DNA of 64,000 nucleotides from contig NZ_RAWO01000002.1 of the NCBI RefSeq assembly GCF_003668955.1, forward strand, positions 279,605 to 343,604. Reading direction: 5' to 3'. Source of the DNA: Corallococcus sp. AB038B. GTDB taxonomy: Bacteria; Myxococcota; Myxococcia; Myxococcales; Myxococcaceae. Below are positions 1-64,000 of this stretch, piece by piece (position 1 is the first letter of the stretch; each line of letters begins with the position of its first letter). The notes under the pieces are model-generated. The model did no database searches. It worked only from the letters and a program-made list of their open reading frames with translations, and had not been told where the DNA came from. A program made the position numbers and the translations under genes.

Positions 1-126
1 GCCGTCACCGTCAACGGCCAGACGGAGCGGCTCCTGGACGACGTGGAGTTCAAGGGCTGGGACGACCAGGGGAACCGGAGCAACTCCACGCCGTACCGCG
101 CTCGGCTCGTCCGCTTCGGCTTCTGA
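1..126 (+). CDS. 3' end of an unidentified gene (C-terminal 41 codons, partial at window edge)
   Basis: Frame 1 is open from the window start to TGA at 124-126 and has GC-rich third positions. No family recognised. Confidence 0.3.
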   Translation, partial: AVTVNGQTERLLDDVEFKGWDDQGNRSNSTPYRARLVRFGF

Positions 127-141
127 CGCCGGAACGAAGAA

Positions 142-173
142 GGGCCGCCACCCGGTGTGATGGGTGACGGCCC
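142..173. terminator. GC-rich hairpin between convergent genes (candidate bidirectional terminator)
   Basis: 12-bp stem gggccgccaccc / gggtgacggccc with one mismatch and an 8-nt loop. It lies between the stop at 124-126 on the plus strand and the typA stop at 203-205 on the minus strand. Confidence 0.45.
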
Positions 174-202
174 CTGGAAGCTTCAGGCGCTCAGCGGAAG
201 GA

Positions 203-2053
203 CTACTCCGCGTCGGCGCGCTCTTCGCGCTTGCGCTCGCGCTCGGCGCGGTAGCGGTCGCCCACGGCCAGCGCCTTCTTGCGCATGCGCACGGACTTGG
301 GCGTCACCTCGACGAGCTCGTCGTCGGCGATCCACTCCAGGGCCTTCTCCAGCCCCATCTCGCGCGGCGGGACGAGGATGACGTTCTCGTCGCGGCCGGC
401 GGCGCGGATGTTGGTGAGCTTCTTCTCGCGGCAGCAGTTGACGTTGAGCTCGGACGGGTGCGCGTTCTCGCCGATGATCATCCCCTCGTACACGGTGGTG
501 CCCGCGCCGATGAAGAGCTGACCGCGCTCCTGGATGCTGAACAGCGCGTACGGCACCGTGTCGCCCAGGCGGTCGGAGACCATCGCTCCGTTGGCGCGCT
601 TCGGGATGTAGCCGAACCACGGCTCGAAGCCGTCGAACTGGCTGCTCATGATGCCCTCACCGCGCGTGATGGTGAGGAACTCCGAGCGGAACCCGATGAG
701 GCCGCGCGCGGGGATGCGGAACTGGAGGCGGGTGCGGCCCGAGCCCAGCTGCGCCATGTCCGTCATGCGGCCCTTGCGGGGCCCCAGGCGCTCCGTCACC
801 ACGCCCACGCTGTTCTCCGGCACGTCGGCGAAGAGCAGCTCCATGGGCTCGTGGAGCTGGCCGTTCACCGTCTTGGTGATGGGCTCCGGGTTGGAGGCCG
901 TGAGCTCGTAGCCCTCGCGGCGCATGTTCTCGATGATGACCGCCAGCGCCAGTTCGCCACGGCCCACCACGCGGAACGCGTCCGGCGTCGCGGTGTCCTC
1001 CACGCGCACGGCCACGTTGCGGTAGGCCTCGCGGTACAGGCGCTCGCGCAGGTTGCGGGAGGTGACGTACTTGCCTTCCTTGCCCGCCAGCGGCCCGTCG
1101 TTGACCTTGAAGATCATCATCATCGTGGGCTCGTCCACGGTGATGCGCGGCAGCGCCACGGGCTTCTCGAAGTCCGCGATGGTGTCGCCGATGCTGATTT
1201 CCTCGATGCCCGCGATGGAGACGATCTCACCCGGGCCCGCGTCCGGAATCTCCGTGCGCTTCAGGCCGGAGAAGCCGAACAGCTTGACGACCTTGCCCTG
1301 CTGCACCTTGCCGCCATCGCGGACGATGGACACGGGCATGTTCGGGGTGATGCGGCCCGCCTGCACGCGACCCACCGCCAGACGGCCGACGTAGTCGTCG
1401 TAGTCCAGGTTGGCGACGAGCAGCTGCAGCGTCGTCTGCTCCACCGGGGGCGGGGGCGGGGGCGGGATGTGCTTGATGATGGCGTCGTACAGCGGCTCCA
1501 GCGTCTTGCCCGGCACGTCCAGCGACGTGGAGGCCTGACCCTGGCGCGCGACGGTGTAGAGGACGGGCATCTCCAGCTGCTCTTCGTTCGCGCCCAGGTC
1601 GATGTAGAGCGAGTACACCAGGTCCAGCACTTCCTTGGCCCGGGCGTCCTGACGGTCGATCTTGTTGATGACCAGCACGGTCTTCAGGCCCATGGCCAGC
1701 GCCTTGGTGAGCACGAAGCGCGTCTGGGGCAGGGGACCTTCGGCGGCGTCCACCAGCAGGATGACGCCATCGACCAGGCGCAGACCGCGCTCCACCTCGC
1801 CACCGAAGTCGGCGTGGCCCGGCGTGTCGATGATGTTGATCTGCATCCCCTTGTAGGAGACGGCAGTGTTCTTCGCGAGGATGGTGATGCCCTTCTCGCG
1901 CTCGAGGTCGTTCGAGTCCATGACCCGCTCGGCCACGTGCTCATTGGAGCGGAAGGTCCCCGCCTGCCGGAGCAGGTGGTCGACGAGGGTGGTCTTGCCG
2001 TGGTCGACGTGGGCGACAATGGCGACGTTGCGGATGTTTTCGCGAGAGATCAT
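203..2053 (-). CDS. typA: Translational GTPase TypA/BipA
   Basis: N-terminus [24 protein letters not shown]-domain motifs DTPGHADF and NKID are present. Length and architecture match BipA. There is a run of seven prolines (PPPPPPP) between domains. The ORF track extends 3 codons upstream to a TTG; the ATG at 2053 is preferred. Confidence 0.9.
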
Positions 2054-2181
2054 CAGGACCAACTAACGGAAAAGAAGGTGCGAGGAGAGACGCCCAGAAC
2101 GGGGTTTCTCAATCCCACCGGAACCCGGAAGGCGGGGGCTTATATGCCGGGGGCTTCCCACCTGCAATGAAGGCGGGTGTC

Positions 2182-2213
2182 CAGCAGGCAAACAATCAGC
2201 CCCCCTGCCTGCT
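2182..2213 (-). terminator. Stem-loop 6 nt downstream of the alpha/beta hydrolase stop
   Basis: Inverted repeat cagcaggca ... tgcctgctg (9-bp stem, 14-nt loop) lying between the hydrolase 3' end and the typA 5' end. No clear U-tract follows. Confidence 0.35.
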
Positions 2214-2219
2214 GGGCGC

Positions 2220-3146
2220 TTATCCCACCTTCGGGGCGACTTCCGCGGTTTCCACGCCCAGCCGCTCCCTCAGGAAGCGCTCCACCCGCAGCTCCACCAG
2301 GCCTGGAACTTCCAGTGGGGCGGTATGGGTGCCCTCGGAAATCATCAGGAGCTCAGAGGAGGGGATGCGCTCGGCCATCTTCCGGGACAGCCAGCCGGGG
2401 GTGAAGCGGTCCTTCTCCCCGGCGACCACCAGGGTGGGCACGTCCACGTGGTCCAGGTGGTCCTCGGCGGTGTGGTTCGCCAGCGAATCCAGGGTTCGCA
2501 CGAAGACGACGGGGTCCATGCGTGCCAGATGCGTGAAGTACGGGGCCAGGTCGTTGCGGGCGATGAGGTCCGGGTTCATCTCCAGGCGGATGGCCAGCTG
2601 CACCACCAATTCCGTGGTGAGCGCCCCGTGCACGATGCGCGCGGTGTGCCGGGGGAAGCGCTCCACCGCGGCCCTCAGGGTGGGGAAGAGGCGCTTGAGC
2701 AGCGTGGAGTCATGGAAGGTGTCCAGCGGCAGGCCGTAGCTGCCGCACACCAGCACCAGCCCCTCCACGCGCCGGGCGTAGCGGCGGTGGAACTCCAGCG
2801 CCACCTGCACGCCCATGGAGTGGCCGAAGAGGACGGCCTTGTCCATCTGCGCGGCGTCCATCACCCGCGCCAGGTCGTCGCAGGTGTACGCCATGCCAAT
2901 GCGTGTGCGGTCCGTGGGGACGGTGCTCTTGCCGTGACCCCGGTAGTGCCAGCGCAGCACTCGGTGGCGCCGGCCCAGGTAGGGCAGGAGGTACTTCCAG
3001 GCGAAGCCGTCACAGCCCAGGCCGTCGCACAGCACCATGCCCGGGGCCCCGTCCCCCCGCACCTGGTAGTAGAGGTCCGCGCCGTCCGGCACCCGCAGCG
3101 AGTCCTGCCGGAAGGAGACCGCCTGTCCGTGGGGTGCGCTCACGCC
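2220..3146 (-). CDS. Alpha/beta-fold hydrolase
   Basis: HGW..GHGKS and nucleophile elbow GHSMG are present. The long R/P-rich N-terminal extension in the ORF track is rejected. GTG start at 3146 overlaps the upstream stop as GTGA. Confidence 0.7.
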   Translation of the reverse strand, partial: GVSAPHGQAVSFRQDSLRVPDGADLYYQVRGDGAPGMVLCDGLGCDGFAWKYLLPYLGRRHRVLRWHYRGHGKSTVPTDRTRIGMAYTCDDLARVMDAAQMDKAVLFGHSMGVQVALEFHRRYARRVEGLVLVCGSYGLPLDTFHDSTLLKRLFPTLRAAVERFPRHTARIVHGALTTELVVQLAIRLEMNPDLIARNDLAPYFTHLARMDPVVFVRTLDSLANHTAEDHLDHVDVPTLVVAGEKDRFTPGWLSRKMAERIPSSELLMISEGTHTAPLEVPGLVELRVERFLRERLGVETAEVAPKVG

Positions 3147-4729
3147 TCCACCTCTTCCGTGTCCAGCCCCTCGGGGATGCCCTTGTCCAGCCCGTAGCGG
3201 GAGATCTTCAGGAGGAGGTTGGAGCGGCTGATGCCCAGCTCGCGCGACAGCCGGCTCTTGTTGTAGCGGGTGCGCACCAGCCCCTGGTGGATCATCTCCT
3301 TCTCCAGGGACTCCACCGCCTCGTGCAGCTTGCCGTGCGCGCGCGGGGCGATGAAGGGCCCGCCGCCGGGGACGACGGCGTCTCGGATGCGGCTGGAGAG
3401 CAGGTCCGCGGGGATGGTCTCCAGCTCGCCGCCCAGCACGAGCAGCCGCTCGATTTCGTTCTCCAGCTCGCGGATGTTCCCCGGCCACGCGTACGCGCCC
3501 AGGATGCCCAGGGCCTCCGGCGCCAGGCCCCGCGCGCGCTGGCCCTCGCGGTGGTGCTTGCGCAGGAAGTGGTCGATGAGGACGGGCAGGTCGTCCTTGC
3601 GCTCGCGCAGGGGCGGCAGCTGCAGGCGGATGACGTTGATGCGGTAGAAGAGGTCCTCGCGGAACTCGCCGCGCTTCACCATCTCGCCCAGGTCCTTGTG
3701 GGTGGCGGCGATGACGCGCACGTCGACCTCGCGGGAATGGGTGCCGCCCACCGGCAGGAAGGTGCCCTCCTGGAGCACGCGCAGGAGCTTCACCTGGAGG
3801 GCAGGGGACATGTCTCCCACCTCGTCCAGGAAGAAGGTGCCCTGGTCCGCGACCTCGAAGAGGCCCTTCTTGTCCTTGAGCGCGCCGGTGAAGGCGCCGC
3901 GGGTGTGCCCGAAGAGGGCGCTCTCCAGCAGGTTGTCGTTGAAGGCGGAGCAGTTCTGCACGACGAACGGCTTGTCCTTGCGCGGGCCGTTGTGGTGGAT
4001 GGCGCGCGCCACCAGCTCCTTGCCCGTGCCGGACTCGCCGTTGATGAGGACGGTGGAGTCGGAGTGGGCCACCTTCTCCATCAGGCGGAAGACTTCGTTC
4101 ATGGCCCCGGAGCGGCCGATGATCTTCTCGAAGCGGTAGCGGTTGGACAGCTCGGAGGCCATGGACTGGATGGTCTCCTCCTTGCGCGTGAGCTCCACCT
4201 CCTGGTTGGCGATCTCCGTGACCGCGAACTCCAGCAGGTCCGACAGCTTGCTCAGCTCCGAGCCGTCCAGCACTGGCACGCGCTCCGCCGCGCCCTCCAG
4301 CTCCAGCATCGCCCCGGGCGCGATGTCGCGCATCTTGCTCAGGAGCACCTGTCCGTCCCCGGGCATGAGCGGCTGCCGGGCGAAGCCCTCCACGAAGAGG
4401 AAGCCCTCGTACTCGTTGCGGATGTAGAGCGGCGCGCCCACGATGGACAGGCGCAGGTGGCAGTCGTGGAAGAGCGAGCGGCGCAGGTTCTTGGCGGCCT
4501 TGAACTTCTCATGCAGCACCCGCACCGACTGGGCACACCGCCGCATCCCCTCCCGCGCCCCCAGCGAGTGGCGGCAGAAGTCGTTGGGCGGCGGGATGAA
4601 ATCCCCGCGCTGCCAGTCGTGCACCAGGCCGTTGCGATCCGCGAACGAAAGCTCCACCTGCCACCACTTGCGGATGACATCCCTCAACATGACAATGGTG
4701 TGCAGATTCTGATGCTTCTCGAAGTCCAT
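3140..4729 (-). CDS. Sigma-54-dependent transcriptional activator (NtrC-family enhancer-binding protein)
   Basis: AAA+ sigma-54 interaction domain with Walker [10 protein letters not shown]-terminal HTH ([18 protein letters not shown]). A ~170-aa N-terminal sensory domain containing Cys and His residues. ATG at 4729 reads MDFEKHQ. Confidence 0.85.
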
Positions 4730-4842
4730 CCCCGCGTCCCTCGGCCTGTTGCGGATCAGGACAACGGATCTACGGGGTTGTCCGAAATCAATCCAGCGGC
4801 ACCTGTCTGAATAACGGCGCCAATGGCGTACCCTGGTTCCCT

Positions 4843-5850
4843 GTGAGCGCACCCCCACATACACACGGCAGGGCCGGGCACGGTCATTCGCACGACCACG
4901 ACCATGACCACTCGCACCATGGGCATTCGCACGGCCATGGGCACGGTCATTCGCACGGTCCCCGCAAGGGCGGGCTGGCGGAGGAGCGGCGCAAGGACCG
5001 GCGGCGGCTGCTGTTCGCGCTGGGGCTGACGGCGACCATCATGGTGGCGGAGGCGGTGGGTGGCTTCCTCACCAACTCGCTGGCGCTGCTCTCCGACGCC
5101 GGGCACATGCTGACGGACGTGTCGGCCATGGTCCTGAGCCTGCTGGCGCTCTGGTTCGCCGGGCGGCCCGCGGACCTGAAGAAGACCTACGGCTACTACC
5201 GGATGGAGATTCTGAGCGCGCTCCTCAACGGGGTGCTGCTGCTGGTCATCACCATCTTCATCCTGATGGAGGCCTGGCAGCGCATGCGCACGCCCGCTCC
5301 GGTGGAGTTGGGGCCCATGGCGCTGGTGGCGGGAATTGGCCTGGTGGCGAACCTGGCGGCGCTGGGCTTCCTGCACCAGACGCACTCCATGAACGTGCGC
5401 GGTGCGTTCCTGCACGTGCTGGGGGACACGCTGTCCTCGGTAGGCGTGCTGATTGGCGCGGGCGTGATGTGGTGGACCGGCTGGTACGTCGTGGACCCCA
5501 TCATCTCCGTGCTGATTTCGATGATCATCGTCGTGGGCGCGCTGCGGCTGGTGAAGGACGCGGTGGACGTGCTCCTGGAGGCGGTGCCCGCGCACGTGGA
5601 CCTGGAGCAGGTGCGCGACCTCATGGGAAAGGTGCCGGGCGTGCAGGCGGTGCACGACCTGCACGTGTGGACCATCTCCAGCGGCATGTACGCGCTGTCC
5701 GCGCACCTGGTGGTGGCGGACCCCATGGTCTGCAACAACGACGACATCCTGTCCGCGGTGAAGCACGACCTCTTCGACCGCTTCGGCATCGACCACACGA
5801 CCATCCAGATTGAGAGCCAGTCCTACGCCCACCTGGGCGAAGTGCACTGA
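4843..5850 (+). CDS. Cation diffusion facilitator (CzcD/ZitB-like) metal efflux protein
   Basis: Six TM helices. CDF signature region, cytoplasmic C-terminal domain and a 35-aa His-rich N-terminus (HGHSHDHDHDHSHHGHSHGHGHGHSHG). GTG start. Confidence 0.85.
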   Translation: MSAPPHTHGRAGHGHSHDHDHDHSHHGHSHGHGHGHSHGPRKGGLAEERRKDRRRLLFALGLTATIMVAEAVGGFLTNSLALLSDAGHMLTDVSAMVLSLLALWFAGRPADLKKTYGYYRMEILSALLNGVLLLVITIFILMEAWQRMRTPAPVELGPMALVAGIGLVANLAALGFLHQTHSMNVRGAFLHVLGDTLSSVGVLIGAGVMWWTGWYVVDPIISVLISMIIVVGALRLVKDAVDVLLEAVPAHVDLEQVRDLMGKVPGVQAVHDLHVWTISSGMYALSAHLVVADPMVCNNDDILSAVKHDLFDRFGIDHTTIQIESQSYAHLGEVH

Positions 5851-5897
5851 CTCACGCTTGCGAAAGGCGCGCGGGGAGGGAATCCTCGCGGGCCTCT

Positions 5898-6941
5898 ATG
5901 AGCGTGCTGGACAAGGTGTTGTCGCTGCGGCCGGGCAATGTGGTGGCGCGGGTGGGCCCGGGCTCCCGGGTGCCCCTGTTGGATCCACGAGAGTTGCTTG
6001 CGGCGCTGGAATCCACGCCCATGGCGCTGCCGTGCCTGCCGGTGTTGTCCAAGGGCTCGCTGCCGGGCCTGTTGGGCGCAGCCCGCGCGGAGGACTCGGT
6101 GCTGGGCCTCTCCTGCCCGCACCCCCTGGCGGACCGGGGCGCGCCGGAGCGCTTCGTGAGGGCGGTGCACGCGGCGGCGCAGGAGGCCGAGCACACCCGG
6201 CCCCTGTTCCTCCAGGCCGGCCCCCTTCGAGTCACTTCCACGGACGCGGACGTGCTGGATGCCCTGCAGGACGGCATCTTCCGCGTGGTGGACGCGGGCT
6301 TCGCGCTGGTGTCGTTGGACCTGTCGCGCCTCACCTCCTACGAGGCCGTGGAGGCGGTGAACGCGCTGGTGGGCCCGCTCAAGGAGCGCGAGCTGTCGCT
6401 GGAGGTGTCCCCGCCCCAGCTGTCCTCCGGCGGGCTGGTGGACGCGTGCGCGACGCTGCTGGAGGGGCTGGCGCAGTGGCAGGTCCCGCTGCGCTTCCTG
6501 CGCGTGTCGGACGCCCAACTGGGAGAGGGCGAGCTGGACGTGGATCTGCTGCGGCAGGTGGTGGAGACGGCCGCGGCGAAGGGCGTGTCGGTGTCGGTGG
6601 CCGAGTCCTCCACCGGACCCGCGCGGGGGCTGTCCAGCTACGTGGCCGTGGGTGTACGCAAGGTGGACCGGGGAGGGCCCTTCGGTCCGCTGGCCCTGCG
6701 CGCCTGGCCTCCGGAGGTCCGCGAGGCGGTAGTTGCGCGGGCGCAGGCGGCGGGCATGCCGGCCGGGGAGCTGCTCTCCGTCCTGGAGGAGGGGCTGCCG
6801 CCCCTGTCGTCCTCGGCCCGGGAGACGCTGGAGGCGCTGTCCTTCGCGGAGGCCACGGAGGCGCTGGTGGCGTTGGGGGCGCACCGGTCCTCGTCGGTGG
6901 CCATGGCGTTCCTCGCGAAGCCGGGCGGGGACCTGGGCTAG
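5898..6941 (+). CDS. Hypothetical protein
   Basis: 347-codon ORF with high third-position GC. It sits 10 nt upstream of rsmD on the same strand. No motif recognised. Confidence 0.5.
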   Translation: MSVLDKVLSLRPGNVVARVGPGSRVPLLDPRELLAALESTPMALPCLPVLSKGSLPGLLGAARAEDSVLGLSCPHPLADRGAPERFVRAVHAAAQEAEHTRPLFLQAGPLRVTSTDADVLDALQDGIFRVVDAGFALVSLDLSRLTSYEAVEAVNALVGPLKERELSLEVSPPQLSSGGLVDACATLLEGLAQWQVPLRFLRVSDAQLGEGELDVDLLRQVVETAAAKGVSVSVAESSTGPARGLSSYVAVGVRKVDRGGPFGPLALRAWPPEVREAVVARAQAAGMPAGELLSVLEEGLPPLSSSARETLEALSFAEATEALVALGAHRSSSVAMAFLAKPGGDLG

Positions 6942-6951
6942 AAGGGCGCGC

Positions 6952-7509
6952 ATGCGCATCGTTGCAGGCAGCGCGAAGGGTCGGGCCCTGACGGGGCCCA
7001 AGCCGTCGTCCGAACACATCCGCCCCACGGCGGACCGGGTCCGGGAAACCATCTTCAACATGCTGGGCCAGTTCCTGGACGGCCAGGCCGTGCTGGACCT
7101 GTACGCGGGCACCGGCGCCCTGGGGCTGGAGGCCCTGTCGCGGGGCGCGGGGCGGCTGGTGCTGGTGGACCAGGACCGCGAGGCCCTGGCCCTGTGCCGG
7201 AAGAACACCGACGCGCTGGGCTTCGCCGCCCAGGTGTCCATCCTGGCGCAGCCCGTGGTCCGCGCGCTGGAGACGCTGGGCAAGCAGGGGGCGAAGTTCG
7301 ACCTCGTCTTCGCGGATCCGCCCTACGCGGCGCGCGTGGTGGAGACGGTGCTGGAGGCGGTGGTGGCCGCGGGCGTGGTGACGCCGGGCGGCACGGTGAT
7401 GGTGGAGCACGACAAGCGGGAAGCGGCCCCGGAGGCCCACTCGGGGCTCGCCCTGGAGGACCAGCGCCGCTTCGGGGACACCCTGGTGAGCTTCTACCGG
7501 GCCCCGTGA
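6952..7509 (+). CDS. rsmD: 16S rRNA (guanine966-N2)-methyltransferase RsmD
   Basis: N-terminus MRIVAGSAKGRAL. SAM motif LDLYAGTGALGLEALSRGA and the DPPY motif. Its position directly upstream of coaD is conserved in many bacteria. Confidence 0.8.
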   Translation: MRIVAGSAKGRALTGPKPSSEHIRPTADRVRETIFNMLGQFLDGQAVLDLYAGTGALGLEALSRGAGRLVLVDQDREALALCRKNTDALGFAAQVSILAQPVVRALETLGKQGAKFDLVFADPPYAARVVETVLEAVVAAGVVTPGGTVMVEHDKREAAPEAHSGLALEDQRRFGDTLVSFYRAP

Positions 7510-7556
7510 CGTGCGCTTGACCGGCCCCGTGGGCCCGCCGAGACTTCAACGCACCC

Positions 7557-8039
7557 ATGCCGGTCGCCATCTATCCTGGTTCGTTCGATCCGCTCACCAA
7601 CGGGCACCTGAGCCTCATTCAGCGCAGCCTGAAGATGTTCGACCGGCTCATCGTCGCCATCGCGGTGAACCCGAAGAAGACGCCCCTCTTCAGCCAGGAG
7701 GAGCGCATCGAGCTCATCCGTGAAGCGGTGAACGACCCCCGCGTGGAGGTGGACGCCTTCCACGGCCTGCTGGTGGACTACGTGCACCAGCGCAACGTGA
7801 GCGTCGTCATCCGCGGGCTGCGCGCGGTGTCGGACTTCGAATACGAGTTCCAGCTGGCGAACATGAACCGCAAGCTGGCGCCGGACATCGACACCGTCTT
7901 CATGATGACGGGTGAGGACTACTTCTACATCTCCTCGCAGCTGGTCCGGGAGGTCGCGACCTTCGGGGGGAACGTGGATGGGCTCGTCCCCCCGAACGTC
8001 AACGCGGGGCTGAAGAAGAAGTTCGGCCCGAAACCCTAG
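7557..8039 (+). CDS. coaD: Phosphopantetheine adenylyltransferase
   Basis: N-terminus [18 protein letters not shown]. Length is 160 aa. The (T/H)xGH nucleotidyltransferase motif is present. Confidence 0.9.
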
Positions 8040-8120
8040 GGTCGTTCCGGAGGGGCAGCCGGCCCCCATGGCGCGCGAGCGGGCTTGTCCGGCTCGGGAG
8101 TTCCGCGCTACGCAGGGCGC

Positions 8121-9314
8121 ATGAAACTCGCCCGCCGGCTGCAAGCCATCAAGCCTTCCGCCACCCTGGCCCTCAACGCCCGCGCCAAGGCGCTCGCCGC
8201 GAGCGGCAAGGACGTGGTGGTGCTCGCCGCCGGTGAGCCGGACTTCGACACGCCGGAGTTCGTGAAGCAGGCGGCCATCGACGCGCTCCGTACGGGCTTC
8301 ACCAAGTACACCGCCACCGCGGGCATGCCGGAGCTGCGCGAGGCCGTCTGCCGCAAGCTGGAGAAAGACAACGGCCTGAAGTACGCGGTGGATCAGGTGG
8401 TGGTGACGGCGGGCGGCAAGCAGTCGCTCTACAACTGCTTCCAGGCGCTGCTGGACGAAGGCGACGAGGTCATCATCTTCGCGCCGTACTGGGTGAGCTA
8501 CCCGGACATGGTGCACCTGGCGGGCGGCACGCCGGTCATCGTCCCCACGCGCGAGGAGGACGGCTACGCGCCGGACCCCGCCGCCATCAAGAAGGCGCTC
8601 ACCCCGCGCACGCGCGCCATCGTGCTCAACAGCCCGGCCAACCCCACGGGCGCGGTGTACTCGCGCGCCACGCTGGAGGGCATTGCCGACGCGGTGCGCG
8701 GCCATGACTGCATCATCGTCACCGACGACATGTACGAGAAGCTCCTCTACACGGGGGAGCCGTTCCTCAACCTGGGCAACGTGGCGCCGGACCTGGTGCC
8801 CCGGCTGCTGCTGTCCAACGGCCTGTCCAAGTCCCACGCGATGACGGGCTGGCGGCTGGGCTACGCGGCGGGGCCCAAGGCGCTCATCACCGGCATGCAG
8901 CTGGTGCAGGACCAGTCCACCTCCAACGCGTCCTCCATCACGCAGAAGGCGGCGCTGGCGGCGCTCAATGGCCCCACGGACACCATCACCGCGATGGTGA
9001 ACGAGTACCGCGAGCGCCGGGATCTGTTCGTCGCGGGACTCAATGCCATCCCCGGCATCCGCTGCCGGCTGCCGGAAGGCGCCTTCTACGCGATGGCGGA
9101 CGTGCGGGGCCTGCTGGGCAAGACGTACAAGGGCAAGCCGCTGACGGACTCGCTCCAGCTCTCCGAGGCGCTGCTCAACGACTTCCTCGTGGCGGCGGTG
9201 CCGGGAGACCCGTTCGGTGCGCCGGGCTACATCCGCATGAGCTTCGTCACCTCTCGCGAGGTGCTGCAGAAGGGCCTGACGCGCCTGCGGGACTTTGTCG
9301 CGGCGCTGGGCTGA
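8121..9314 (+). CDS. Class I/II pyridoxal-phosphate aminotransferase (aspartate aminotransferase family)
   Basis: N-terminus MKLARRLQAIKPSATL. An SNGLSKSHAMTGWRLGY PLP-lysine region is present. Length is about 400 aa. Confidence 0.85.
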   Translation: MKLARRLQAIKPSATLALNARAKALAASGKDVVVLAAGEPDFDTPEFVKQAAIDALRTGFTKYTATAGMPELREAVCRKLEKDNGLKYAVDQVVVTAGGKQSLYNCFQALLDEGDEVIIFAPYWVSYPDMVHLAGGTPVIVPTREEDGYAPDPAAIKKALTPRTRAIVLNSPANPTGAVYSRATLEGIADAVRGHDCIIVTDDMYEKLLYTGEPFLNLGNVAPDLVPRLLLSNGLSKSHAMTGWRLGYAAGPKALITGMQLVQDQSTSNASSITQKAALAALNGPTDTITAMVNEYRERRDLFVAGLNAIPGIRCRLPEGAFYAMADVRGLLGKTYKGKPLTDSLQLSEALLNDFLVAAVPGDPFGAPGYIRMSFVTSREVLQKGLTRLRDFVAALG

Positions 9315-9481
9315 CGGCGGAAACGGTCGTTGCGCCCGGCAACTTTCCGGAGCCGGAGTGAATTGATGCTCACACGGTACGTCGGAGGGGTGGCATAGGG
9401 CACGCGGGCCGGTTCCCCGTGACCTGGTGCCCGCAGTCAACAGCCGGACGCGGCCCCGTCCCCAACCGGAAGAGCTCAGAC

Positions 9482-11878
9482 ATGAAGATGAATCGACGGG
9501 GCGCGCTCTGTGCGCTGCTCCTGGCGTTGGTGTGCGCCTGCGACCCGAAGGATGCGCCAACGGACCCTGGCGGCCCCGTCATCCAGACGGGCAAGGTCGC
9601 GGGGACGACGCGGACGGAAGACGGGCAGACGCTGTCGGGCGTCCTGGTCAAGGCCGAGGGCACGGATGCCAGCGCCACCACGGATGCCCAGGGCACGTTC
9701 ACCCTGTACGGGTTGAAGCCCGGCGCGCATTCCATCGTGGCGTCCCGGAAGGACTACCTGCCCGCCACCCAGGCGGTGGAGGTGAAGGCGGACGAGACGG
9801 CGACGGTGGCGCTCGTGCTGGCCGTGTCGGAGGGCCGTGTGGCGGGGACCGTCCAACTCGACGATGCGACCTCCCATGAGGGCATCACCGTCACGCTCGA
9901 TGACTCGGGCCTGAGCACCACGACGGATGCCTCGGGTGCGTTCGCGCTGGAGAATGTGAGGCGGGGGGCGTGGCGCCTCGTCGCGTCCAAGGCGGACTAC
10001 CTCGCGAGGTACGAGGTGATCACCGTGCGCGGTGACGAGACGACCTCCATGGCGCTCAAGCTGGCGCGCGCGACGAGCCGTATCACCGGGACGGTCCGCT
10101 TCGACGACGCGGCGTCGCACCAGGGAATCACCGTGTCGCTCCAGGGGACGAAGGTGAGCACGACGACGGATGCGTCCGGCGCGTTCGTGCTGGAGAACGT
10201 GAAGACGGGCACCTGGCGCATCGTCGCGTCTCAGGCGGACTACGTCGCCCGGGAGGCGGAGGTGGAGGTGCACGCGGACGCTGCGGCGACGGTGGCGCTC
10301 ACGCTGACGCGCGCGGCGGGCCGGGTGGAGGGGAAGGTGCTGCTCGACGGGGCCAGCTCGCACGAGGGCATCACCGTCTCCATCGTGGGCACGGACGCGA
10401 GCACGACCACGGATGCGTCCGGTGCGTTCGTGCTGGGCTACGTGAAGACGGGCCTCTGGGTCCTCCAGGCGACGAAGGAGAACTACCTACCGCGAGCGCA
10501 GGAGGTGACGGTCCTCGCGGGCCTGCCGGCGACGGTGTCGTTCACGCTGATGCAGCAGGTGGGCCGCGTGACGGGCACCGTCCGCATGGCGGACAACAGC
10601 TCGCTGGAGGGCGTGCTCATCTCCGCCACGGGCACCACCGAGACCACGGTGACGGACGCGCAGGGCGTCTACACGCTGTTCGCGGTGCCCGCGGGCGCCC
10701 GGACGGTAACGGCGCGCAAGAGCCACTACACGCAGGGCACGCAGGCCGTGACGGTGGTGCGCGACGAGTCGCGCCGGGCGGACTTCGAGCTGGCCCGCGT
10801 GGACGGGCCTCCGGCGGTCACCTTTCCCATGCTGTCGGTGCAGGGCGGCGCGCTCGTGCTCAAGGGCGGACCCTTCGGCTTCGTGCGCGGTGCGAGCTCC
10901 GTGACGGTGGGCGGGGTAACGGTGACGGAGTACTCCACCTGGACGGAGGAGCTGATCGTCGCCCAGGTCCCCGCGTCGCTCGCCTCGGGTGAGCAGCCGG
11001 TGGTGGTGACGATGGCTGCCCCCTGGCGTCCCGCGGTCTCCGGCTCGGTGCGGGTCCTGCGGGCCCAGACCGTGAGCGCGGCCAACGACTGGGGCGTGGC
11101 CGTCCGGACGGATGGGACCGTCGCGGCCTGGGGCAGCACGCCCTCGGGCCTGGGGGACCTGAAAGGCGTGGTGAGCGTCGGGGCGGTCTGGCTCCAGGGC
11201 GTCGCGCTGCTGAAGGACGGCTCCGTGGCGTCGTGGGGTTCGAGGAACGAAGGCCGGCCCGACGTGCACGACGGCGTCGCCGTGGCCGCGGCCGGACTGA
11301 CCCGGTTCGTGCTCCGGGCGGATGGCACCCTCATGATGTGGGGCGCCAGCGTCTATGGCGAGGACTCCCCGCCCGCCGGGCTGAAGGACGTGGTGGGCAT
11401 CCACGGCGGCTTCAGCCACGTCGTCGCCGTCACGAAGGATGGCCGCGCGGTGGCCTGGGGGCAGGGCAGCTACGACGCCACGAAGGTGCCGGCGGACCTC
11501 TCGAACGTCGTGGCGGTGGCGCCCGCGGGCTTCCACAACGTGGCGCTGCGCCAGGACGGCACCGTGGCGGCGTGGGGCTCCAACGTCTATGGCGAGGGTA
11601 ACGTCCCAGGCGGCCTCAAGAACGTCGTCTCCGTCGCGGCCGGGCAGTTCCACAGCTACGCCCTCCAGAAGGACGGCACGGTGTGGTGCTGGGGTAACAA
11701 CGACGGCGGGCGCTGCAACGTCCCCGCGGGGCTGACCGGCGTGGCGGAGGTGATCAACATCGGGAACGGGGAGGGGTCCATCGCGCTCAAGCAGGACGGG
11801 ACCCTGGTGAGCTGGGGGACCACCTACGGCTTCAGTCGTCCTCCCGGAGGACTCGTCGTGGTGGTGCCGCCCCGCTAG
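9482..11878 (+). CDS. Lipoprotein with five Cna-B/CarbopepD_reg-like repeats, an IPT-like segment and C-terminal RCC1-type beta-propeller repeats
   Basis: Lipobox LVCAC. Five ~77-aa repeats containing TDAQG/TDASG(A/T)F. The C-terminal half has repeated D/KDGTV.AWG blades (RCC1-like). Confidence 0.7.
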   Translation: MKMNRRGALCALLLALVCACDPKDAPTDPGGPVIQTGKVAGTTRTEDGQTLSGVLVKAEGTDASATTDAQGTFTLYGLKPGAHSIVASRKDYLPATQAVEVKADETATVALVLAVSEGRVAGTVQLDDATSHEGITVTLDDSGLSTTTDASGAFALENVRRGAWRLVASKADYLARYEVITVRGDETTSMALKLARATSRITGTVRFDDAASHQGITVSLQGTKVSTTTDASGAFVLENVKTGTWRIVASQADYVAREAEVEVHADAAATVALTLTRAAGRVEGKVLLDGASSHEGITVSIVGTDASTTTDASGAFVLGYVKTGLWVLQATKENYLPRAQEVTVLAGLPATVSFTLMQQVGRVTGTVRMADNSSLEGVLISATGTTETTVTDAQGVYTLFAVPAGARTVTARKSHYTQGTQAVTVVRDESRRADFELARVDGPPAVTFPMLSVQGGALVLKGGPFGFVRGASSVTVGGVTVTEYSTWTEELIVAQVPASLASGEQPVVVTMAAPWRPAVSGSVRVLRAQTVSAANDWGVAVRTDGTVAAWGSTPSGLGDLKGVVSVGAVWLQGVALLKDGSVASWGSRNEGRPDVHDGVAVAAAGLTRFVLRADGTLMMWGASVYGEDSPPAGLKDVVGIHGGFSHVVAVTKDGRAVAWGQGSYDATKVPADLSNVVAVAPAGFHNVALRQDGTVAAWGSNVYGEGNVPGGLKNVVSVAAGQFHSYALQKDGTVWCWGNNDGGRCNVPAGLTGVAEVINIGNGEGSIALKQDGTLVSWGTTYGFSRPPGGLVVVVPPR
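9593..10790 (+). repeat. In-frame tandem array of five ~230-bp repeat units encoding CarbopepD_reg-like domains (approximate bounds)
   Basis: The repeated peptide blocks are visible in the translation of 9482..11878. Confidence 0.5.
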
Positions 11879-12045
11879 CCCCGTGGGAATGACGTCGCAG
11901 TGAAGGAAAGAAGCGGTCTGGAAGGATGAATCGCCAGGCCGCTTCCGCGTCCAGGAGCTGACTGGACGCACCGCCGAGCCCCTCCGAGGGCCAGATGCTG
12001 AAGTCCTCGCGCCGGCCGGAGCGCGCTCACCCAGGAAGAACCCCC

Positions 12046-12663
12046 ATGATGACGTTGAAGACGCGAAGCAGCGTGCTCTGCGCGCTGTTGATGGCCGTGG
12101 TGTTGTCCGCGTGCGATCCCGAGATCGAGCTTGTCGATGATCCGGCCGATAAGGAGCCCCGGCCCGGGCGGGTGACGGGCGTCGTGCTGACGGAGCAAGG
12201 CGAACCTCTCAAGGACTTCGAGGTCACCCTCCTGGAGACCGACAAGACGGTCATCTCGGACGCGCAGGGCAAGTTCACCTTCGAGTCGCTCCCTCCGGGC
12301 AACTACACCCTGATGGCCGCGGGGCCGGGCTACGACGTGGAGCAGCAGGAGGTCGAGGTGGAGGCGGGCATGACCCTCGCCATGTCCTTCAACCTGAAGG
12401 CCACCATCATCCGCGTGTCCGGCAAGGTCCAGCAGGCGGACGGGACGGCGCTCGTCGGCGTCTACATCTCCGTCCTGGACCACGAGACGAAGGAGGTCCT
12501 GGAGCGCGCGACCACGAATACGTCCGGGGAGTTCTCCGTGGACCTGGCGCCCGGCCTCTACACGATTGAAGCCGAGCGTGATGGCTTCGAGACGTACTCG
12601 GACCTCCTGATCGTGATCCAGGACCCGGATCCCGTGAGCATCACCCTGCAGCCGGCGGGGTAA
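12046..12663 (+). CDS. Lipoprotein with two CarbopepD_reg-like domains
   Basis: Signal peptide plus lipobox LSAC. DAQGKFTF and TSGEFSV beta-sandwich motifs. Confidence 0.6.
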   Translation: MMTLKTRSSVLCALLMAVVLSACDPEIELVDDPADKEPRPGRVTGVVLTEQGEPLKDFEVTLLETDKTVISDAQGKFTFESLPPGNYTLMAAGPGYDVEQQEVEVEAGMTLAMSFNLKATIIRVSGKVQQADGTALVGVYISVLDHETKEVLERATTNTSGEFSVDLAPGLYTIEAERDGFETYSDLLIVIQDPDPVSITLQPAG

Positions 12664-12673
12664 CGGAAGCAGC

Positions 12674-12703
12674 GGAGCGCCCGGTGGGAACGCCGGGCGC
12701 TCC
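12674..12703. terminator. Bidirectional GC-rich hairpin between convergent genes
   Basis: ggagcgcccgg-tgggaacg-ccgggcgctcc gives an 11-bp stem and 8-nt loop. It lies 11 nt after the stop of the 12046..12663 gene and 10 nt before the stop of the 12713..13465 gene. Confidence 0.5.
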
Positions 12704-12712
12704 TTGGCGTCT

Positions 12713-13465
12713 TCAGTCCGTGTACGCGAAGGCGTGCCAGCTCAGGTCCGGGCTGCCGCGGAAGAGGAAGATGGCCGCGTGGCCGGAGAGGTTGCCCACC
12801 GCGGCCCAGGTGTCCTTGAGCGCGCGCGGATCCAGGCCCAGGCGCGCGGGCGGCTTGCCGTACTTCTTCTCCATCTCCGCGATGGGCAGCACTTCGATGT
12901 CGTAGAGGGTGACCAGGTCCGTGCGCCGCGAGCGCAGCTGCTTCACCCACGCCTGCACCAGCTCGTCGGGCGTGTTGAAGCGCTTGTCCTCCAGCTGGAA
13001 CGGGAAGCTCAGCTCCGTGGACGCGTTGCGCACATCCCCCGTGAGCAGGCTCTGGAAGAGGAAGCGCGCCTCGTTGTGGATCACCGAACGGGCGATGCCC
13101 TCGGGGGACAGGTCCTCTTCGGTGGGACGCGAGGCTTCGCGACCCGGGGCCAGCTGGACGGTGCCCGCGGAGGAGGGGGTGGCCGGCGTGGGCGGCCGCG
13201 CCGTGGGGGACATGGGCACGGAGCCCGGAGGCGGGGTGGGGGCGGGCGTGGGCTTGCGAGGGGCCGGAGTGGGAGCCGCCGCTGGAGCCTGGGCCGCGGG
13301 CGGCTGCTGGGCCTCCGCGGGGGCGGGCGTCGGAGCCGGAGTGGGCGCGGCGGGGGCTGGCGCCGGGGTCGGCTCGGCGGGAGCGGGCGTGGCGGCCGGA
13401 GCGGTGTCCTGGGCGAGGGCGGGCACGGAGAGAAGGACGAGCAGGGCCAGGGGCCAGCGACGCAT
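12713..13465 (-). CDS. Secreted protein with a Pro/Ala/Thr-rich low-complexity linker and a C-terminal globular domain
   Basis: Signal peptide MRRWPLALLVLLSVPALAQD, then ~90 aa of PAPT repeats. The ORF-track N-terminal extension is rejected. Confidence 0.6.
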   Translation of the reverse strand: MRRWPLALLVLLSVPALAQDTAPAATPAPAEPTPAPAPAAPTPAPTPAPAEAQQPPAAQAPAAAPTPAPRKPTPAPTPPPGSVPMSPTARPPTPATPSSAGTVQLAPGREASRPTEEDLSPEGIARSVIHNEARFLFQSLLTGDVRNASTELSFPFQLEDKRFNTPDELVQAWVKQLRSRRTDLVTLYDIEVLPIAEMEKKYGKPPARLGLDPRALKDTWAAVGNLSGHAAIFLFRGSPDLSWHAFAYTD

Positions 13466-13607
13466 GAAACCTCCGGAGGGAAGCGCGGCAGCGTAGCAGA
13501 GGACGCCGGGCCGGGGTCTCCCGAGCAAGCAGGCATCGGACGGTCTCTTCGGATGCCACAACGCACCGCGTGCATGTGGCGGCGGACGTTGGTATGGGGG
13601 GCGCCCG

Positions 13608-16600
13608 ATGCCCAAGCGTACCGATATCCGGAAGGTTCTCGTGATTGGCTCGGGCCCGATTGTCATCGGGCAGGCCGTCGAGTTCGACTACTCAGGCACC
13701 CAGGCGATCAAGGCGCTTCGGGACGAGGGCGTGGAGGTGGTGCTGCTCAACAGCAACCCCGCCACGGTGATGACGGACCCAGAGTTCGCGCACCGCACCT
13801 ACATTGAACCCATCACCGTGGAGGCGGCGGAGAAGATTCTCGCCGCCGAGCGCCCGGATTCGCTGCTGCCCACCATGGGCGGGCAGACGGCGCTGAACCT
13901 GGCCAAGGCGCTCGCGGAGAAGGGCATCCTGGAGAAGTACGGGGTGCGGCTCATTGGCGCGTCCCTGGAGGCCATCAACAAGGCCGAGGACCGCCAGCTC
14001 TTCAAGGCGGCCATGCAGAAGATTGGCGTGGCGCTGCCCAAGAGCGGCTACGCGACGACGCTCACGGACGCCATGGCGCTGGTGGAGGAGATTGGCTTCC
14101 CGGCCATCATCCGTCCGTCCTTCACGTTGGGCGGCACGGGCGGCGGCATCGCGTACAACCGCGAGGAGTTCGAGGCCATCTGCCGCTCGGGCCTCAAGGC
14201 GAGCCCCACCTCCACCATCCTCGTGGAGGAGAGCGTGCTCGGCTGGAAGGAGTACGAGCTGGAGGTGGTCCGCGACTCCGCGGACAACGTCATCATCATC
14301 TGCTCCATCGAGAACCTGGATCCGATGGGCGTGCACACCGGTGACTCCATCACCGTGGCGCCGGCGCAGACGCTGACGGACCGCGAGTACCAGCGCATGC
14401 GGCAGGCGTCGCTGGCCATCATCCGCGAGATTGGCGTCGACACGGGTGGCTCCAACATCCAGTTCGGCATCCACCCGGGTGACGGCCGCATGGTCGTCAT
14501 TGAAATGAACCCGCGCGTGTCGCGCTCCAGCGCGCTGGCGTCCAAGGCGACGGGCTACCCCATCGCGAAGATCGCCGCGAAGCTGGCGCTGGGCTACACG
14601 CTGGATGAATTGCGCAACGACATCACCCGCGACACGCCGGCCTCCTTCGAGCCGACGCTGGACTACGTGGTGGTGAAGGTGCCGCGCTTCAACTTCGAGA
14701 AGTTCCCCAAGGCGGACCGCACGCTGACCACGAGCATGCGCTCGGTGGGCGAGGTGATGGCCATTGGCCGCACCTTCCCCGAGGCGTACATGAAGGCGCT
14801 GCGCTCCATGGAGCTGGGGCGCGTGGGCCTGGAGTCGCCGGAGCTGCCCACGGAGAAGGAAGAGCGGGAGAAGGTGCTGCACGAGGGCCTGCGCGTGCCC
14901 CGTCCGGAGCGCCCGTGGTTCGTGGCGCAGGCCTTCCGCGAGGGCATGACGGTGGAGCAGGTGCACCAGCTCTCCGCCATCGACCCGTGGTTCCTGCGGC
15001 ACATCGAGGCGCTGGTGCACGAGGCGCAGTCGCTGGCGGACATTGGCCGCCTGGATCACCTGGCGGACGACGTGCTCCGTCAGGCGAAGGCGCACGGCTT
15101 CTCCGACAAGTACCTGGGCAACCTGATGGGCTACCCGGAGGCGGAGGTGCGGGCGCACCGTCACTCGCGCGGCATCCGTCCGGTGTTCAAGCGGGTGGAC
15201 ACCTGCGCCGCGGAGTTCGAGGCGTACACGCCCTACCTGTACTCCACCTACGAGGAGGAGGACGAGGCGCCCCCCACGGACCGGCAGAAGGTCCTGATTC
15301 TGGGCAGCGGCCCCATCCGCATCGGACAGGGCATCGAGTTCGACTACGCGTGCGTGCACGCGGCCTTCGCGCTGCGCGAGGCCGGGTACGAGACGGTGAT
15401 GGTCAACTGCAACCCGGAGACGGTGTCCACGGACTACGACACGTCCGACCGCCTCTACTTCGAGCCGCTGACGATTGAAGACGTGCTGGAGGTGTCCCAG
15501 CGCGAGAAGCCGGTGGGCGCCATCGTGCAGTTCGGCGGGCAGACGCCGCTGCGCCTGAGCGTGCCGCTGGAGCAGGCGGGGCTGCCGATTCTTGGCACTT
15601 CGCCGGACGCCATCGACCGGGCGGAGGACCGCGAGAAGTTCTCCAAGCTGATTGAGAAGCTGGGCCTGAAGCAGCCGGAGAACGGCGTCGCGCGCAGCCA
15701 CGCGGAGGCCTTCAAGGTGGCCGAGCGGATTGGCTACCCGGTGATGGTGCGTCCGTCGTACGTGCTGGGCGGCCGGGCGATGGAGACGGTCTACGACGCG
15801 TCCAGCCTGGAGCGCTACATGCGCGAGGCGGTGAGCGCGTCGCCGGAGCACCCGGTGCTGATTGATCGCTTCCTGAAGGACGCCATCGAAGTGGACCTGG
15901 ACCTGGTGGCGGACCGCACGGGGCAGGTGCTGATTGGCGGCGTGCTGGAGCACATCCAAGAGGCGGGCGTGCACTCGGGTGACGCGGCGGCGACGCTGCC
16001 TCCGCACTCGCTGTCGCCGGACCTGGTGGAGCGGATGAAGGACCAGGCCATCTCCATGGCGCGCGAGCTGGGCGTGGTGGGCCTGATGAACGTGCAGTTC
16101 GCCATCCAGGGGAAGAACATCTACATCCTGGAAGTGAACCCGCGCGCGAGCCGCACGGTGCCGTTCATCTCCAAGGCGACGGGCGTCCCGATGGCGAAGA
16201 TTGCCGCGCTCTGCATGGTGGGCAAGACGTTGAAGGAACTGGACCGCACGGAGGAGCCGGAGTTCCGGCACGTGGCGGTGAAGGAGAGCGTCTTCCCGTT
16301 CGCGCGCTTCGCCGGGGTGGACGTGATTCTGGGCCCGGAGATGAAGTCCACGGGCGAGGTCATGGGCCTGGCGGAGGACTACGCCTCCGCGTTCGCGAAG
16401 AGCCAGCTGGCGGCGGGCGTGAAGCTGCCCAAGAGCGGCCGGGTGTTCATCTCCGTGAAGGACGAGGACAAGCCGGCGGTGGTGGACCTGGCGCGGCGTC
16501 TGCGGTCGATGGGCTTCACCCTGACGGCGACGGCGGGCACGCACGACTACCTGCTGACGAAGGGCATCGAGTCGCAGCGGGTGCAGAAGGTGAAGGAGGG

Positions 16601-16859
16601 CCGGCCGAACATCGTCGACAAGATCGTCGACGGGGAGATCGTCCTGGTCATCAACACCACCTTCGGCAAGCAGGAGATCTCCGACAGCTTCTCCATCCGG
16701 CGTGAGGCGCTGATGCACTCGGTGCCGTACTACACGACGGTGCAGGCGGCGCGCATGGCGGTGGGAGCGCTGGAGTCGCTGAAGCGCTCGGACCTCGCCG
16801 TGAAGCCGCTGCAGAGCTACCTGTACGGTGAGAACGGCGTGCCCCCGGCGCGCCGGTAG
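13608..16859 (+). CDS. carB: Carbamoyl-phosphate synthase large subunit
   Basis: Length 1083 aa. Two ATP-grasp halves (the [15 protein letters not shown] motif occurs twice) and an MGS-like C-terminal domain. Confidence 0.95.
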
Positions 16860-16872
16860 TCCCGTGAAGACT

Positions 16873-16905
16873 CGCGGCCCCTGTGTGTTGGGGGCCGCGT
16901 GTTTC
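16873..16905 (+). terminator. Candidate intrinsic terminator of carB
   Basis: cgcggcccc-tgtgtgtt-ggggccgcg hairpin followed by a tgtttc tract, 14 nt after the carB stop. Confidence 0.5.
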
Positions 16906-17110
16906 ACTCGCGTCGCGACCCGGGGGAAGCACCCGCCTTGCTATGACTTGCATGGCTTGGCTGTTTTCACGCATTTGAAGACATGTCCTGGAGGGCGCAC
17001 CGGATGAAGGCGTGCGTCCTGGCGTGCTATGTCCATGCGCATCGCGCGGGGGGCTTCCGCGTGGCGCTGCATGGGTGGGGGGCCCCGCCCGTCGAGGTGA
17101 GGCTTCCTTC

Positions 17111-19117
17111 ATGGTGTTCCTGCTCCCGCTTGGAGTGGACGGTGCGACGTTGGACCGTCGCCCCTGGGTCTCCGTCTCCATCGCCGCCATCTGTGCCGTG
17201 GCCTTCTTCATCACCTGGGTGGTTCCCTCGAACCCGGGCGGGGTGGGTGAGGGCGAGATTCGCGAGCTGCTCCAGGAGACGCTCGCCCATCCCGACCTGG
17301 AGCTGCCCACAGGCTGCACCGCGCTGCTCAGTGCGCACGGCAAGGCGCTGCTGGCCCAGTTGAAGAAGGAGGCGGAGGCGCCAGCCTGGGACGTGGATGT
17401 GAATGCGCTCCAGGCGCGGCTCGACGCGCACTGTGCGAGCGTCCTGGAGGCGAGGGATTCGGGTCTGCTCAACCGCCTGGGGCTCGTGCCCGCTCGGGGC
17501 CTGCTGCAATGGGGCTGGCTGACGTACATGTTCCTGCACCTCGGGTGGATGCACCTGCTGGGGAACCTGCTGTTCTTCTACGTCGTGGGGTTGCTGCTCG
17601 AGGATGCCTGGGGACGGCCGCTGTTCGCGGCCTTCTACGGGGTAGGGGGCCTGGTGGCGGGGATTGCCCACTTCGCGCTCGACACGCAATCCCAGACATT
17701 GATGGTCGGTGCCTCCGGAGCGGTGGCGGCGTGCATGGGCGCGTTCTGTCTGCGCTTCGCCATGCGCAAGGTCCGCGTGGGCTACCTCTTCTGGTTCCTG
17801 AAAATCTGGCGCGGCACCTTCGGTGTTCCGGGCTGGCTGTGGGCGGGCCTCTGGTTCGGCAACCAGGTGCTCGACTTCCTCTGGGGCAACAACACGGGCG
17901 TCGCGGTGATGGCTCACATTGGTGGGTTCGTCTTCGGCTTCGGCGCGGCCAGCGCGTTGCGTGTGACACGCATGGAGGAGCGCTTCGTCGCCCCCGCCAT
18001 CGCCGCGCGTGAAGGGGGCTGGGTGGCGGACCCGCGCATGCTGGAGGCTCAGACGGCGCTGGACGGCGGCGACCGGGAGAAGGCAAGGGCGACCTTCCAG
18101 CGCATCCTGGCGGACCATCCGGACAACACCGAGGCGCTGCTCTTCCTGGGGCGGATGGAGCTGGAGGACGGCCGGGTGCCTTCCGGCTCCGCGCGGGTGG
18201 AAAAGGCGCTGCAACTGCTGGTGGGACATGAGGTCCCCGAACCGCTCTGGCACGCGGTGGACCAGTTGGGGGAGCTGTTCCCCGTGGACCGGCTGCGCCC
18301 GGGTGTCGCCTGGCGCGTGGCGCAGGGCATGGACCAGGAGGGGGCTCCCTCCAACTCAGTGGGGATGGCCGAGTCGCTCTACGCCGCGGCCGGCAAGGGC
18401 ACTGGCGCCATGGCGGTGCGCGCCCTGATTCGAGCCGCGGAGCTGCGGCTGGCGCGCCGCGACGCGCCGGAGAAGGCAACGGAATACCTGACCCGGGCGA
18501 AGCCGATGGCGACAGGCGATGCCGCCGCGTTGGCGGAACGGATCGGCCAGCTGGAGTTGGAGGCGGTCCGGATGGAGGCGCGGATGAAGGACCGGGGAAT
18601 CGCCCTGGACACGGAGTCCTCCACGCCAAGGACTCAAGCAGTCGCGGCCCTGGCGCCCGAGTCGTCCGGAGGCTCCACGCTGCCCCCGCGAATCATCCCC
18701 TGTCGCATCCTGGGGCTGTCCGACAAGGCCCTGATGGTGGAGGCCCAGGGAGGACAGCGCCGGTCGCTGGCCGTCACGGAGGTCATGGCGGTGGCCGTGG
18801 GAATGCTGCCCATCGCCGGGCCCGAAGGGGCGGCCCCGCGGCAGACGGTGCTCACCGACCTGGTGGTGTCCTGGGGCGACCTGTCGCGAGGGCCGACCGT
18901 GCTGCGCATCCCGGCCGCCGGGCTCGGGTTGCCAGAGCGCTATCCTGGCCTCGCGCCGCGAGACGCCTACGCGCGCTTCCTGTCGGCGCTGCTGGAGCAC
19001 TCCAGCGCCAACGCCCTGCCGGACGCGCCCACGCTGGCCGAGGGCCGCTATCCACGCTTCGCCACCGAGGGCGAGCTCACGGCGCACTACTATGGGCAGG
19101 AGTCCGCGGCGGCCTGA
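17111..19117 (+). CDS. Rhomboid-family intramembrane serine protease with a ~370-aa C-terminal soluble extension (TPR-like region)
   Basis: TM core carries the catalytic GASGAV serine motif and a downstream AHIGGFVFG histidine. The start is uncertain; the upstream TTG or ATG at 17012 is possible. Confidence 0.65.
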   Translation: MVFLLPLGVDGATLDRRPWVSVSIAAICAVAFFITWVVPSNPGGVGEGEIRELLQETLAHPDLELPTGCTALLSAHGKALLAQLKKEAEAPAWDVDVNALQARLDAHCASVLEARDSGLLNRLGLVPARGLLQWGWLTYMFLHLGWMHLLGNLLFFYVVGLLLEDAWGRPLFAAFYGVGGLVAGIAHFALDTQSQTLMVGASGAVAACMGAFCLRFAMRKVRVGYLFWFLKIWRGTFGVPGWLWAGLWFGNQVLDFLWGNNTGVAVMAHIGGFVFGFGAASALRVTRMEERFVAPAIAAREGGWVADPRMLEAQTALDGGDREKARATFQRILADHPDNTEALLFLGRMELEDGRVPSGSARVEKALQLLVGHEVPEPLWHAVDQLGELFPVDRLRPGVAWRVAQGMDQEGAPSNSVGMAESLYAAAGKGTGAMAVRALIRAAELRLARRDAPEKATEYLTRAKPMATGDAAALAERIGQLELEAVRMEARMKDRGIALDTESSTPRTQAVAALAPESSGGSTLPPRIIPCRILGLSDKALMVEAQGGQRRSLAVTEVMAVAVGMLPIAGPEGAAPRQTVLTDLVVSWGDLSRGPTVLRIPAAGLGLPERYPGLAPRDAYARFLSALLEHSSANALPDAPTLAEGRYPRFATEGELTAHYYGQESAAA

Positions 19118-19275
19118 TGCTGGAATGGAGCGGGTTGTAGGTGCTTGGAAGCACATGGCCTCCTGTTCAATCCAGCTCCCTCCGTGGTATCCGCATACTT
19201 TTGCGCCCCGCGAGGCCGGGGCCCGGTCCGCTCCCGAGACGTACGCATGCAACCACTGACACGAGGGGTCTTGTC

Positions 19276-20049
19276 ATGACGTCGGCAACTATTCTCCGCT
19301 GGCGGTCCCCCACGTTCCGTCTCTTGATTCCCGCGACGTTGTCGGTGGGCCTGTTGACCAGCTGCGAAAGCCCCCAGGACAAGGTTGTTCGTGGCTTGAT
19401 GGAGACCAAGGCGTGTAACGGCTGTCAGTTGGTCGGGGTGCGACTGGAAGGGGCTGTGTTGCCAGGGGCTCAGCTCCGGGACGCCGCCCTGCGGGAAGCA
19501 CAGCTAGCCCGGGCGAATCTGCGTGGCGCGGACCTGAGTGGGGCCTCGCTGGCTGCGACCGACCTGCGGCATGCCGAGTTGCAAGGCGCCCTCTTCGAAG
19601 GGGCCTATCTGACAGGCACCCAATTCCAGGACGCCAATCTGGAAGGGGCGGACCTTCGTGCGGCACGCTCCCTGGAAAGCGCTGACTTCACAGGTGCGAA
19701 TCTGCGGAAGGCTCAGCTTTCAGGCAGCAGTTTTTTTGGCCCAGACGGTCCGTATCAGCGCACCGAGCGCTCCCACTTCTACTCTGTCCCCAGCGGTGGG
19801 GCGAGCTTGCCTCGGGCGGACCTGCGAGCCGCGGACTTGAAGAACGCGGTCCTCGCATCCTGCAACCTGCAAGGCGCCCAACTTCAGGGCGCCAGCTTGC
19901 GCGATGCTTCGCTGGAGGGCGCTGACCTTCGCGGCGCGAATCTCCAGGATGCGGACCTGCATGGAGCCCGGCTTGAGCGAGCCATCTGGGTGGATGGCAC
20001 ACGCTGTGGGCCTGGCTCCATTGGCCGCTGCACCCCCGAGAAGCCATGA
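19276..20049 (+). CDS. Pentapeptide-repeat lipoprotein
   Basis: Lipobox LLTSC, then successive A(D/N)L..A.L pentapeptide repeats. Confidence 0.7.
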   Translation: MTSATILRWRSPTFRLLIPATLSVGLLTSCESPQDKVVRGLMETKACNGCQLVGVRLEGAVLPGAQLRDAALREAQLARANLRGADLSGASLAATDLRHAELQGALFEGAYLTGTQFQDANLEGADLRAARSLESADFTGANLRKAQLSGSSFFGPDGPYQRTERSHFYSVPSGGASLPRADLRAADLKNAVLASCNLQGAQLQGASLRDASLEGADLRGANLQDADLHGARLERAIWVDGTRCGPGSIGRCTPEKP

Positions 20050-20058
20050 CCGTCCGTC

Positions 20059-21912
20059 TCAGCGTCTCAGGCTGTTGATCTGCTCCTCGATGAGGGCGCG
20101 GACCTTGGGATACAGCTTTTTTCGGCTGACGGAATGTGAAACCCGCATGAAGTAGGACAAGCCTCCGATAGAAACGGGAGGCGTGAACTCAAGCTTGTTC
20201 CGAGCAAGGGGGGACGGTTCAACAGCCTTATAGGGAACGTTCATGCCGCTCGCCTTGGGAAGAGCCTGCATGAACGGAGAAGAAACCAGGGTGACCTCCA
20301 ATTGCCCGACGCTTCGTTCCTTGAGAATGCCAACATGGGTCTCGAGCACTGCGCACAGCTCCGCGAGTGCCGCGACCGCTGGAATGCTGATCATTCCGCT
20401 GGCCTCGCGGAAGAGTCTCCCCGGATCGGTTGGAAGCGCCATCAGATTGGACGGCAGGTACTTGTTTGCTTTCAGCCAGACCACCAGCCAGTCAAGTGTG
20501 CGCCGGATCGTGGTGACGGTTTTTCCCTGTTCGGCGATCAGCGTGCTCACAGGGGCATGATTCGCCAGAAGGGTGAAGACGAGGTTCATCAAATCAGTTC
20601 GAGCGACGGTACTGGCATATCTGGCTTCACACTTTTCCAGCCGGCCAACGAAGTTGTCGAAGTTGGCATCAAGATGGAACTGCGCGTACTTGTCCTCCTT
20701 GGTGACGTCGACGTCGACGATCCGGTTCGCGAAGGGCGATTGCGCGTACTGGGCCTTGGGGGATGAAGTCGTGTTGTCGAATTTGTGGATCTGTTGCTCA
20801 AGGACCTGGGCAAGCAGGTCCCACAATGGACCGCTCAGGGTCTTCGGATTGATTTGAAGGAGCTTGGAGACGGCTCTCAGGGGGCTTGAGACATTCAAGT
20901 CGTCGAAAAAGCCCATGAGCGGGTAGCGTCCGCTGGCCTTTCGGGCCTGGAACGCCTTGAGCGCTGGCGACAGGCTGGTCTCGACTTTGTTCAGCTCGGC
21001 CTGAAGCCGATTGGCGAGATCGTTGTTGATGATCTGTCGATTCTTTGGGGCATCGCCTGTCATCTCCACGGGCACGTCGAACTTGATGACGTTGTTGAGC
21101 GCGCAGATGACCTCGCGGGCCTTGGCAAGGGCGGTCTTGACGCTGTTGAGGGTGTTGATGCAGCTGTCGTAGAGCGCCTTCCCCTTGGCCGGATCCATCA
21201 ACAGCTTCAAGTCAATCCATAGGGAAGGGTCGGCATCCTTGAGTCTCGTGGACTTGACGGCGTCCTCGAACACACGGGTGTCGAACGTTATCTTCTTGAG
21301 CTGGGCGCCGAAGTCGTCGAATTCGGACCGCTTGAAGGCATCGTGAAAAGGGAGGAGTGAGAAGTCGGCAACGACCCTCTGGGTCAGGTCGTATTTGTTG
21401 TAGACGTTGATGATCTTGCACTCCTTGTGGAGTGCCTTGGTGTTGACGTGGTGTTGCTTCGTGAAGAACGGTGTCGAGAGATAGGTGATGCTGCGGATCT
21501 TCCAGCGCTGGGGCCATGCGACGGCTGCCTGGGCCGTCAGTTCGTTGATGACATTCCCGCCATGTGAATGGCCAATGAGATGGAATGCGACTTCCTGGTT
21601 GAGGAAGCCCTTGTAGTAGGCGCTTTTCCCGTTGGCGCCACAGAGGCGGTTGGCCAGGTAGGTCCCCGCGATCGTACGGTTGGACGAGCCATTGTCCCCC
21701 GTCCATCCGTGAGCCGTGAAGATATGGACATTGGTGTAACGCTTGTGGATTTCGTCGATGGCAAGCCACAGGTCAGGGTTTTCCTGCCAGTACCAGTCTG
21801 GGTCGTTGATGCTTTTCTTGCGCTGATAACTCGCGGAGCGCGCCTTCAAGTCGCTGTTGACCGGGTCTACTGTTCCGCTCACCAAGACGATGATGTTGGG
21901 AATGTCGGACAT
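20059..21912 (-). CDS. Alpha/beta-hydrolase-fold protein, putative lipase/esterase (GHSHG nucleophile elbow); no signal peptide
   Basis: N-terminus MSDIPNIIVLVSGT..HGWTGDN....FHLIGHSHGGNV, followed by a ~400-aa helical C-terminal region. ATG at 21912; the ORF-track extension is rejected. Confidence 0.55.
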   Translation of the reverse strand: MSDIPNIIVLVSGTVDPVNSDLKARSASYQRKKSINDPDWYWQENPDLWLAIDEIHKRYTNVHIFTAHGWTGDNGSSNRTIAGTYLANRLCGANGKSAYYKGFLNQEVAFHLIGHSHGGNVINELTAQAAVAWPQRWKIRSITYLSTPFFTKQHHVNTKALHKECKIINVYNKYDLTQRVVADFSLLPFHDAFKRSEFDDFGAQLKKITFDTRVFEDAVKSTRLKDADPSLWIDLKLLMDPAKGKALYDSCINTLNSVKTALAKAREVICALNNVIKFDVPVEMTGDAPKNRQIINNDLANRLQAELNKVETSLSPALKAFQARKASGRYPLMGFFDDLNVSSPLRAVSKLLQINPKTLSGPLWDLLAQVLEQQIHKFDNTTSSPKAQYAQSPFANRIVDVDVTKEDKYAQFHLDANFDNFVGRLEKCEARYASTVARTDLMNLVFTLLANHAPVSTLIAEQGKTVTTIRRTLDWLVVWLKANKYLPSNLMALPTDPGRLFREASGMISIPAVAALAELCAVLETHVGILKERSVGQLEVTLVSSPFMQALPKASGMNVPYKAVEPSPLARNKLEFTPPVSIGGLSYFMRVSHSVSRKKLYPKVRALIEEQINSLRR

Positions 21913-21959
21913 GGCTTTTCTCGTGTCGTGAACTGGGAACAACAGGGCCAGGGCCGCGC

Positions 21960-22943
21960 TCACCACCCGCCGCTGGCGCCACCTCCGCCGGAACGACCGC
22001 CCATTCCCTTGAACGCGGTCTCCGTCAGCGGCTGGCTCTTCAACGCGGGATGGAGATCCAGCAGGTACTGGACCCACTTCTTCGCGTTGAGCTCCCGCGG
22101 CGTTTCGAATTCCGCCTTCCGGCGATACACGCCCCGCCATTCAGGTTGGGTTGCCCAAAGAGAGGCACCGTCATCCGTGCCATAGGTCTTGGGGTGGCCT
22201 ACGTTCAGACGGAAGCCCTTGGAGTGGACGTAGTTCGCGAGCAGGTTGCTCCAGAGGGAGATGATGGTCTCGCGGATGTCGACGAAGATCCCGGGATCCA
22301 CCTCCATGAGCTTGAACAGGAGCAGCGAGGATCGCTCGACCGCCGAGGACTCCAGGTAGAAGACGGGGGTGGGGCCGCCACTGTAGGGCGTGAACTTACC
22401 GCTTTCGACCTTGCCGACCTGGAGACTCCCTGCGTTCCATCCGGGCATCCCTGGCTGCAGGAGGCCGAAGACCCAGGACCGGCGGCCCGCGAGGAAGTGA
22501 TACGCATTGTATTGAATCAAGACGGAGAGCGCCGAAAGCGGCAGGATCGACAGGGGCTTCTCCAGGCCCTCCGAGAAGTTGCGCTTGAGCGTCTGCGCGG
22601 CGAACCCCTTGTTGGGATCCTGCCAGAGGACGTGGACCCAATCGCTGTGGAAGTCAGGCAGGTTGATGCCCAGCGCCGCGAGCTTGACGTCGAGCAGGAA
22701 GCGAAGCGTCCGGGTTTGCTCGAACTGCCGGGTCGACCAGGCCACGCTCGCCTGGTTCTCCTGCATGTTCTTGCCGAGCCCATTGAAGAACTTGGGAAAG
22801 TCCTTGGTGAACTCCGCCACGAGCAACGGGAGCTGCTTCTGCGGATCGCCCTGGAGCCCGGGGACGCTGAAGTGGATCCGGAATTGATTCACATGGAAGT
22901 TGCCACTGCCCCTGGCGATCTTGAGCTCCGTGAAGTCCATCAT
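21960..22943 (-). CDS. Hypothetical protein with a Gly-rich C-terminus
   Basis: 327 aa, no recognisable motif, C-terminus GMGGRSGGGGASGGW. Sandwiched between the two hydrolase genes. Confidence 0.45.
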   Translation of the reverse strand: MMDFTELKIARGSGNFHVNQFRIHFSVPGLQGDPQKQLPLLVAEFTKDFPKFFNGLGKNMQENQASVAWSTRQFEQTRTLRFLLDVKLAALGINLPDFHSDWVHVLWQDPNKGFAAQTLKRNFSEGLEKPLSILPLSALSVLIQYNAYHFLAGRRSWVFGLLQPGMPGWNAGSLQVGKVESGKFTPYSGGPTPVFYLESSAVERSSLLLFKLMEVDPGIFVDIRETIISLWSNLLANYVHSKGFRLNVGHPKTYGTDDGASLWATQPEWRGVYRRKAEFETPRELNAKKWVQYLLDLHPALKSQPLTETAFKGMGGRSGGGGASGGW

Positions 22944-22958
22944 CCACCTCCTGGTGGG

Positions 22959-24725
22959 TTACCGGGGACCAGAAGAGCGCTGTGCCGAGCTTCTTCCCAG
23001 GCTCCCCTGGTTGATGAGGGGTAGCCTCGTCGCCACGTACGTATTGTCACGGTCCATGGTCAGCCGGTCCGGTTGAAGCATCTTTGCGTCGAATTTCGGA
23101 GGAGGAAGATGCAGCGACTTGATGACAAGGCCTTGCATTCCCCCCACTTCATCGAGTGCGACCTTCAGCGTCACAAGCGGAGGAAGGAGTGTGCGAGCGA
23201 GTTTGGGCAGGGGAGAGTCGTAAGACATAACCTCTTTCATGAAGGACTTGCCCGGAGCCCCCATGATCGCGTCGATCTGCTTCATCACCGACCGGTAGAG
23301 TCCCGGGATATTGAGCACCCCCAGGCGTTTCTGTCGCATCTCCTCGACGATGGGGCTGTGGATGTTGTCGTTGGACTGGCCGGATGACTGGGGGCCTACC
23401 GTGAGCCGGGTGCGTTTGGTGGTCCCGTTGGGGCCCAGCAAGCGCTGGCTGTGGAGAGCCCCAAGCGCCCCTCCCACGCTTTTGGCAGCATCGTAGTCCC
23501 CTCCGGCCCAGGCGATTAGCCCCGCAGAGAGCAGTTCCTTGATGTTGGAGGTCCTCATCGCCGCTGGGAACAGCTCCCTCTTGACGACGATCTTGAGGAC
23601 GATGGTCAGCACATCGGTGAGGAGATCATCTACCTTGCGCAGAGAGCCATTCTTGAGAAGCCTCCGCAGCTCCGCCGTGGCGGCTCCCTCCAGGATGGTG
23701 GCGCTGCCTGCAAGCAACGTCTCGCCTGCGAGTGAGACGACATCTCCCTGGGTGAGATAATGAGTCGCCAGCGGACCCTTGGGGGACTTGAGGCGGTTCG
23801 CGGTCTTTCTATCGACGCCGGGTGAGTTGAAGGTCACCACCTGGAGAACCGAGTCCCCGAAATCGACCGCCACCCGCTGCGCCATGGCGCCACCCAGGCT
23901 GTGTCCGACGACAACGATGTCCTTCCTGCCAATGCGCGTCAGCAGTGTCTGGAAGAGCGCGCGGGTCTGCTTGAAGGCAGTTGCGCCAACCCCTGCGGGG
24001 TCCATGTCCGCGACGGCATCAGGTGCCTTCTCGAACTCGGTGCCGCGGACCGCGATGATGGGATGGTTTCCACGGGATGGCTGCAGCCAGTAGGCGAACA
24101 CGCCATGGGTCTTGTTATGGGGGTCGCTGCCCTCCATCTGGACAATGGTGTAGTACAGGGGCTGTATGCCCGGCTTCTTGGAGTAGGGGCGTTTGGTTGA
24201 GACGGCATAGGTCGCCGGGAACTTCAGCTCGGGCATTGCCCAGAGCTCCGGCGTTTCAGCGCGATACAGGAACCTGTCGACCTGGATGCCAGCCCGTGTG
24301 CCGCCGCCCTGGTTGTTCAGATAGGCGAAGTCGTGAGCCAGGTACTCGTAGAACTCGTGGTCGGGCGTGAAGTCCTCGGCCAATGGCTCGGGTGGCGCCT
24401 TGGGCATGACGATGGGCCGCGTGGCAACCCGGGTGTTGTCCTGGAGGATGTGCTGGGTCTGTCGACGGAGCGCGTTCAGATCAATACGAAGCGCATTGGA
24501 AGGCGACGCGTGTGTCTTTGCCGCTCCCGAGCCGGACGCCACCGCCAACACGTTGGACTCCGGGATGTAGACCTTGTCACCCGGTTTGATGTGGTCGGGA
24601 TTGGGTCGTGCCTTCCGGAGCGCGGCGTTTCGTGGGTCTTTGTATACGACGCGCCAGTCCGCGATCCGGTAGGACACCGCGATGCTGTACAGGGACTCTC
24701 CAGCCTTGACGACATGCTGGGTCAT
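22959..24725 (-). CDS. LysM domain + class-3 lipase (Lipase_3) fusion protein; no signal peptide
   Basis: N-terminal LysM (HVVKAGESLYSIAVSYRI...IKPGDKVYIP). Lipase_3 signatures IIAVRGTE and VVGHSLGGAMAQ. Its ATG overlaps the stop of the giant upstream gene as ATGA. Confidence 0.65.
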   Translation of the reverse strand: MTQHVVKAGESLYSIAVSYRIADWRVVYKDPRNAALRKARPNPDHIKPGDKVYIPESNVLAVASGSGAAKTHASPSNALRIDLNALRRQTQHILQDNTRVATRPIVMPKAPPEPLAEDFTPDHEFYEYLAHDFAYLNNQGGGTRAGIQVDRFLYRAETPELWAMPELKFPATYAVSTKRPYSKKPGIQPLYYTIVQMEGSDPHNKTHGVFAYWLQPSRGNHPIIAVRGTEFEKAPDAVADMDPAGVGATAFKQTRALFQTLLTRIGRKDIVVVGHSLGGAMAQRVAVDFGDSVLQVVTFNSPGVDRKTANRLKSPKGPLATHYLTQGDVVSLAGETLLAGSATILEGAATAELRRLLKNGSLRKVDDLLTDVLTIVLKIVVKRELFPAAMRTSNIKELLSAGLIAWAGGDYDAAKSVGGALGALHSQRLLGPNGTTKRTRLTVGPQSSGQSNDNIHSPIVEEMRQKRLGVLNIPGLYRSVMKQIDAIMGAPGKSFMKEVMSYDSPLPKLARTLLPPLVTLKVALDEVGGMQGLVIKSLHLPPPKFDAKMLQPDRLTMDRDNTYVATRLPLINQGSLGRSSAQRSSGPR

Positions 24726-27700
24726 GACGCCCGCTCCTTCTGGAGCTGATTCCGCCGTCCCTGGCGTGCCAGCCCCAGGCCCAGCAGGAGCAGCAGTGCC
24801 AGTGCCGCGCCGCCATCCCCGCTGGTTCCACAGGCGCAGCCGCCGCCCGTGCCTCCCAGCGTCCGGGCCTGGCCCTTCAGCGTGAGCGAGGCCTCCGCCG
24901 TCGTCTCTCCTCGCAGGCGCAGCTTCAGCGTTCCTTCCGCGGGGCCTCCCACCTCTCCGTGGAAGGTGACGCTCACCGTCGTCTGGGCTCCCGGCGCCAG
25001 CTCCGCGTCCAGGGCGCTCGCGTCGATCACGAACGCCGGGTTGGTGTTCTCCACCACGCTCAACCTCGCCGGCGACGCGGACTGGTTCGTGAGCGTCACC
25101 GTGCGCGCCGTGCTGGTGGCGCCAATGTCCACCCAGCCCAGATCCAACTCGAACGGCTCGATGGTCAGGAAGCTGGCCACCGAGATGCCCGAAAGGGCCA
25201 CCAGCGCCGCGCGCTCCTGGTCCTTCGTGCCCACGACCAGCGTCGCCCTCGACGCGCCAATCTGCGTGGTGTCGTACTTCAAATCCAACGTCAGCGAGTC
25301 ACCCTGCGGCAGGGCACGGCCTTCCGCTCCCAGGATGGGAGACAGCACCACGAAATTCGCGGCCTGGGGCCCCTCCACCTTGGGTGGCATCACCACCAGC
25401 TCCTGGGTGCTGTCGTTGATGAGCACCACCTTGGTCGTCGCCGGCTCCGCCTGGCGCACGGTGCCGAAGTCCACCGTGCGGTTGAGCGCCCGGAACACCG
25501 TGGAGAGCCCCCGGCCTGACAACGATACCTGCGCGTTCGGAGACTCAAGGTCGCTCGTCACCACCAGGAGGTTGGCCTTCGACGTGACGTCCGGACGGGG
25601 GACGAACTTGACGGAGATTTCCCTCGACTCCTGGGCCGCCAGCGTGAAGGGGAGCGTGGGCGCTGAATCCAGGCTGAAGTGCGAGGGCTCGGAGTTCTCC
25701 GCCGCGCCGATGATTTCCAGCCCGCGCACCACCAACGGCTGGAGTGATTCGTTGGTGAGCCGCACGGAACGGATCGCCGAGGCGGAGGACTCGGCCACCC
25801 GCGCGCCAAACTCCAAGGTGGGCGTGGACAGGCTGAGCTGATTCGTCCGGCCCTGGCCCTTCAGCTGCACGAGCATGGTGCTCGTCTGGCTGTCTTCGGA
25901 GGTGATGCGCAGTTCCGCGGAGTAGGGCTGCTGGGTGCCCGGGCGGAACTGGACCGACACATCCATGCTGTTTCCTGCGTTCAGCACCAGCGGTAGCGAA
26001 GGCTTCTGCAGGATGAACGACGTCGGATCCGCCGCGTTCAGCGAGATGTCCTCCACCTTGAGCGTGCTCGATTCCGTGCCTGCGCCCCCGGAGCCAGCCG
26101 GCAGTGCATGGGTCAGCCTCAGTACGATGGCCTCCGAGGTCGTGTTCACCCGGACGCCTCCAAAATCAAGCGACCCGTCGAAGGCCTGGGCGTCCTTGCG
26201 GGTCACCGCGAGCCTTGCCAGCGTGGCCATTCCCTGCAGGCCGAGCTCCAGCGGAGCCTGGGAGGATGCCTCCACCCGCACCGAGGCCTTGGTCGTCCTG
26301 AGTCCGCCCGTCGCCCCCTGAGGGGTGAACCGAAGCTTCACGGAGGCACTGCCATTCGCGGGCACCCTGGGCAGCGTTTCCTGCACGGAGAACTCCGAAC
26401 TCCCCGGAGGGAGCGTCACGGAGATGTTCGCGTCGGTGATGCCTGTATTGGTCACCGTCACCGTCTTTTCCAGGAACGAGCCGAAGTTCACGCGCCCGAA
26501 GTCGATACTGGAGGGCGACAGGCTCACGCCGCCCACTCCATCCACAATCAGCTTCACGATGGTGCCTGACGGCTCCGCGTTGCTGGAGATGGTCAGGTTG
26601 CGCTCGATGGTGAGGAGTTGGGTGGGCTTTGCCGAGATGTAGACGTAATGCTCAAGGCCGGGGGCCACCGTGAAGATGGGCCCGGGCACGTTGGGGCTCA
26701 GGGAGGATTGGCAAGCCGTGGTTTGCTGCGAGTCCTCGCGCAGGCAGAACTGGTCCGGGACCTCCACGGCATAGACCACCAGCGGGGCCTTGCCGATGTT
26801 CTTCACCACCAGCCTCTTTGAATCCCCTTCGACATTGAGCGCCTGAGGCGCGAATTCGGGAGCGCCGCCGGGCAGCGTCAACACGGGGATGGTGCCCCGG
26901 CCCGAGACCGTGATGGTCTGGATCTGGCTGTCGCTCGAATTGCTCTGCACCTGCACGGTTCCAGTCACATCCTGCGCGACGTCAGGAGTGAAGGTGACGT
27001 CGAGCAGGGCGGACTCACTTCGCTGGAGGAAAACGGGGAACTGCGGGTTGTTCTGCAGCATGGCCTTGAAGGGGCCGATCGCCGTCGACACATTCTTGAT
27101 TTCGAGTGGGGCGGAGCCGATGTTCTTCAGCACGACGGTCTGGGTGCTGGAGGTTTGCCGGGGAACTTCGTTGAAAACGAGCTGCGTCGGGTTCATCTGC
27201 AGCTGTGCCACGGCGGCAACGCCGGACAGCTTGACGACCAGGCCCGCCGTGGCAGGCGGCTTCGTGGCGAGTGAGAGATTGGCTGAGTAGTTGCCAGAGA
27301 GCTGTGGAGCGAACGTGACATCGATCTGGCGCGTGCCATTCACCGGAACGATGGCGTTGGGCCAACCAAGGACGTCGATGTTGAACGTCCCGAGGTTGGC
27401 TGCCACCTCCGCCAGATCAACGTCAACATGTCCTGTGTTGATGATGTCCAGGGAAAGCGTGTTGGAGCTGCCCGGCTGCGTGGCGGTGAAAATCAAGTCC
27501 GCCTTCGACGTGGTGAATCTGGCCTCCGCGCCAAACCCCACGAGTGGGAAGCTGCGCGTCGTCCTGAGATTGCTCGTGGTCCCCAGGTAGGTGATCTCCA
27601 GGCGGGCCTCGTACTTCAGGTCCTCGATGATGGGACTGAAGGTCACCCGGAAGGGCTGGGGGCGCTTCACGCCCTTCTCGAGCACGGGCTCGGAGCTGTT

Positions 27701-30580
27701 GACGTTGTCCACGAAGAACGCCGTGCCGGACGGCTCGATGTGGATGTCGGTGACCTTCAGTGGCTCGGAGGCGGTGCTGCTGTTGGTCACGTTGAGGCTG
27801 ATGTCTGCGTGGATGAGCTTGTTCTGCTTGTAACCAAAGTTGATCTCGGTCGCGGTGAAGATGGCGTTGGGACCATTGGAGTTGCCCTTCACGACGAGCA
27901 CGGGCGGCAGCTGCCGGTCATTCGTGGTGAAGAAGCGCAGCCGCGTCTCCAGGTCGCCCGTGCTGGTCAGGGGACGGAAGCGCACCTTCACCTTGGTCTC
28001 TCCGCCTGGCTGCACGGTCTGGGGCAGGAAGTCGACGACCTGGAACAAGGCGTCGCTTTCCGCGGTGACCTTCGACAGGAACAGGGCCTGGTTGCCGGTG
28101 TTGCGCAAGGTCGCATCGGCCGTGGACTCTCCGCCGGGCGCCACGTTGGGCAACGTCAAGGGGTTGTTGACCAGGAACAGCTCAGGGGCGAACGCCTGTC
28201 CGGTGAGTGCCACGGGGGGCACGGGCTGCGAGGCATCCGTCTGGAGTTGGAGCGTCTTCGAATAGGTACCCGAGGTGGTCGCGGCGAAGGCCACCGTCAC
28301 CGCGGCGGTACCCCCGTTCTTCGCGACGGTCAGGCCCTCCGCCGGAATGCCGGAGATCGTGAACGGGGTCAGGACCCCGGGGGACACGGGGAACACCTTG
28401 ATGGGCCAGTTGGTGCTGTTCGAGAGGATCACCTGCTGGGTCGGGTACGGGTCGCCGACGGTGTAAACAGCGAAGGCCAGGGTGGTCGTGCTGACCGCCA
28501 GCGTGGTCTTGCGCGCGGTGCCATGGAGGGGAACGCTGGTCACGCAGGAGGTGGTGGGCGACGTGCCGAAGGTGAGCACGCCATTCACGGCACCGCTCTC
28601 GTTGGGGCCGGGGTTGAACGTGATGAAGAGCTCACGCCCCGCCGGGCCTGGCGCCAGGGTGAACGCCGTGCTGGGGCTCACGGAATAGGCGCTGCTCCCC
28701 GTCGTCACGGTGGGCGTCACCGTCAGCGGGACCGACCCTGTGTTGGTCACCGTCACCTTCTTCTGCTCACTGCCCACGTCTCCTGCCTCCTGTTCGGCGA
28801 ATTCGAACGAAAGGGGGTCGATACCCAGGCAGGCGTTGCCCGGCGTCGTGGTGCCGGACAGATTGAGTTCGGGGGCGGCGGTGTCGTTGCTGGTGAAGGT
28901 GAGCTTGCCGGTCGTGGCGCTCGTCGGCGTCGGGTGGAAGATCAGCTGCAGGCGCTGGGTATCTCCGGGCGCGAGGCTGAAGGTGCCCGAGGTGTCCACC
29001 CGGAAGGGTGAGTCCTGTGGCAGCGTCATCTGGGTCACCGTGAGCAGGCTGTCCCCGCCGTTCTTGACCGTGACCTCCTGGGGAGCGCTGTCGGTGTTGA
29101 AGGGCGTCTGCGCAAAGGCAATCGCGGTGCGGCTCAAGACGAGCTTCGGGCTGGATGGCGTGGTGCCTGAGAGCGTCAGGGACTGATCGGCGACATTGCT
29201 CTTGATGACCAGGGTGTCGGAGGCAGCCCCGGACGCACCCGGCCGGAACGTCACATTCAGGCGTTGGGTCCCCCCCGGGGCGATGCTGAAGGGGGCCGAT
29301 GTATCCACCCGGAAGGCGGAGCCCTGGCTCAACGCCAGTTGGGTCACGTTGAGCGCACTGCCGCCTTCGTTCCGGAGCGTGACCTCCTGGGGGATGCTGT
29401 CTGTGTTCAGCGGCGTCTGCGGGAAGACCATCGTCGTGCGGCTCAAGACGAGCTTCGCGGGAACGACCGCCGGAGTCGCGCCAGCCAGCGTGACGGCGGG
29501 CACGTCGGTGCCGGCGATGGTGAGGCTGAGGGTGTGGTTCCAGGTGCCCGTCACCGTCGGGCGGAACGTCACCCCCAGACGTTGGGTGCTGCCCTTCGCG
29601 AGGCTGAAGGGGCCCGTGGTGTCGACGCGGAACGGTGAGTTGGCGGGCAGCTTGACCTGGCTCACCGAGAGCAGTCCGTCGCCGTCGTTCCGGACGATGA
29701 CCTCCTGGGTGACGCTGTCGGTGTTCACCGGCGTGGCCTCGAAGGCCAGCGCGGTGCTGCTCACATAGAGCTTCGCGGGGGACAGCCCCTCACCGGTGAG
29801 CATGGCGGTTGGCGGGGCGGGGCACACGGCGGACGCGCTCGTCAGGAAGAGCGAGCCCGAGACGGGGCCCAGGTCGTTAGCGGTCAGGGGAGTGAAGGTC
29901 AACGCGAGCGTCGTCGAGCTCGCGGGCGGGATGGTCACCGTGGCGCCGGACACGTTGAAGGGCGCGGTGGCGGAAGGCTCCATTGTGAAGTTCGTATTGC
30001 CCAGGTTCATCACCGTGACGTTGCGCGGTGTCGAAGAACCCAATTCATGGGCACCGAACGCCACGGACGTCTGGCCGAGGACGACCAGTGGGCCCAGGGC
30101 CTTTCCATCCAGCGTCACGACGATCGACGGGGCGGCTGGATCGTTCGTGTGCAGCGTCAGCGTGCCGTGGAAGGTCCCGGGCTGAAGCGGCTTGAATCCA
30201 ATCTTCAAGGTCCTTGCGTTCGTGCTGCTCAGGGGCGTGTTCGGCACGGGGCAGTTGGTGTCGCATTTGTTGGACGACGTGTCGAAAATGCCCTCGAAGG
30301 TGAAACCCCCGGTGACGCTCACCCGGTGAATCGTGAGCTCCGTGGTGCTGGTGTTGAACAGCTTGATGGATTTCTCCGCCGACAGAGTCTGGCACGGGGC
30401 CTGGTCGTTGAAGTTGACGAGGGTGTCCGACACGCTGAGCGCCGCCGCGGGATCCTCGGGTCGCAGCGCCGCGCCGACGGTGCTCTTGGCGGTGCCGGAC
30501 TCCGGTGCCTTCTCCACCTCGGGACCGCAGGCGGTCAGGACGCACAGTGCAGCCGTCAGGATGAACAGGATGCGTTGCAT
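24722..30580 (-). CDS. Giant (1952 aa) MYXO-CTERM-anchored surface lipoprotein built of ASH / choice-of-anchor-D-like Ig-fold repeats
   Basis: Lipobox LTAC at the N-terminus. About 15 repeats of ~100 aa (..F..T.V...S..Q.V.L.N.G...L.V..V.L.....F.V....PF.L.PG..Q.L.V.F.P...G....L...SN). C-terminal GGGCACGTSGDGG + hydrophobic helix + RQGRR matches the MYXO-CTERM sorting signal. Confidence 0.8.
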   Translation of the reverse strand: MQRILFILTAALCVLTACGPEVEKAPESGTAKSTVGAALRPEDPAAALSVSDTLVNFNDQAPCQTLSAEKSIKLFNTSTTELTIHRVSVTGGFTFEGIFDTSSNKCDTNCPVPNTPLSSTNARTLKIGFKPLQPGTFHGTLTLHTNDPAAPSIVVTLDGKALGPLVVLGQTSVAFGAHELGSSTPRNVTVMNLGNTNFTMEPSATAPFNVSGATVTIPPASSTTLALTFTPLTANDLGPVSGSLFLTSASAVCPAPPTAMLTGEGLSPAKLYVSSTALAFEATPVNTDSVTQEVIVRNDGDGLLSVSQVKLPANSPFRVDTTGPFSLAKGSTQRLGVTFRPTVTGTWNHTLSLTIAGTDVPAVTLAGATPAVVPAKLVLSRTTMVFPQTPLNTDSIPQEVTLRNEGGSALNVTQLALSQGSAFRVDTSAPFSIAPGGTQRLNVTFRPGASGAASDTLVIKSNVADQSLTLSGTTPSSPKLVLSRTAIAFAQTPFNTDSAPQEVTVKNGGDSLLTVTQMTLPQDSPFRVDTSGTFSLAPGDTQRLQLIFHPTPTSATTGKLTFTSNDTAAPELNLSGTTTPGNACLGIDPLSFEFAEQEAGDVGSEQKKVTVTNTGSVPLTVTPTVTTGSSAYSVSPSTAFTLAPGPAGRELFITFNPGPNESGAVNGVLTFGTSPTTSCVTSVPLHGTARKTTLAVSTTTLAFAVYTVGDPYPTQQVILSNSTNWPIKVFPVSPGVLTPFTISGIPAEGLTVAKNGGTAAVTVAFAATTSGTYSKTLQLQTDASQPVPPVALTGQAFAPELFLVNNPLTLPNVAPGGESTADATLRNTGNQALFLSKVTAESDALFQVVDFLPQTVQPGGETKVKVRFRPLTSTGDLETRLRFFTTNDRQLPPVLVVKGNSNGPNAIFTATEINFGYKQNKLIHADISLNVTNSSTASEPLKVTDIHIEPSGTAFFVDNVNSSEPVLEKGVKRPQPFRVTFSPIIEDLKYEARLEITYLGTTSNLRTTRSFPLVGFGAEARFTTSKADLIFTATQPGSSNTLSLDIINTGHVDVDLAEVAANLGTFNIDVLGWPNAIVPVNGTRQIDVTFAPQLSGNYSANLSLATKPPATAGLVVKLSGVAAVAQLQMNPTQLVFNEVPRQTSSTQTVVLKNIGSAPLEIKNVSTAIGPFKAMLQNNPQFPVFLQRSESALLDVTFTPDVAQDVTGTVQVQSNSSDSQIQTITVSGRGTIPVLTLPGGAPEFAPQALNVEGDSKRLVVKNIGKAPLVVYAVEVPDQFCLREDSQQTTACQSSLSPNVPGPIFTVAPGLEHYVYISAKPTQLLTIERNLTISSNAEPSGTIVKLIVDGVGGVSLSPSSIDFGRVNFGSFLEKTVTVTNTGITDANISVTLPPGSSEFSVQETLPRVPANGSASVKLRFTPQGATGGLRTTKASVRVEASSQAPLELGLQGMATLARLAVTRKDAQAFDGSLDFGGVRVNTTSEAIVLRLTHALPAGSGGAGTESSTLKVEDISLNAADPTSFILQKPSLPLVLNAGNSMDVSVQFRPGTQQPYSAELRITSEDSQTSTMLVQLKGQGRTNQLSLSTPTLEFGARVAESSASAIRSVRLTNESLQPLVVRGLEIIGAAENSEPSHFSLDSAPTLPFTLAAQESREISVKFVPRPDVTSKANLLVVTSDLESPNAQVSLSGRGLSTVFRALNRTVDFGTVRQAEPATTKVVLINDSTQELVVMPPKVEGPQAANFVVLSPILGAEGRALPQGDSLTLDLKYDTTQIGASRATLVVGTKDQERAALVALSGISVASFLTIEPFELDLGWVDIGATSTARTVTLTNQSASPARLSVVENTNPAFVIDASALDAELAPGAQTTVSVTFHGEVGGPAEGTLKLRLRGETTAEASLTLKGQARTLGGTGGGCACGTSGDGGAALALLLLLGLGLARQGRRNQLQKERAS
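28840..29780 (-). repeat. Three near-identical tandem ~310-bp repeats inside the giant gene (approximate bounds)
   Basis: Repeated peptides PAKLVLSRT..F.QTP.NTDS.PQEVT..N.G.S.L.VTQ..L.Q.S.FRVDTS..FS.APG.TQRL in the translation. Confidence 0.5.
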
Positions 30581-30589
30581 GAGACGACC

Positions 30590-31105
30590 TCAGTTCTCGG
30601 CGTGGAGGGCCGGGGCCTTGGCGGAAGAGGAGGGTGGAGGCTTCGGGGCGGCGGGCGGCTCGGGCGGCTTCGCCGCGTCGTCGCTTTCCTTGGGCGCCGC
30701 GGGCTGCGTTCCCGTGCGGATGCGCCCTTCGAGCAGCTCGATGTCCAGCGAGCCGGGCGTGGGCGTGTTGACGAACTGCTGCCAGGTGCCGTCCGGTGCG
30801 GTGAACAGGAACGACACCGCCACCGGCGCGGCGGCGTCCGGCAGCGGCACCTTCAGGCGCTGCAGCGTTCCCGGATAGATGAGCGCGGACAGCAGCACGT
30901 CCGCGTCCGGTTGGAAGATGCGCGCGGAGACCTCGCCGTAGGACTCCACGGCGAACTGCTTCGGGTCCACCTTGCGCACCAGCATGTACAGCGGCCGGCC
31001 CTGGTTCGTCCCGGACGGCGCCTTCACGCTCAGGTGCAGCGTGCTCGGCTGGCACGCGGCCAGGAAACACAGCGCCAACGGGATACAGCTCGCCCACGGT
31101 TTCAT
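30590..31105 (-). CDS. tssJ: Small outer-membrane lipoprotein, putative TssJ
   Basis: Lipobox LAAC, a ~120-aa beta-rich core and a P/A-rich tail. Its ATG overlaps the tssM stop as ATGA. Assignment rests on size, lipoprotein nature and its position after tssM. Confidence 0.5.
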   Translation of the reverse strand: MKPWASCIPLALCFLAACQPSTLHLSVKAPSGTNQGRPLYMLVRKVDPKQFAVESYGEVSARIFQPDADVLLSALIYPGTLQRLKVPLPDAAAPVAVSFLFTAPDGTWQQFVNTPTPGSLDIELLEGRIRTGTQPAAPKESDDAAKPPEPPAAPKPPPSSSAKAPALHAEN

Positions 31106-34100
31106 CGCGGCACCTCGCGGAACGGGATCCAGGGCTCACCTTTGAGCCCGAAGCGCAGGTCCATCATCCCGTCCGTGGACAGGGCACCTCGCGCTCGCAA
31201 CGACCAACGGCGGTGCTGCGGGTCTTCCGTGGACTGCGAGGACTCCAGCAGCCGGAAGCAGCTCCACGCCGAACGTGACTTCTCCAGCGACGCGTACTGC
31301 ACGGACTGGTCCGCGGGCGCTCGCACCTCCAGCATCAGCGACGCCGTCTGCTGGTCCCACCACGCGAGCGGGAACTCCTGCCACGACGGACTCTGGTTGT
31401 ACGCGAGGAACGTCGTCTTGCCGCACTTGAGCGAACCCAGCGTCACGAAGCTGCCCTGCGTGGGTGCCTTCGGCAGTGGCAACGGCATCACCTGCAGCAT
31501 CAGGGGCCGGGGCCTTCCCTCCGGGTCCCACAACATGCGGGCCAGCCGCGACAGCCTCCCCAGCGTGGGCAACATCCCCTGCGGCAACGACAGCCGGGAC
31601 TGGAGCGCGCCTCGCGGCACCCACTCCGAGCCTCGCTCCTCGCACACCGGCGCCAGCACCCGCGTCACGAACTCCCAGAACGCTCCGTCCTGCTTGCGCA
31701 GGACCTCCAGGTCTCCCGGATCCACCTCCTGGGTCGCGTCCGGCGTGAACGGATAGCGATTCAGCAGCGGACGCAGGAACCGGCTGGATGCGTCGTCCCA
31801 GTGCCGCTCCAGGGTCCGCTCAATCTCGCGCTGCCCCAGGTCTCGCACCGCGAGGAACGGCTGGCGGAACGGTTGCCGCAGCTCTCCGATGAGCCCCTGT
31901 TGATCCAACCACGCGTCCACCTTGCGCAGGTAGGACGTGTCGTCCTCCAGCATCATCGCGAAGGCCAGCCGCCCCAGCGGCGTCAGCAGCTCCGGCAGCT
32001 TCGCGGCCCCGCTCGCCAGCTGCGCGCTGCCGGTGGCCAGGCCCCCGTTGAGCGACGCCGTCGCCTCCGCGGGCACCACGCCCGGACGGGGCACCGCGTT
32101 CAGCTCGTCCGACATCTGGGCCACCAGCGCGCGGTAGGGGTTGAGCGCCGTGTAGTTGCCCGTCTCATCCGGCTTCATCACCGTGGCGATGGGCTTGAAC
32201 GGCGCCACCGCGTTGCGCAGCGACTCGTAGAAGGGGCCGTCCAACGGCTCCAGCGCCACGCCCTGCGACACGTCGCGCAGCATGTCCACCAGCTCCGAGG
32301 ACGGCTGCGTGAGGCGCGACAGCTCCTCCGCCAGGAGCGCGGGAATCACCGCCTGGAAGCGGTAGGTGGACACGCGCTGGAACAGCCGGTTGCGGTACTG
32401 GAACGCGAACTGGTTCACCTTGCGGCGCACGTGCTCCTGGCGCTGCGACACCTCCTCCACCGGGAGCCCCGCGCCCTTGATTCGCGTGGTGAACTCGTCC
32501 ACCAGCGGGCGCAGCCGCGTGTCGAACTCCAGCCGGTCCGCCGCCAGGGTCGCGCCACCCCGCGACGCCACCGCCTCCTCGCCCTCCACCACGCCGAAGG
32601 GCAGGCGCCCCGTCTTCTCGTGGTAGCGCAGGAGCGCCTGGTGCAGCAGGCGCGAGCCGTCCTTGGGGCGGAACTCGAAGGTGCTCTGGAGCACCGGCAC
32701 CTGGAGCACCGCGGGGCCGTTGCCCGGCAGCCACAGGCCGTCGCGCACCAGCAGCTCCGCCACGGTCATCTTCTGCACCGCCTTCACGCCCAGGTACGCC
32801 TCTTCCTCCATGCGCAGCACGTTCGTCAGCGCGTCCCGGTGGTCGTTGATCCACGCCACCGTCTTGAGCGTGGAGGGGATGCCCCGGAAGCGACTGGTGT
32901 CCACGCGCGCCTCGGAGGCCGCCAGGAGCTCCAACGCACGCGGCAGGCTGCTGAAGCGCGCGCTGTCATCCAGCAGCGCCTGGAGCCGCCTGCGTTCGTC
33001 CTGCATGGACTCCAGCTCCGCGTCCAACCGCTCCAGCTCGCGCGGCTCCACGGCCCGGTTGCCCAGCAGGTCCTGCAAGCGCCGCAGGTGCGCCTGCCAC
33101 GGCATCAGCTGCGCCTCCAGCGTGAGCGGCTCCGGGAAGGGCCAGCGCGCCCAGCTGGCCTCGGGCGTGTCCGGCGCGGACCACGGCGGATTGCTCATGA
33201 CGACGTAGTCGGCCACCAGGGACTCATTCAGCCCCACCGCCGTCACCCAGGTGCGCCCCGCCTCCAGCGCGGCCACGTCGCCGGGGGACTCAACCTCGCT
33301 GCCTTCCGACACGAAGCTCCAGGTCGGGCGCGTCTTCAGGCTGGACAGCACCAGCTGCCCCAGCGGCTCTTCGCGCGAGCCGTGCAACGTGGCCAGCAGG
33401 TAGACGACCTGCTCCGGACGGCACGTGTCCGGCTGGCGGTGGCACTTCTCCAGCGCGGGCCGGATGTGGGCCTCTCGGATGCCCCGCGCCAGGCGCTGGC
33501 GCAGGTCCTCTCGCGCGCCGGTGAAGCTGTAGCGCAACAGCGGCCACGCGTTCATCGCCCTCCACAGTGAGTCCAGGGACTGGCCAGCCGCGAGCACCGG
33601 CTCCTGCACCGCGACCCCGGACACCTCCTGCCCCTGGTCGCGCATGCGCTGGACCATGTCCTCGAAGCGCTGCACGCGCGTGCGCGCCTGGCCCAGCCTC
33701 CACGCGAAGTGCCCGTACGCGGCCAACAGCGGCAGCGCGAACGCCAGGCCCAGCAGCGCCGCCCGGCGCAGGTGCGTGTGCATGTAGCGCTCGTGGACCG
33801 CCTTCGCCGTGCTCGCCTCGGCGGACACCGAGAGGACGTCCGGGTCCCTCGCGTCCTTGTCCGCGGAGGACAGCGACACCGTGGCCAGCCGGGGCGCGTA
33901 CGCCAGCGTCTGGCCCTCCATCAGCGCCGTCACGAAGCGCGACAGCGCCTCGAAGGGCGCGTGGCCTTCCGAATAGAAGCGCTCCAGCCGCTCGAAGGAC
34001 TCCACCGGCAGCGCCGTCAGGCCCAGCGCCAGGTACTGCTCCTGCGCCTTGAGCAGCGAACCCAGCTTGGGCTCCTGGCCGGGCGGGGGGAGGGGGAAGC

Positions 34101-34803
34101 GCAGCGGCACGAGGTGCGCGCGCAAGAGCTTCGCGAAGTCCGCGTAGCCCTCGCGCTCATCCAGGTGGGTGAGGCATACGCGCGTCTCGAACGCGCCTCC
34201 GCGGACCTCCGCCAACAGGTTCAGCTTGCCTCGCAACAGCTGCGCCGCGCGGCGCACCTCGTCCGGGGGCGTGTCCTGAAGCCAGCGCGCGTCCAGCACC
34301 AGCACCGCCAGCGCCTGCTGACCGCCGCCGAAGCTGTCCTTCCACAGCCGGCGCAGGGCCTCGCGCGCCTGGGGCGACTCGTCCTCCAACAGCTGCGGGG
34401 ACACCTCCTGGGCCACCACGTCCGCGCCCAGGTAGATCTGGAGCAGCGAGTCCGTGAGGAGGCTGGGCAGGAACTGCCGCGCCTGCCGCTTCCAGTCCAG
34501 GTCCAGCTCGATGAGCCGCGACTTGCCCGCGCCCGCAGGGCCCAGCACCACCACACCTGGCAGGTCCCGTACCGCCACGCGGTGGCGCAGCGGCAGCCCG
34601 GCCAGGAACTTCTCGCGCACCTTGCGCAGCCGGTTCTTCGCCAGGGGCTCCGGCGCGGCGGCCCCTCCGGCCGGCGCGCTCTTGCGCTTCGCGCGCCACA
34701 CGAGGAACAGCGGCACGAAGAGGGCCAGCAGCGCCAGGAGGATCAGCGCGTACGGCTTCCACTTCGGCGGAATGAACGCCGTCAGTTTCTTGAGGACATC
34801 CAT
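31102..34803 (-). CDS. tssM: T6SS membrane subunit TssM (IcmF family)
   Basis: 1233 aa. N-terminal TM helices, Walker A GPAGAGKS and a long periplasmic IcmF-like C-terminal region. Confidence 0.85.
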   Translation of the reverse strand: MDVLKKLTAFIPPKWKPYALILLALLALFVPLFLVWRAKRKSAPAGGAAAPEPLAKNRLRKVREKFLAGLPLRHRVAVRDLPGVVVLGPAGAGKSRLIELDLDWKRQARQFLPSLLTDSLLQIYLGADVVAQEVSPQLLEDESPQAREALRRLWKDSFGGGQQALAVLVLDARWLQDTPPDEVRRAAQLLRGKLNLLAEVRGGAFETRVCLTHLDEREGYADFAKLLRAHLVPLRFPLPPPGQEPKLGSLLKAQEQYLALGLTALPVESFERLERFYSEGHAPFEALSRFVTALMEGQTLAYAPRLATVSLSSADKDARDPDVLSVSAEASTAKAVHERYMHTHLRRAALLGLAFALPLLAAYGHFAWRLGQARTRVQRFEDMVQRMRDQGQEVSGVAVQEPVLAAGQSLDSLWRAMNAWPLLRYSFTGAREDLRQRLARGIREAHIRPALEKCHRQPDTCRPEQVVYLLATLHGSREEPLGQLVLSSLKTRPTWSFVSEGSEVESPGDVAALEAGRTWVTAVGLNESLVADYVVMSNPPWSAPDTPEASWARWPFPEPLTLEAQLMPWQAHLRRLQDLLGNRAVEPRELERLDAELESMQDERRRLQALLDDSARFSSLPRALELLAASEARVDTSRFRGIPSTLKTVAWINDHRDALTNVLRMEEEAYLGVKAVQKMTVAELLVRDGLWLPGNGPAVLQVPVLQSTFEFRPKDGSRLLHQALLRYHEKTGRLPFGVVEGEEAVASRGGATLAADRLEFDTRLRPLVDEFTTRIKGAGLPVEEVSQRQEHVRRKVNQFAFQYRNRLFQRVSTYRFQAVIPALLAEELSRLTQPSSELVDMLRDVSQGVALEPLDGPFYESLRNAVAPFKPIATVMKPDETGNYTALNPYRALVAQMSDELNAVPRPGVVPAEATASLNGGLATGSAQLASGAAKLPELLTPLGRLAFAMMLEDDTSYLRKVDAWLDQQGLIGELRQPFRQPFLAVRDLGQREIERTLERHWDDASSRFLRPLLNRYPFTPDATQEVDPGDLEVLRKQDGAFWEFVTRVLAPVCEERGSEWVPRGALQSRLSLPQGMLPTLGRLSRLARMLWDPEGRPRPLMLQVMPLPLPKAPTQGSFVTLGSLKCGKTTFLAYNQSPSWQEFPLAWWDQQTASLMLEVRAPADQSVQYASLEKSRSAWSCFRLLESSQSTEDPQHRRWSLRARGALSTDGMMDLRFGLKGEPWIPFREVPR

Positions 34804-34806
34804 GGT

Positions 34807-35121
34807 TCAGCGCTCCCCCCAGCCCAGGACGCGCCCAGCCCGGCCCGAGCGATGCAGGGCCTCCAGGACGTCCTCCAACGTGTCCACCATGCCCGCGAAC
34901 GACGCGCGCGCCTTCTCCTGCTCCTCCGGTGACAACCGCGCGTCACCCGGCCCCGGCATCAGGCGGGCCAGCGTCTGGCCCAGTTCGTCCAGCATGGGTT
35001 CCAGGCCAAAGGTCCCGACCCCCAGGCGCGCGGCGATGAGCCGCCGCACCTCCTGGAGCAGGGCGGGCGCGGCGTCGATGGGGGGCGCGGGCGGAGTCTG
35101 GGGAGCGGCTTGAGGCTTCAC
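34807..35121 (-). CDS. Small hypothetical protein (104 aa) between tssL and tssM
   Basis: GTG start overlaps the tssL stop as GTGA. Its stop lies 4 nt before the tssM ATG. GC-rich codon bias. The ORF-track N-terminal extension is rejected. Confidence 0.4.
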   Translation of the reverse strand: MKPQAAPQTPPAPPIDAAPALLQEVRRLIAARLGVGTFGLEPMLDELGQTLARLMPGPGDARLSPEEQEKARASFAGMVDTLEDVLEALHRSGRAGRVLGWGER

Positions 35122-35756
35122 CGGGTCACCCACCAGAGCAGGCACTGCAGCCCCAGCACGCTCGCGGCGCTGATGGCGTAGTAGCGGGCGGGAAAGGCGT
35201 AGAGCAGCGGCCCGGTGGACTCGCCGGACGCGGCGAGGGCGGGCGGTGGCGGGGGCGTGACGATGCGCGCGGACAGCCGCTCCTGGTACTCGCGCAGCTT
35301 CGCGGTGTGTCCCAGGTAGCGGCCTCCGAAGCCCGCCGTGATGCAGAAGTGGAGCATCTCGAAGAGCAGCGCGGGCGACCCCGGCTGATCCAGGCGCTGA
35401 TCCGCCAGCGTGTAGAAGGCCTCGCCGCCGCCGTCCTCGCCGAAGAGGCGGTACTGCAAGAGCGGCCACAGCGGCTGCTCCGCGTCCACGAGCCGCAGGA
35501 GGACGCGCTCGTCCACCAGGTACGTGAAGGGCCTCAGCGCGTCCTGCACCTCCTCGTCGCGGGCGTGGGCGCCCAGGCCCGCGCGCAGCCGCTCAATCAC
35601 CTCCAGGAGCTCGTCGTGGAGCCTGCGCAGGCCCTCGCGGCCCAAGAGCCCCGCCGCCGCGGCCGACCCGGGCGCGGCCTGCGGCAGCCACCCGTCCAGC
35701 ACGGACTGGGCCTGCCGGTACTGCGTGAAGACGACCTGCCAGTGCTCGAGCTTCAT
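35118..35756 (-). CDS. tssL: T6SS membrane subunit TssL (DotU family)
   Basis: DotU-like core (FYTLADQRL...LLFEMLHFCITAGFGGRY) and a C-terminal TM anchor. ATG at 35756. Confidence 0.75.
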   Translation of the reverse strand: MKLEHWQVVFTQYRQAQSVLDGWLPQAAPGSAAAAGLLGREGLRRLHDELLEVIERLRAGLGAHARDEEVQDALRPFTYLVDERVLLRLVDAEQPLWPLLQYRLFGEDGGGEAFYTLADQRLDQPGSPALLFEMLHFCITAGFGGRYLGHTAKLREYQERLSARIVTPPPPPALAASGESTGPLLYAFPARYYAISAASVLGLQCLLWWVTR

Positions 35757-35767
35757 CGCGCCCCCCG

Positions 35768-53579: not shown

Positions 53580-55538
53580 GTGATTCGCGAGATCCTCAGC
53601 GGACTGCTATGGCAGGGCCGGGTGGCTTTGCGCAGCGGCGACGTGCGCGTCTTCGCCGCGCATGGCTACGTGGATGAAGGCTACCGGCCTTCGCGCGTGC
53701 CATTCCTCTCCGTTGTCGGCCCGCTGGGCCTGTTCCCCGAACCCGAGCGAGAGAACGGGCGCACGGGCGTCGCCACCTTCCGTGTGCCGGGCCACCTCGT
53801 CGGCAGGCCTCGCGCTTCCGGGGACAGCGTGCCGCCCAATGGCTCGCTCAAGCTGCGCCTGGATGGCCGCGCCACCGTCACCCTTACGGGCCTGCCGGGC
53901 GGCTCGTTTGCTTCCACCGCGACGGGCCCCGCGCTCGCCGCCGCCATCAACGCGCGGCTGGCGGATGCGCTCACCGGTGGACTCTTCCAGGAGCCCACGG
54001 GCGCGCCGCTCACGGACCCGCTGCTGCTGGAGGCGCTCGCTGGCGTCATCGCGCGCTGGGACGTGGAGGGGAGCCGGCTCGCGATCAGCTCCGACGCGGG
54101 CATTCCCTCCATGGAGTTCCGCTCCAGCGTGGAGGTGCTGCCTGTCGCTGGCGGCATCGAAGGGCCTCTGGGCCTGGAGCCTCCGGAGCGTTCTCAAGAG
54201 GGCAGGGTGTTCCTCAGCAAGATCCGCGCGCCCAAGGCCATGGCCATCGATGTGCAGGTGGACCTGTGGGCGGGCTCGCAGGTGGACCTGGCGTCCATCA
54301 TGGACACGGTGGCGCTCTCCATCCCCACGCGCGGGCAGATGGTGCTGCGCCCGTCGCTGCTGGCCGAGGACGTGCCCGAAGGCGCCACGACGGTTCGCCT
54401 GCTGACGCGCGGTGAGCCCACCACGGTCCTGTCCCTGGTGCACCTGGAGGCCAGCGATCAGAACCTGGAGCGCGCGCGCGGCGGACGCGTGGACCTGACG
54501 CCCGGTGCATCCTTCCTTCCCACCTCCGAGGGCCTGCGCCTGTCCGGCACCGGTACTGCCTCCGTCCTCGTCTACCCCATGCCCGCAGTGCCCGACCCCT
54601 TCCACGCCGACAATCCGGCCCCGGACGGACTGGCGCTGTCGGTGGGGCTGCGCGTCGCCGCTGGCGCCGTGGCCGCGCAGTCGTTGCCGGTGGCCGTGCT
54701 GATGGCGCAGGGGCAGCCCGTGCTGCGGCTCATCGTCCGCTACGAGCAGGTGGACACCCGGCTCATGGGCGAGGTGGTAGCCACCGCGACGCTGGCGCAG
54801 GCCACCGGGACGCAGGTCGCGGAGACGCGCTGGCGGCTTCCGGTGGAGCGGCTGGAGGCCGGCGTGGTGCTTCACGCGCGGCTGGAGGCGGGGGAGGGCG
54901 TGGTGTGGCTGTCGGCGGACGGGGTGCCGCAGCCGCTCCAGGACGCGGACGCCACGCCCGCGCCGCCCGTCGCCGCGCCGGGCGTCACCGTCGCCGCGAG
55001 CGACATGGTGCTCACGCTGGGGGCGCAGGCGGGCACGCCGTTGGACTTCACGGTGGACCACGTGCACCTGGTGGCGGAGCCCGTGGGGCCGTTGGATCCG
55101 GCGCTGCGCCGCTCCGTCACGGCGGCCTCGCGCCTCAAGCCCGGCGACGTGGTGGTGCTGGGTTCGAGCGACGATGGCTACCGCGTGGGCAAGCAGCGCT
55201 TCCAGGCGCTGGTGCTGGGGCTGGATGGCGACCGCGTGACGCTCAGCCGCCCCGTGGAGGGCGCCTGGGCCCGGGGCCGCACGCTCGTGTTCCAGGAGGA
55301 GTGCTTCTTCTTCCAGACGCAGCTGCGCCGCCGCGACGACCTCTTGAACCACCTGTACCGCTGCTGCGTGGACTACCGGGTCTCCGCGCTGATGGACGAG
55401 CCGAACGCGCGCAGCACCGCCCGCCTCGTCGAGACGCCGCGGGTGGACCTCATCGCGCGCGGTGCTGCGCGAGGCGCCAGCGGCCATCCGGGAACATCTG
55501 TCACCGAAGTCGATACCGCCAGGCGCGGGACCATCTGA
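53580..55538 (+). CDS. Hypothetical 652-aa protein, first gene of the contractile-injection operon
   Basis: GTG start. Ends 10 nt before the sheath RBS. No family recognised. Confidence 0.45.
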   Translation: MIREILSGLLWQGRVALRSGDVRVFAAHGYVDEGYRPSRVPFLSVVGPLGLFPEPERENGRTGVATFRVPGHLVGRPRASGDSVPPNGSLKLRLDGRATVTLTGLPGGSFASTATGPALAAAINARLADALTGGLFQEPTGAPLTDPLLLEALAGVIARWDVEGSRLAISSDAGIPSMEFRSSVEVLPVAGGIEGPLGLEPPERSQEGRVFLSKIRAPKAMAIDVQVDLWAGSQVDLASIMDTVALSIPTRGQMVLRPSLLAEDVPEGATTVRLLTRGEPTTVLSLVHLEASDQNLERARGGRVDLTPGASFLPTSEGLRLSGTGTASVLVYPMPAVPDPFHADNPAPDGLALSVGLRVAAGAVAAQSLPVAVLMAQGQPVLRLIVRYEQVDTRLMGEVVATATLAQATGTQVAETRWRLPVERLEAGVVLHARLEAGEGVVWLSADGVPQPLQDADATPAPPVAAPGVTVAASDMVLTLGAQAGTPLDFTVDHVHLVAEPVGPLDPALRRSVTAASRLKPGDVVVLGSSDDGYRVGKQRFQALVLGLDGDRVTLSRPVEGAWARGRTLVFQEECFFFQTQLRRRDDLLNHLYRCCVDYRVSALMDEPNARSTARLVETPRVDLIARGAARGASGHPGTSVTEVDTARRGTI

Positions 55539-55548
55539 AACCAGGAGG

Positions 55549-57876
55549 ATGAACGTGGCTGAGCGACTGCATCCGGGCGTCTATGTCGAGGAGATCAGTG
55601 CCGGTGCGCGCCCCATCGAAGGGGTGGGCACGTCCACGGCGGCGTTCGTCGGACGCACGGCGCGAGGCATCCCGGCCCTGGCCTCGTTCGTCACCGGCTT
55701 CGCCGAGTACGAGCGGGCCTTTGGCGGACACGAGCCCGGGGAGGCGGGCCTCGTCGCGCAGGCGGTGGAGGCCTTCTTCGATTCGGGCGGGCGGCGCGCG
55801 TACGTCGTGCGCGTGCTGCCCTCCGACGCGGTGGGCGGTGTGTCCACTCCACTGGTAGCGAGAGCGGGCGGCAGCCTCAACGCCCTCACGTTCCTGGCGC
55901 GGGGCGCTGGAGAGTGGTCCGACTACCTCCGCGTCAACGTGAGCGACTCCATCAACTTCCCCAGCGAGGCGTTCCGCGTGGAGGTGATGTGGACGGAGGC
56001 CGGGGCCACGCGCCGCCTGGAGACGTTCGAGGACGTGCGCATGGACCCGTCCAGTGAGGACTATGTCGGCGACCGCATCAACGACATCTCCCGCTACCTC
56101 CGCGTGCGCGACGAGTTCCAGGTGGCGCTGGCCGCCCGGGCGCCCGGCGCGGTGCTCGTCGCGGGCGTGCCTCCCCGGCTCAAGGCCGCGGTGCTGGCCA
56201 GCACGAAGTACAGCCTCTATGACGGCGGCAAGCTCCAGGTCTCCACCTGGGACGAGGCCCAGCCGGACCTGCCCCGCACGACGCTGGACGTCTCCATCAC
56301 CCAGGCCCTGGTGGTGGCCGCAGTGCCGGCCGCCGCGTTCGTCAACGGACGAGTGCAGCTGACCGCCACGGAGCTCAAGGCCTTCCTCACCCAGGCCGTT
56401 ACCTCGGCGGGTCTCACCAACACCTTCGTCATCGGTGGCACGGACTCGCCGGAGATTTCGCTGAAGGTGGCCACCGGGCCCACGCTCACCATCCCCAAGC
56501 CCACGGGCGCGACGTACGACCTGGACCCGGAGGACGCGAAGGTCACCGTGGGCTCGCCGGGCGGCACCACGGTGGTGCCCATCCCCATCCTGGCGGTGGA
56601 CAAGGGCGCGGTGACGCCCGCGGAGTTGAACCACTCGCTGAGCGTGGCGCTGGCCGGCAAGGTCGCGTCGGTGGTGACGGACGCGCAGGGCAACACCGTC
56701 ATCACGGGCCTGGCCACGGCGGCGGGGACCTCCACGCTGTCGCTCTCCGCCACCGGCTTCACCGGCACTGCCGCCGCGGGCACGGCGGGCACGAGCGCGG
56801 AGTCCTTCGACGGGCTCCAGCTCTCCATCAGCGAAACGCTCCAGCCGACGGTGCCCACCATGCTCCGGCAGCTGGGCTTCGCGCCGCGCGCACGTGGCTA
56901 CTCGGATGACTCGCCCGCGAACCCGGTGGTGCGTCCGTCTTCGGTGACGAACCTGCGGCTCCTGGGCGGCGACGACGGCGCGGGCCTCCTGGACACGTCT
57001 GACTTCGCGGGCGACGCGAAGCTGCGCACGGGCCTGCACGCGCTGGACACGGAGGAGGTCAACATCGTGGCGCTGCCCGGCAAGAACGAGGTGTCGTTCA
57101 TCGCCGCGGGCGTCGCGTACTGCGACAACCGGGGCGACTGCTTCTTCCTCGCGGACGGCCCCGGCGGCGTGGACAAGGACTTCGCGGTGGTGCCGGACGA
57201 CGCGAAGCAGTTCGTGGAGGGGTTGCCCTCGCGCTCGAAGAACTCGGCCATGTTCTACCCGTGGATCCGCGTAGCGGACTCCGTGGGCGTGGGCCGCAAC
57301 CCCACGCGGTTGGTGCCGCCCTCCGGCCACGTGGCGGGCCTCTTCGCGCGCACGGACACCACGCGTGGCGTGTGGAAGGCGCCCGCCGGCATCGAGGCGT
57401 CCCTCTCCAATGCGCTGGGCCTCCAGTACCCCGTCATCGACGCGGAGCAGGACCAGCTCAACCCGGCGAGCCTCAACTGCCTGCGCCAGTTCCCCGGCGT
57501 GGGGCTGGTGTCGTGGGGCTCGCGCACGCTGTCGCCCGACCCGGAGTGGCGCTACATCCCGGTGCGCCGCACCGCGCTCTTCCTCAAGGAGTCCCTGCGG
57601 CGCGGCCTGATGTGGGCGGTGTTCGAGCCCAACGACGAAGAGCTCTGGGGCCGCATCCGCGTCGCCATCGAGTCGTTCATGCTGGGGCTGTTCCGGCAGG
57701 GCGCGTTCCAGGGCAGCACGCCGGAAGAGGCCTTCAGCGTCGTCTGCGACCGGAGCACCAACCCGCAGGAGAACGTGGACGCGGGCATCGTCACCGCGCA
57801 GGTGGCGTTCGCGCCGCTGAAGCCCGCGGAGTTCGTGGTCATCGAAATCAGCCAGAAGAGCCTGCTGGCGGCCTGA
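55549..57876 (+). CDS. Contractile tail sheath protein
   Basis: RBS aggagg. N-terminus RLHPGVYVEEI matches the phage sheath N-terminal motif. C-terminal sheath domain (RYIPVRRTALFLKESL...EPNDEELW). Confidence 0.85.
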   Translation: MNVAERLHPGVYVEEISAGARPIEGVGTSTAAFVGRTARGIPALASFVTGFAEYERAFGGHEPGEAGLVAQAVEAFFDSGGRRAYVVRVLPSDAVGGVSTPLVARAGGSLNALTFLARGAGEWSDYLRVNVSDSINFPSEAFRVEVMWTEAGATRRLETFEDVRMDPSSEDYVGDRINDISRYLRVRDEFQVALAARAPGAVLVAGVPPRLKAAVLASTKYSLYDGGKLQVSTWDEAQPDLPRTTLDVSITQALVVAAVPAAAFVNGRVQLTATELKAFLTQAVTSAGLTNTFVIGGTDSPEISLKVATGPTLTIPKPTGATYDLDPEDAKVTVGSPGGTTVVPIPILAVDKGAVTPAELNHSLSVALAGKVASVVTDAQGNTVITGLATAAGTSTLSLSATGFTGTAAAGTAGTSAESFDGLQLSISETLQPTVPTMLRQLGFAPRARGYSDDSPANPVVRPSSVTNLRLLGGDDGAGLLDTSDFAGDAKLRTGLHALDTEEVNIVALPGKNEVSFIAAGVAYCDNRGDCFFLADGPGGVDKDFAVVPDDAKQFVEGLPSRSKNSAMFYPWIRVADSVGVGRNPTRLVPPSGHVAGLFARTDTTRGVWKAPAGIEASLSNALGLQYPVIDAEQDQLNPASLNCLRQFPGVGLVSWGSRTLSPDPEWRYIPVRRTALFLKESLRRGLMWAVFEPNDEELWGRIRVAIESFMLGLFRQGAFQGSTPEEAFSVVCDRSTNPQENVDAGIVTAQVAFAPLKPAEFVVIEISQKSLLAA

Positions 57877-58439
57877 TGCCCACGCCCGTTCCCGCCAACG
57901 CCCGCAACCCGCTGCGGACCTTCCAGTTCCGGCTCCGGATGAGCACCTCCGCGGCCGGCGACTACGTGGCGGGAGTGCGCACCGTGTCCGGCCTGTCCGT
58001 CAGCGTGGGCGCCTATGAGACGTGGGAGGGCGGCAACAACCTGCACCGCTACGCGCAGCCCCACAAGGTGAACTGGGAGCCGCTCGTGCTGGAGCAGGGA
58101 CTGGCGCTGGACGACACGCTGGAGCGCTGGGCGCGCGCGGTGCTGGAGTTCGCGCGCACCGGCAAGGCGCCCGGCGAGCCGGTGAAGCGCGACCTCTTCC
58201 TCGACGTGTGGGACGCCTACGCGCACCCCACGGAAGTGCCGCCGCCCGGAGGCATGGAGGCGCGCATCCGCAGCTTCCACGTGCACAACGCGTGGGTGAG
58301 CAAGTTCCACGCCCTGCCCAAGCTGGACGCCATGGCGGGCGAGGTGGCGCTCCTGTCGCTGGAGCTCACCCACGAGGGCTGGGAGCCGGTGCCCCGGCCC
58401 GTGCTGTCCATGCCCGCGACGAGCCTCCCGACGCCCTGA
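57876..58439 (+). CDS. Tail tube protein (T4 gp19-like), copy 1
   Basis: FQFRLRM...VSGLSVSVGAYETWEGGN...NAWVSKF...LSLELTHEGWE. TGATG overlap with the sheath gene. Confidence 0.8.
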   Translation: MPTPVPANARNPLRTFQFRLRMSTSAAGDYVAGVRTVSGLSVSVGAYETWEGGNNLHRYAQPHKVNWEPLVLEQGLALDDTLERWARAVLEFARTGKAPGEPVKRDLFLDVWDAYAHPTEVPPPGGMEARIRSFHVHNAWVSKFHALPKLDAMAGEVALLSLELTHEGWEPVPRPVLSMPATSLPTP

Positions 58440-58463
58440 CGTCCCCATTCGAGGAGTGAAGCC

Positions 58464-58955
58464 ATGCCCCGATTCGTCGAATCCACGAAGCGCGACCCGT
58501 ACCGCAACTTCAACTTCCGCGTGCTCTTCAACAACCTCGAGGTGGCCGCGTGCCGGAAGATTTCCGGCATCACCGGCACCGTGGAGGTGGTGAAGTTCCG
58601 CTCCGGCAACAGCCCGTCCTCCGTGGACGAGCTGTCACCGGGCCGGGTGCACTACGAGCCCCTCACGCTGGAGGCGGGCCTCACCCAGGACACGACGTTC
58701 CGGGACTGGGCCACCCAGCTCATCCGCCATGAAGCCACGCCCGGATTCCGCTCGGCGGAGCCGGACTTCCGGCGCACCGTGGAGATCCTCGTCTTCGATC
58801 TGGACTTCAACCGCGCGGTGAAGAAGTTCGTGCTGCGCAACGCGTGGGTCTCGAAGTTCACCGCGATGTCGGAGCTGGCCGCGGAGGCGAACGAGATCCT
58901 CATCGAGTCCCTGGAGGTCCAGCACGAGGGCTTCACGCTGGAGCCGGTGGTCTGA
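58464..58955 (+). CDS. Tail tube protein (T4 gp19-like), copy 2
   Basis: FNFRVLFNN...ISGITGTVEVVKFRSGN...NAWVSKF...IESLEVQHEGF. Paralog of copy 1. Confidence 0.8.
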   Translation: MPRFVESTKRDPYRNFNFRVLFNNLEVAACRKISGITGTVEVVKFRSGNSPSSVDELSPGRVHYEPLTLEAGLTQDTTFRDWATQLIRHEATPGFRSAEPDFRRTVEILVFDLDFNRAVKKFVLRNAWVSKFTAMSELAAEANEILIESLEVQHEGFTLEPVV

Positions 58956-58956
58956 C

Positions 58957-59832
58957 GTGCTCCTGGAACCTCCCATCCCGGTGCTGCTGCCGCACGGCCT
59001 CTTCGACGAGGACGGCCGCTGTCACCGCCAGGGCGAGCTGCGCCCGCTCACCGGCCGCGAGGAGTGGGCGCTGGCCCAGGCCGGAGAGCGTCCCGGCCCG
59101 CGCGAGGTGAGCGGGTGGCTGGCGGTGTGTCTGGGACGGTTGGGGGATTACTCGCGCGTGGACGCGGAGCTGGCGGCCTGCCTCACGCGCGGAGACCGGC
59201 ACCACCTGGCGCTGCACCTGCGGGCCCGGATGTACGGGGACCGCGCGACGCTGGTGGCGCGCTGCCCCGCGCCTGGCTGTGAGGCGATGGCGGACGTGGA
59301 CGTGCGGCTCTCCGCGCTCTCGCCGGAGCGGGTGGACGCGGCGCCGGAGGTGCTCACCGTGGCGCTGCCGGAGGGACGGGCGGAGGTGCGCGAGCCCACG
59401 GGCGAGGACGACGCGCTGCTCGCGGAAGTGCTTGGCACGCGGGCGGAGCGGTCCGCGCTCCTGTGGTCGCGGCTGGTGGTGGTGGACGGGCAGACGCTGA
59501 CGCCTTCCGCGTGGTTGGCGCTGCCCGCGCGTTCACGGCACGCGGTGGCGCTGGCATTGGCGGACGGCTCGAGCGCGCCGGACCTGGGGCTGCTGGCGCG
59601 CTGTCCGAAGTGCGCCGCGTGGTTGGAGCTGGAGCTGGATCCGTTCGCGCTCCTGGCGCGCGAGCTGCGGGGCGGCGCGGCGCGATTGGAGACGGAGGTG
59701 CACGTGCTGGCCTTCCACTACCACTGGTCGGAGGCGGACATCCTGGCCCTGCCGCGGGCCCGGCGGTGGCGCTACCTGGAGCTGCTTCGCAACGAGCTTG
59801 AAGGCCGTCCGCTGGTGGATGGCTGGAGCTGA
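58957..59832 (+). CDS. Hypothetical protein with two Cys pairs (possible zinc ribbon)
   Basis: GTG start overlapping the tube stop as GTGA. CPAPGC and CPKC motifs. Confidence 0.4.
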   Translation: MLLEPPIPVLLPHGLFDEDGRCHRQGELRPLTGREEWALAQAGERPGPREVSGWLAVCLGRLGDYSRVDAELAACLTRGDRHHLALHLRARMYGDRATLVARCPAPGCEAMADVDVRLSALSPERVDAAPEVLTVALPEGRAEVREPTGEDDALLAEVLGTRAERSALLWSRLVVVDGQTLTPSAWLALPARSRHAVALALADGSSAPDLGLLARCPKCAAWLELELDPFALLARELRGGAARLETEVHVLAFHYHWSEADILALPRARRWRYLELLRNELEGRPLVDGWS

Positions 59833-59850
59833 CGAGAGGACGCGCACGCC

Positions 59851-60063
59851 ATGGCCCCACCCCCGGTGCAAGGACAGGTCGGACTCACCCGTCGCGAGAT
59901 GGAGCGTGAGCTCGCGTGGATGCTGCGCAGCGTCCCGGACAACCCCAAGGAGTTCGTGAAGCTGTTCACCCAGACGGTGGTGGCGCTGATGGACAAGAAC
60001 AACGAAGCCATTGCCCGGAGCCTCGCCCAGCGCGAGCCGCCCGGCGCTCGGGGCAATGGATGA
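59851..60063 (+). CDS. Small hypothetical protein (70 aa)
   Basis: Codon bias is consistent with a real gene. Its stop overlaps the next ATG as ATGA. Confidence 0.3.
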   Translation: MAPPPVQGQVGLTRREMERELAWMLRSVPDNPKEFVKLFTQTVVALMDKNNEAIARSLAQREPPGARGNG

Positions 60064-60788
60064 CGCGCAACCTGGATCCGACGCTCATCGCGTTCGATCA
60101 GCAGCTCCAGAAGGGCATGCTGGTGACGCTGCCGCCGTCGTCCGCCGACCCGAAGGCCGCGTCGGGCGTGATCGCGCTGCGCTTCCAGTACAACCCGGAG
60201 ACGGTGACGCGCACGCGTGCGGGCCAGTGGGAGACGAAGCCCGGCAAGACGCCCGAGCAGACCAAGATCCTCACCGATGGTCAGCGCGGCGGCGGCCTGC
60301 ACGCCAAGAGCGAGACCATTGCCCTGAAGCTCGTCTTCGACGTGACGGAGGCGCTGCTGCGCGACACGAAGGGGGAGGGCATCCAGGGCGTGCTGCCGGA
60401 GCTGGCCATGCTGGAGGGCATGGCGCTGGGCAAGGACCAGACGGGGGACGAGGAGAAGAAGCCCGCGACGAAGCTCGTTTCGCTCAACCCCACGGAGCTG
60501 CTCTTGATGCTGGGGCCGCGCACCTTCCCGGTGGTCATCACCGGGATGACCATCGTGGAGCAGCGCTTCGACCCGTCGTTGTTCCCGCTGCGCGCGGAGG
60601 TGGACCTGCGCATGCGCATCCTGGAGGTGGGGGAGAACGCGGCGAACAGCAAGGTGGAGCAGGCATTCGCGAACCTGCGCGACCAGCGCCTGCGGATGGA
60701 GGACCTGGCGGCGGTGAAGGGCGCGGACGCGAGCACCCTCATCGCGCAGGCCCTGGCGCCGCAGGTGAAGCTCAACGGGGCGAGCTGA
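60060..60788 (+). CDS. Tail tube-like / tube-initiator-like protein
   Basis: VIALRFQYNPETVTRTRAGQWE....IALKLVFD resembles the gp19-fold tube motif. Length is 242 aa. Confidence 0.4.
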   Translation: MTRNLDPTLIAFDQQLQKGMLVTLPPSSADPKAASGVIALRFQYNPETVTRTRAGQWETKPGKTPEQTKILTDGQRGGGLHAKSETIALKLVFDVTEALLRDTKGEGIQGVLPELAMLEGMALGKDQTGDEEKKPATKLVSLNPTELLLMLGPRTFPVVITGMTIVEQRFDPSLFPLRAEVDLRMRILEVGENAANSKVEQAFANLRDQRLRMEDLAAVKGADASTLIAQALAPQVKLNGAS

Positions 60789-60798
60789 AGAGACGGCC

Positions 60799-61077
60799 AT
60801 GAGCGACCCTTCCTCGCGACACAAGGACCTGCCGACGTACGCGGTGCCGCTGGGGCCGGAGGGCGCCACGGTGTCGCTGTACGTGCCCCGCGTGGCGCCG
60901 AGCGTGCCCACGTCCCTGTTGCACAAGGTGGTGGCGGGGGACCGGTTGGACCTGCTCGCGCAGCGCTACTTCAGCGACCCGTATCAGGCGTGGCGCATCG
61001 TGGACGCCAACCCCACCTTCGAGCCCGAGGCGCTCCTGGAGCCGGGAACGGTGCTGTTCATCCCGGAGAAGCCCTGA
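60799..61077 (+). CDS. LysM-like tail protein (phage P2 gpX-like)
   Basis: 92 aa. HKVVAGDRLDLLAQRYFSDPYQAWRIVDANP....GTVLFIP matches the LysM/gpX pattern. Located immediately upstream of the gpD-like gene. Confidence 0.65.
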   Translation: MSDPSSRHKDLPTYAVPLGPEGATVSLYVPRVAPSVPTSLLHKVVAGDRLDLLAQRYFSDPYQAWRIVDANPTFEPEALLEPGTVLFIPEKP

Positions 61078-62264
61078 TGGCGGATCAGCGCGCGGCGTTC
61101 CTCCAGCTGTGGATCGACGGGCAGCCCATGACGGACGCCCGCGGCCGGGTGTCGCGTCTGGAGGTGGACGAGCGCACCGACGACGCGTCCTCCTTCCACC
61201 TGTCCCTGGACATGGCGCCCACGGACTCGGGGGACTGGGACGCGCTGGCGGACGGGCGCTTCGCGCTGCTCAAGCGCGTCACCATCAGTTTCGGGCTGGG
61301 CGCTCCGGACAGCGAGGCGCCGGACGTGCAGGAGGTGGTGTTCGACGGCTACATCACCGCGGTGGAGCCGTACTTCGGCCCCTCGCGCATGCCGGACTCG
61401 TCGCTGGAGGTGTACGGGCTGGACGCGTCGTGCCTGATGCACCTGGAGGAGCGCACGCGCTCGTTCAGCGGGCTGTCCGACGCGGGCATCGTGCGGCAGC
61501 TGTACGGTGAATACGGCTTCGCGCTGGACGTGCAGGAGACGGCGCCCGTGCGCGACCCGGCGCGGGCGGTGGTGCTCCAGCGCGGAACGGATGCGTCGCT
61601 CCTCCGGTGGCTCGCGCGGCGCAACGGCTTCGAGGTCTTCGTGGAGCGCAAGCAGGGGCCGGTGGGCGCGGGCGCCAACGCGGCGCCGGAGAGCGTGGGC
61701 CACTTCCACCTGCCCCGGCCAAATGGTCCGAAGCAGCCGGACCTGTCGCTCATTCCTCGCTCCACGCCGACCGTCATTGAGCTCAAGGCGCGCTGGGAGA
61801 GCCACCGCCCCACGGAGCTGCATGGCGAGCACATCGACGAGCGGACGCGGCGGATCCGCTCCGCCACGGTGACGGCGCCTCGCTTCCCGCGCATGGGGCC
61901 CACGAGCCGAGCGGACATCCTGAAGGCGCGCATGGCGGCGGTGCTGCCGAAGCGGCCCCAGACGAAGGCAGTGGGCCTGCAGTACGTGGACGTGCCGCAC
62001 GACGTGCCGGAGGTGGAGAACCTGGCGTGGTCGGACTACCGCGAGGCGGACTGGCTCGCGGAGGCGAACGGCACGGTGCAGGGCCTGCGCTACGAGCGCA
62101 TCCTTCGCGCCCGGCGTCCGGTAGGGATCGTGGGGGCGGGCAAGCTGATGGATGGCACCTGGTACGTGCGCGGCGCCCGGCACCGCTGGGTGTGGGCGGA
62201 GGCGCTGGCCCGCTACGAAGTGGATGTGGACCTGGCGCGCGACGCGCTCAACGGGGTTGCGTGA
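61077..62264 (+). CDS. Phage late-control gene D (gpD)-like baseplate hub protein
   Basis: GTDASLLRWLARRNGFEVFVE and the C-terminal GTWYVRGARHRW block are typical of gpD. TGATG overlap with the LysM gene. Confidence 0.7.
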   Translation: MADQRAAFLQLWIDGQPMTDARGRVSRLEVDERTDDASSFHLSLDMAPTDSGDWDALADGRFALLKRVTISFGLGAPDSEAPDVQEVVFDGYITAVEPYFGPSRMPDSSLEVYGLDASCLMHLEERTRSFSGLSDAGIVRQLYGEYGFALDVQETAPVRDPARAVVLQRGTDASLLRWLARRNGFEVFVERKQGPVGAGANAAPESVGHFHLPRPNGPKQPDLSLIPRSTPTVIELKARWESHRPTELHGEHIDERTRRIRSATVTAPRFPRMGPTSRADILKARMAAVLPKRPQTKAVGLQYVDVPHDVPEVENLAWSDYREADWLAEANGTVQGLRYERILRARRPVGIVGAGKLMDGTWYVRGARHRWVWAEALARYEVDVDLARDALNGVA

Positions 62265-62638
62265 TGGGGCGCGGCCTGAACTTCCCCTTCCAGCTGGGAG
62301 ACCTGGGCACTCCGCGCACGGTGGGTCCCTCGCAGGTCATCCGCCAGCAGTTGGAGCAGTTGCTCTTCACGCTGCCCGGGGAGCGGGTGAACCGGCCGCG
62401 CTTCGGATGCGGCGTGCAGCGAATGGTGTTCGGCGCCGCGAGCCCGGAGGCCGCCGCCACGGCCGAGTACATCATCCGCCTCAACGTGCAGGAGTTCATG
62501 CGCGACCAGGTGCGCCTGGACGCAGTGAAGGTGAGCGCCGAGGACGCCACACTCTACGTGGACATCCTCTACACGCTGCTGGCGACGGGCGAGGAACACG
62601 CGGAGCTGTTCCGCCGGGACCTGGAGGCGCCGCCGTGA
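62264..62638 (+). CDS. Baseplate wedge protein gp25/GPW-like
   Basis: MGRGLNFPF...QVIRQQLEQLLFTLPGERVNRPRFGCGV matches the GPW_gp25 pattern. TGATG overlap with the upstream gene. Confidence 0.7.
   Translation: MGRGLNFPFQLGDLGTPRTVGPSQVIRQQLEQLLFTLPGERVNRPRFGCGVQRMVFGAASPEAAATAEYIIRLNVQEFMRDQVRLDAVKVSAEDATLYVDILYTLLATGEEHAELFRRDLEAPP

Positions 62639-64000: not shown

Follow-up and report, generated by a model that had tools for sequence, protein, structure and literature searches.

The segment at about 19.3–30.6 kb of the window (the whole 64,000-nt stretch that we analyzed, from Corallococcus sp. AB038B, which is close to C. exiguus) is probably a T6SS effector–immunity island, which forms the variable 3' end of a Francisella-like (IglE/IglI-containing) membrane-complex operon and appears to consist of two layers. 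The first layer, directly behind tssJ, would be the giant gene, encoding an Ig-repeat surface lipoprotein with a MYXO-CTERM anchor that seems to be fixed at the locus and to evolve fast. The second, behind the giant gene, would be an effector slot, the content of which is exchanged from strain to strain. In AB038B, it is predicted to hold a LysM–class-3 lipase, a START-like accessory protein of 327 amino acids, and a serine α/β-hydrolase (lipase/esterase-like) of 617 amino acids. Both enzymes, neither with a signal peptide, may be loaded on the T6SS and fired into neighboring cells, where they would act on membrane lipids from within the periplasm, and a pentapeptide-repeat lipoprotein, anchored in the periplasm of the producer, would bind and neutralize the hydrolase arriving from sibling cells. 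The giant protein would be exported via Sec and sorted to the surface, and would not be a T6SS substrate.

In terms of gene order, tssK, tssL, tssM, tssJ, and the four genes downstream of them were all co-directional on the minus strand, which physically links the cargo to the T6SS core (Table 1). The four co-directional ORFs behind the tssJ-like gene had been listed in a preliminary description of this DNA, and both their order and their spacing proved exact: the gaps from tssJ through the giant, lipase, and 327-amino-acid genes to the hydrolase gene were 9 nt, −4 nt (an ATGA overlap), 15 nt, and 47 nt. The stops of the hydrolase and pentapeptide genes lay 9 nt apart. TssK and the sheath gave strong matches to canonical T6SS families, and the window also encoded an IglI-family protein (NF041244, 231.7 bits versus a cut-off of 100). 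The sheath genes tssB and tssC were followed by a 216-amino-acid gene of no assigned family. The TIGR03348 and IcmF_C matches of tssM were both under their cut-offs, as was the TIGR03349 match of the DotU/TssL-domain ORF, the real start of which is probably internal. There was no ClpV among the annotated genes of the window, and the other FPI-specific parts (IglC, PdpB, and IglF/G/J) were not identified in it. No vgrG, PAAR, or hcp gene adjoined the cargo genes, and none of the spike and tube genes of the divergent IglE/IglI T6SS was identified confidently. The island had neither tRNA or direct-repeat borders nor integrase or transposase genes, the hallmarks of an integrative element. In the literature, we found nothing specific on IglE/IglI-type T6SSs in myxobacteria.

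Table 1. Positions in the window of the T6SS membrane-complex genes, the genes of the putative island, and the outer flank.
Feature	Coordinates	Strand	Characteristics
Rhomboid-TPR gene	17012..19117	+	PF01694, 86.5 bits; conserved gene bounding the variable region on its outer side
Pentapeptide-repeat lipoprotein, 257 aa	19276..20049	+	PF00805, 153.8 bits; lipobox LLTSC; convergent with the hydrolase gene
Hydrolase, 617 aa	20059..21912	−	N-terminal α/β-hydrolase (GHSHGG, Ser116) and large helical C-terminal domain
327-aa cytoplasmic protein	21960..22943	−	No known family; predicted tandem START/SRPBCC-like fold
LysM and class-3 lipase	22959..24725	−	LysM at aa 1–56; GHSLGG, Ser276; uncharacterized C-terminal region
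Giant lipoprotein, 1952 aa	24722..30580	−	About 15 choice-of-anchor-D/ASH Ig-like domains; NF012200, 421 bits in 15 stretches
IglE-like tssJ lipoprotein	30590..31105	−	PF22361 IglE_N, 104.9 bits versus a cut-off of 26; conserved border of the variable region
tssM, divergent	31102..34803	−	IcmF-like membrane-complex subunit; IcmF_helical, 29.5 bits
DotU/TssL-domain ORF	35118..36104	−	PF09850 DotU, 59.3 bits, residues 159–324 (C-terminal half)
tssK	36374..37627	−	First recognizable gene in the co-directional T6SS run; TIGR03353 TssK, 318.7 bits versus a cut-off of 100; also PF05936

Co-transcription of the cargo genes with the membrane-complex genes is plausible because the intergenic spacing is tight. 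The junction between tssJ and the giant gene, at which a Shine–Dalgarno sequence (GAGG) overlapped the tssJ stop, was too short for a terminator, and the combination of a strong terminator and a separate promoter, which the preliminary description had named as evidence against its reading, was not found there. No terminator-like or promoter-like site occurred at any of the junctions from tssJ through the hydrolase gene. Between 19 and 38 kb, there was no excess of terminator-like sites (12 versus 11.2 in shuffles) or of promoter-like sites (1 versus 1.2), the latter scanned for with a sigma-70 consensus that is poorly informative for myxobacterial promoters, so that internal promoters may exist.

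A genome scan with TssM gave matches in Corallococcus only, and six genomes/loci were compared, four of the six contigs ending within tssJ. The same scan of metagenomes gave two contigs, which were too short for genes downstream. The identity of the TssM proteins across Corallococcus was 75–96%, and the linkage of the cargo to the T6SS was retained in the loci that extended to tssJ. We found six distinct arrangements in Corallococcus, with a content that varied between conserved flanks. In KYC2213, the giant gene was followed by the hydrolase gene and the convergent pentapeptide gene, and both the lipase and 327-amino-acid genes were missing. The giant gene was followed in C. carmarthensis by a 326-amino-acid gene and the lipase gene, and in bb12-1 by a 327-amino-acid gene and an enzyme with PG_binding_1 and GH19-like parts (a peptidoglycan hydrolase). 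The order behind the giant gene in M7 was the lipase gene, genes for 328 and 361 amino acids, a DUF3304 gene, and a gene with a Tle1-like domain (PF09994, 93.7 bits); this strain lacked the hydrolase and pentapeptide genes, and its rhomboid gene came after the cargo. Because DUF3304 is the domain of the Tli1 immunity proteins of Tle1, which have been studied experimentally (PMC13133936), the M7 slot contains a recognized T6SS effector–immunity pair. Nucleotide identity between the strains was 91–98% in the flanks, and the interior from tssJ to the rhomboid gene was 66–92% identical or absent. Specifically, tssJ was 87–94% identical to its counterparts in KYC2213 and M7, with a drop immediately downstream, and the rhomboid gene was 91–94% identical to theirs, versus 68–84% within the region.

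The lipase of the window combined a Lipase_3 match (PF01764, 29 bits versus a cut-off of 22) with LysM matches of 21.2–26.7 bits and a GxSxG elbow, as in class-3 (Tle2-like) lipases. It is, from these sequence features, a candidate T6SS lipase effector. The Tle1-like catalytic domain PF09994 was matched by neither the lipase nor the hydrolase of the window, and PDB sequence searches with the lipase and with the profiles of the hydrolase and the 327-amino-acid protein returned nothing useful. Homologues of the lipase were confined to a few Corallococcus. Its constant neighbor was the cytoplasmic 327-amino-acid protein, and no adjacent gene encoded a periplasmic protein fit for classical Tli immunity. 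The alignment showed no repeats at the junctions of the lipase/327-amino-acid cassette, and indicated that the ATGA overlap of this strain arose by the loss of about 96 nt that are present in M7.

The 327-amino-acid protein had no signal peptide and matched none of the adaptor families by sequence, and the fold given in Table 1 comes from a search of the predicted model against solved structures only. Its family was 61–97% identical within Corallococcus and always encoded immediately 5' of a variable enzyme gene; the neighborhood of one distant homologue was uninformative. In our view, the protein would most likely act as an adaptor that passes the downstream enzyme to the T6SS. A role as the immunity protein of the lipase, cytoplasmic and of the DUF3396/TsiV kind, seems rather unlikely: a homologue accompanied the lipase in three genomes, P0270 (67% identical) is named "DUF3396 domain-containing protein" in UniRef, and a T6SS immunity function has been proven for DUF3396 proteins (PMC9635880), but no DUF3396 match was obtained by sequence or by fold, and we rejected the identity suggested by the UniRef name.

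The fold of the hydrolase and its invariant Ser, Asp, and His were established, but no structural match was found for its helical domain, and the protein lay outside all the Tle Pfam families. It belonged to an uncharacterized family of several hundred proteins, with relatives in Vibrio, Oceanospirillum, Arcobacter-group bacteria, and cyanobacteria. The start of the pentapeptide gene was set at Met46 of the ORF (about 19276), which is backed by homologues. Besides the window, the convergent hydrolase–pentapeptide pair occurred at seven further loci in four genera (L001, L015, L010, L011 with two copies, L014 with two copies, and L016/L017), recurring in Myxococcus, Archangium, and Sandaracinus; the pentapeptide gene was tandemly duplicated in two of the pair loci. 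In Myxococcus virescens, Archangium, and Sandaracinus, as well as on two metagenome contigs, the pairs had no T6SS gene within 8–10 kb, and the putative link of the pair to the T6SS is drawn from the Corallococcus loci together with domain fusions elsewhere. The pattern of an effector without Sec export and a partner in the target compartment fitted the hydrolase, with no signal peptide, and its pentapeptide partner, with a lipobox, but not the lipase. Immunity to a new candidate family of hydrolase effectors is the probable role of the pentapeptide lipoprotein in the periplasm. We know of no pentapeptide-repeat protein that serves as an immunity protein against a hydrolase. The pentapeptide proteins linked to T6SSs that we found in the literature are cytoplasmic spike accessories (PMC13373197, PMC13584744).

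Housekeeping genes would not be expected to behave as the genes of this slot do, where unrelated hydrolytic enzymes come, go, and replace one another among strains whose flanks are 93–98% identical. This pattern makes it unlikely that the segment encodes no weapons but co-located envelope, lipid-metabolism, and surface proteins, with the pentapeptide protein as an unrelated lipoprotein or structural accessory and the low GC content as an outcome of amino-acid composition and fast evolution. Such a view would accord with the lack of any family-level annotation that would link toxicity to the hydrolase, the 327-amino-acid protein, or the pentapeptide protein, with the position of the hydrolase family away from T6SS genes in several genomes, and with GC1 and GC2 of the hydrolase gene, which were low as well as GC3. 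Yet the enzymes, which lack export signals, go with a periplasmic partner of which other loci have tandem copies, and fusions to injection-system domains suggest delivery.

These fusions raise the question of which system would deliver the enzymes. An eCIS core domain was found on relatives of the lipase, including P0005, its closest relative outside Corallococcus, and a CIS_spike_tip domain was fused to relatives of the hydrolase. The window itself contained sheath, gp19-like tube, CIS tube, and GPD hub genes at 55.4–62.3 kb, with a sheath gene at 55462–57876. The enzymes might thus be the cargo of another contractile system, such as the phage-tail-like (eCIS-type) cluster at 53.5–64 kb, and their adjacency to the T6SS incidental. 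We consider this quite improbable, given that the enzymes of the window had no such N-terminal delivery domains, that about 30 kb and unrelated genes lay between the cargo and the tail-like cluster, that in no fewer than five Corallococcus genomes the cargo adjoined tssM and tssJ without interruption and on the same strand, and that one strain had the T6SS-typical Tle1/DUF3304 pair.

The giant gene is the constant element of the putative effector–immunity island. The giant protein had an N-terminal lipobox (LTAC), and its C-terminal MYXO-CTERM match (TIGR03901) was, at 19.6 bits, just under the cut-off of 20, with a tail, GGGCACGTSGDGGAALALLLLLGLGLARQGRR, that by eye fitted the pattern of a motif with Cys, a hydrophobic helix, and a basic end. 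The preliminary description had raised the possibility that tssJ is normally followed directly by the pentapeptide gene; in every Corallococcus locus that reached the junction (L001, L007, L015, and L020), it was followed by the giant gene, with a gap of 8–9 nt in all four loci measured. In L008, the contig began at the giant gene, and cargo genes lay downstream. Between strains, the giant protein was only 58–79% identical in amino acids, with TssM at 96% in two of them. Because the giant gene followed tssJ in all six Corallococcus loci seen and its composition was no outlier, we place it outside the acquired block; judged from gene order and sequence, it is a conserved resident of the locus with a hypervariable sequence, not acquired cargo.

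In terms of base composition, with the 32 other genes of the window as the reference for z scores (GC 0.692 ± 0.035, GC3 0.917 ± 0.035), the giant gene was inside the normal range (GC 0.658, GC3 0.874; z = −0.9 and −1.2). The values were lower in the lipase gene (GC 0.619, GC3 0.774; GC3 z = −4.0), the 327-amino-acid gene (GC 0.625, GC3 0.854; z = −1.8), and the hydrolase gene (GC 0.569, GC3 0.764; z = −3.5 and −4.3), and the pentapeptide gene had the minimum GC3 of the window (0.717; z = −5.6). The tetranucleotide distance was maximal at 19–25 kb (z = 3.5–8.5) and moderate over the repeat-rich giant gene (z = 2–4.5). The fall in GC to 55–60% that the preliminary description had spread over the whole 10.5 kb is therefore real at 19.3–24.7 kb, the pentapeptide gene included, but does not apply to the giant gene. 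The edge of the module, which had been set at 20050, also had to be moved: the pentapeptide gene belongs inside as the putative partner of the hydrolase, and because its GC3 was the lowest, the atypical segment extends past that point to about 19.2–19.3 kb. The cargo genes had reduced GC3 in each strain examined. Of the acquired cargo module proposed earlier, what stands is a set of variable distal genes with atypical GC3 on the 3' end of the T6SS, without the resident giant gene. It is highly improbable that the giant, lipase, 327-amino-acid, and hydrolase genes arrived between tssJ and the pentapeptide gene as a single horizontally acquired block of 10.5 kb, since, although the block as a whole had a mean GC under that of the flanks, a raised tetranucleotide distance throughout, and more divergence between strains than the flanks, this is already contradicted by the synteny and normal composition of the giant gene, the gain and loss of the distal genes independently of it, and the co-travel of the hydrolase gene with the pentapeptide gene, the most atypical in GC3.

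The preliminary description had also regarded the arrangement as undescribed, but effector–immunity genes that end T6SS clusters are standard, those for effectors with an N-terminal LysM domain included, and Va01435/Va01430 of Vibrio alginolyticus, with such an effector encoded where the T6SS1 cluster ends, is experimentally documented (PMC4549250). As in T6SS effector–immunity islands of that kind, the structural genes were bordered by genes in the same direction for hydrolytic enzymes without signal peptides, one with an N-terminal LysM domain, the content was strain-dependent, and the composition was atypical. In place of vgrG, PAAR, or hcp, however, the genes that the cargo followed here were tssJ and that of the giant adhesin, and the putative secretion would be through a T6SS of a divergent, IglE/IglI-containing type. 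There is a similar likeness to the Tle–Tli pairs, for which the classification into Tle1–5 is reportedly that of Russell et al. in 2013, in that a GxSxG serine hydrolase without a signal peptide adjoined the gene of a periplasmic lipoprotein, and in Corallococcus sp. M7 this very slot was occupied by a true Tle1-like/DUF3304 pair. However, the partner here was a convergently encoded pentapeptide-repeat β-helix, whereas Tli1 is a co-directionally encoded DUF3304 β-sandwich. The DUF4123/Tap, DUF1795/Eag, and DUF2169 genes encode T6SS adaptors/chaperones and serve as effector markers (PMC7714669). Like these genes, the 327-amino-acid gene was conserved and lay 5' of a variable enzyme gene, but its product lacked a sequence match to them and its predicted fold was a tandem START/SRPBCC one. 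The system resembled the Francisella pathogenicity island T6SS (subtype ii; PMC5924787) in its IglE-type lipoprotein and IglI-family protein, both above curated thresholds, in the 216-amino-acid gene after tssB/tssC, and in that ClpV was not seen among the annotated genes of the window. It differed in the strongly canonical TssK and sheath, in its host, a soil myxobacterium, and in its cargo, which looks antibacterial and not aimed at a eukaryotic host. Variable effector islands on T6SS clusters are a known architecture; the putative hydrolase–pentapeptide effector–immunity family and the 327-amino-acid accessory protein are new members of it.

We tentatively propose that the hydrolase and the pentapeptide protein represent a new, widespread effector–immunity family of contractile injection systems, that the 327-amino-acid protein represents a new adaptor family, and that the giant adhesin aids target contact or recognition, although all three together are a doubtful prospect. 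If the first were true, a pentapeptide β-helix would act as a hydrolase inhibitor in a family found across Myxococcota; if the second, a tandem START-like adaptor would allow an IglE/IglI-type T6SS to take interchangeable enzymes; and if the third, such contact would depend in part on a fast-evolving giant MYXO-CTERM adhesin expressed together with the membrane complex. Contact-dependent weapons serve myxobacteria in predation and in telling kin from non-kin, and biocontrol uses of Corallococcus are being developed. Our analysis nominates the hydrolase family and the pentapeptide lipoprotein as a toxin–antidote pair, and the 327-amino-acid protein as a candidate adaptor for the little-studied Francisella-like T6SS outside Francisella. 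One conserved T6SS with at least six cargo sets in a single genus would predict which strains kill or tolerate each other.

The genes that follow the giant gene at the end of the T6SS membrane-complex genes are interchangeable between strains. We compared six Corallococcus loci from the giant gene onward. The window carries co-directional lipase, 327-aa, and hydrolase genes, with the pentapeptide gene converging on the hydrolase. C. coralloides KYC2213 has only the hydrolase and the convergent pentapeptide gene, without the 2.8 kb holding the lipase and 327-aa genes. In M7, the lipase gene is followed by genes for a 328-aa protein, a 361-aa protein, a DUF3304 lipoprotein, and a Tle1-like phospholipase, and both the hydrolase and the pentapeptide genes are missing. 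C. carmarthensis has a 326-aa gene followed by the lipase gene, and bb12-1 has a 327-aa gene followed by an enzyme with PG_binding_1 and GH19-like domains. The giant gene itself was directly behind tssJ in every locus that reached tssJ, with a gap of 8–9 nt in the four measured loci. In a 400-nt sliding comparison of the window with KYC2213 and M7, identity was 87–98% (mostly 93–98%) across tssM and tssJ, 91–94% in the rhomboid flank, and 66–92%, or the sequence was absent, throughout the stretch that opens with the initial codons of the giant gene and ends where the pentapeptide gene starts. It is therefore tssJ and the rhomboid gene that delimit the variable region. Among the mobility genes, tRNA genes, and repeats looked for, none marks these borders. 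Such borders are usual for T6SS effector–immunity islands and would be expected if the cargo is exchanged by homologous recombination within the conserved flanks.

Features of the window; GC, GC3, and z (GC / GC3) are set against the 32 other window genes (GC 0.692 ± 0.035, GC3 0.917 ± 0.035)
Feature	Position	Strand	GC	GC3	z	Family match
Rhomboid-TPR gene	17012-19117	+				
Pentapeptide gene	19276-20049	+	0.651	0.717	-1.1 / -5.6	
Hydrolase (617 aa)	20059-21912	-	0.569	0.764	-3.5 / -4.3	
327-aa gene	21960-22943	-	0.625	0.854	-1.9 / -1.8	none
Lipase	22959-24725	-	0.619	0.774	-2.1 / -4.0	
Giant gene	24722-30580	-	0.658	0.874	-0.9 / -1.2	
TssJ-type lipoprotein	30590-31105	-				PF22361 (Francisella IglE), 104.9 bits
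ORF between tssK and DotU ORF	35768-36346	-				DUF2345, DUF3540 (sub-threshold)
216-aa protein gene	40098-40748	+				none
245-aa protein gene	40807-41544	-				none
IglI-family gene	41462-42433	+				NF041244, 231.7 bits
Gene near IglE/IglI parts	42447-43391					none
Gene near IglE/IglI parts	43789-45420					none
Gene near IglE/IglI parts	47157-47513					none
Sheath, second tail-like set	55462-57876					
gp19-like tube, second set	58464-58955					
CIS tube, second set	59916-60788					
GPD hub-like, second set	60990-62264					

In terms of composition, the lipase and hydrolase genes were clear outliers, the 327-aa gene was mildly deviant, and the giant gene was unremarkable. The GC3 minimum of the window fell in the pentapeptide gene, which had been treated as an outside flank but is instead the partner of the hydrolase. 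With the giant gene normal and the pentapeptide gene lowest in GC3, the odd segment therefore spans approximately 19.3–24.7 kb; the reported GC drop at 20.05–30.59 kb was confirmed as odd composition but not in its extent. The GC3 of the cargo genes was lowered in all strains compared. Coordinates, strands, and spacings were all exact on rechecking: tssJ and the giant gene are 9 nt apart, with the ribosome-binding site GAGG overlapping the tssJ stop; the giant and lipase genes share an ATGA overlap; and gaps of 15 and 47 nt follow on either side of the 327-aa gene. Consensus scans found no terminator- or promoter-like sites at these four junctions, and the overall count of such sites was not above that in shuffled sequence. 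A comparison of 24722-24760 with M7 (L007 9850-10020) showed that the ATGA overlap is the product of the loss of ~96 nt of spacer, which is still present in M7; the lipase start and ribosome-binding site are conserved.

The giant protein carries a lipoprotein signal and approximately 15 choice-of-anchor-D/ASH Ig-like domains, and its tail falls just short of the MYXO-CTERM cut-off (19.6 against 20). From these sequence features, it should be Sec-exported and displayed on the cell surface, and would therefore not be T6SS cargo. It is 58–79% identical between strains, compared with 96% for TssM in KYC2213 and M7, and is a fast-evolving resident of the variable region. The feature described behind the T6SS genes is real and the idea of cargo was sound, but a resident adhesin had been merged with exchangeable genes. 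The fixed place of the giant gene behind tssJ, together with its rapid and mosaic divergence, hints at diversifying pressure on a surface protein; linking it functionally to the T6SS, for instance through contact or recognition, would be speculative. In M7 (L007 4232-4900), the database start of the giant gene is approximately 650 nt late; the true start lies right behind tssJ, with the same lipoprotein signal, and a long Asp/Ala/Gly/Ser-rich low-complexity insert directly follows the lipobox.

No signal peptide was found in any enzyme of the slot. The lipase consists of a LysM domain (aa 1–56), a class-3 lipase domain with GHSLGG (Ser276), and a C-terminal part without assignment. The family of the hydrolase comprises >443 proteins, almost all of them labelled hypothetical; across a 45-sequence alignment, Ser116 (GHSHGG), Asp175, and His593 are invariant. 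The AlphaFold model of the hydrolase has a pLDDT of 83. C. exiguus entries are 97–99% identical to the window lipase, hydrolase, and 327-aa protein. The M7 pair matched PF09994, a Tle1-like catalytic domain (93.7 bits), and DUF3304 (36.6 bits), the domain carried by Tli1 immunity proteins (PMC13133936), and by these matches is of a recognised T6SS effector–immunity type. In Myxococcus and Sandaracinus, a small LysM + PG_binding_1 protein replaces the 327-aa protein ahead of the hydrolase; its LysM part is ~37% identical to the lipase N-terminus, and the LysM module is therefore a recurring companion of slot enzymes. Experimentally confirmed T6SS effectors with N-terminal LysM domains are known, one encoded at a T6SS cluster end (PMC4549250). 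We infer from sequence that the cargo genes would be under T6SS operon control and would encode secreted toxins and their immunity proteins. Non-weapon functions are less well supported. The same applies to assignment of the cargo to the neighbouring tail-like cluster at 53.5–64 kb, the set at 53580-64000 probably belonging to an extracellular contractile injection system whose genes extend past the window. The lipase occurs in only a few Corallococcus, and its nearest outside relative has an N-terminal eCIS core domain; in the hydrolase family, some proteins carry a fused spike-tip domain of contractile injection systems. Vibrio quintilis (L012 8001-14806) encodes a hydrolase homologue at 31% identity, with no pentapeptide gene. 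An orphan hcp gene stands 3.7 kb from this homologue, and after hcp come a lysozyme-like gene and several small ORFs.

Counted from Met46 of the ORF, the pentapeptide protein is 257 aa long and carries the lipoprotein signal LLTSC. Genes for its homologues (36–73% identity) come directly after hydrolase homologues, in convergent orientation, in Myxococcus virescens, in Archangium gephyra (as two tandem copies), in Sandaracinus amylolyticus (also two copies), and in two metagenome contigs, and where the hydrolase is absent (M7 and bb12-1), so is the pentapeptide gene. We read it as the putative immunity protein of the hydrolase because the pairing of a cytoplasmically made enzyme with a periplasmic lipoprotein that tends to be duplicated in tandem follows the logic of Tle–Tli pairs. 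The T6SS-associated pentapeptide proteins that we found described are cytoplasmic accessories of the spike (PMC13373197, PMC13584744), and no precedent for inhibition by a periplasmic member turned up.

The 327-aa protein, with ~130 cluster representatives and many invariant polar residues, had no family assignment; a UniRef label of DUF3396 on one homologue was unsupported by Pfam, a PDB sequence search, or the fold. The protein is conserved, and its gene is always just upstream of a differing gene, encoding the hydrolase, the lipase, the 361-aa SH3-like protein, or a peptidoglycan hydrolase. T6SS adaptor genes show this pattern (PMC7714669), which makes the protein a candidate adaptor; a role as a cytoplasmic immunity protein is less well supported. 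Fusions with LysM, with a subtilase, or with hemopexin repeats occur elsewhere, and the protein may instead act as an effector.

The T6SS itself is real and rather divergent, with Francisella-type accessory parts. On the minus strand, from 37.6 to 20.1 kb, tssK is followed by a DotU/TssL ORF, a divergent tssM, the IglE-like TssJ-type lipoprotein, and the four cargo-region genes; divergent plus-strand genes comprise tssB, tssC, the IglI-family gene, and a TssF-like gene. The 216- and 245-aa proteins right behind tssC share weak similarity (22% over 209 aa, E 6e-11) and may be tube (Hcp/IglC-like) paralogues. The ORF between tssK and the DotU ORF had sub-threshold matches to VgrG-tip and TvpC-like beta-helix families, and may be the small spike protein of this system or spurious. 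Four Corallococcus draft contigs (L002, L003, L004, and L006; 4.5–5 kb each) contain tssM alone and end at almost identical points, on one side ~430 nt upstream of tssM and on the other within tssJ or shortly after it, a pattern that hints at recurrent difficulty in assembling the two edges.

That T6SS clusters carry variable effector–immunity islands is textbook knowledge, and the novelty of the arrangement, previously thought undescribed, was overrated. We found no paper describing a myxobacterial T6SS of the IglE/IglI type. The new elements are individual members: a hydrolase family, so far uncharacterised, that is partnered by a pentapeptide lipoprotein; the 327-aa protein as a candidate adaptor; and a Francisella-like T6SS in a myxobacterium.

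What the first reader, a model, noticed from the sequence alone, without database searches (positions are those of the whole stretch)
22959..24725. LysM-class-3-lipase fusion without a signal peptide, ATGA-coupled to the giant surface protein
A peptidoglycan-binding LysM domain is fused to a Lipase_3 catalytic domain (RGTE and GHSLGG). It lacks any Sec or Tat signal and lies directly downstream of T6SS structural genes. T6SS lipase effectors of the class-3-lipase type exist, but a LysM anchor would be unusual. LysM would retain the enzyme in a target cell's periplasm. Alternatively it acts on the producer's own envelope.
Basis: partly seen in the sequence, partly recalled or inferred. Interest (0 to 1): 0.6.

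Follow-up and report, generated by a model that had tools for sequence, protein, structure and literature searches.

The report
LysM-headed lipase cargo of a T6SS
This Corallococcus gene encodes a signal-less protein with an N-terminal LysM domain and a class-3-type lipase domain that is most likely a toxin fired by the neighbouring type VI secretion system; LysM heads are already a known, recurring loading handle on such toxins, so only the LysM-lipase pairing is new.

Summary
Window 22959-24725 (-) encodes a 588-aa protein with LysM at residues 4-56, a Lipase_3 core (RGTE 227-230, GHSLGG 274-279, Asp328), no signal peptide, and an ATGA overlap with a 1952-aa surface lipoprotein. It is the next gene after tssK-dotU-tssM-iglE-giant.

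The gene looks like T6SS cargo:
- Its GC3 is 0.77, against 0.92-0.95 for the core T6SS genes.
- It occurs only in a few Corallococcus.
- The same slot holds other toxins in related loci.
- The same lipase module occurs elsewhere behind a DUF4157/eCIS head.

The LysM is not an oddity. It belongs to a large subfamily (1396 representatives) that almost always starts at residue 2-5 with no signal peptide. These heads carry PG_binding_1, PAAR, peptidase, amidase or hydrolase tails. In at least 15 of 50 sampled genomes the gene lies next to a full-length vgrG. Wang et al. 2023 showed by co-immunoprecipitation that such LysM heads mediate effector-VgrG binding. The most likely role is therefore spike loading, possibly with peptidoglycan tethering as well.

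No lipase-specific immunity gene was found. The conserved 327-aa neighbour belongs to the T6SS locus, not to the lipase. Verdict: a new variant of a known kind, of moderate interest.

The parts
22959..24725 (-). LysM-lipase gene, 588 aa
   Evidence: ORF and translation. Orthologues of 85-99% identity occur only in Corallococcus. GC 0.62 and GC3 0.77, against 0.92-0.95 for core T6SS genes.
24555..24725 (-). N-terminal LysM head, residues 1-57. It is the long-loop subtype with the motif W24..Y28..N33A..R40PNP..I.PGD50..IP55.
   Evidence: Pfam LysM. Full-length alignment to the SafA LysM and to the phage gp61 tail-tube-initiator LysM. 1396 relatives. In 102 of 114 motif-bearing hits the domain sits at the extreme N-terminus.
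24405..24554 (-). Linker, residues 58-107 (Ala/Ser/Gly-rich, then RIDLNALRRQTQ...)
   Evidence: No domain hit. Low pLDDT. The homology to P0005 (DUF4157 head) starts only after this stretch, at about residue 108.
23691..24404 (-). Alpha/beta-hydrolase, class-3-lipase-like core, residues 108-345. Conserved features: EFYEYLAHDFAY helix, RGTE (nt 24036-24047), GHSLGG with Ser276 (nt 23889-23906), VTFNSPG, HY..GD328VVS (Asp codon 23742-23744).
   Evidence: Pfam Lipase_3 at 29 bits. Precomputed PF26363 'Phospholipase-like' on orthologues. Invariant columns in the alignment of 13 homologues. The eight best Foldseek hits to solved structures are a feruloyl esterase A and fungal lipases that I recognise as the class-3 (Lipase_3) fold (E 1.6e-4 to 2e-3), from a low-confidence model.
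22962..23690 (-). C-terminal helical region (residues 346-545) plus a disordered Pro/Arg-rich tail (546-588). Contains the candidate catalytic His residues H425 and H456.
   Evidence: AF2 predicts long helices with pLDDT 46-88. No Pfam hit. Non-synonymous changes equal or exceed synonymous ones against orthologues: 45/31 and 50/32.
24722..24725 (-). ATGA start/stop overlap with the upstream gene
   Evidence: Sequence. Not conserved: there is a 97-nt gap in Corallococcus sp. M7, and another gene lies in between in C. carmarthensis.
24722..30580 (-). Giant 1952-aa surface protein. It has a lipoprotein signal (..LTAC), at least 8 HYDIN/ASH Ig-like repeats and a MYXO-CTERM-like tail.
   Evidence: Translation. 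Pfam. Conserved after iglE in L001, L003, L004 and L005. 'MYXO-CTERM' is my reading of the sequence; it was not tested against a model.
21960..22943 (-). Conserved 327-aa T6SS-locus protein with no signal peptide, 16 nt downstream of the lipase
   Evidence: Present in related T6SS loci with or without the lipase. Lies upstream of the lipase in C. carmarthensis. AF2 pLDDT 76. Only weak START/Bet v 1-like fold hits, E about 4e-3.
20059..21912 (-). Second putative hydrolase cargo, 617 aa, GHSHGG motif
   Evidence: Translation. Weak Abhydrolase_1 hit. GC3 0.76. The same slot holds DUF3304 plus a Tle1-like gene in strain M7.
19273..20049 (+). Pentapeptide-repeat lipoprotein (lipobox LLTSC), tail-to-tail with the 617-aa hydrolase. 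Candidate immunity protein for that hydrolase, not for the LysM-lipase.
   Evidence: Translation. Pfam and NCBIfam pentapeptide hits. GC3 0.70. Absent from the M7 locus, which does carry the LysM-lipase.
30590..37627 (-). Upstream T6SS membrane-complex and baseplate genes on the same strand: iglE-type tssJ 30590-31105, tssM 31102-34803, dotU/tssL 35118-36104, tssK 36374-37627
   Evidence: Pfam. NCBIfam.
37742..47091 (+). Divergent T6SS operon: tssB 37742-38497, tssC 38548-40065, iglI 41462-42433, a 543-aa ORF 43789-45420 (weak VgrG-like), tssF 45424-47091
   Evidence: Pfam. NCBIfam IglI_fam at 232 bits. hhalign of the 543-aa ORF against a VgrG profile gives E 0.039 and probability 1.3%, which is weak.

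Best explanation
The gene encodes a cargo effector of the adjacent type VI secretion system.

1. It is made in the cytoplasm, without a signal peptide (shown).
2. It is probably co-transcribed with tssK-dotU-tssM-iglE-giant (inferred from strand, overlaps and short gaps).
3. Its N-terminal LysM head serves mainly as the address label that docks the protein onto the VgrG-type spike complex. This is inferred from the VgrG linkage of its closest LysM relatives and from published co-immunoprecipitation of other LysM-headed effectors.
4. After firing into a prey cell, the class-3-lipase-type domain hydrolyses ester bonds of membrane lipids and damages the envelope. The predicted residues are the Ser276 nucleophile in GHSLGG, Asp328, and a His that is not yet assigned (H425 or H456) (inferred).
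5. The LysM may additionally hold the enzyme on peptidoglycan in the prey periplasm (possible, untested).
For: Context.
- The gene follows tssM-iglE-giant on the same strand, with an ATGA overlap.
- GC3 is 0.77, against 0.92-0.95 for the core T6SS genes, and GC dips to 0.58-0.62 over 20-24 kb.
- Orthologues occur only in four Corallococcus clusters.
- The gene changes place relative to the conserved 327-aa gene between species.
- In related loci the same slot holds other toxins: Tle1-like plus DUF3304, PG_binding_1 plus GH19, PG_binding_1 plus AHH.

Modularity.
- The same lipase module (37% identity) sits behind a DUF4157/eCIS_core head in P0005, and occurs with RTX repeats in cyanobacterial proteins.
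- The same LysM head (51% identity) sits on an unrelated GHSRGG hydrolase in P0064.
- It also sits on Peptidase_C70, Amidase_2, PAAR and PG_binding_1 tails.

VgrG linkage of the head.
- 15 of 50 genome loci encoding this LysM subtype have a full-length vgrG within a few kb.
- In at least 10 of them vgrG ends immediately upstream on the same strand.
- Some of these loci also carry TssF-TssG-ClpV upstream.

Literature. LysM and PG_binding_1 are conserved vgrG-locus domains fused to toxin N-termini. Deleting LysM abolishes VgrG binding of BRPE_05220. The stand-alone LysM protein Kalk_10460 bridges VgrG and its effector (PMC10673891).

Enzyme. Lipase_3 scores above its cut-off. GxSxG, RGT and GD motifs are invariant in the family. 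The best fold hits are a feruloyl esterase A and fungal lipases that I recognise as the class-3 (Lipase_3) fold.
Against: - No recognisable vgrG lies next to the gene. The spike of this divergent T6SS is not identified; there is only a weak hhalign hit for the 543-aa ORF.
- No lipase-specific immunity gene is present, although antibacterial Tle lipases normally have a periplasmic one.
- The catalytic His is not assigned.
- The structure model is poor: mean pLDDT 54, with the LysM head unmodelled.
- Substrate specificity cannot be read from sequence.
- I could not show that the experimentally tested LysM proteins (Ketobacter, Burkholderia) belong to the same LysM subfamily.
- An eCIS is also encoded about 30 kb away.
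- Nothing here shows secretion or toxicity.
Confidence: 0.55

Rival explanations
1. One reading: it is a T6SS lipase effector, but the LysM is a true peptidoglycan (or chitin) anchor. Its job is to retain the enzyme in the prey periplasm or cell wall, not to load it.
For: - The domain is a genuine LysM by sequence; it matches cell-wall-binding LysMs at E 1e-7 to 1e-6.
- About half of its closest relatives also carry a second, unrelated peptidoglycan-binding module, PG_binding_1 (31 of 65 and 16 of 37). This points to peptidoglycan as a common ligand.
- Neighbouring-slot effectors in related loci carry PG_binding_1.
- LysM on T6SS peptidoglycan hydrolases is common in Acinetobacter (PMC6833914).
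Against: - The strict N-terminal position, the invariant subfamily-specific loop (N33, R40-P-N-P) and the vgrG adjacency are not explained by peptidoglycan binding alone.
- PG_binding_1 is itself one of the vgrG-locus 'recruitment' domains of Wang et al..
- Published co-immunoprecipitations show a protein-protein role.
- The two roles are not mutually exclusive.
Confidence: 0.22
2. It is cargo of the extracellular contractile injection system encoded at about 53-64 kb of the window, or of another T6SS elsewhere in the genome. It is not cargo of the adjacent T6SS.
For: - The window also holds an eCIS: sheath, gp19 tube, CIS_tube, gpD-like and gp25 genes.
- The closest non-Corallococcus relative of the lipase module carries the eCIS-associated DUF4157 head.
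- The LysM relatives are linked to canonical VgrG proteins, whereas the adjacent system is divergent.
Against: - The gene is about 30 kb from the eCIS and is embedded in the T6SS operon with a start/stop overlap.
- It carries LysM, not DUF4157.
- None of the 50 LysM-subtype loci gave hits to the window's eCIS sheath, tube or gp25.
- The slot is a cargo slot in several related T6SS loci.
Confidence: 0.08
3. The hydrolase domain is not a lipase. It is an esterase acting on a cell-wall-associated substrate (for example O-acetyl or other ester groups on glycans), with LysM providing substrate proximity.
For: - The best fold hit is feruloyl esterase A, a class-3-lipase-fold enzyme that is not a lipase.
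- The Pfam scores are modest.
- LysM normally accompanies cell-wall enzymes (PMC10673891).
- No periplasmic lipase-immunity gene is present.
Against: - Orthologues match PF26363 'Phospholipase-like'.
- The other cargo in this slot includes Tle1-type lipases.
- A long amphipathic helical C-terminal region is more suggestive of membrane interaction.
- There is no positive evidence for a glycan substrate.
Confidence: 0.1
4. It is a non-toxic accessory protein that works on the producer's own envelope or on the giant surface protein, for example in T6SS assembly or lipid remodelling.
For: - Translational coupling to the giant lipoprotein in this strain.
- No immunity gene is present.
Against: - It has no export signal, so it cannot reach its own periplasm unaided.
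- The coupling is not conserved.
- The gene is absent from most loci that have the giant protein and the T6SS.
- It has a foreign base composition.
Confidence: 0.05

Closest known systems
LysM-headed T6SS effectors and stand-alone vgrG-locus LysM proteins (Burkholderia sp. RPE67 BRPE_05220, LysM-NlpC/P60; Ketobacter Kalk_10460), Wang et al. 2023, PMC10673891
   Same: LysM sits at the N-terminus of a T6SS-linked toxin with no signal peptide. The head is modular and combines with many toxins. The relatives of this head lie directly after vgrG.
   Different: [quoted passage not shown] The gene is not next to a recognisable vgrG. The host system carries Francisella-type IglE and IglI. Subfamily identity with the tested proteins was not shown.
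Tle2 / TseL-type T6SS phospholipase effectors (Vibrio cholerae TseL, P. aeruginosa TseL-PA)
   Same: GxSxG alpha/beta-hydrolase lipase in a T6SS context. TseL-PA acts in the periplasm (PMC9927574). That TseL carries Pfam Lipase_3 is from my memory, not tested here.
   Different: No adjacent immunity genes. It has a LysM head and a roughly 240-aa helical C-terminal extension. No sequence comparison with TseL could be run. Orthologues match PF26363 'Phospholipase-like'.
Acinetobacter T6SS peptidoglycan-hydrolase effectors with LysM (Tse4/Tpe4, Tae17 'LysM', Tpe18)
   Same: VgrG-linked cargo effectors that contain LysM (PMC6833914).
   Different: Their catalytic domains degrade peptidoglycan, so LysM has an obvious substrate role there. 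Here the catalytic domain is lipase-like.
DUF4157 (Pfam 'eCIS_core')-headed toxins
   Same: P0005 carries the same lipase module (37% identity, same motifs) behind a different N-terminal head. This shows head-swapping of one toxin between delivery systems.
   Different: The head is DUF4157 with HExxH, not LysM. Its genomic context is unknown (2-kb contig).
LysM proteins of contractile-tail baseplates (P2 gpX, eCIS Afp7/Pvc7 class, phage gp61 tail tube initiator, PDB 9g8s_T)
   Same: Long-loop LysM used for protein-protein contacts around the hub. The gp61 LysM aligns end to end with this head (E 4.6e-6 with the subfamily profile).
   Different: Those are structural subunits fused to tube-like domains. 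The roughly 215-aa relatives of this head carry PG_binding_1 and no CIS_tube domain. Wang et al. report that T6SS LysMs are phylogenetically distinct from eCIS and phage LysMs.

Membership tests
LysM domain (PF01476) | Sequence match to the family profile above the curated cut-off | tested here: met
   21.2 bits on the whole protein and 26 bits on residues 1-120, against a cut-off of 20.9. The subfamily profile hits solved LysM domains at E=1.5e-7.
LysM domain (PF01476) | Beta-alpha-alpha-beta fold | tested here: inconclusive
   The AF2 model has pLDDT 23-47 over residues 1-60. Only the gap-free alignment to solved LysMs supports the fold.
LysM domain (PF01476) | Binds peptidoglycan or chitin glycan | not testable with these tools
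   Needs a pull-down with sacculi or chito-oligosaccharides.
vgrG-locus LysM recruitment heads (Wang et al. 2023) | LysM fused to the N-terminus of a toxin, with no secretion signal | tested here: met
   LysM is residues 4-56 and the toxin module starts at about residue 108. 102 of 114 motif-bearing hits have the domain at the extreme N-terminus.
vgrG-locus LysM recruitment heads (Wang et al. 2023) | Encoded within a vgrG locus (downstream of vgrG) | tested here: not met
   The upstream genes are tssM, iglE and the giant protein, and no Phage_GPD gene is adjacent. The criterion is met by relatives: 15 of 50 loci. The gene is inside a T6SS cluster, but the spike gene is unidentified.
vgrG-locus LysM recruitment heads (Wang et al. 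2023) | LysM-dependent binding to VgrG | not testable with these tools
   Needs co-immunoprecipitation or a complex model.
Class 3 lipase (PF01764) | Profile match above the cut-off, and a GxSxG nucleophile elbow | tested here: met
   29.0 bits against a cut-off of 22. GHSLGG 274-279 is invariant in 13 homologues.
Class 3 lipase (PF01764) | Complete Ser-Asp-His triad | tested here: inconclusive
   Ser276 and Asp328 are invariant. The His is not assigned: H425 and H456 are candidates after an insertion of about 100 aa.
Class 3 lipase (PF01764) | Class-3 lipase fold | tested here: inconclusive
   The top 8 Foldseek hits to solved structures are a feruloyl esterase A and fungal lipases, which I recognise as Lipase_3-fold enzymes (the table itself does not name the family). 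However, TM is about 0.2/0.4 and the model's mean pLDDT is 54.
Class 3 lipase (PF01764) | Lipolytic activity | not testable with these tools
   Needs an enzyme assay.
T6SS lipase effectors (Tle1-5) | Genetic linkage to a T6SS cluster | tested here: met
   It lies in an apparent operon after tssK-dotU-tssM-iglE-giant.
T6SS lipase effectors (Tle1-5) | Adjacent cognate periplasmic immunity (Tli) gene | tested here: not met
   - The neighbours are the giant protein and the 327-aa protein. The latter has no signal peptide and is present in loci without the lipase.
- The 76-aa lipoprotein-like ORF after the C. carmarthensis gene has no counterpart here.
- The pentapeptide lipoprotein adjoins the other hydrolase and is absent from strain M7.
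T6SS lipase effectors (Tle1-5) | Belongs to one of the defined sequence families (Tle1 = PF09994/DUF2235; Tle5 = PLD) | tested here: not met
   No PF09994 or PLD hit at E<=0.01. Homology to Tle2 (TseL), Tle3 and Tle4 was not tested, because no reference sequences were available.
T6SS lipase effectors (Tle1-5) | T6SS-dependent export and toxicity | not testable with these tools
   Needs secretome and competition assays.
Sec/Tat/lipoprotein-exported enzymes | N-terminal signal peptide | tested here: not met
   The N-terminus is MTQHVVKAGESL..., with no hydrophobic stretch and no twin-arginine motif. The ORF cannot be extended upstream.

The most novel reading that the evidence does not exclude
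N-terminal heads act as interchangeable address labels between contractile injection systems: LysM routes a toxin to a T6SS spike, and DUF4157 routes the same lipase to an eCIS. In Corallococcus the LysM label would dock cargo onto the non-canonical spike of a T6SS that carries Francisella-type IglE and IglI parts. With no immunity gene present, the lipase would be aimed at non-kin prey (Gram-positive bacteria, fungi or other eukaryotes, where LysM could also bind wall glycans) rather than at sibling cells.
Probability: 0.2. Interest if true: 0.55.

Novelty: new variant of a known kind. Interest (0 to 1): 0.36.

Why it matters
If confirmed, it extends the recently proposed LysM loading-handle principle for T6SS cargo in two ways. 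It moves it from cell-wall hydrolases to a membrane-targeting lipase, and from canonical proteobacterial systems to a divergent myxobacterial T6SS with Francisella-type components.

It also gives a clean natural example of one toxin module carried behind two different delivery heads, LysM and DUF4157. That is useful for engineering cargo loading.

For myxobacterial predation it adds a candidate lytic effector. It does not open a new category of biology.

Tried and rejected
1. Full-length AF2 model. Mean pLDDT was 54 and the LysM head was unmodelled, so it was used only for a coarse fold check.
2. Sequence search of the lipase part and of the 617-aa hydrolase against PDB. Nothing significant.
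3. Hypothesis that the roughly 215-aa LysM relatives are Afp7/Pvc7-like tube initiators. Rejected: they are LysM plus PG_binding_1, with no CIS_tube domain.
4. The 327-aa neighbour as lipase immunity protein or specific chaperone. Rejected as lipase-specific.
   - It is conserved in T6SS loci that lack the lipase.
   - It has no Pfam hit even at E 5.
   - Its fold hits are only weak START-like ones.
5. Other immunity candidates.
   - The 76-aa lipoprotein-like ORF after the C. carmarthensis orthologue has no counterpart in the window.
   - The pentapeptide lipoprotein belongs with the other hydrolase.
6. Island borders. No tRNA genes and only chance-level repeats. Promoter and terminator scans were at shuffle level.
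7. Identifying the spike of this T6SS. hhalign of the 543-aa and 230-aa ORFs against a VgrG profile was weak or negative. NCBIfam was negative for the unknown ORFs.
8. Linking the head to the experimentally tested Ketobacter LysM protein. It was not among the 81 homologues of the Saccharospirillum LysM-PG_binding_1 protein.
9. Metagenome scan with the 327-aa family. It returned mostly short contigs. One locus (L083) again places the gene between tssF/G and tssB/C. No further LysM-headed cargo was found in those loci.
Full report
**What is there.** Window 22959-24725 on the minus strand is a 588-aa ORF.
- Pfam finds Lipase_3 (29.0 bits, cut-off 22), general alpha/beta-hydrolase families, and LysM. 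LysM scores 21.2 bits on the whole protein and 26 bits on the first 120 residues alone, against a cut-off of 20.9.
- The protein starts MTQHVVKAGESL. LysM begins at residue 4 and there is no hydrophobic or twin-arginine leader.
- The ORF cannot be extended upstream.
- Its ATG overlaps the TGA of the preceding 1952-aa ORF as ATGA.

**The organism and the neighbourhood.** The nearest homologues are 99% (Corallococcus exiguus) and 85-89% identical (three other Corallococcus). Beyond those, similarity drops to 37% or less and covers only the hydrolase core.

Upstream on the same strand lie:
- tssK (36374-37627);
- dotU/tssL (35118-36104);
- tssM (31102-34803);
- an IglE-type lipoprotein (30590-31105);
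- the giant ORF (24722-30580), which has a lipoprotein signal, many HYDIN/ASH Ig-like repeats and a MYXO-CTERM-like tail.

The divergent operon has tssB, tssC, an IglI-family gene (NCBIfam 232 bits, cut-off 100) and tssF. The sheath and TssK pass the canonical equivalog models. TssM, TssF and DotU are far below theirs. This is therefore a divergent T6SS with Francisella-type accessories.

Downstream of the lipase come:
- a 327-aa protein (21960-22943);
- a 617-aa GHSHGG hydrolase (20059-21912);
- convergently, a pentapeptide-repeat lipoprotein (19273-20049).

**The gene behaves as movable cargo.**
- Base composition is foreign. GC3 is 0.77 for the lipase, 0.76 for the 617-aa hydrolase and 0.70 for the pentapeptide gene. 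It is 0.92-0.95 for tssM, tssK, tssC, iglE and carB (GC profile).
- In Corallococcus sp. M7 the order is giant, lipase, 328-aa, 361-aa, DUF3304, Tle1-like.
- In C. carmarthensis it is giant, 326-aa, lipase.
- In Corallococcus sp. bb12-1 and in two metagenomic relatives the lipase is absent. There the 327-aa gene is followed by PG_binding_1 plus GH19, by PG_binding_1 plus AHH nuclease, or by other genes.

Two conclusions follow. The 327-aa protein belongs to the T6SS locus and not to the lipase; a distant member again sits between tssF/G and tssB/C in L083. And the region after it is a variable effector slot. The ATGA coupling is strain-specific.

**The lipase module.** An alignment of 13 homologues shows these invariant features: a helix (E127..A130..Y135), R227-G228, D236, G274-x-S276-L-G-G, V-T-F-N-S-P, Y323, and G327-D328..S331.
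- Ser276 and Asp328 fit the class-3 lipase order.
- The catalytic His is not settled. H425 and H456 are candidates after an insertion of about 100 residues.
- Orthologues carry the precomputed Pfam family PF26363 'Phospholipase-like'.
- The AF2 model is poor overall (pLDDT 54), but the core reaches 63-88.
- The eight best Foldseek hits to solved structures are a feruloyl esterase A and fungal lipases (Rhizomucor, Gibberella, Yarrowia, Thermomyces, Rasamsonia), which I recognise as class-3-fold enzymes.
- The C-terminal 240 residues are helical and unannotated, and they evolve faster. Non-synonymous against synonymous changes are 45/31 and 50/32. The corresponding figures are 2/8 and 7/9 in LysM, and 11/25 and 21/21 in the core.

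**The LysM head.** This is the key point for interpretation.

Sequence relatives:
- An exhaustive phmmer search with residues 1-120 found 1396 cluster representatives at E<=1e-3.
- In 102 of 114 sequences that carry the subfamily motif, the domain sits at the very N-terminus, as it does here.
- The consensus is HxVxxGExLSSIAxxYGFxDWRxIYxxPxNAxFRxxRPNPxxIxPGDxxxIP, with invariant N33, P41 and P43 and nearly invariant R40 in a loop longer than in classical LysM.

Domain partners:
- The partners are mostly PG_binding_1 in proteins of about 215 aa (31 of 65 and 16 of 37).
- Others are Peptidase_C70, Amidase_2, PAAR, unknown large tails, and an unrelated GHSRGG hydrolase in P0064.

Genomic context:
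- A scan of one genome per species returned 50 loci from Sorangium, Acidobacteriota, Planctomycetota, Bacteroidota and Gammaproteobacteria.
- In 15 of them a full-length vgrG lies within a few kb.
- In at least 10 of those it ends immediately upstream on the same strand.
- Several also have TssF, TssG and ClpV upstream.
- None showed the window's eCIS genes.

**What the literature already says.** Wang et al. 2023 (Commun Biol 6:1195, PMC10673891) screened 130,825 vgrG loci.
- They list LysM and PG_binding_1 among six domain families that occur as stand-alone genes, as VgrG C-terminal fusions, or at toxin N-termini.
- Co-immunoprecipitation showed that a stand-alone LysM protein is needed for an effector to bind VgrG.
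- It also showed that deleting LysM from a LysM-NlpC/P60 effector abolishes VgrG binding.
- No lipase term occurs in the supplementary files that are held as text.

LysM in Acinetobacter T6SS peptidoglycan hydrolases is also well documented. A LysM head on a T6SS effector is therefore not unusual. The pairing with a lipase-type toxin is, as far as I could check, not described.

**Head swapping.** P0005, from a 2-kb metagenome contig, has the same lipase module (37% identity, all motifs) behind a DUF4157 ('eCIS_core') head. Cyanobacterial relatives combine the core with RTX repeats. Together with the LysM head on other toxins, this is the polymorphic-toxin pattern in which the head sets the delivery route and the tail is the weapon.

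**Mechanism proposed.**
- Shown: the protein is cytoplasmic, is embedded in the T6SS operon and is foreign in composition. It has a bona fide LysM head of the VgrG-linked subtype and a class-3-type hydrolase core with Ser and Asp in place.
- Inferred: the head docks the protein onto the spike of the adjacent T6SS. The hydrolase attacks membrane lipids of the prey. The head may also bind peptidoglycan.

I put 0.55 on this account. The remainder is spread over delivery by another system, a non-lipid ester substrate, and an own-envelope role.

**Weak points.**
- The spike gene of this cluster is not identified. The 543-aa ORF gives only E 0.039 and probability 1.3% against a VgrG profile.
- There is no lipase-specific immunity gene.
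- The His is unassigned.
- I could not show that the experimentally tested LysM proteins are of the same subfamily.
- Nothing here demonstrates secretion, toxicity or enzyme activity.

**Verdict.** A real and correctly described gene. It is most likely a T6SS cargo lipase with a known type of N-terminal LysM loading head. That makes it a new variant of a known kind, of moderate interest.

Noticed in passing
window 30590-47091: The T6SS cluster mixes two kinds of parts. The sheath and TssK are canonical and pass the NCBIfam equivalog cut-offs. The cluster also has a Francisella-type IglE lipoprotein (Pfam IglE_N, 105 bits) and an IglI-family protein (232 bits, cut-off 100). TssM, TssF and DotU fall far below their cut-offs, and no ClpV, Hcp, VgrG or PAAR gene is recognisable. 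A 2026 abstract states that T6SSii is unique to Francisella (PMC12955703).
   Followed up: partly
window 24722-30580 (-): A 1952-aa lipoprotein with at least 8 HYDIN/ASH Ig-like repeats and a MYXO-CTERM-like tail lies inside the T6SS operon. It is conserved between iglE and the cargo genes in four other Corallococcus-type loci (L001, L003, L004, L005). Its role in a T6SS is unexplained.
   Followed up: partly
window 21960-22943 (-); also L001 11775-12761, L003 5904-6884, L004/L005/L006 10001-10996, L083 3424-4185: A family of about 327 aa with no Pfam or NCBIfam match is consistently T6SS-linked. The AF2 model has pLDDT 76 and only weak START/Bet v 1-like (helix-grip) fold hits. It ends in a Gly-rich tail. 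It may be a new T6SS accessory or chaperone.
   Followed up: partly
window 19273-21912: A 617-aa GHSHGG alpha/beta-hydrolase (-) lies tail-to-tail with a pentapeptide-repeat lipoprotein (+, lipobox LLTSC). Both have low GC3 (0.76 and 0.70). They are a candidate second effector/immunity pair. Pentapeptide-repeat immunity would be unusual.
   Followed up: no
window about 53500-64000 (+): A second contractile system, an eCIS or phage-tail-like cluster: sheath 55462-57876, gp19-type tube 58464-58955, CIS_tube protein 59916-60788, gpD-like hub 60990-62264 and a gp25 gene within 62027-62638.
   Followed up: no
L008-L057, for example L034 7568-10642 and L018 7535-10654: Proteins of about 215 aa with LysM plus PG_binding_1 and no signal peptide (NCBI name 'PGRP and LysM peptidoglycan-binding domain-containing protein') are encoded directly after vgrG. 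This is seen in T6SS clusters of Acidobacteriota, Planctomycetota and marine Gammaproteobacteria. They are often followed by large proteins with no Pfam match (L034 10715-14452, 1245 aa; L026 10643-12919, 758 aa).
   Followed up: partly
L049 2973-4454: A 493-aa gammaproteobacterial protein fuses a PAAR domain to the same LysM subtype. It is a direct physical link between this LysM and the T6SS spike tip.
   Followed up: no
L005 12271-14634: A 787-aa protein in the equivalent cargo slot has an N-terminal PG_binding_1, hydrophobic helices in the middle and a C-terminal AHH nuclease. A peptidoglycan-binding head on a cytoplasm-acting toxin argues that such heads serve delivery rather than substrate binding.
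   Followed up: no
window 22962-23690 (-): The C-terminal third of the lipase accumulates non-synonymous changes as fast as or faster than synonymous ones between Corallococcus species. The LysM head is under purifying selection in both comparisons and the lipase core in one (25 synonymous vs 11 non-synonymous; 21 vs 21 in the other). This may reflect an interface under diversifying pressure.
   Followed up: no
L003 8742-8969: A 76-aa Cys-rich lipoprotein-like ORF lies directly after the C. carmarthensis LysM-lipase, at the end of the contig. It has a weak match to the DUF3304 gene of strain M7 and no counterpart in the window.
   Followed up: partly

What the first reader, a model, noticed from the sequence alone, without database searches (positions are those of the whole stretch)
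24722..30580. 1952-aa MYXO-CTERM lipoprotein made of about 15 ASH/choice-of-anchor-D-like repeats inside a T6SS operon
It has both an N-terminal lipobox and a C-terminal MYXO-CTERM sorting signal. The protein is therefore a large surface-anchored, fibre-like protein. It contains three near-identical ~310-bp internal repeats, which are recombination hot-spots. Its ATG lies 9 nt from the tssJ-like stop. A surface adhesin co-expressed with a contact-dependent weapon could mediate target-cell contact or self-recognition.
Basis: partly seen in the sequence, partly recalled or inferred. Interest (0 to 1): 0.6.

Follow-up and report, generated by a model that had tools for sequence, protein, structure and literature searches.

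The report
Hypervariable surface fibre in T6SS operon
A 1952-residue protein made of 17 bead-like domains, with membrane-anchoring signals at both ends, is encoded inside a bacterial "nano-speargun" operon in six genera of soil myxobacteria, and it evolves far faster than its neighbours, so it may be the fibre that decides which neighbouring cell the weapon touches.

Summary
The ORF is real: window 24722-30580, minus strand, 1952 aa, Corallococcus exiguus. It consists of a lipoprotein signal (LTAC), 17 tandem choice-of-anchor-D/ASH Ig-like domains, and a MYXO-CTERM tail. The tail scores 26.7 bits alone and 19.6 in the full-length protein, against a cut-off of 20.

The gene sits 9 nt after an IglE-type tssJ and overlaps a lipase-like gene by 4 nt, in a tightly packed ten-gene operon of a Francisella-like T6SS. 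The "three near-identical repeats" claim fails. The repeats are 64-73% identical in DNA, and the longest shared exact run is 22 nt.

New findings:
- **Synteny.** The order tssM-tssJ-giant gene is kept in one T6SS clade across six genera. Two sister clades lack the gene.
- **Divergence island.** The gene is a sharply bounded hypervariable island. Flanking genes are about 95% identical in protein where this one is 51-58%. dN/dS reaches about 1 in the N-terminal domains.
- **Conserved ends.** The signal peptide, the last three domains and the sorting tail stay conserved. Domain number varies from 15 to 21.

Best reading (about 0.5): a polymorphic cell-surface fibre about 60-75 nm long that mediates contact or target recognition for this T6SS. 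This would be analogous to Vibrio TasL, not homologous to it. No function has been tested. I rate it a new variant of a known kind, interest about 0.6.

The parts
24722..30580 (-). Whole gene: a 1952-aa lipoprotein-signal / 17 Ig-like domain / MYXO-CTERM protein (stop codon at 24722-24724).
   Evidence: It is 99% identical to the NCBI 'choice-of-anchor D domain-containing protein [Corallococcus exiguus]' P0001.
30527..30580 (-). Signal peptide with lipobox L-T-A-C (aa 1-18; Cys18 is the predicted lipidated residue; the +2 residue is Gly).
   Evidence: Read directly from the sequence. It is nearly invariant in 16 of the 18 Corallococcus orthologues; the other two start later as annotated. LLASC / LLAAC / WLCAC equivalents occur in Vitiosangium, Archangium, a MAG, Cystobacter and M. 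fulvus.
24872..30430 (-). Array of 17 tandem Ig-like (choice-of-anchor D / ASH) domains, aa 51-1903, one roughly every 110 aa.
   Evidence: Own HMM, 17 domains at 46-98 bits each. NF012200 scores 421 bits in 16 stretches. Pfam PF22544 scores 303 bits. The AF2 model of aa 1580-1910 shows three beta-sandwiches with mean pLDDT 80. Foldseek top hits are ASH-domain ciliary central-apparatus proteins, CEP192 SPD-2 and tandem-Ig adhesins.
28853..29761 (-).
   Evidence: 64-73% nt identity and 48-55% aa identity. The longest shared exact run is 22 nt. Copy number in this region differs between alleles.
25850..30520 (-). Hypervariable cassette (about aa 20-1580: the linker plus domains 1-14).
   Evidence: Against other Corallococcus strains, nucleotide identity drops from 90-95% in tssM/tssJ to 65-80% or undetectable exactly at the gene start. 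It recovers to 88-93% at about 25.8 kb. Per-domain dN/dS is 0.5-1.07 here, against 0.17-0.35 in domains 15-17.
24872..25828 (-). Conserved C-terminal module, domains 15-17 (aa 1585-1903).
   Evidence: 65-95% aa identity across Corallococcus alleles, and at least 79% in all but the most divergent one, P0014. The last domain is the only one with above-background identity across genera: 36-47% with positional correspondence in four of the five complete orthologues.
24725..24868 (-). MYXO-CTERM sorting tail (aa 1905-1952; the HMM match covers aa 1912-1943; Cys1915 and Cys1917).
   Evidence: TIGR03901 scores 19.6 bits on the full-length protein and 26.7 bits on the isolated tail. The tail is nearly invariant in Corallococcus.
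30588..30591 (-). GAGG Shine-Dalgarno-like motif that overlaps the tssJ stop codon, within the 9-nt gap before the ATG.
   Evidence: Read directly from the sequence.
30590..31105 (-). TssJ-like outer-membrane lipoprotein of the Francisella IglE type (171 aa, lipobox LAAC). It overlaps tssM by 4 nt.
   Evidence: PF22361 IglE_N scores 105 bits. NF041245 T6SS_IglE scores 39 bits, below its cut-off.
31102..34803 (-). TssM/IcmF-like inner-membrane T6SS subunit (1233 aa).
   Evidence: Weak IcmF_helical and IcmF_C hits, and TIGR03348 on the C-terminal region. Homologues are named type VI IcmF.
34807..37627 (-). Upstream genes of the same operon: tssK (36374-37627), a short VgrG-like gene (35768-36346), dotU/tssL (35118-35756) and a 104-aa ORF (34807-35121).
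   Evidence: The precomputed Pfam hit DotU is on record for the orthologues.
20059..24725 (-). Downstream genes of the same strand: a LysM + lipase/phospholipase-like protein (22959-24725; its start overlaps the giant gene's stop by 4 nt), a 327-aa partner (21960-22943) and a 693-aa protein with a weak alpha/beta-hydrolase hit (20059-22140). These are probable T6SS effector modules.
   Evidence: PF26363 Phospholipase-like is on record for the orthologues. GC is lower here, 0.58-0.62.

Best explanation
The gene encodes a polymorphic cell-surface fibre that acts as an accessory of one clade of Francisella-like T6SS in myxobacteria.

**Shown**
- The architecture is a lipoprotein signal, 17 Ig-like domains and a MYXO-CTERM tail.
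- The gene lies in a tight ten-gene operon, directly after tssM-tssJ and before lipase-type effector genes.
- This gene order is kept in six genera.
- A sharply bounded hypervariable cassette (domains 1-14) lies between a conserved signal peptide and a conserved C-terminal module with its sorting tag.

**Inferred**
- After Sec export, the C-terminal tag is lipidated and cut by myxosortase MrtX. The type II secretion system then moves the folded protein to the cell surface, as shown for TraA in M. xanthus.
- The conserved domains 15-17 form the membrane-proximal stalk.
- The variable domains extend about 60-75 nm outward (17 domains at about 3.5-4.5 nm each).
- The variable domains bind structures on neighbouring cells. 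They hold prey or non-kin within reach of the T6SS, or distinguish them, much as the large lipoprotein TasL does for Vibrio fischeri T6SS2.

**Unresolved**
- The fate of the N-terminal lipid is not known. It could be a second anchor in the same outer membrane, making a loop, or something else.
For: **Architecture and sorting signals**
- establish the domain layout and both signals.
- MYXO-CTERM proteins are cleaved by MrtX and displayed on the surface through the T2SS (PMC11980579).

**Operon packing**
- Gene junctions are a 4-nt overlap, a 9-nt gap with GAGG, and a 4-nt overlap.
- Terminator-like sites are no more frequent than in shuffled sequence, and none lies at these junctions.

**Synteny**
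- The order tssM-tssJ(IglE_N)-giant Ig protein is found in Corallococcus, Pyxidicoccus fallax, Vitiosangium, Archangium lansingense and a MAG, and in Myxococcus fulvus and Cystobacter ferrugineus.
- It holds in M. fulvus even though the rest of that cluster is rearranged.
- It holds where the downstream effectors differ.
- The sister clades B (about 51% TssM identity) and C (about 44%) lack the gene.

**Hypervariability**
- TssK, TssM and TssJ are 94-97% identical in protein where the giant protein is 51-58%.
- Gene-wide dN/dS is 0.52-0.56, against mostly 0.1-0.3 in the neighbours. The short VgrG-like gene is the exception at 0.5-0.7. dS is also raised.
- Per-domain dN/dS is 0.96-1.07 in domains 1-3 and 0.17-0.35 in domains 15-17.
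- The boundaries of the divergent block are sharp.
- Alleles in strains named C. exiguus range from 65% to 99% identity.
- Alleles are mosaics, and domain number varies from 15 to 21.

**Precedents**
- TasL is a putative lipoprotein of over 380 kDa in the Vibrio T6SS2 island. It is needed for contact-dependent killing and for target choice (PMC9040878).
- Fibres about 60 nm long and of unknown identity were seen at the M. xanthus T6SS by cryo-tomography (bioRxiv 10.1101/108233).
Against: - No expression, localisation or phenotype data exist for this protein or any orthologue.
- Synteny shows linkage, not function.
- Raised dN/dS together with raised dS could reflect relaxed constraint, or misalignment of paralogous repeats, rather than diversifying selection.
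- The most variable parts include central domains 9-14 as well as the N-terminal tip. This fits a simple "variable tip" model only loosely.
- An N-terminal lipid anchor does not fit well with a free distal tip.
- The full-length protein scores 0.4 bits under the MYXO-CTERM cut-off, and the Archangium and Vitiosangium tails score only 14.6-17.8 bits.
- The M. xanthus antennae belong to a different T6SS cluster (MXAN_4800-4813).
- TasL is not in an operon with T6SS genes. It has FN3-like repeats, which were not detected here.
Confidence: 0.5

Rival explanations
1. It is a generic surface adhesin or coat protein that merely rides in the operon. On this reading it is one of the dozens of MYXO-CTERM surface proteins that myxobacteria make. 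It would serve substrate or cell adhesion, or the matrix, with no specific role in T6SS firing or targeting.
For: - Multi-domain choice-of-anchor D proteins are common. The best non-orthologous homologues, P0019 and P0020, are not next to T6SS genes.
- Myxobacterial genomes typically carry dozens of MYXO-CTERM proteins (PMC11980579).
- Surface proteins are often hypervariable because of phage or predator pressure.
Against: - The position directly after tssJ is kept in six genera, although the protein itself has diverged to about 30% identity and the downstream genes have been replaced.
- The gene junctions suggest translational coupling.
- The gene is confined to one T6SS clade.
Confidence: 0.2
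2. It is a homotypic kin-recognition receptor, like TraA. Identical alleles on two cells would bind each other. The T6SS would then be held back or aimed according to allele match, so that the locus defines social compatibility groups.
For: - The protein carries the same sorting tag as TraA, which is a polymorphic MYXO-CTERM receptor (PMC11980579; the abstracts of PMC3820747 and PMC6372800 as listed).
- Alleles within one named species are deeply diverged, at 65-99% identity.
- Alleles are mosaic cassettes.
- The T6SS is implicated in kin discrimination in M. xanthus (PMC8632748).
Against: - TasL, the only tested T6SS-linked lipoprotein, acts heterotypically.
- There is no PA14-like or other dedicated recognition domain.
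- Variation is spread over 14 domains rather than concentrated in one.
Confidence: 0.15
3. It is a structural element inside the envelope. The N-terminal lipid would sit in the inner leaflet of the outer membrane (placed by Lol), and the uncleaved C-terminal helix in the inner membrane. The Ig chain would form a periplasmic tether or cage around the TssJ-TssM complex.
For: - The gene directly follows the two subunits of the membrane complex.
- The +2 residue after the lipobox Cys is Gly. This is not the Lys that I recall being reported as the inner-membrane retention signal in M. xanthus (from my own knowledge, not checked here).
- Having two membrane-anchoring signals would suit a protein that spans two membranes.
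Against: - An extended chain of 15-21 Ig domains (about 55-90 nm) is much longer than a periplasm of roughly 30 nm, and its length varies between strains.
- Extreme sequence variability is not expected for a part that docks to conserved periplasmic partners.
- The tail matches the tag that is known to be cleaved for surface display (PMC11980579).
Confidence: 0.1
4. It is a defensive surface layer or decoy. The long variable fibres would keep phages, tailocins or foreign contractile weapons away from the membrane, or mask receptors.
For: - Hypervariability is typical of host-parasite arms races.
- A phage-tail-like cluster lies in the same window.
Against: - No defence-system model matches the protein (PADLOC).
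- This reading does not explain why the gene is fixed behind tssJ in one T6SS clade.
Confidence: 0.05

Closest known systems
TasL, the type VI secretion associated lipoprotein of Vibrio fischeri T6SS2 (PMC9040878)
   Same: - Both are very large predicted outer-membrane lipoproteins made of repeated beta-sandwich modules and encoded within a T6SS gene cluster.
- TasL is predicted to reach up to about 70 nm from the cell.
- Experiments link TasL to the cell-cell contact needed for T6SS killing and to the choice of target strain.
- The TasL authors already noted large lipoproteins near T6SS clusters in other bacteria, including M. xanthus MXAN_4798.
   Different: - No homology has been shown. TasL has FN3-like repeats and is over 380 kDa. 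This protein has choice-of-anchor D/ASH domains and is about 198 kDa.
- TasL is transcribed on its own, not within an operon. This gene is packed between tssJ and effector genes.
- This protein also carries a C-terminal MYXO-CTERM tag.
- It belongs to a Francisella-like T6SS, not a canonical one.
- Its function is untested.
TraA and other MYXO-CTERM surface proteins of Myxococcus xanthus (PMC11980579; Sah et al. 2020, as cited there)
   Same: - Both have the same tripartite C-terminal sorting tag: a Cys motif, a helix and an Arg-rich end.
- Both are polymorphic between strains.
- Both have a stalk of repeats leading to the tag.
- The expected route is the same: MrtX cleavage followed by T2SS-dependent surface display.
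   Different: - I recall TraA having an ordinary signal peptide and a PA14-like variable domain (own knowledge, not checked here). This protein has a lipobox signal and no distinct head domain.
- TraA works with TraB in outer-membrane exchange, not with a T6SS.
Tail-fibre-like 'antennae' at the M. xanthus T6SS (Chang et al., bioRxiv 10.1101/108233)
   Same: - They are extracellular fibres about 60 nm long that arise from the outer membrane around a myxobacterial T6SS, one to six per machine.
- Their protein identity is unknown.
- Their length matches an extended chain of 15-17 Ig-like domains.
   Different: - They were seen at the M. xanthus MXAN_4800-4813 system, which is a different cluster.
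- The authors found no candidate gene in that operon.
- A bulb-like tip was described, and no head domain is evident in this protein.
- The link is by analogy only.
Eukaryotic ASH-domain proteins (HYDIN, CFAP65/74, CEP192) and bacterial choice-of-anchor D proteins (NF012200)
   Same: - They share the domain family by HMM and by fold.
- NCBI already names the 99%-identical protein 'choice-of-anchor D domain-containing protein'.
   Different: - The eukaryotic proteins are intracellular parts of cilia and centrosomes.
- Generic bacterial members are not linked to T6SS genes.

Membership tests
Choice-of-anchor D domain proteins (NCBIfam NF012200) | The HMM score reaches the curated cut-off of 45 bits. 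| tested here: met
   421 bits in 16 stretches.
ASH / HYDIN-VesB-CFA65-like Ig domains (Pfam PF15780, PF22544) | The HMM score is above the gathering threshold, and the fold is a beta-sandwich. | tested here: met
   PF22544 scores 303 bits and PF15780 scores 223 bits. The AF2 model of three domains is all-beta with pLDDT 80. Foldseek top hits are ASH-domain ciliary proteins, with E-values down to 1e-22.
MYXO-CTERM sorting domain (TIGR03901) | The HMM score reaches the curated cut-off of 20 bits. | tested here: met
   The result is borderline. The full-length protein scores 19.6 bits. The isolated 58-aa tail scores 26.7 bits, and Corallococcus orthologue tails score 25.1-32.2 bits. The Vitiosangium and Archangium tails score only 17.8 and 14.6 bits.
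MYXO-CTERM sorting domain (TIGR03901) | [quoted passage not shown] | tested here: met
   The tail reads GGGCACGTSG / AALALLLLLGLGLA / RQGRRNQ..., ending 15 residues after the first Arg. The layout is conserved in orthologues of six genera.
MYXO-CTERM sorting domain (TIGR03901) | Cleavage by myxosortase MrtX and T2SS-dependent surface display. | not testable with these tools
   Known for TraA (PMC11980579). It needs experiments here.
Bacterial lipoproteins (signal peptidase II substrates) | A signal peptide that ends in a lipobox [LVI][ASTVI][GAS]C. | tested here: met
   MQR-ILFILTAALCV-LTAC. The check was by inspection and regular expression only, because no SignalP or LipoP tool was available. 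The motif is conserved across genera. Lipidation itself cannot be tested here.
TasL-type T6SS-associated lipoproteins | Sequence homology to Vibrio TasL. | not tested
TasL's FN3-like repeats were not detected here by Pfam, so homology is unlikely.
TasL-type T6SS-associated lipoproteins | A large predicted outer-membrane lipoprotein encoded within a T6SS cluster. | tested here: met
TasL-type T6SS-associated lipoproteins | The protein is required for contact-dependent T6SS killing when contact is limiting. | not testable with these tools
   It needs genetics.
Core T6SS components (TssA-TssM, Hcp, VgrG, PAAR) | A match to any T6SS component family. | tested here: not met
   Pfam and NCBIfam return only Ig-like repeat families and the sorting tag. 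The protein has a Sec signal, so it is not a tube or spike cargo.
Francisella-type (T6SSii-like) gene cluster (context of the gene) | Components specific to the Francisella pathogenicity island: an IglE-type TssJ, IglI and a short VgrG. | tested here: inconclusive
   IglE_N scores 105 bits, above its cut-off. The IglI family scores 232 bits against a cut-off of 100. The short 192-aa VgrG-like protein matches T6SS_TssI_Fran only weakly, at 21.6 bits against 100. TssK, TssF, TssB and TssC match the general T6SS models. No phylogeny was made.

The most novel reading that the evidence does not exclude
The protein is the extracellular "antenna" of a myxobacterial T6SS. Several copies would be anchored around the TssJ-TssM channel through the conserved C-terminal module. 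The hypervariable domains 1-14 would read the surface of the neighbouring cell and so decide which cells are held and attacked, or spared as kin. The lipid on the distal N-terminus could insert into the neighbour's outer membrane, making a two-lipid bridge between cells. If so, this would give a molecular identity to the T6SS fibres seen by cryo-tomography. It would also be a genetically swappable specificity cassette for a contractile weapon, as tail fibres are for phages.
Probability: 0.15. Interest if true: 0.85.

Novelty: new variant of a known kind. Interest (0 to 1): 0.6.

Why it matters
How T6SS-armed bacteria find or choose the cell they attack is largely unknown. Only one accessory adhesin, Vibrio TasL, has been tested. 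The fibres seen at the Myxococcus T6SS have had no gene assigned since 2017.

This locus offers a clear candidate:
- It is fixed in the operon behind the membrane-complex genes in six genera.
- It is built like a fibre about 60-75 nm long.
- It has a sharply bounded 4.7-kb hypervariable cassette that could be swapped between strains to test target or kin specificity.

It also poses a cell-biology puzzle. The protein has a lipoprotein signal at one end and a lipid-attachment sorting tag at the other, and neither the Lol pathway nor the current MrtX/T2SS model has been examined for such a substrate.

The surrounding T6SS itself carries Francisella-island markers, although reviews describe that type as unique to Francisella.

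Tried and rejected
- **Exact-sequence look-up.** Nothing was on record for the protein. The organism was identified through the 99%-identical P0001 instead.
- **Tandem Repeats Finder.** No arrays were found.
- **Protein self-BLAST.** No off-diagonal hits appeared. The domain array became visible only with an iterated HMM.
- **PADLOC defence models.** Nothing relevant matched.
- **PDB sequence search.** Only HYDIN matched.
- **The two best non-Corallococcus homologues, P0019 and P0020.** They are not orthologues and are not next to T6SS genes. The true orthologues in other genera are too diverged for the word-based protein search and were found through tssM synteny.
- **Literature on proteins with both a lipobox and MYXO-CTERM.** Nothing was found.
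- **"Recombination hot-spot" from near-identical repeats.** Rejected on the identity figures.
- **T6SS effector or cargo.** Rejected because the protein has a Sec/lipoprotein signal and no T6SS cargo domains.
- **Periplasmic strut.** Considered unlikely because of the protein's length, its length variation between strains and its variability.
- **ORF 34807-35469.** I first scanned it as one gene. It is really the 104-aa ORF plus out-of-frame sequence, and dotU is at 35118-35756.
- **Not used.** None would have tested function.
Full report
**1. The observation**

The ORF at 24722-30580 on the minus strand is real. It encodes 1952 aa from an ATG. Its GC3 of 0.87 is typical of genes in this 68% GC window.

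The N-terminus is MQRILFILTAALCVLTAC, a textbook lipoprotein signal with lipobox L-T-A-C.

The C-terminus is GGTGGGCACGTSGDGGAALALLLLLGLGLARQGRRNQLQKERAS. It has the Cys motif, hydrophobic helix and Arg-rich end that define MYXO-CTERM.
- The NCBIfam model TIGR03901 gives 19.6 bits on the full-length protein, 0.4 bits below its cut-off of 20.
- On the isolated tail it gives 26.7 bits. Corallococcus orthologue tails give 25-32 bits.
- I therefore treat the tag as present.

For the repeats, the choice-of-anchor D model scores 421 bits in 16 stretches, and the Pfam ASH/HYDIN/Cep192 Ig-like families score strongly. A domain HMM that I iterated from the protein itself finds 17 consecutive domains covering aa 51-1903, with no room for any other domain.

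An AlphaFold2 model of the last three domains has mean pLDDT 80 and is three beta-sandwiches. Its best structural matches are ASH-domain proteins of the ciliary central apparatus, CEP192, and tandem-Ig adhesins.

The mature protein is about 198 kDa, acidic (pI 5.3) and rich in Thr, Ser, Leu, Ala and Val.

The claim of three near-identical ~310-bp repeats does not hold.
- The three copies at 28840-29766 (domains 3-5) are 64-73% identical in DNA and 48-55% in protein.
- They share at most 22 identical bases in a row.
- Tandem Repeats Finder reports nothing.
- All other domain pairs are 15-34% identical.

**2. The surroundings**

The gene is part of a tightly packed minus-strand operon, in this order:

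| Gene | Window coordinates |
|---|---|
| tssK | 36374-37627 |
| 192-aa VgrG-like gene | 35768-36346 |
| dotU | 35118-35756 |
| 104-aa ORF | 34807-35121 |
| tssM | 31102-34803 |
| tssJ | 30590-31105 |
| this gene | 24722-30580 |
| LysM + lipase/phospholipase-like gene | 22959-24725 |
| 327-aa gene | 21960-22943 |
| 693-aa weak hydrolase gene | 20059-22140 |

The gene junctions are very short.
- tssM and tssJ overlap by 4 nt.
- The tssJ stop is 9 nt from this gene's ATG, with a GAGG in between.
- This gene's stop overlaps the next ATG by 4 nt.
- Terminator-like motifs are no more frequent than in shuffled sequence, and none lies in these junctions.

tssB, tssC, an IglI-family gene and tssF are transcribed divergently.

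The cluster carries markers of the Francisella pathogenicity island:
- The TssJ is of the IglE type (PF22361, 105 bits).
- The IglI-family protein scores 232 bits against a cut-off of 100.
- The VgrG-like protein is short.
- I found no ClpV in the window, although not every ORF was scanned.

**3. Organism and relatives**

The protein is 99% identical to a Corallococcus exiguus protein that NCBI names "choice-of-anchor D domain-containing protein". Clear orthologues (51-99% identity, 1670-2420 aa) come only from Corallococcus. After them, identity falls to 30% or less. The best of those distant hits are not next to T6SS genes.

Synteny was more informative than sequence similarity. Relatives of the tssM gene form three groups in Myxococcaceae and Archangiaceae.
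- **First group (TssM at least 63% identical).** tssJ is followed by a giant protein with 14-21 complete Ig-like domains, a lipobox and a Cys/helix/Arg tail. This holds in Corallococcus species, Pyxidicoccus fallax, Vitiosangium, Archangium lansingense, a Myxococcaceae MAG, Myxococcus fulvus and Cystobacter ferrugineus.
  - It holds although these proteins are only about 30% identical to the window protein.
  - It holds although the rest of the M. fulvus cluster is rearranged.
  - It holds although the downstream genes differ.
- **Two other groups (about 51% and 44% TssM identity).** The second of these includes a second cluster in Corallococcus itself. The one TssJ that I scanned from these groups is of the IglE type, but the operon ends at tssJ or runs into unrelated genes, and in most sampled loci a convergent coiled-coil protein comes next.

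**4. Evolutionary behaviour**

Between Corallococcus strains, TssK, TssM and TssJ are 94-97% identical in protein and the lipase 87-89%. The giant protein is 51-58% identical in the same strains.

Pairwise Nei-Gojobori estimates give dN/dS of 0.52-0.56 for the giant gene. The neighbours mostly give 0.1-0.3, with the short VgrG-like gene an exception at 0.5-0.7. dS is also two to four times higher in the giant gene.

Sliding 300-nt comparisons show sharp edges.
- Identity falls from 90-95% to 65-80%, or to nothing detectable, exactly at the start of the gene.
- It recovers to 88-93% at about window 25.8 kb, where domain 15 begins.

Domain by domain:
- The signal peptide, domains 15-17 and the sorting tail are conserved. 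Domains 15-17 are 79-95% identical in all but the most divergent allele, with dN/dS of 0.17-0.35.
- Domains 1-3 reach dN/dS of 0.96-1.07 in the closest informative pair.
- Domains 9-14 fall to 28-55% identity.

Different alleles are diverged in different blocks, so the alleles are mosaics. Domain number ranges from 15 to 21. Strains named C. exiguus carry alleles from 65% to 99% identity. Across genera, only the last domain keeps above-background identity (36-47%).

One caveat applies. Misalignment of paralogous repeats inflates both dN and dS in the most diverged pairs. The closest pairs (78% and 73% identity) are less affected and show the same pattern.

**5. Mechanism**

The steps that rest on established work are these. 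MYXO-CTERM proteins are inserted by their C-terminal helix in the inner membrane. [quoted passage not shown] This was shown for TraA (PMC11980579).

From this and the anatomy I infer the following.
- The protein is a surface fibre whose conserved domains 15-17 lie next to the membrane.
- Its variable domains extend outward.
- Taking 3.5-4.5 nm per Ig-like domain (general knowledge of such domains), 17 domains give about 60-75 nm.

The operon position, the clade-specific synteny and the variability argue that the fibre works with the T6SS in contacting or recognising neighbouring cells.

There are two precedents.
- Vibrio fischeri TasL is a putative lipoprotein of over 380 kDa in the T6SS2 island. 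It is required for killing when contact is not forced and for the choice of target strains (PMC9040878). Its authors listed a large lipoprotein, MXAN_4798, near the M. xanthus T6SS.
- Fibres about 60 nm long and of unknown identity were seen at the M. xanthus T6SS (bioRxiv 10.1101/108233). That system is a different cluster, so the link is by analogy only.

The N-terminal lipid remains unexplained. It could anchor the other end in the same membrane, giving a loop, or it could do something else. I found no literature on proteins that carry both signals.

**6. Rival explanations**

- **A generic adhesin that merely sits in the operon (0.2).** This is hard to square with six-genus synteny through near-complete sequence turnover.
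- **A homotypic kin receptor like TraA (0.15).** This is a variant of the main idea and fits the polymorphism.
- **A periplasmic tether between the two membranes (0.1).** This is disfavoured by the protein's length, its length variation and its variability.
- **A defensive coat (0.05).** This has little support.

**7. Comparison and novelty**

The domain family, the sorting tag and the idea of a T6SS-associated large lipoprotein are all known, and the protein already has a generic database name.

Four things are new here:
- the combination of a lipobox and MYXO-CTERM on one chain;
- a fixed position behind tssJ in one clade of a Francisella-like T6SS across six genera;
- a bounded hypervariable cassette;
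- conserved ends.

I rate it a new variant of a known kind, with interest 0.6. It gives a concrete, testable candidate for T6SS target recognition in myxobacteria, but nothing about its function has been shown.

Noticed in passing
window about 20000-47100 (e.g. tssJ 30590-31105, IglI-like 41462-42433, VgrG-like 35768-36346): The T6SS cluster carries markers of the Francisella pathogenicity island. Its TssJ matches IglE_N at 105 bits, and an IglI-family protein scores 232 bits against a cut-off of 100. It also has a 192-aa short VgrG-like protein, and I saw no ClpV in the window. TssM relatives form three clades across Myxococcaceae and Archangiaceae. Reviews in the library describe T6SSii as unique to Francisella (PMC12955703 abstract, PMC5924787). 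No phylogeny was made.
   Followed up: partly
window 55462-62264 (+): A separate phage-tail-like or extracellular contractile injection system gene set lies here. It includes a sheath (PF04984/PF17482), a gp19-type tube, a CIS_tube protein and a GPD baseplate hub.
   Followed up: no
window 20059-24725 (-); also L001, L002, L057-L059: The region downstream of the giant gene has lower GC (0.58-0.62) and holds probable effector modules. These are a LysM + phospholipase-like 588-aa protein, a 327-aa partner with no signal peptide, and a 693-aa weak hydrolase. The region differs between Corallococcus strains: some carry Tle1-like + DUF3304 modules, and one carries a DDE transposase.
   Followed up: partly
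window 35768-36346 (-): The short VgrG-like gene has a high dN/dS (0.5-0.7) between Corallococcus strains, while its neighbours tssK and tssM are at 0.03-0.29. The estimate rests on few sites.
   Followed up: no
window 17012-19117 (+): A 701-aa rhomboid-protease + TPR protein flanks the T6SS island in the Corallococcus loci that extend that far, between the effector region and carB. I found no evidence that it processes the giant protein's tail.
   Followed up: no
L021 14189-16624 (-), L035 14332-16455 (-), L029 15701-17218 (-): In the two T6SS clades that lack the giant gene, a convergent 500-810-aa protein lies beyond tssJ, directly after it in most sampled loci. It has apolipoprotein-like coiled-coil repeats, and an unannotated protein of about 640 aa comes next.
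   Followed up: no
L062 about 19500-19900 (Myxococcus fulvus): The orthologue's MYXO-CTERM-like motif (GGGLSCTAGGDG...LLLLGLGARRRR) lies about 100 aa before the annotated stop. In this draft assembly the reading frame runs on past the tag.
   Followed up: partly
L002 9340-10001 (Corallococcus sp. M7): The annotated orthologue (1670 aa) starts about 660 nt after tssJ and lacks the signal peptide as called. This could be a mis-called start, a frameshift or a real truncation.
   Followed up: no
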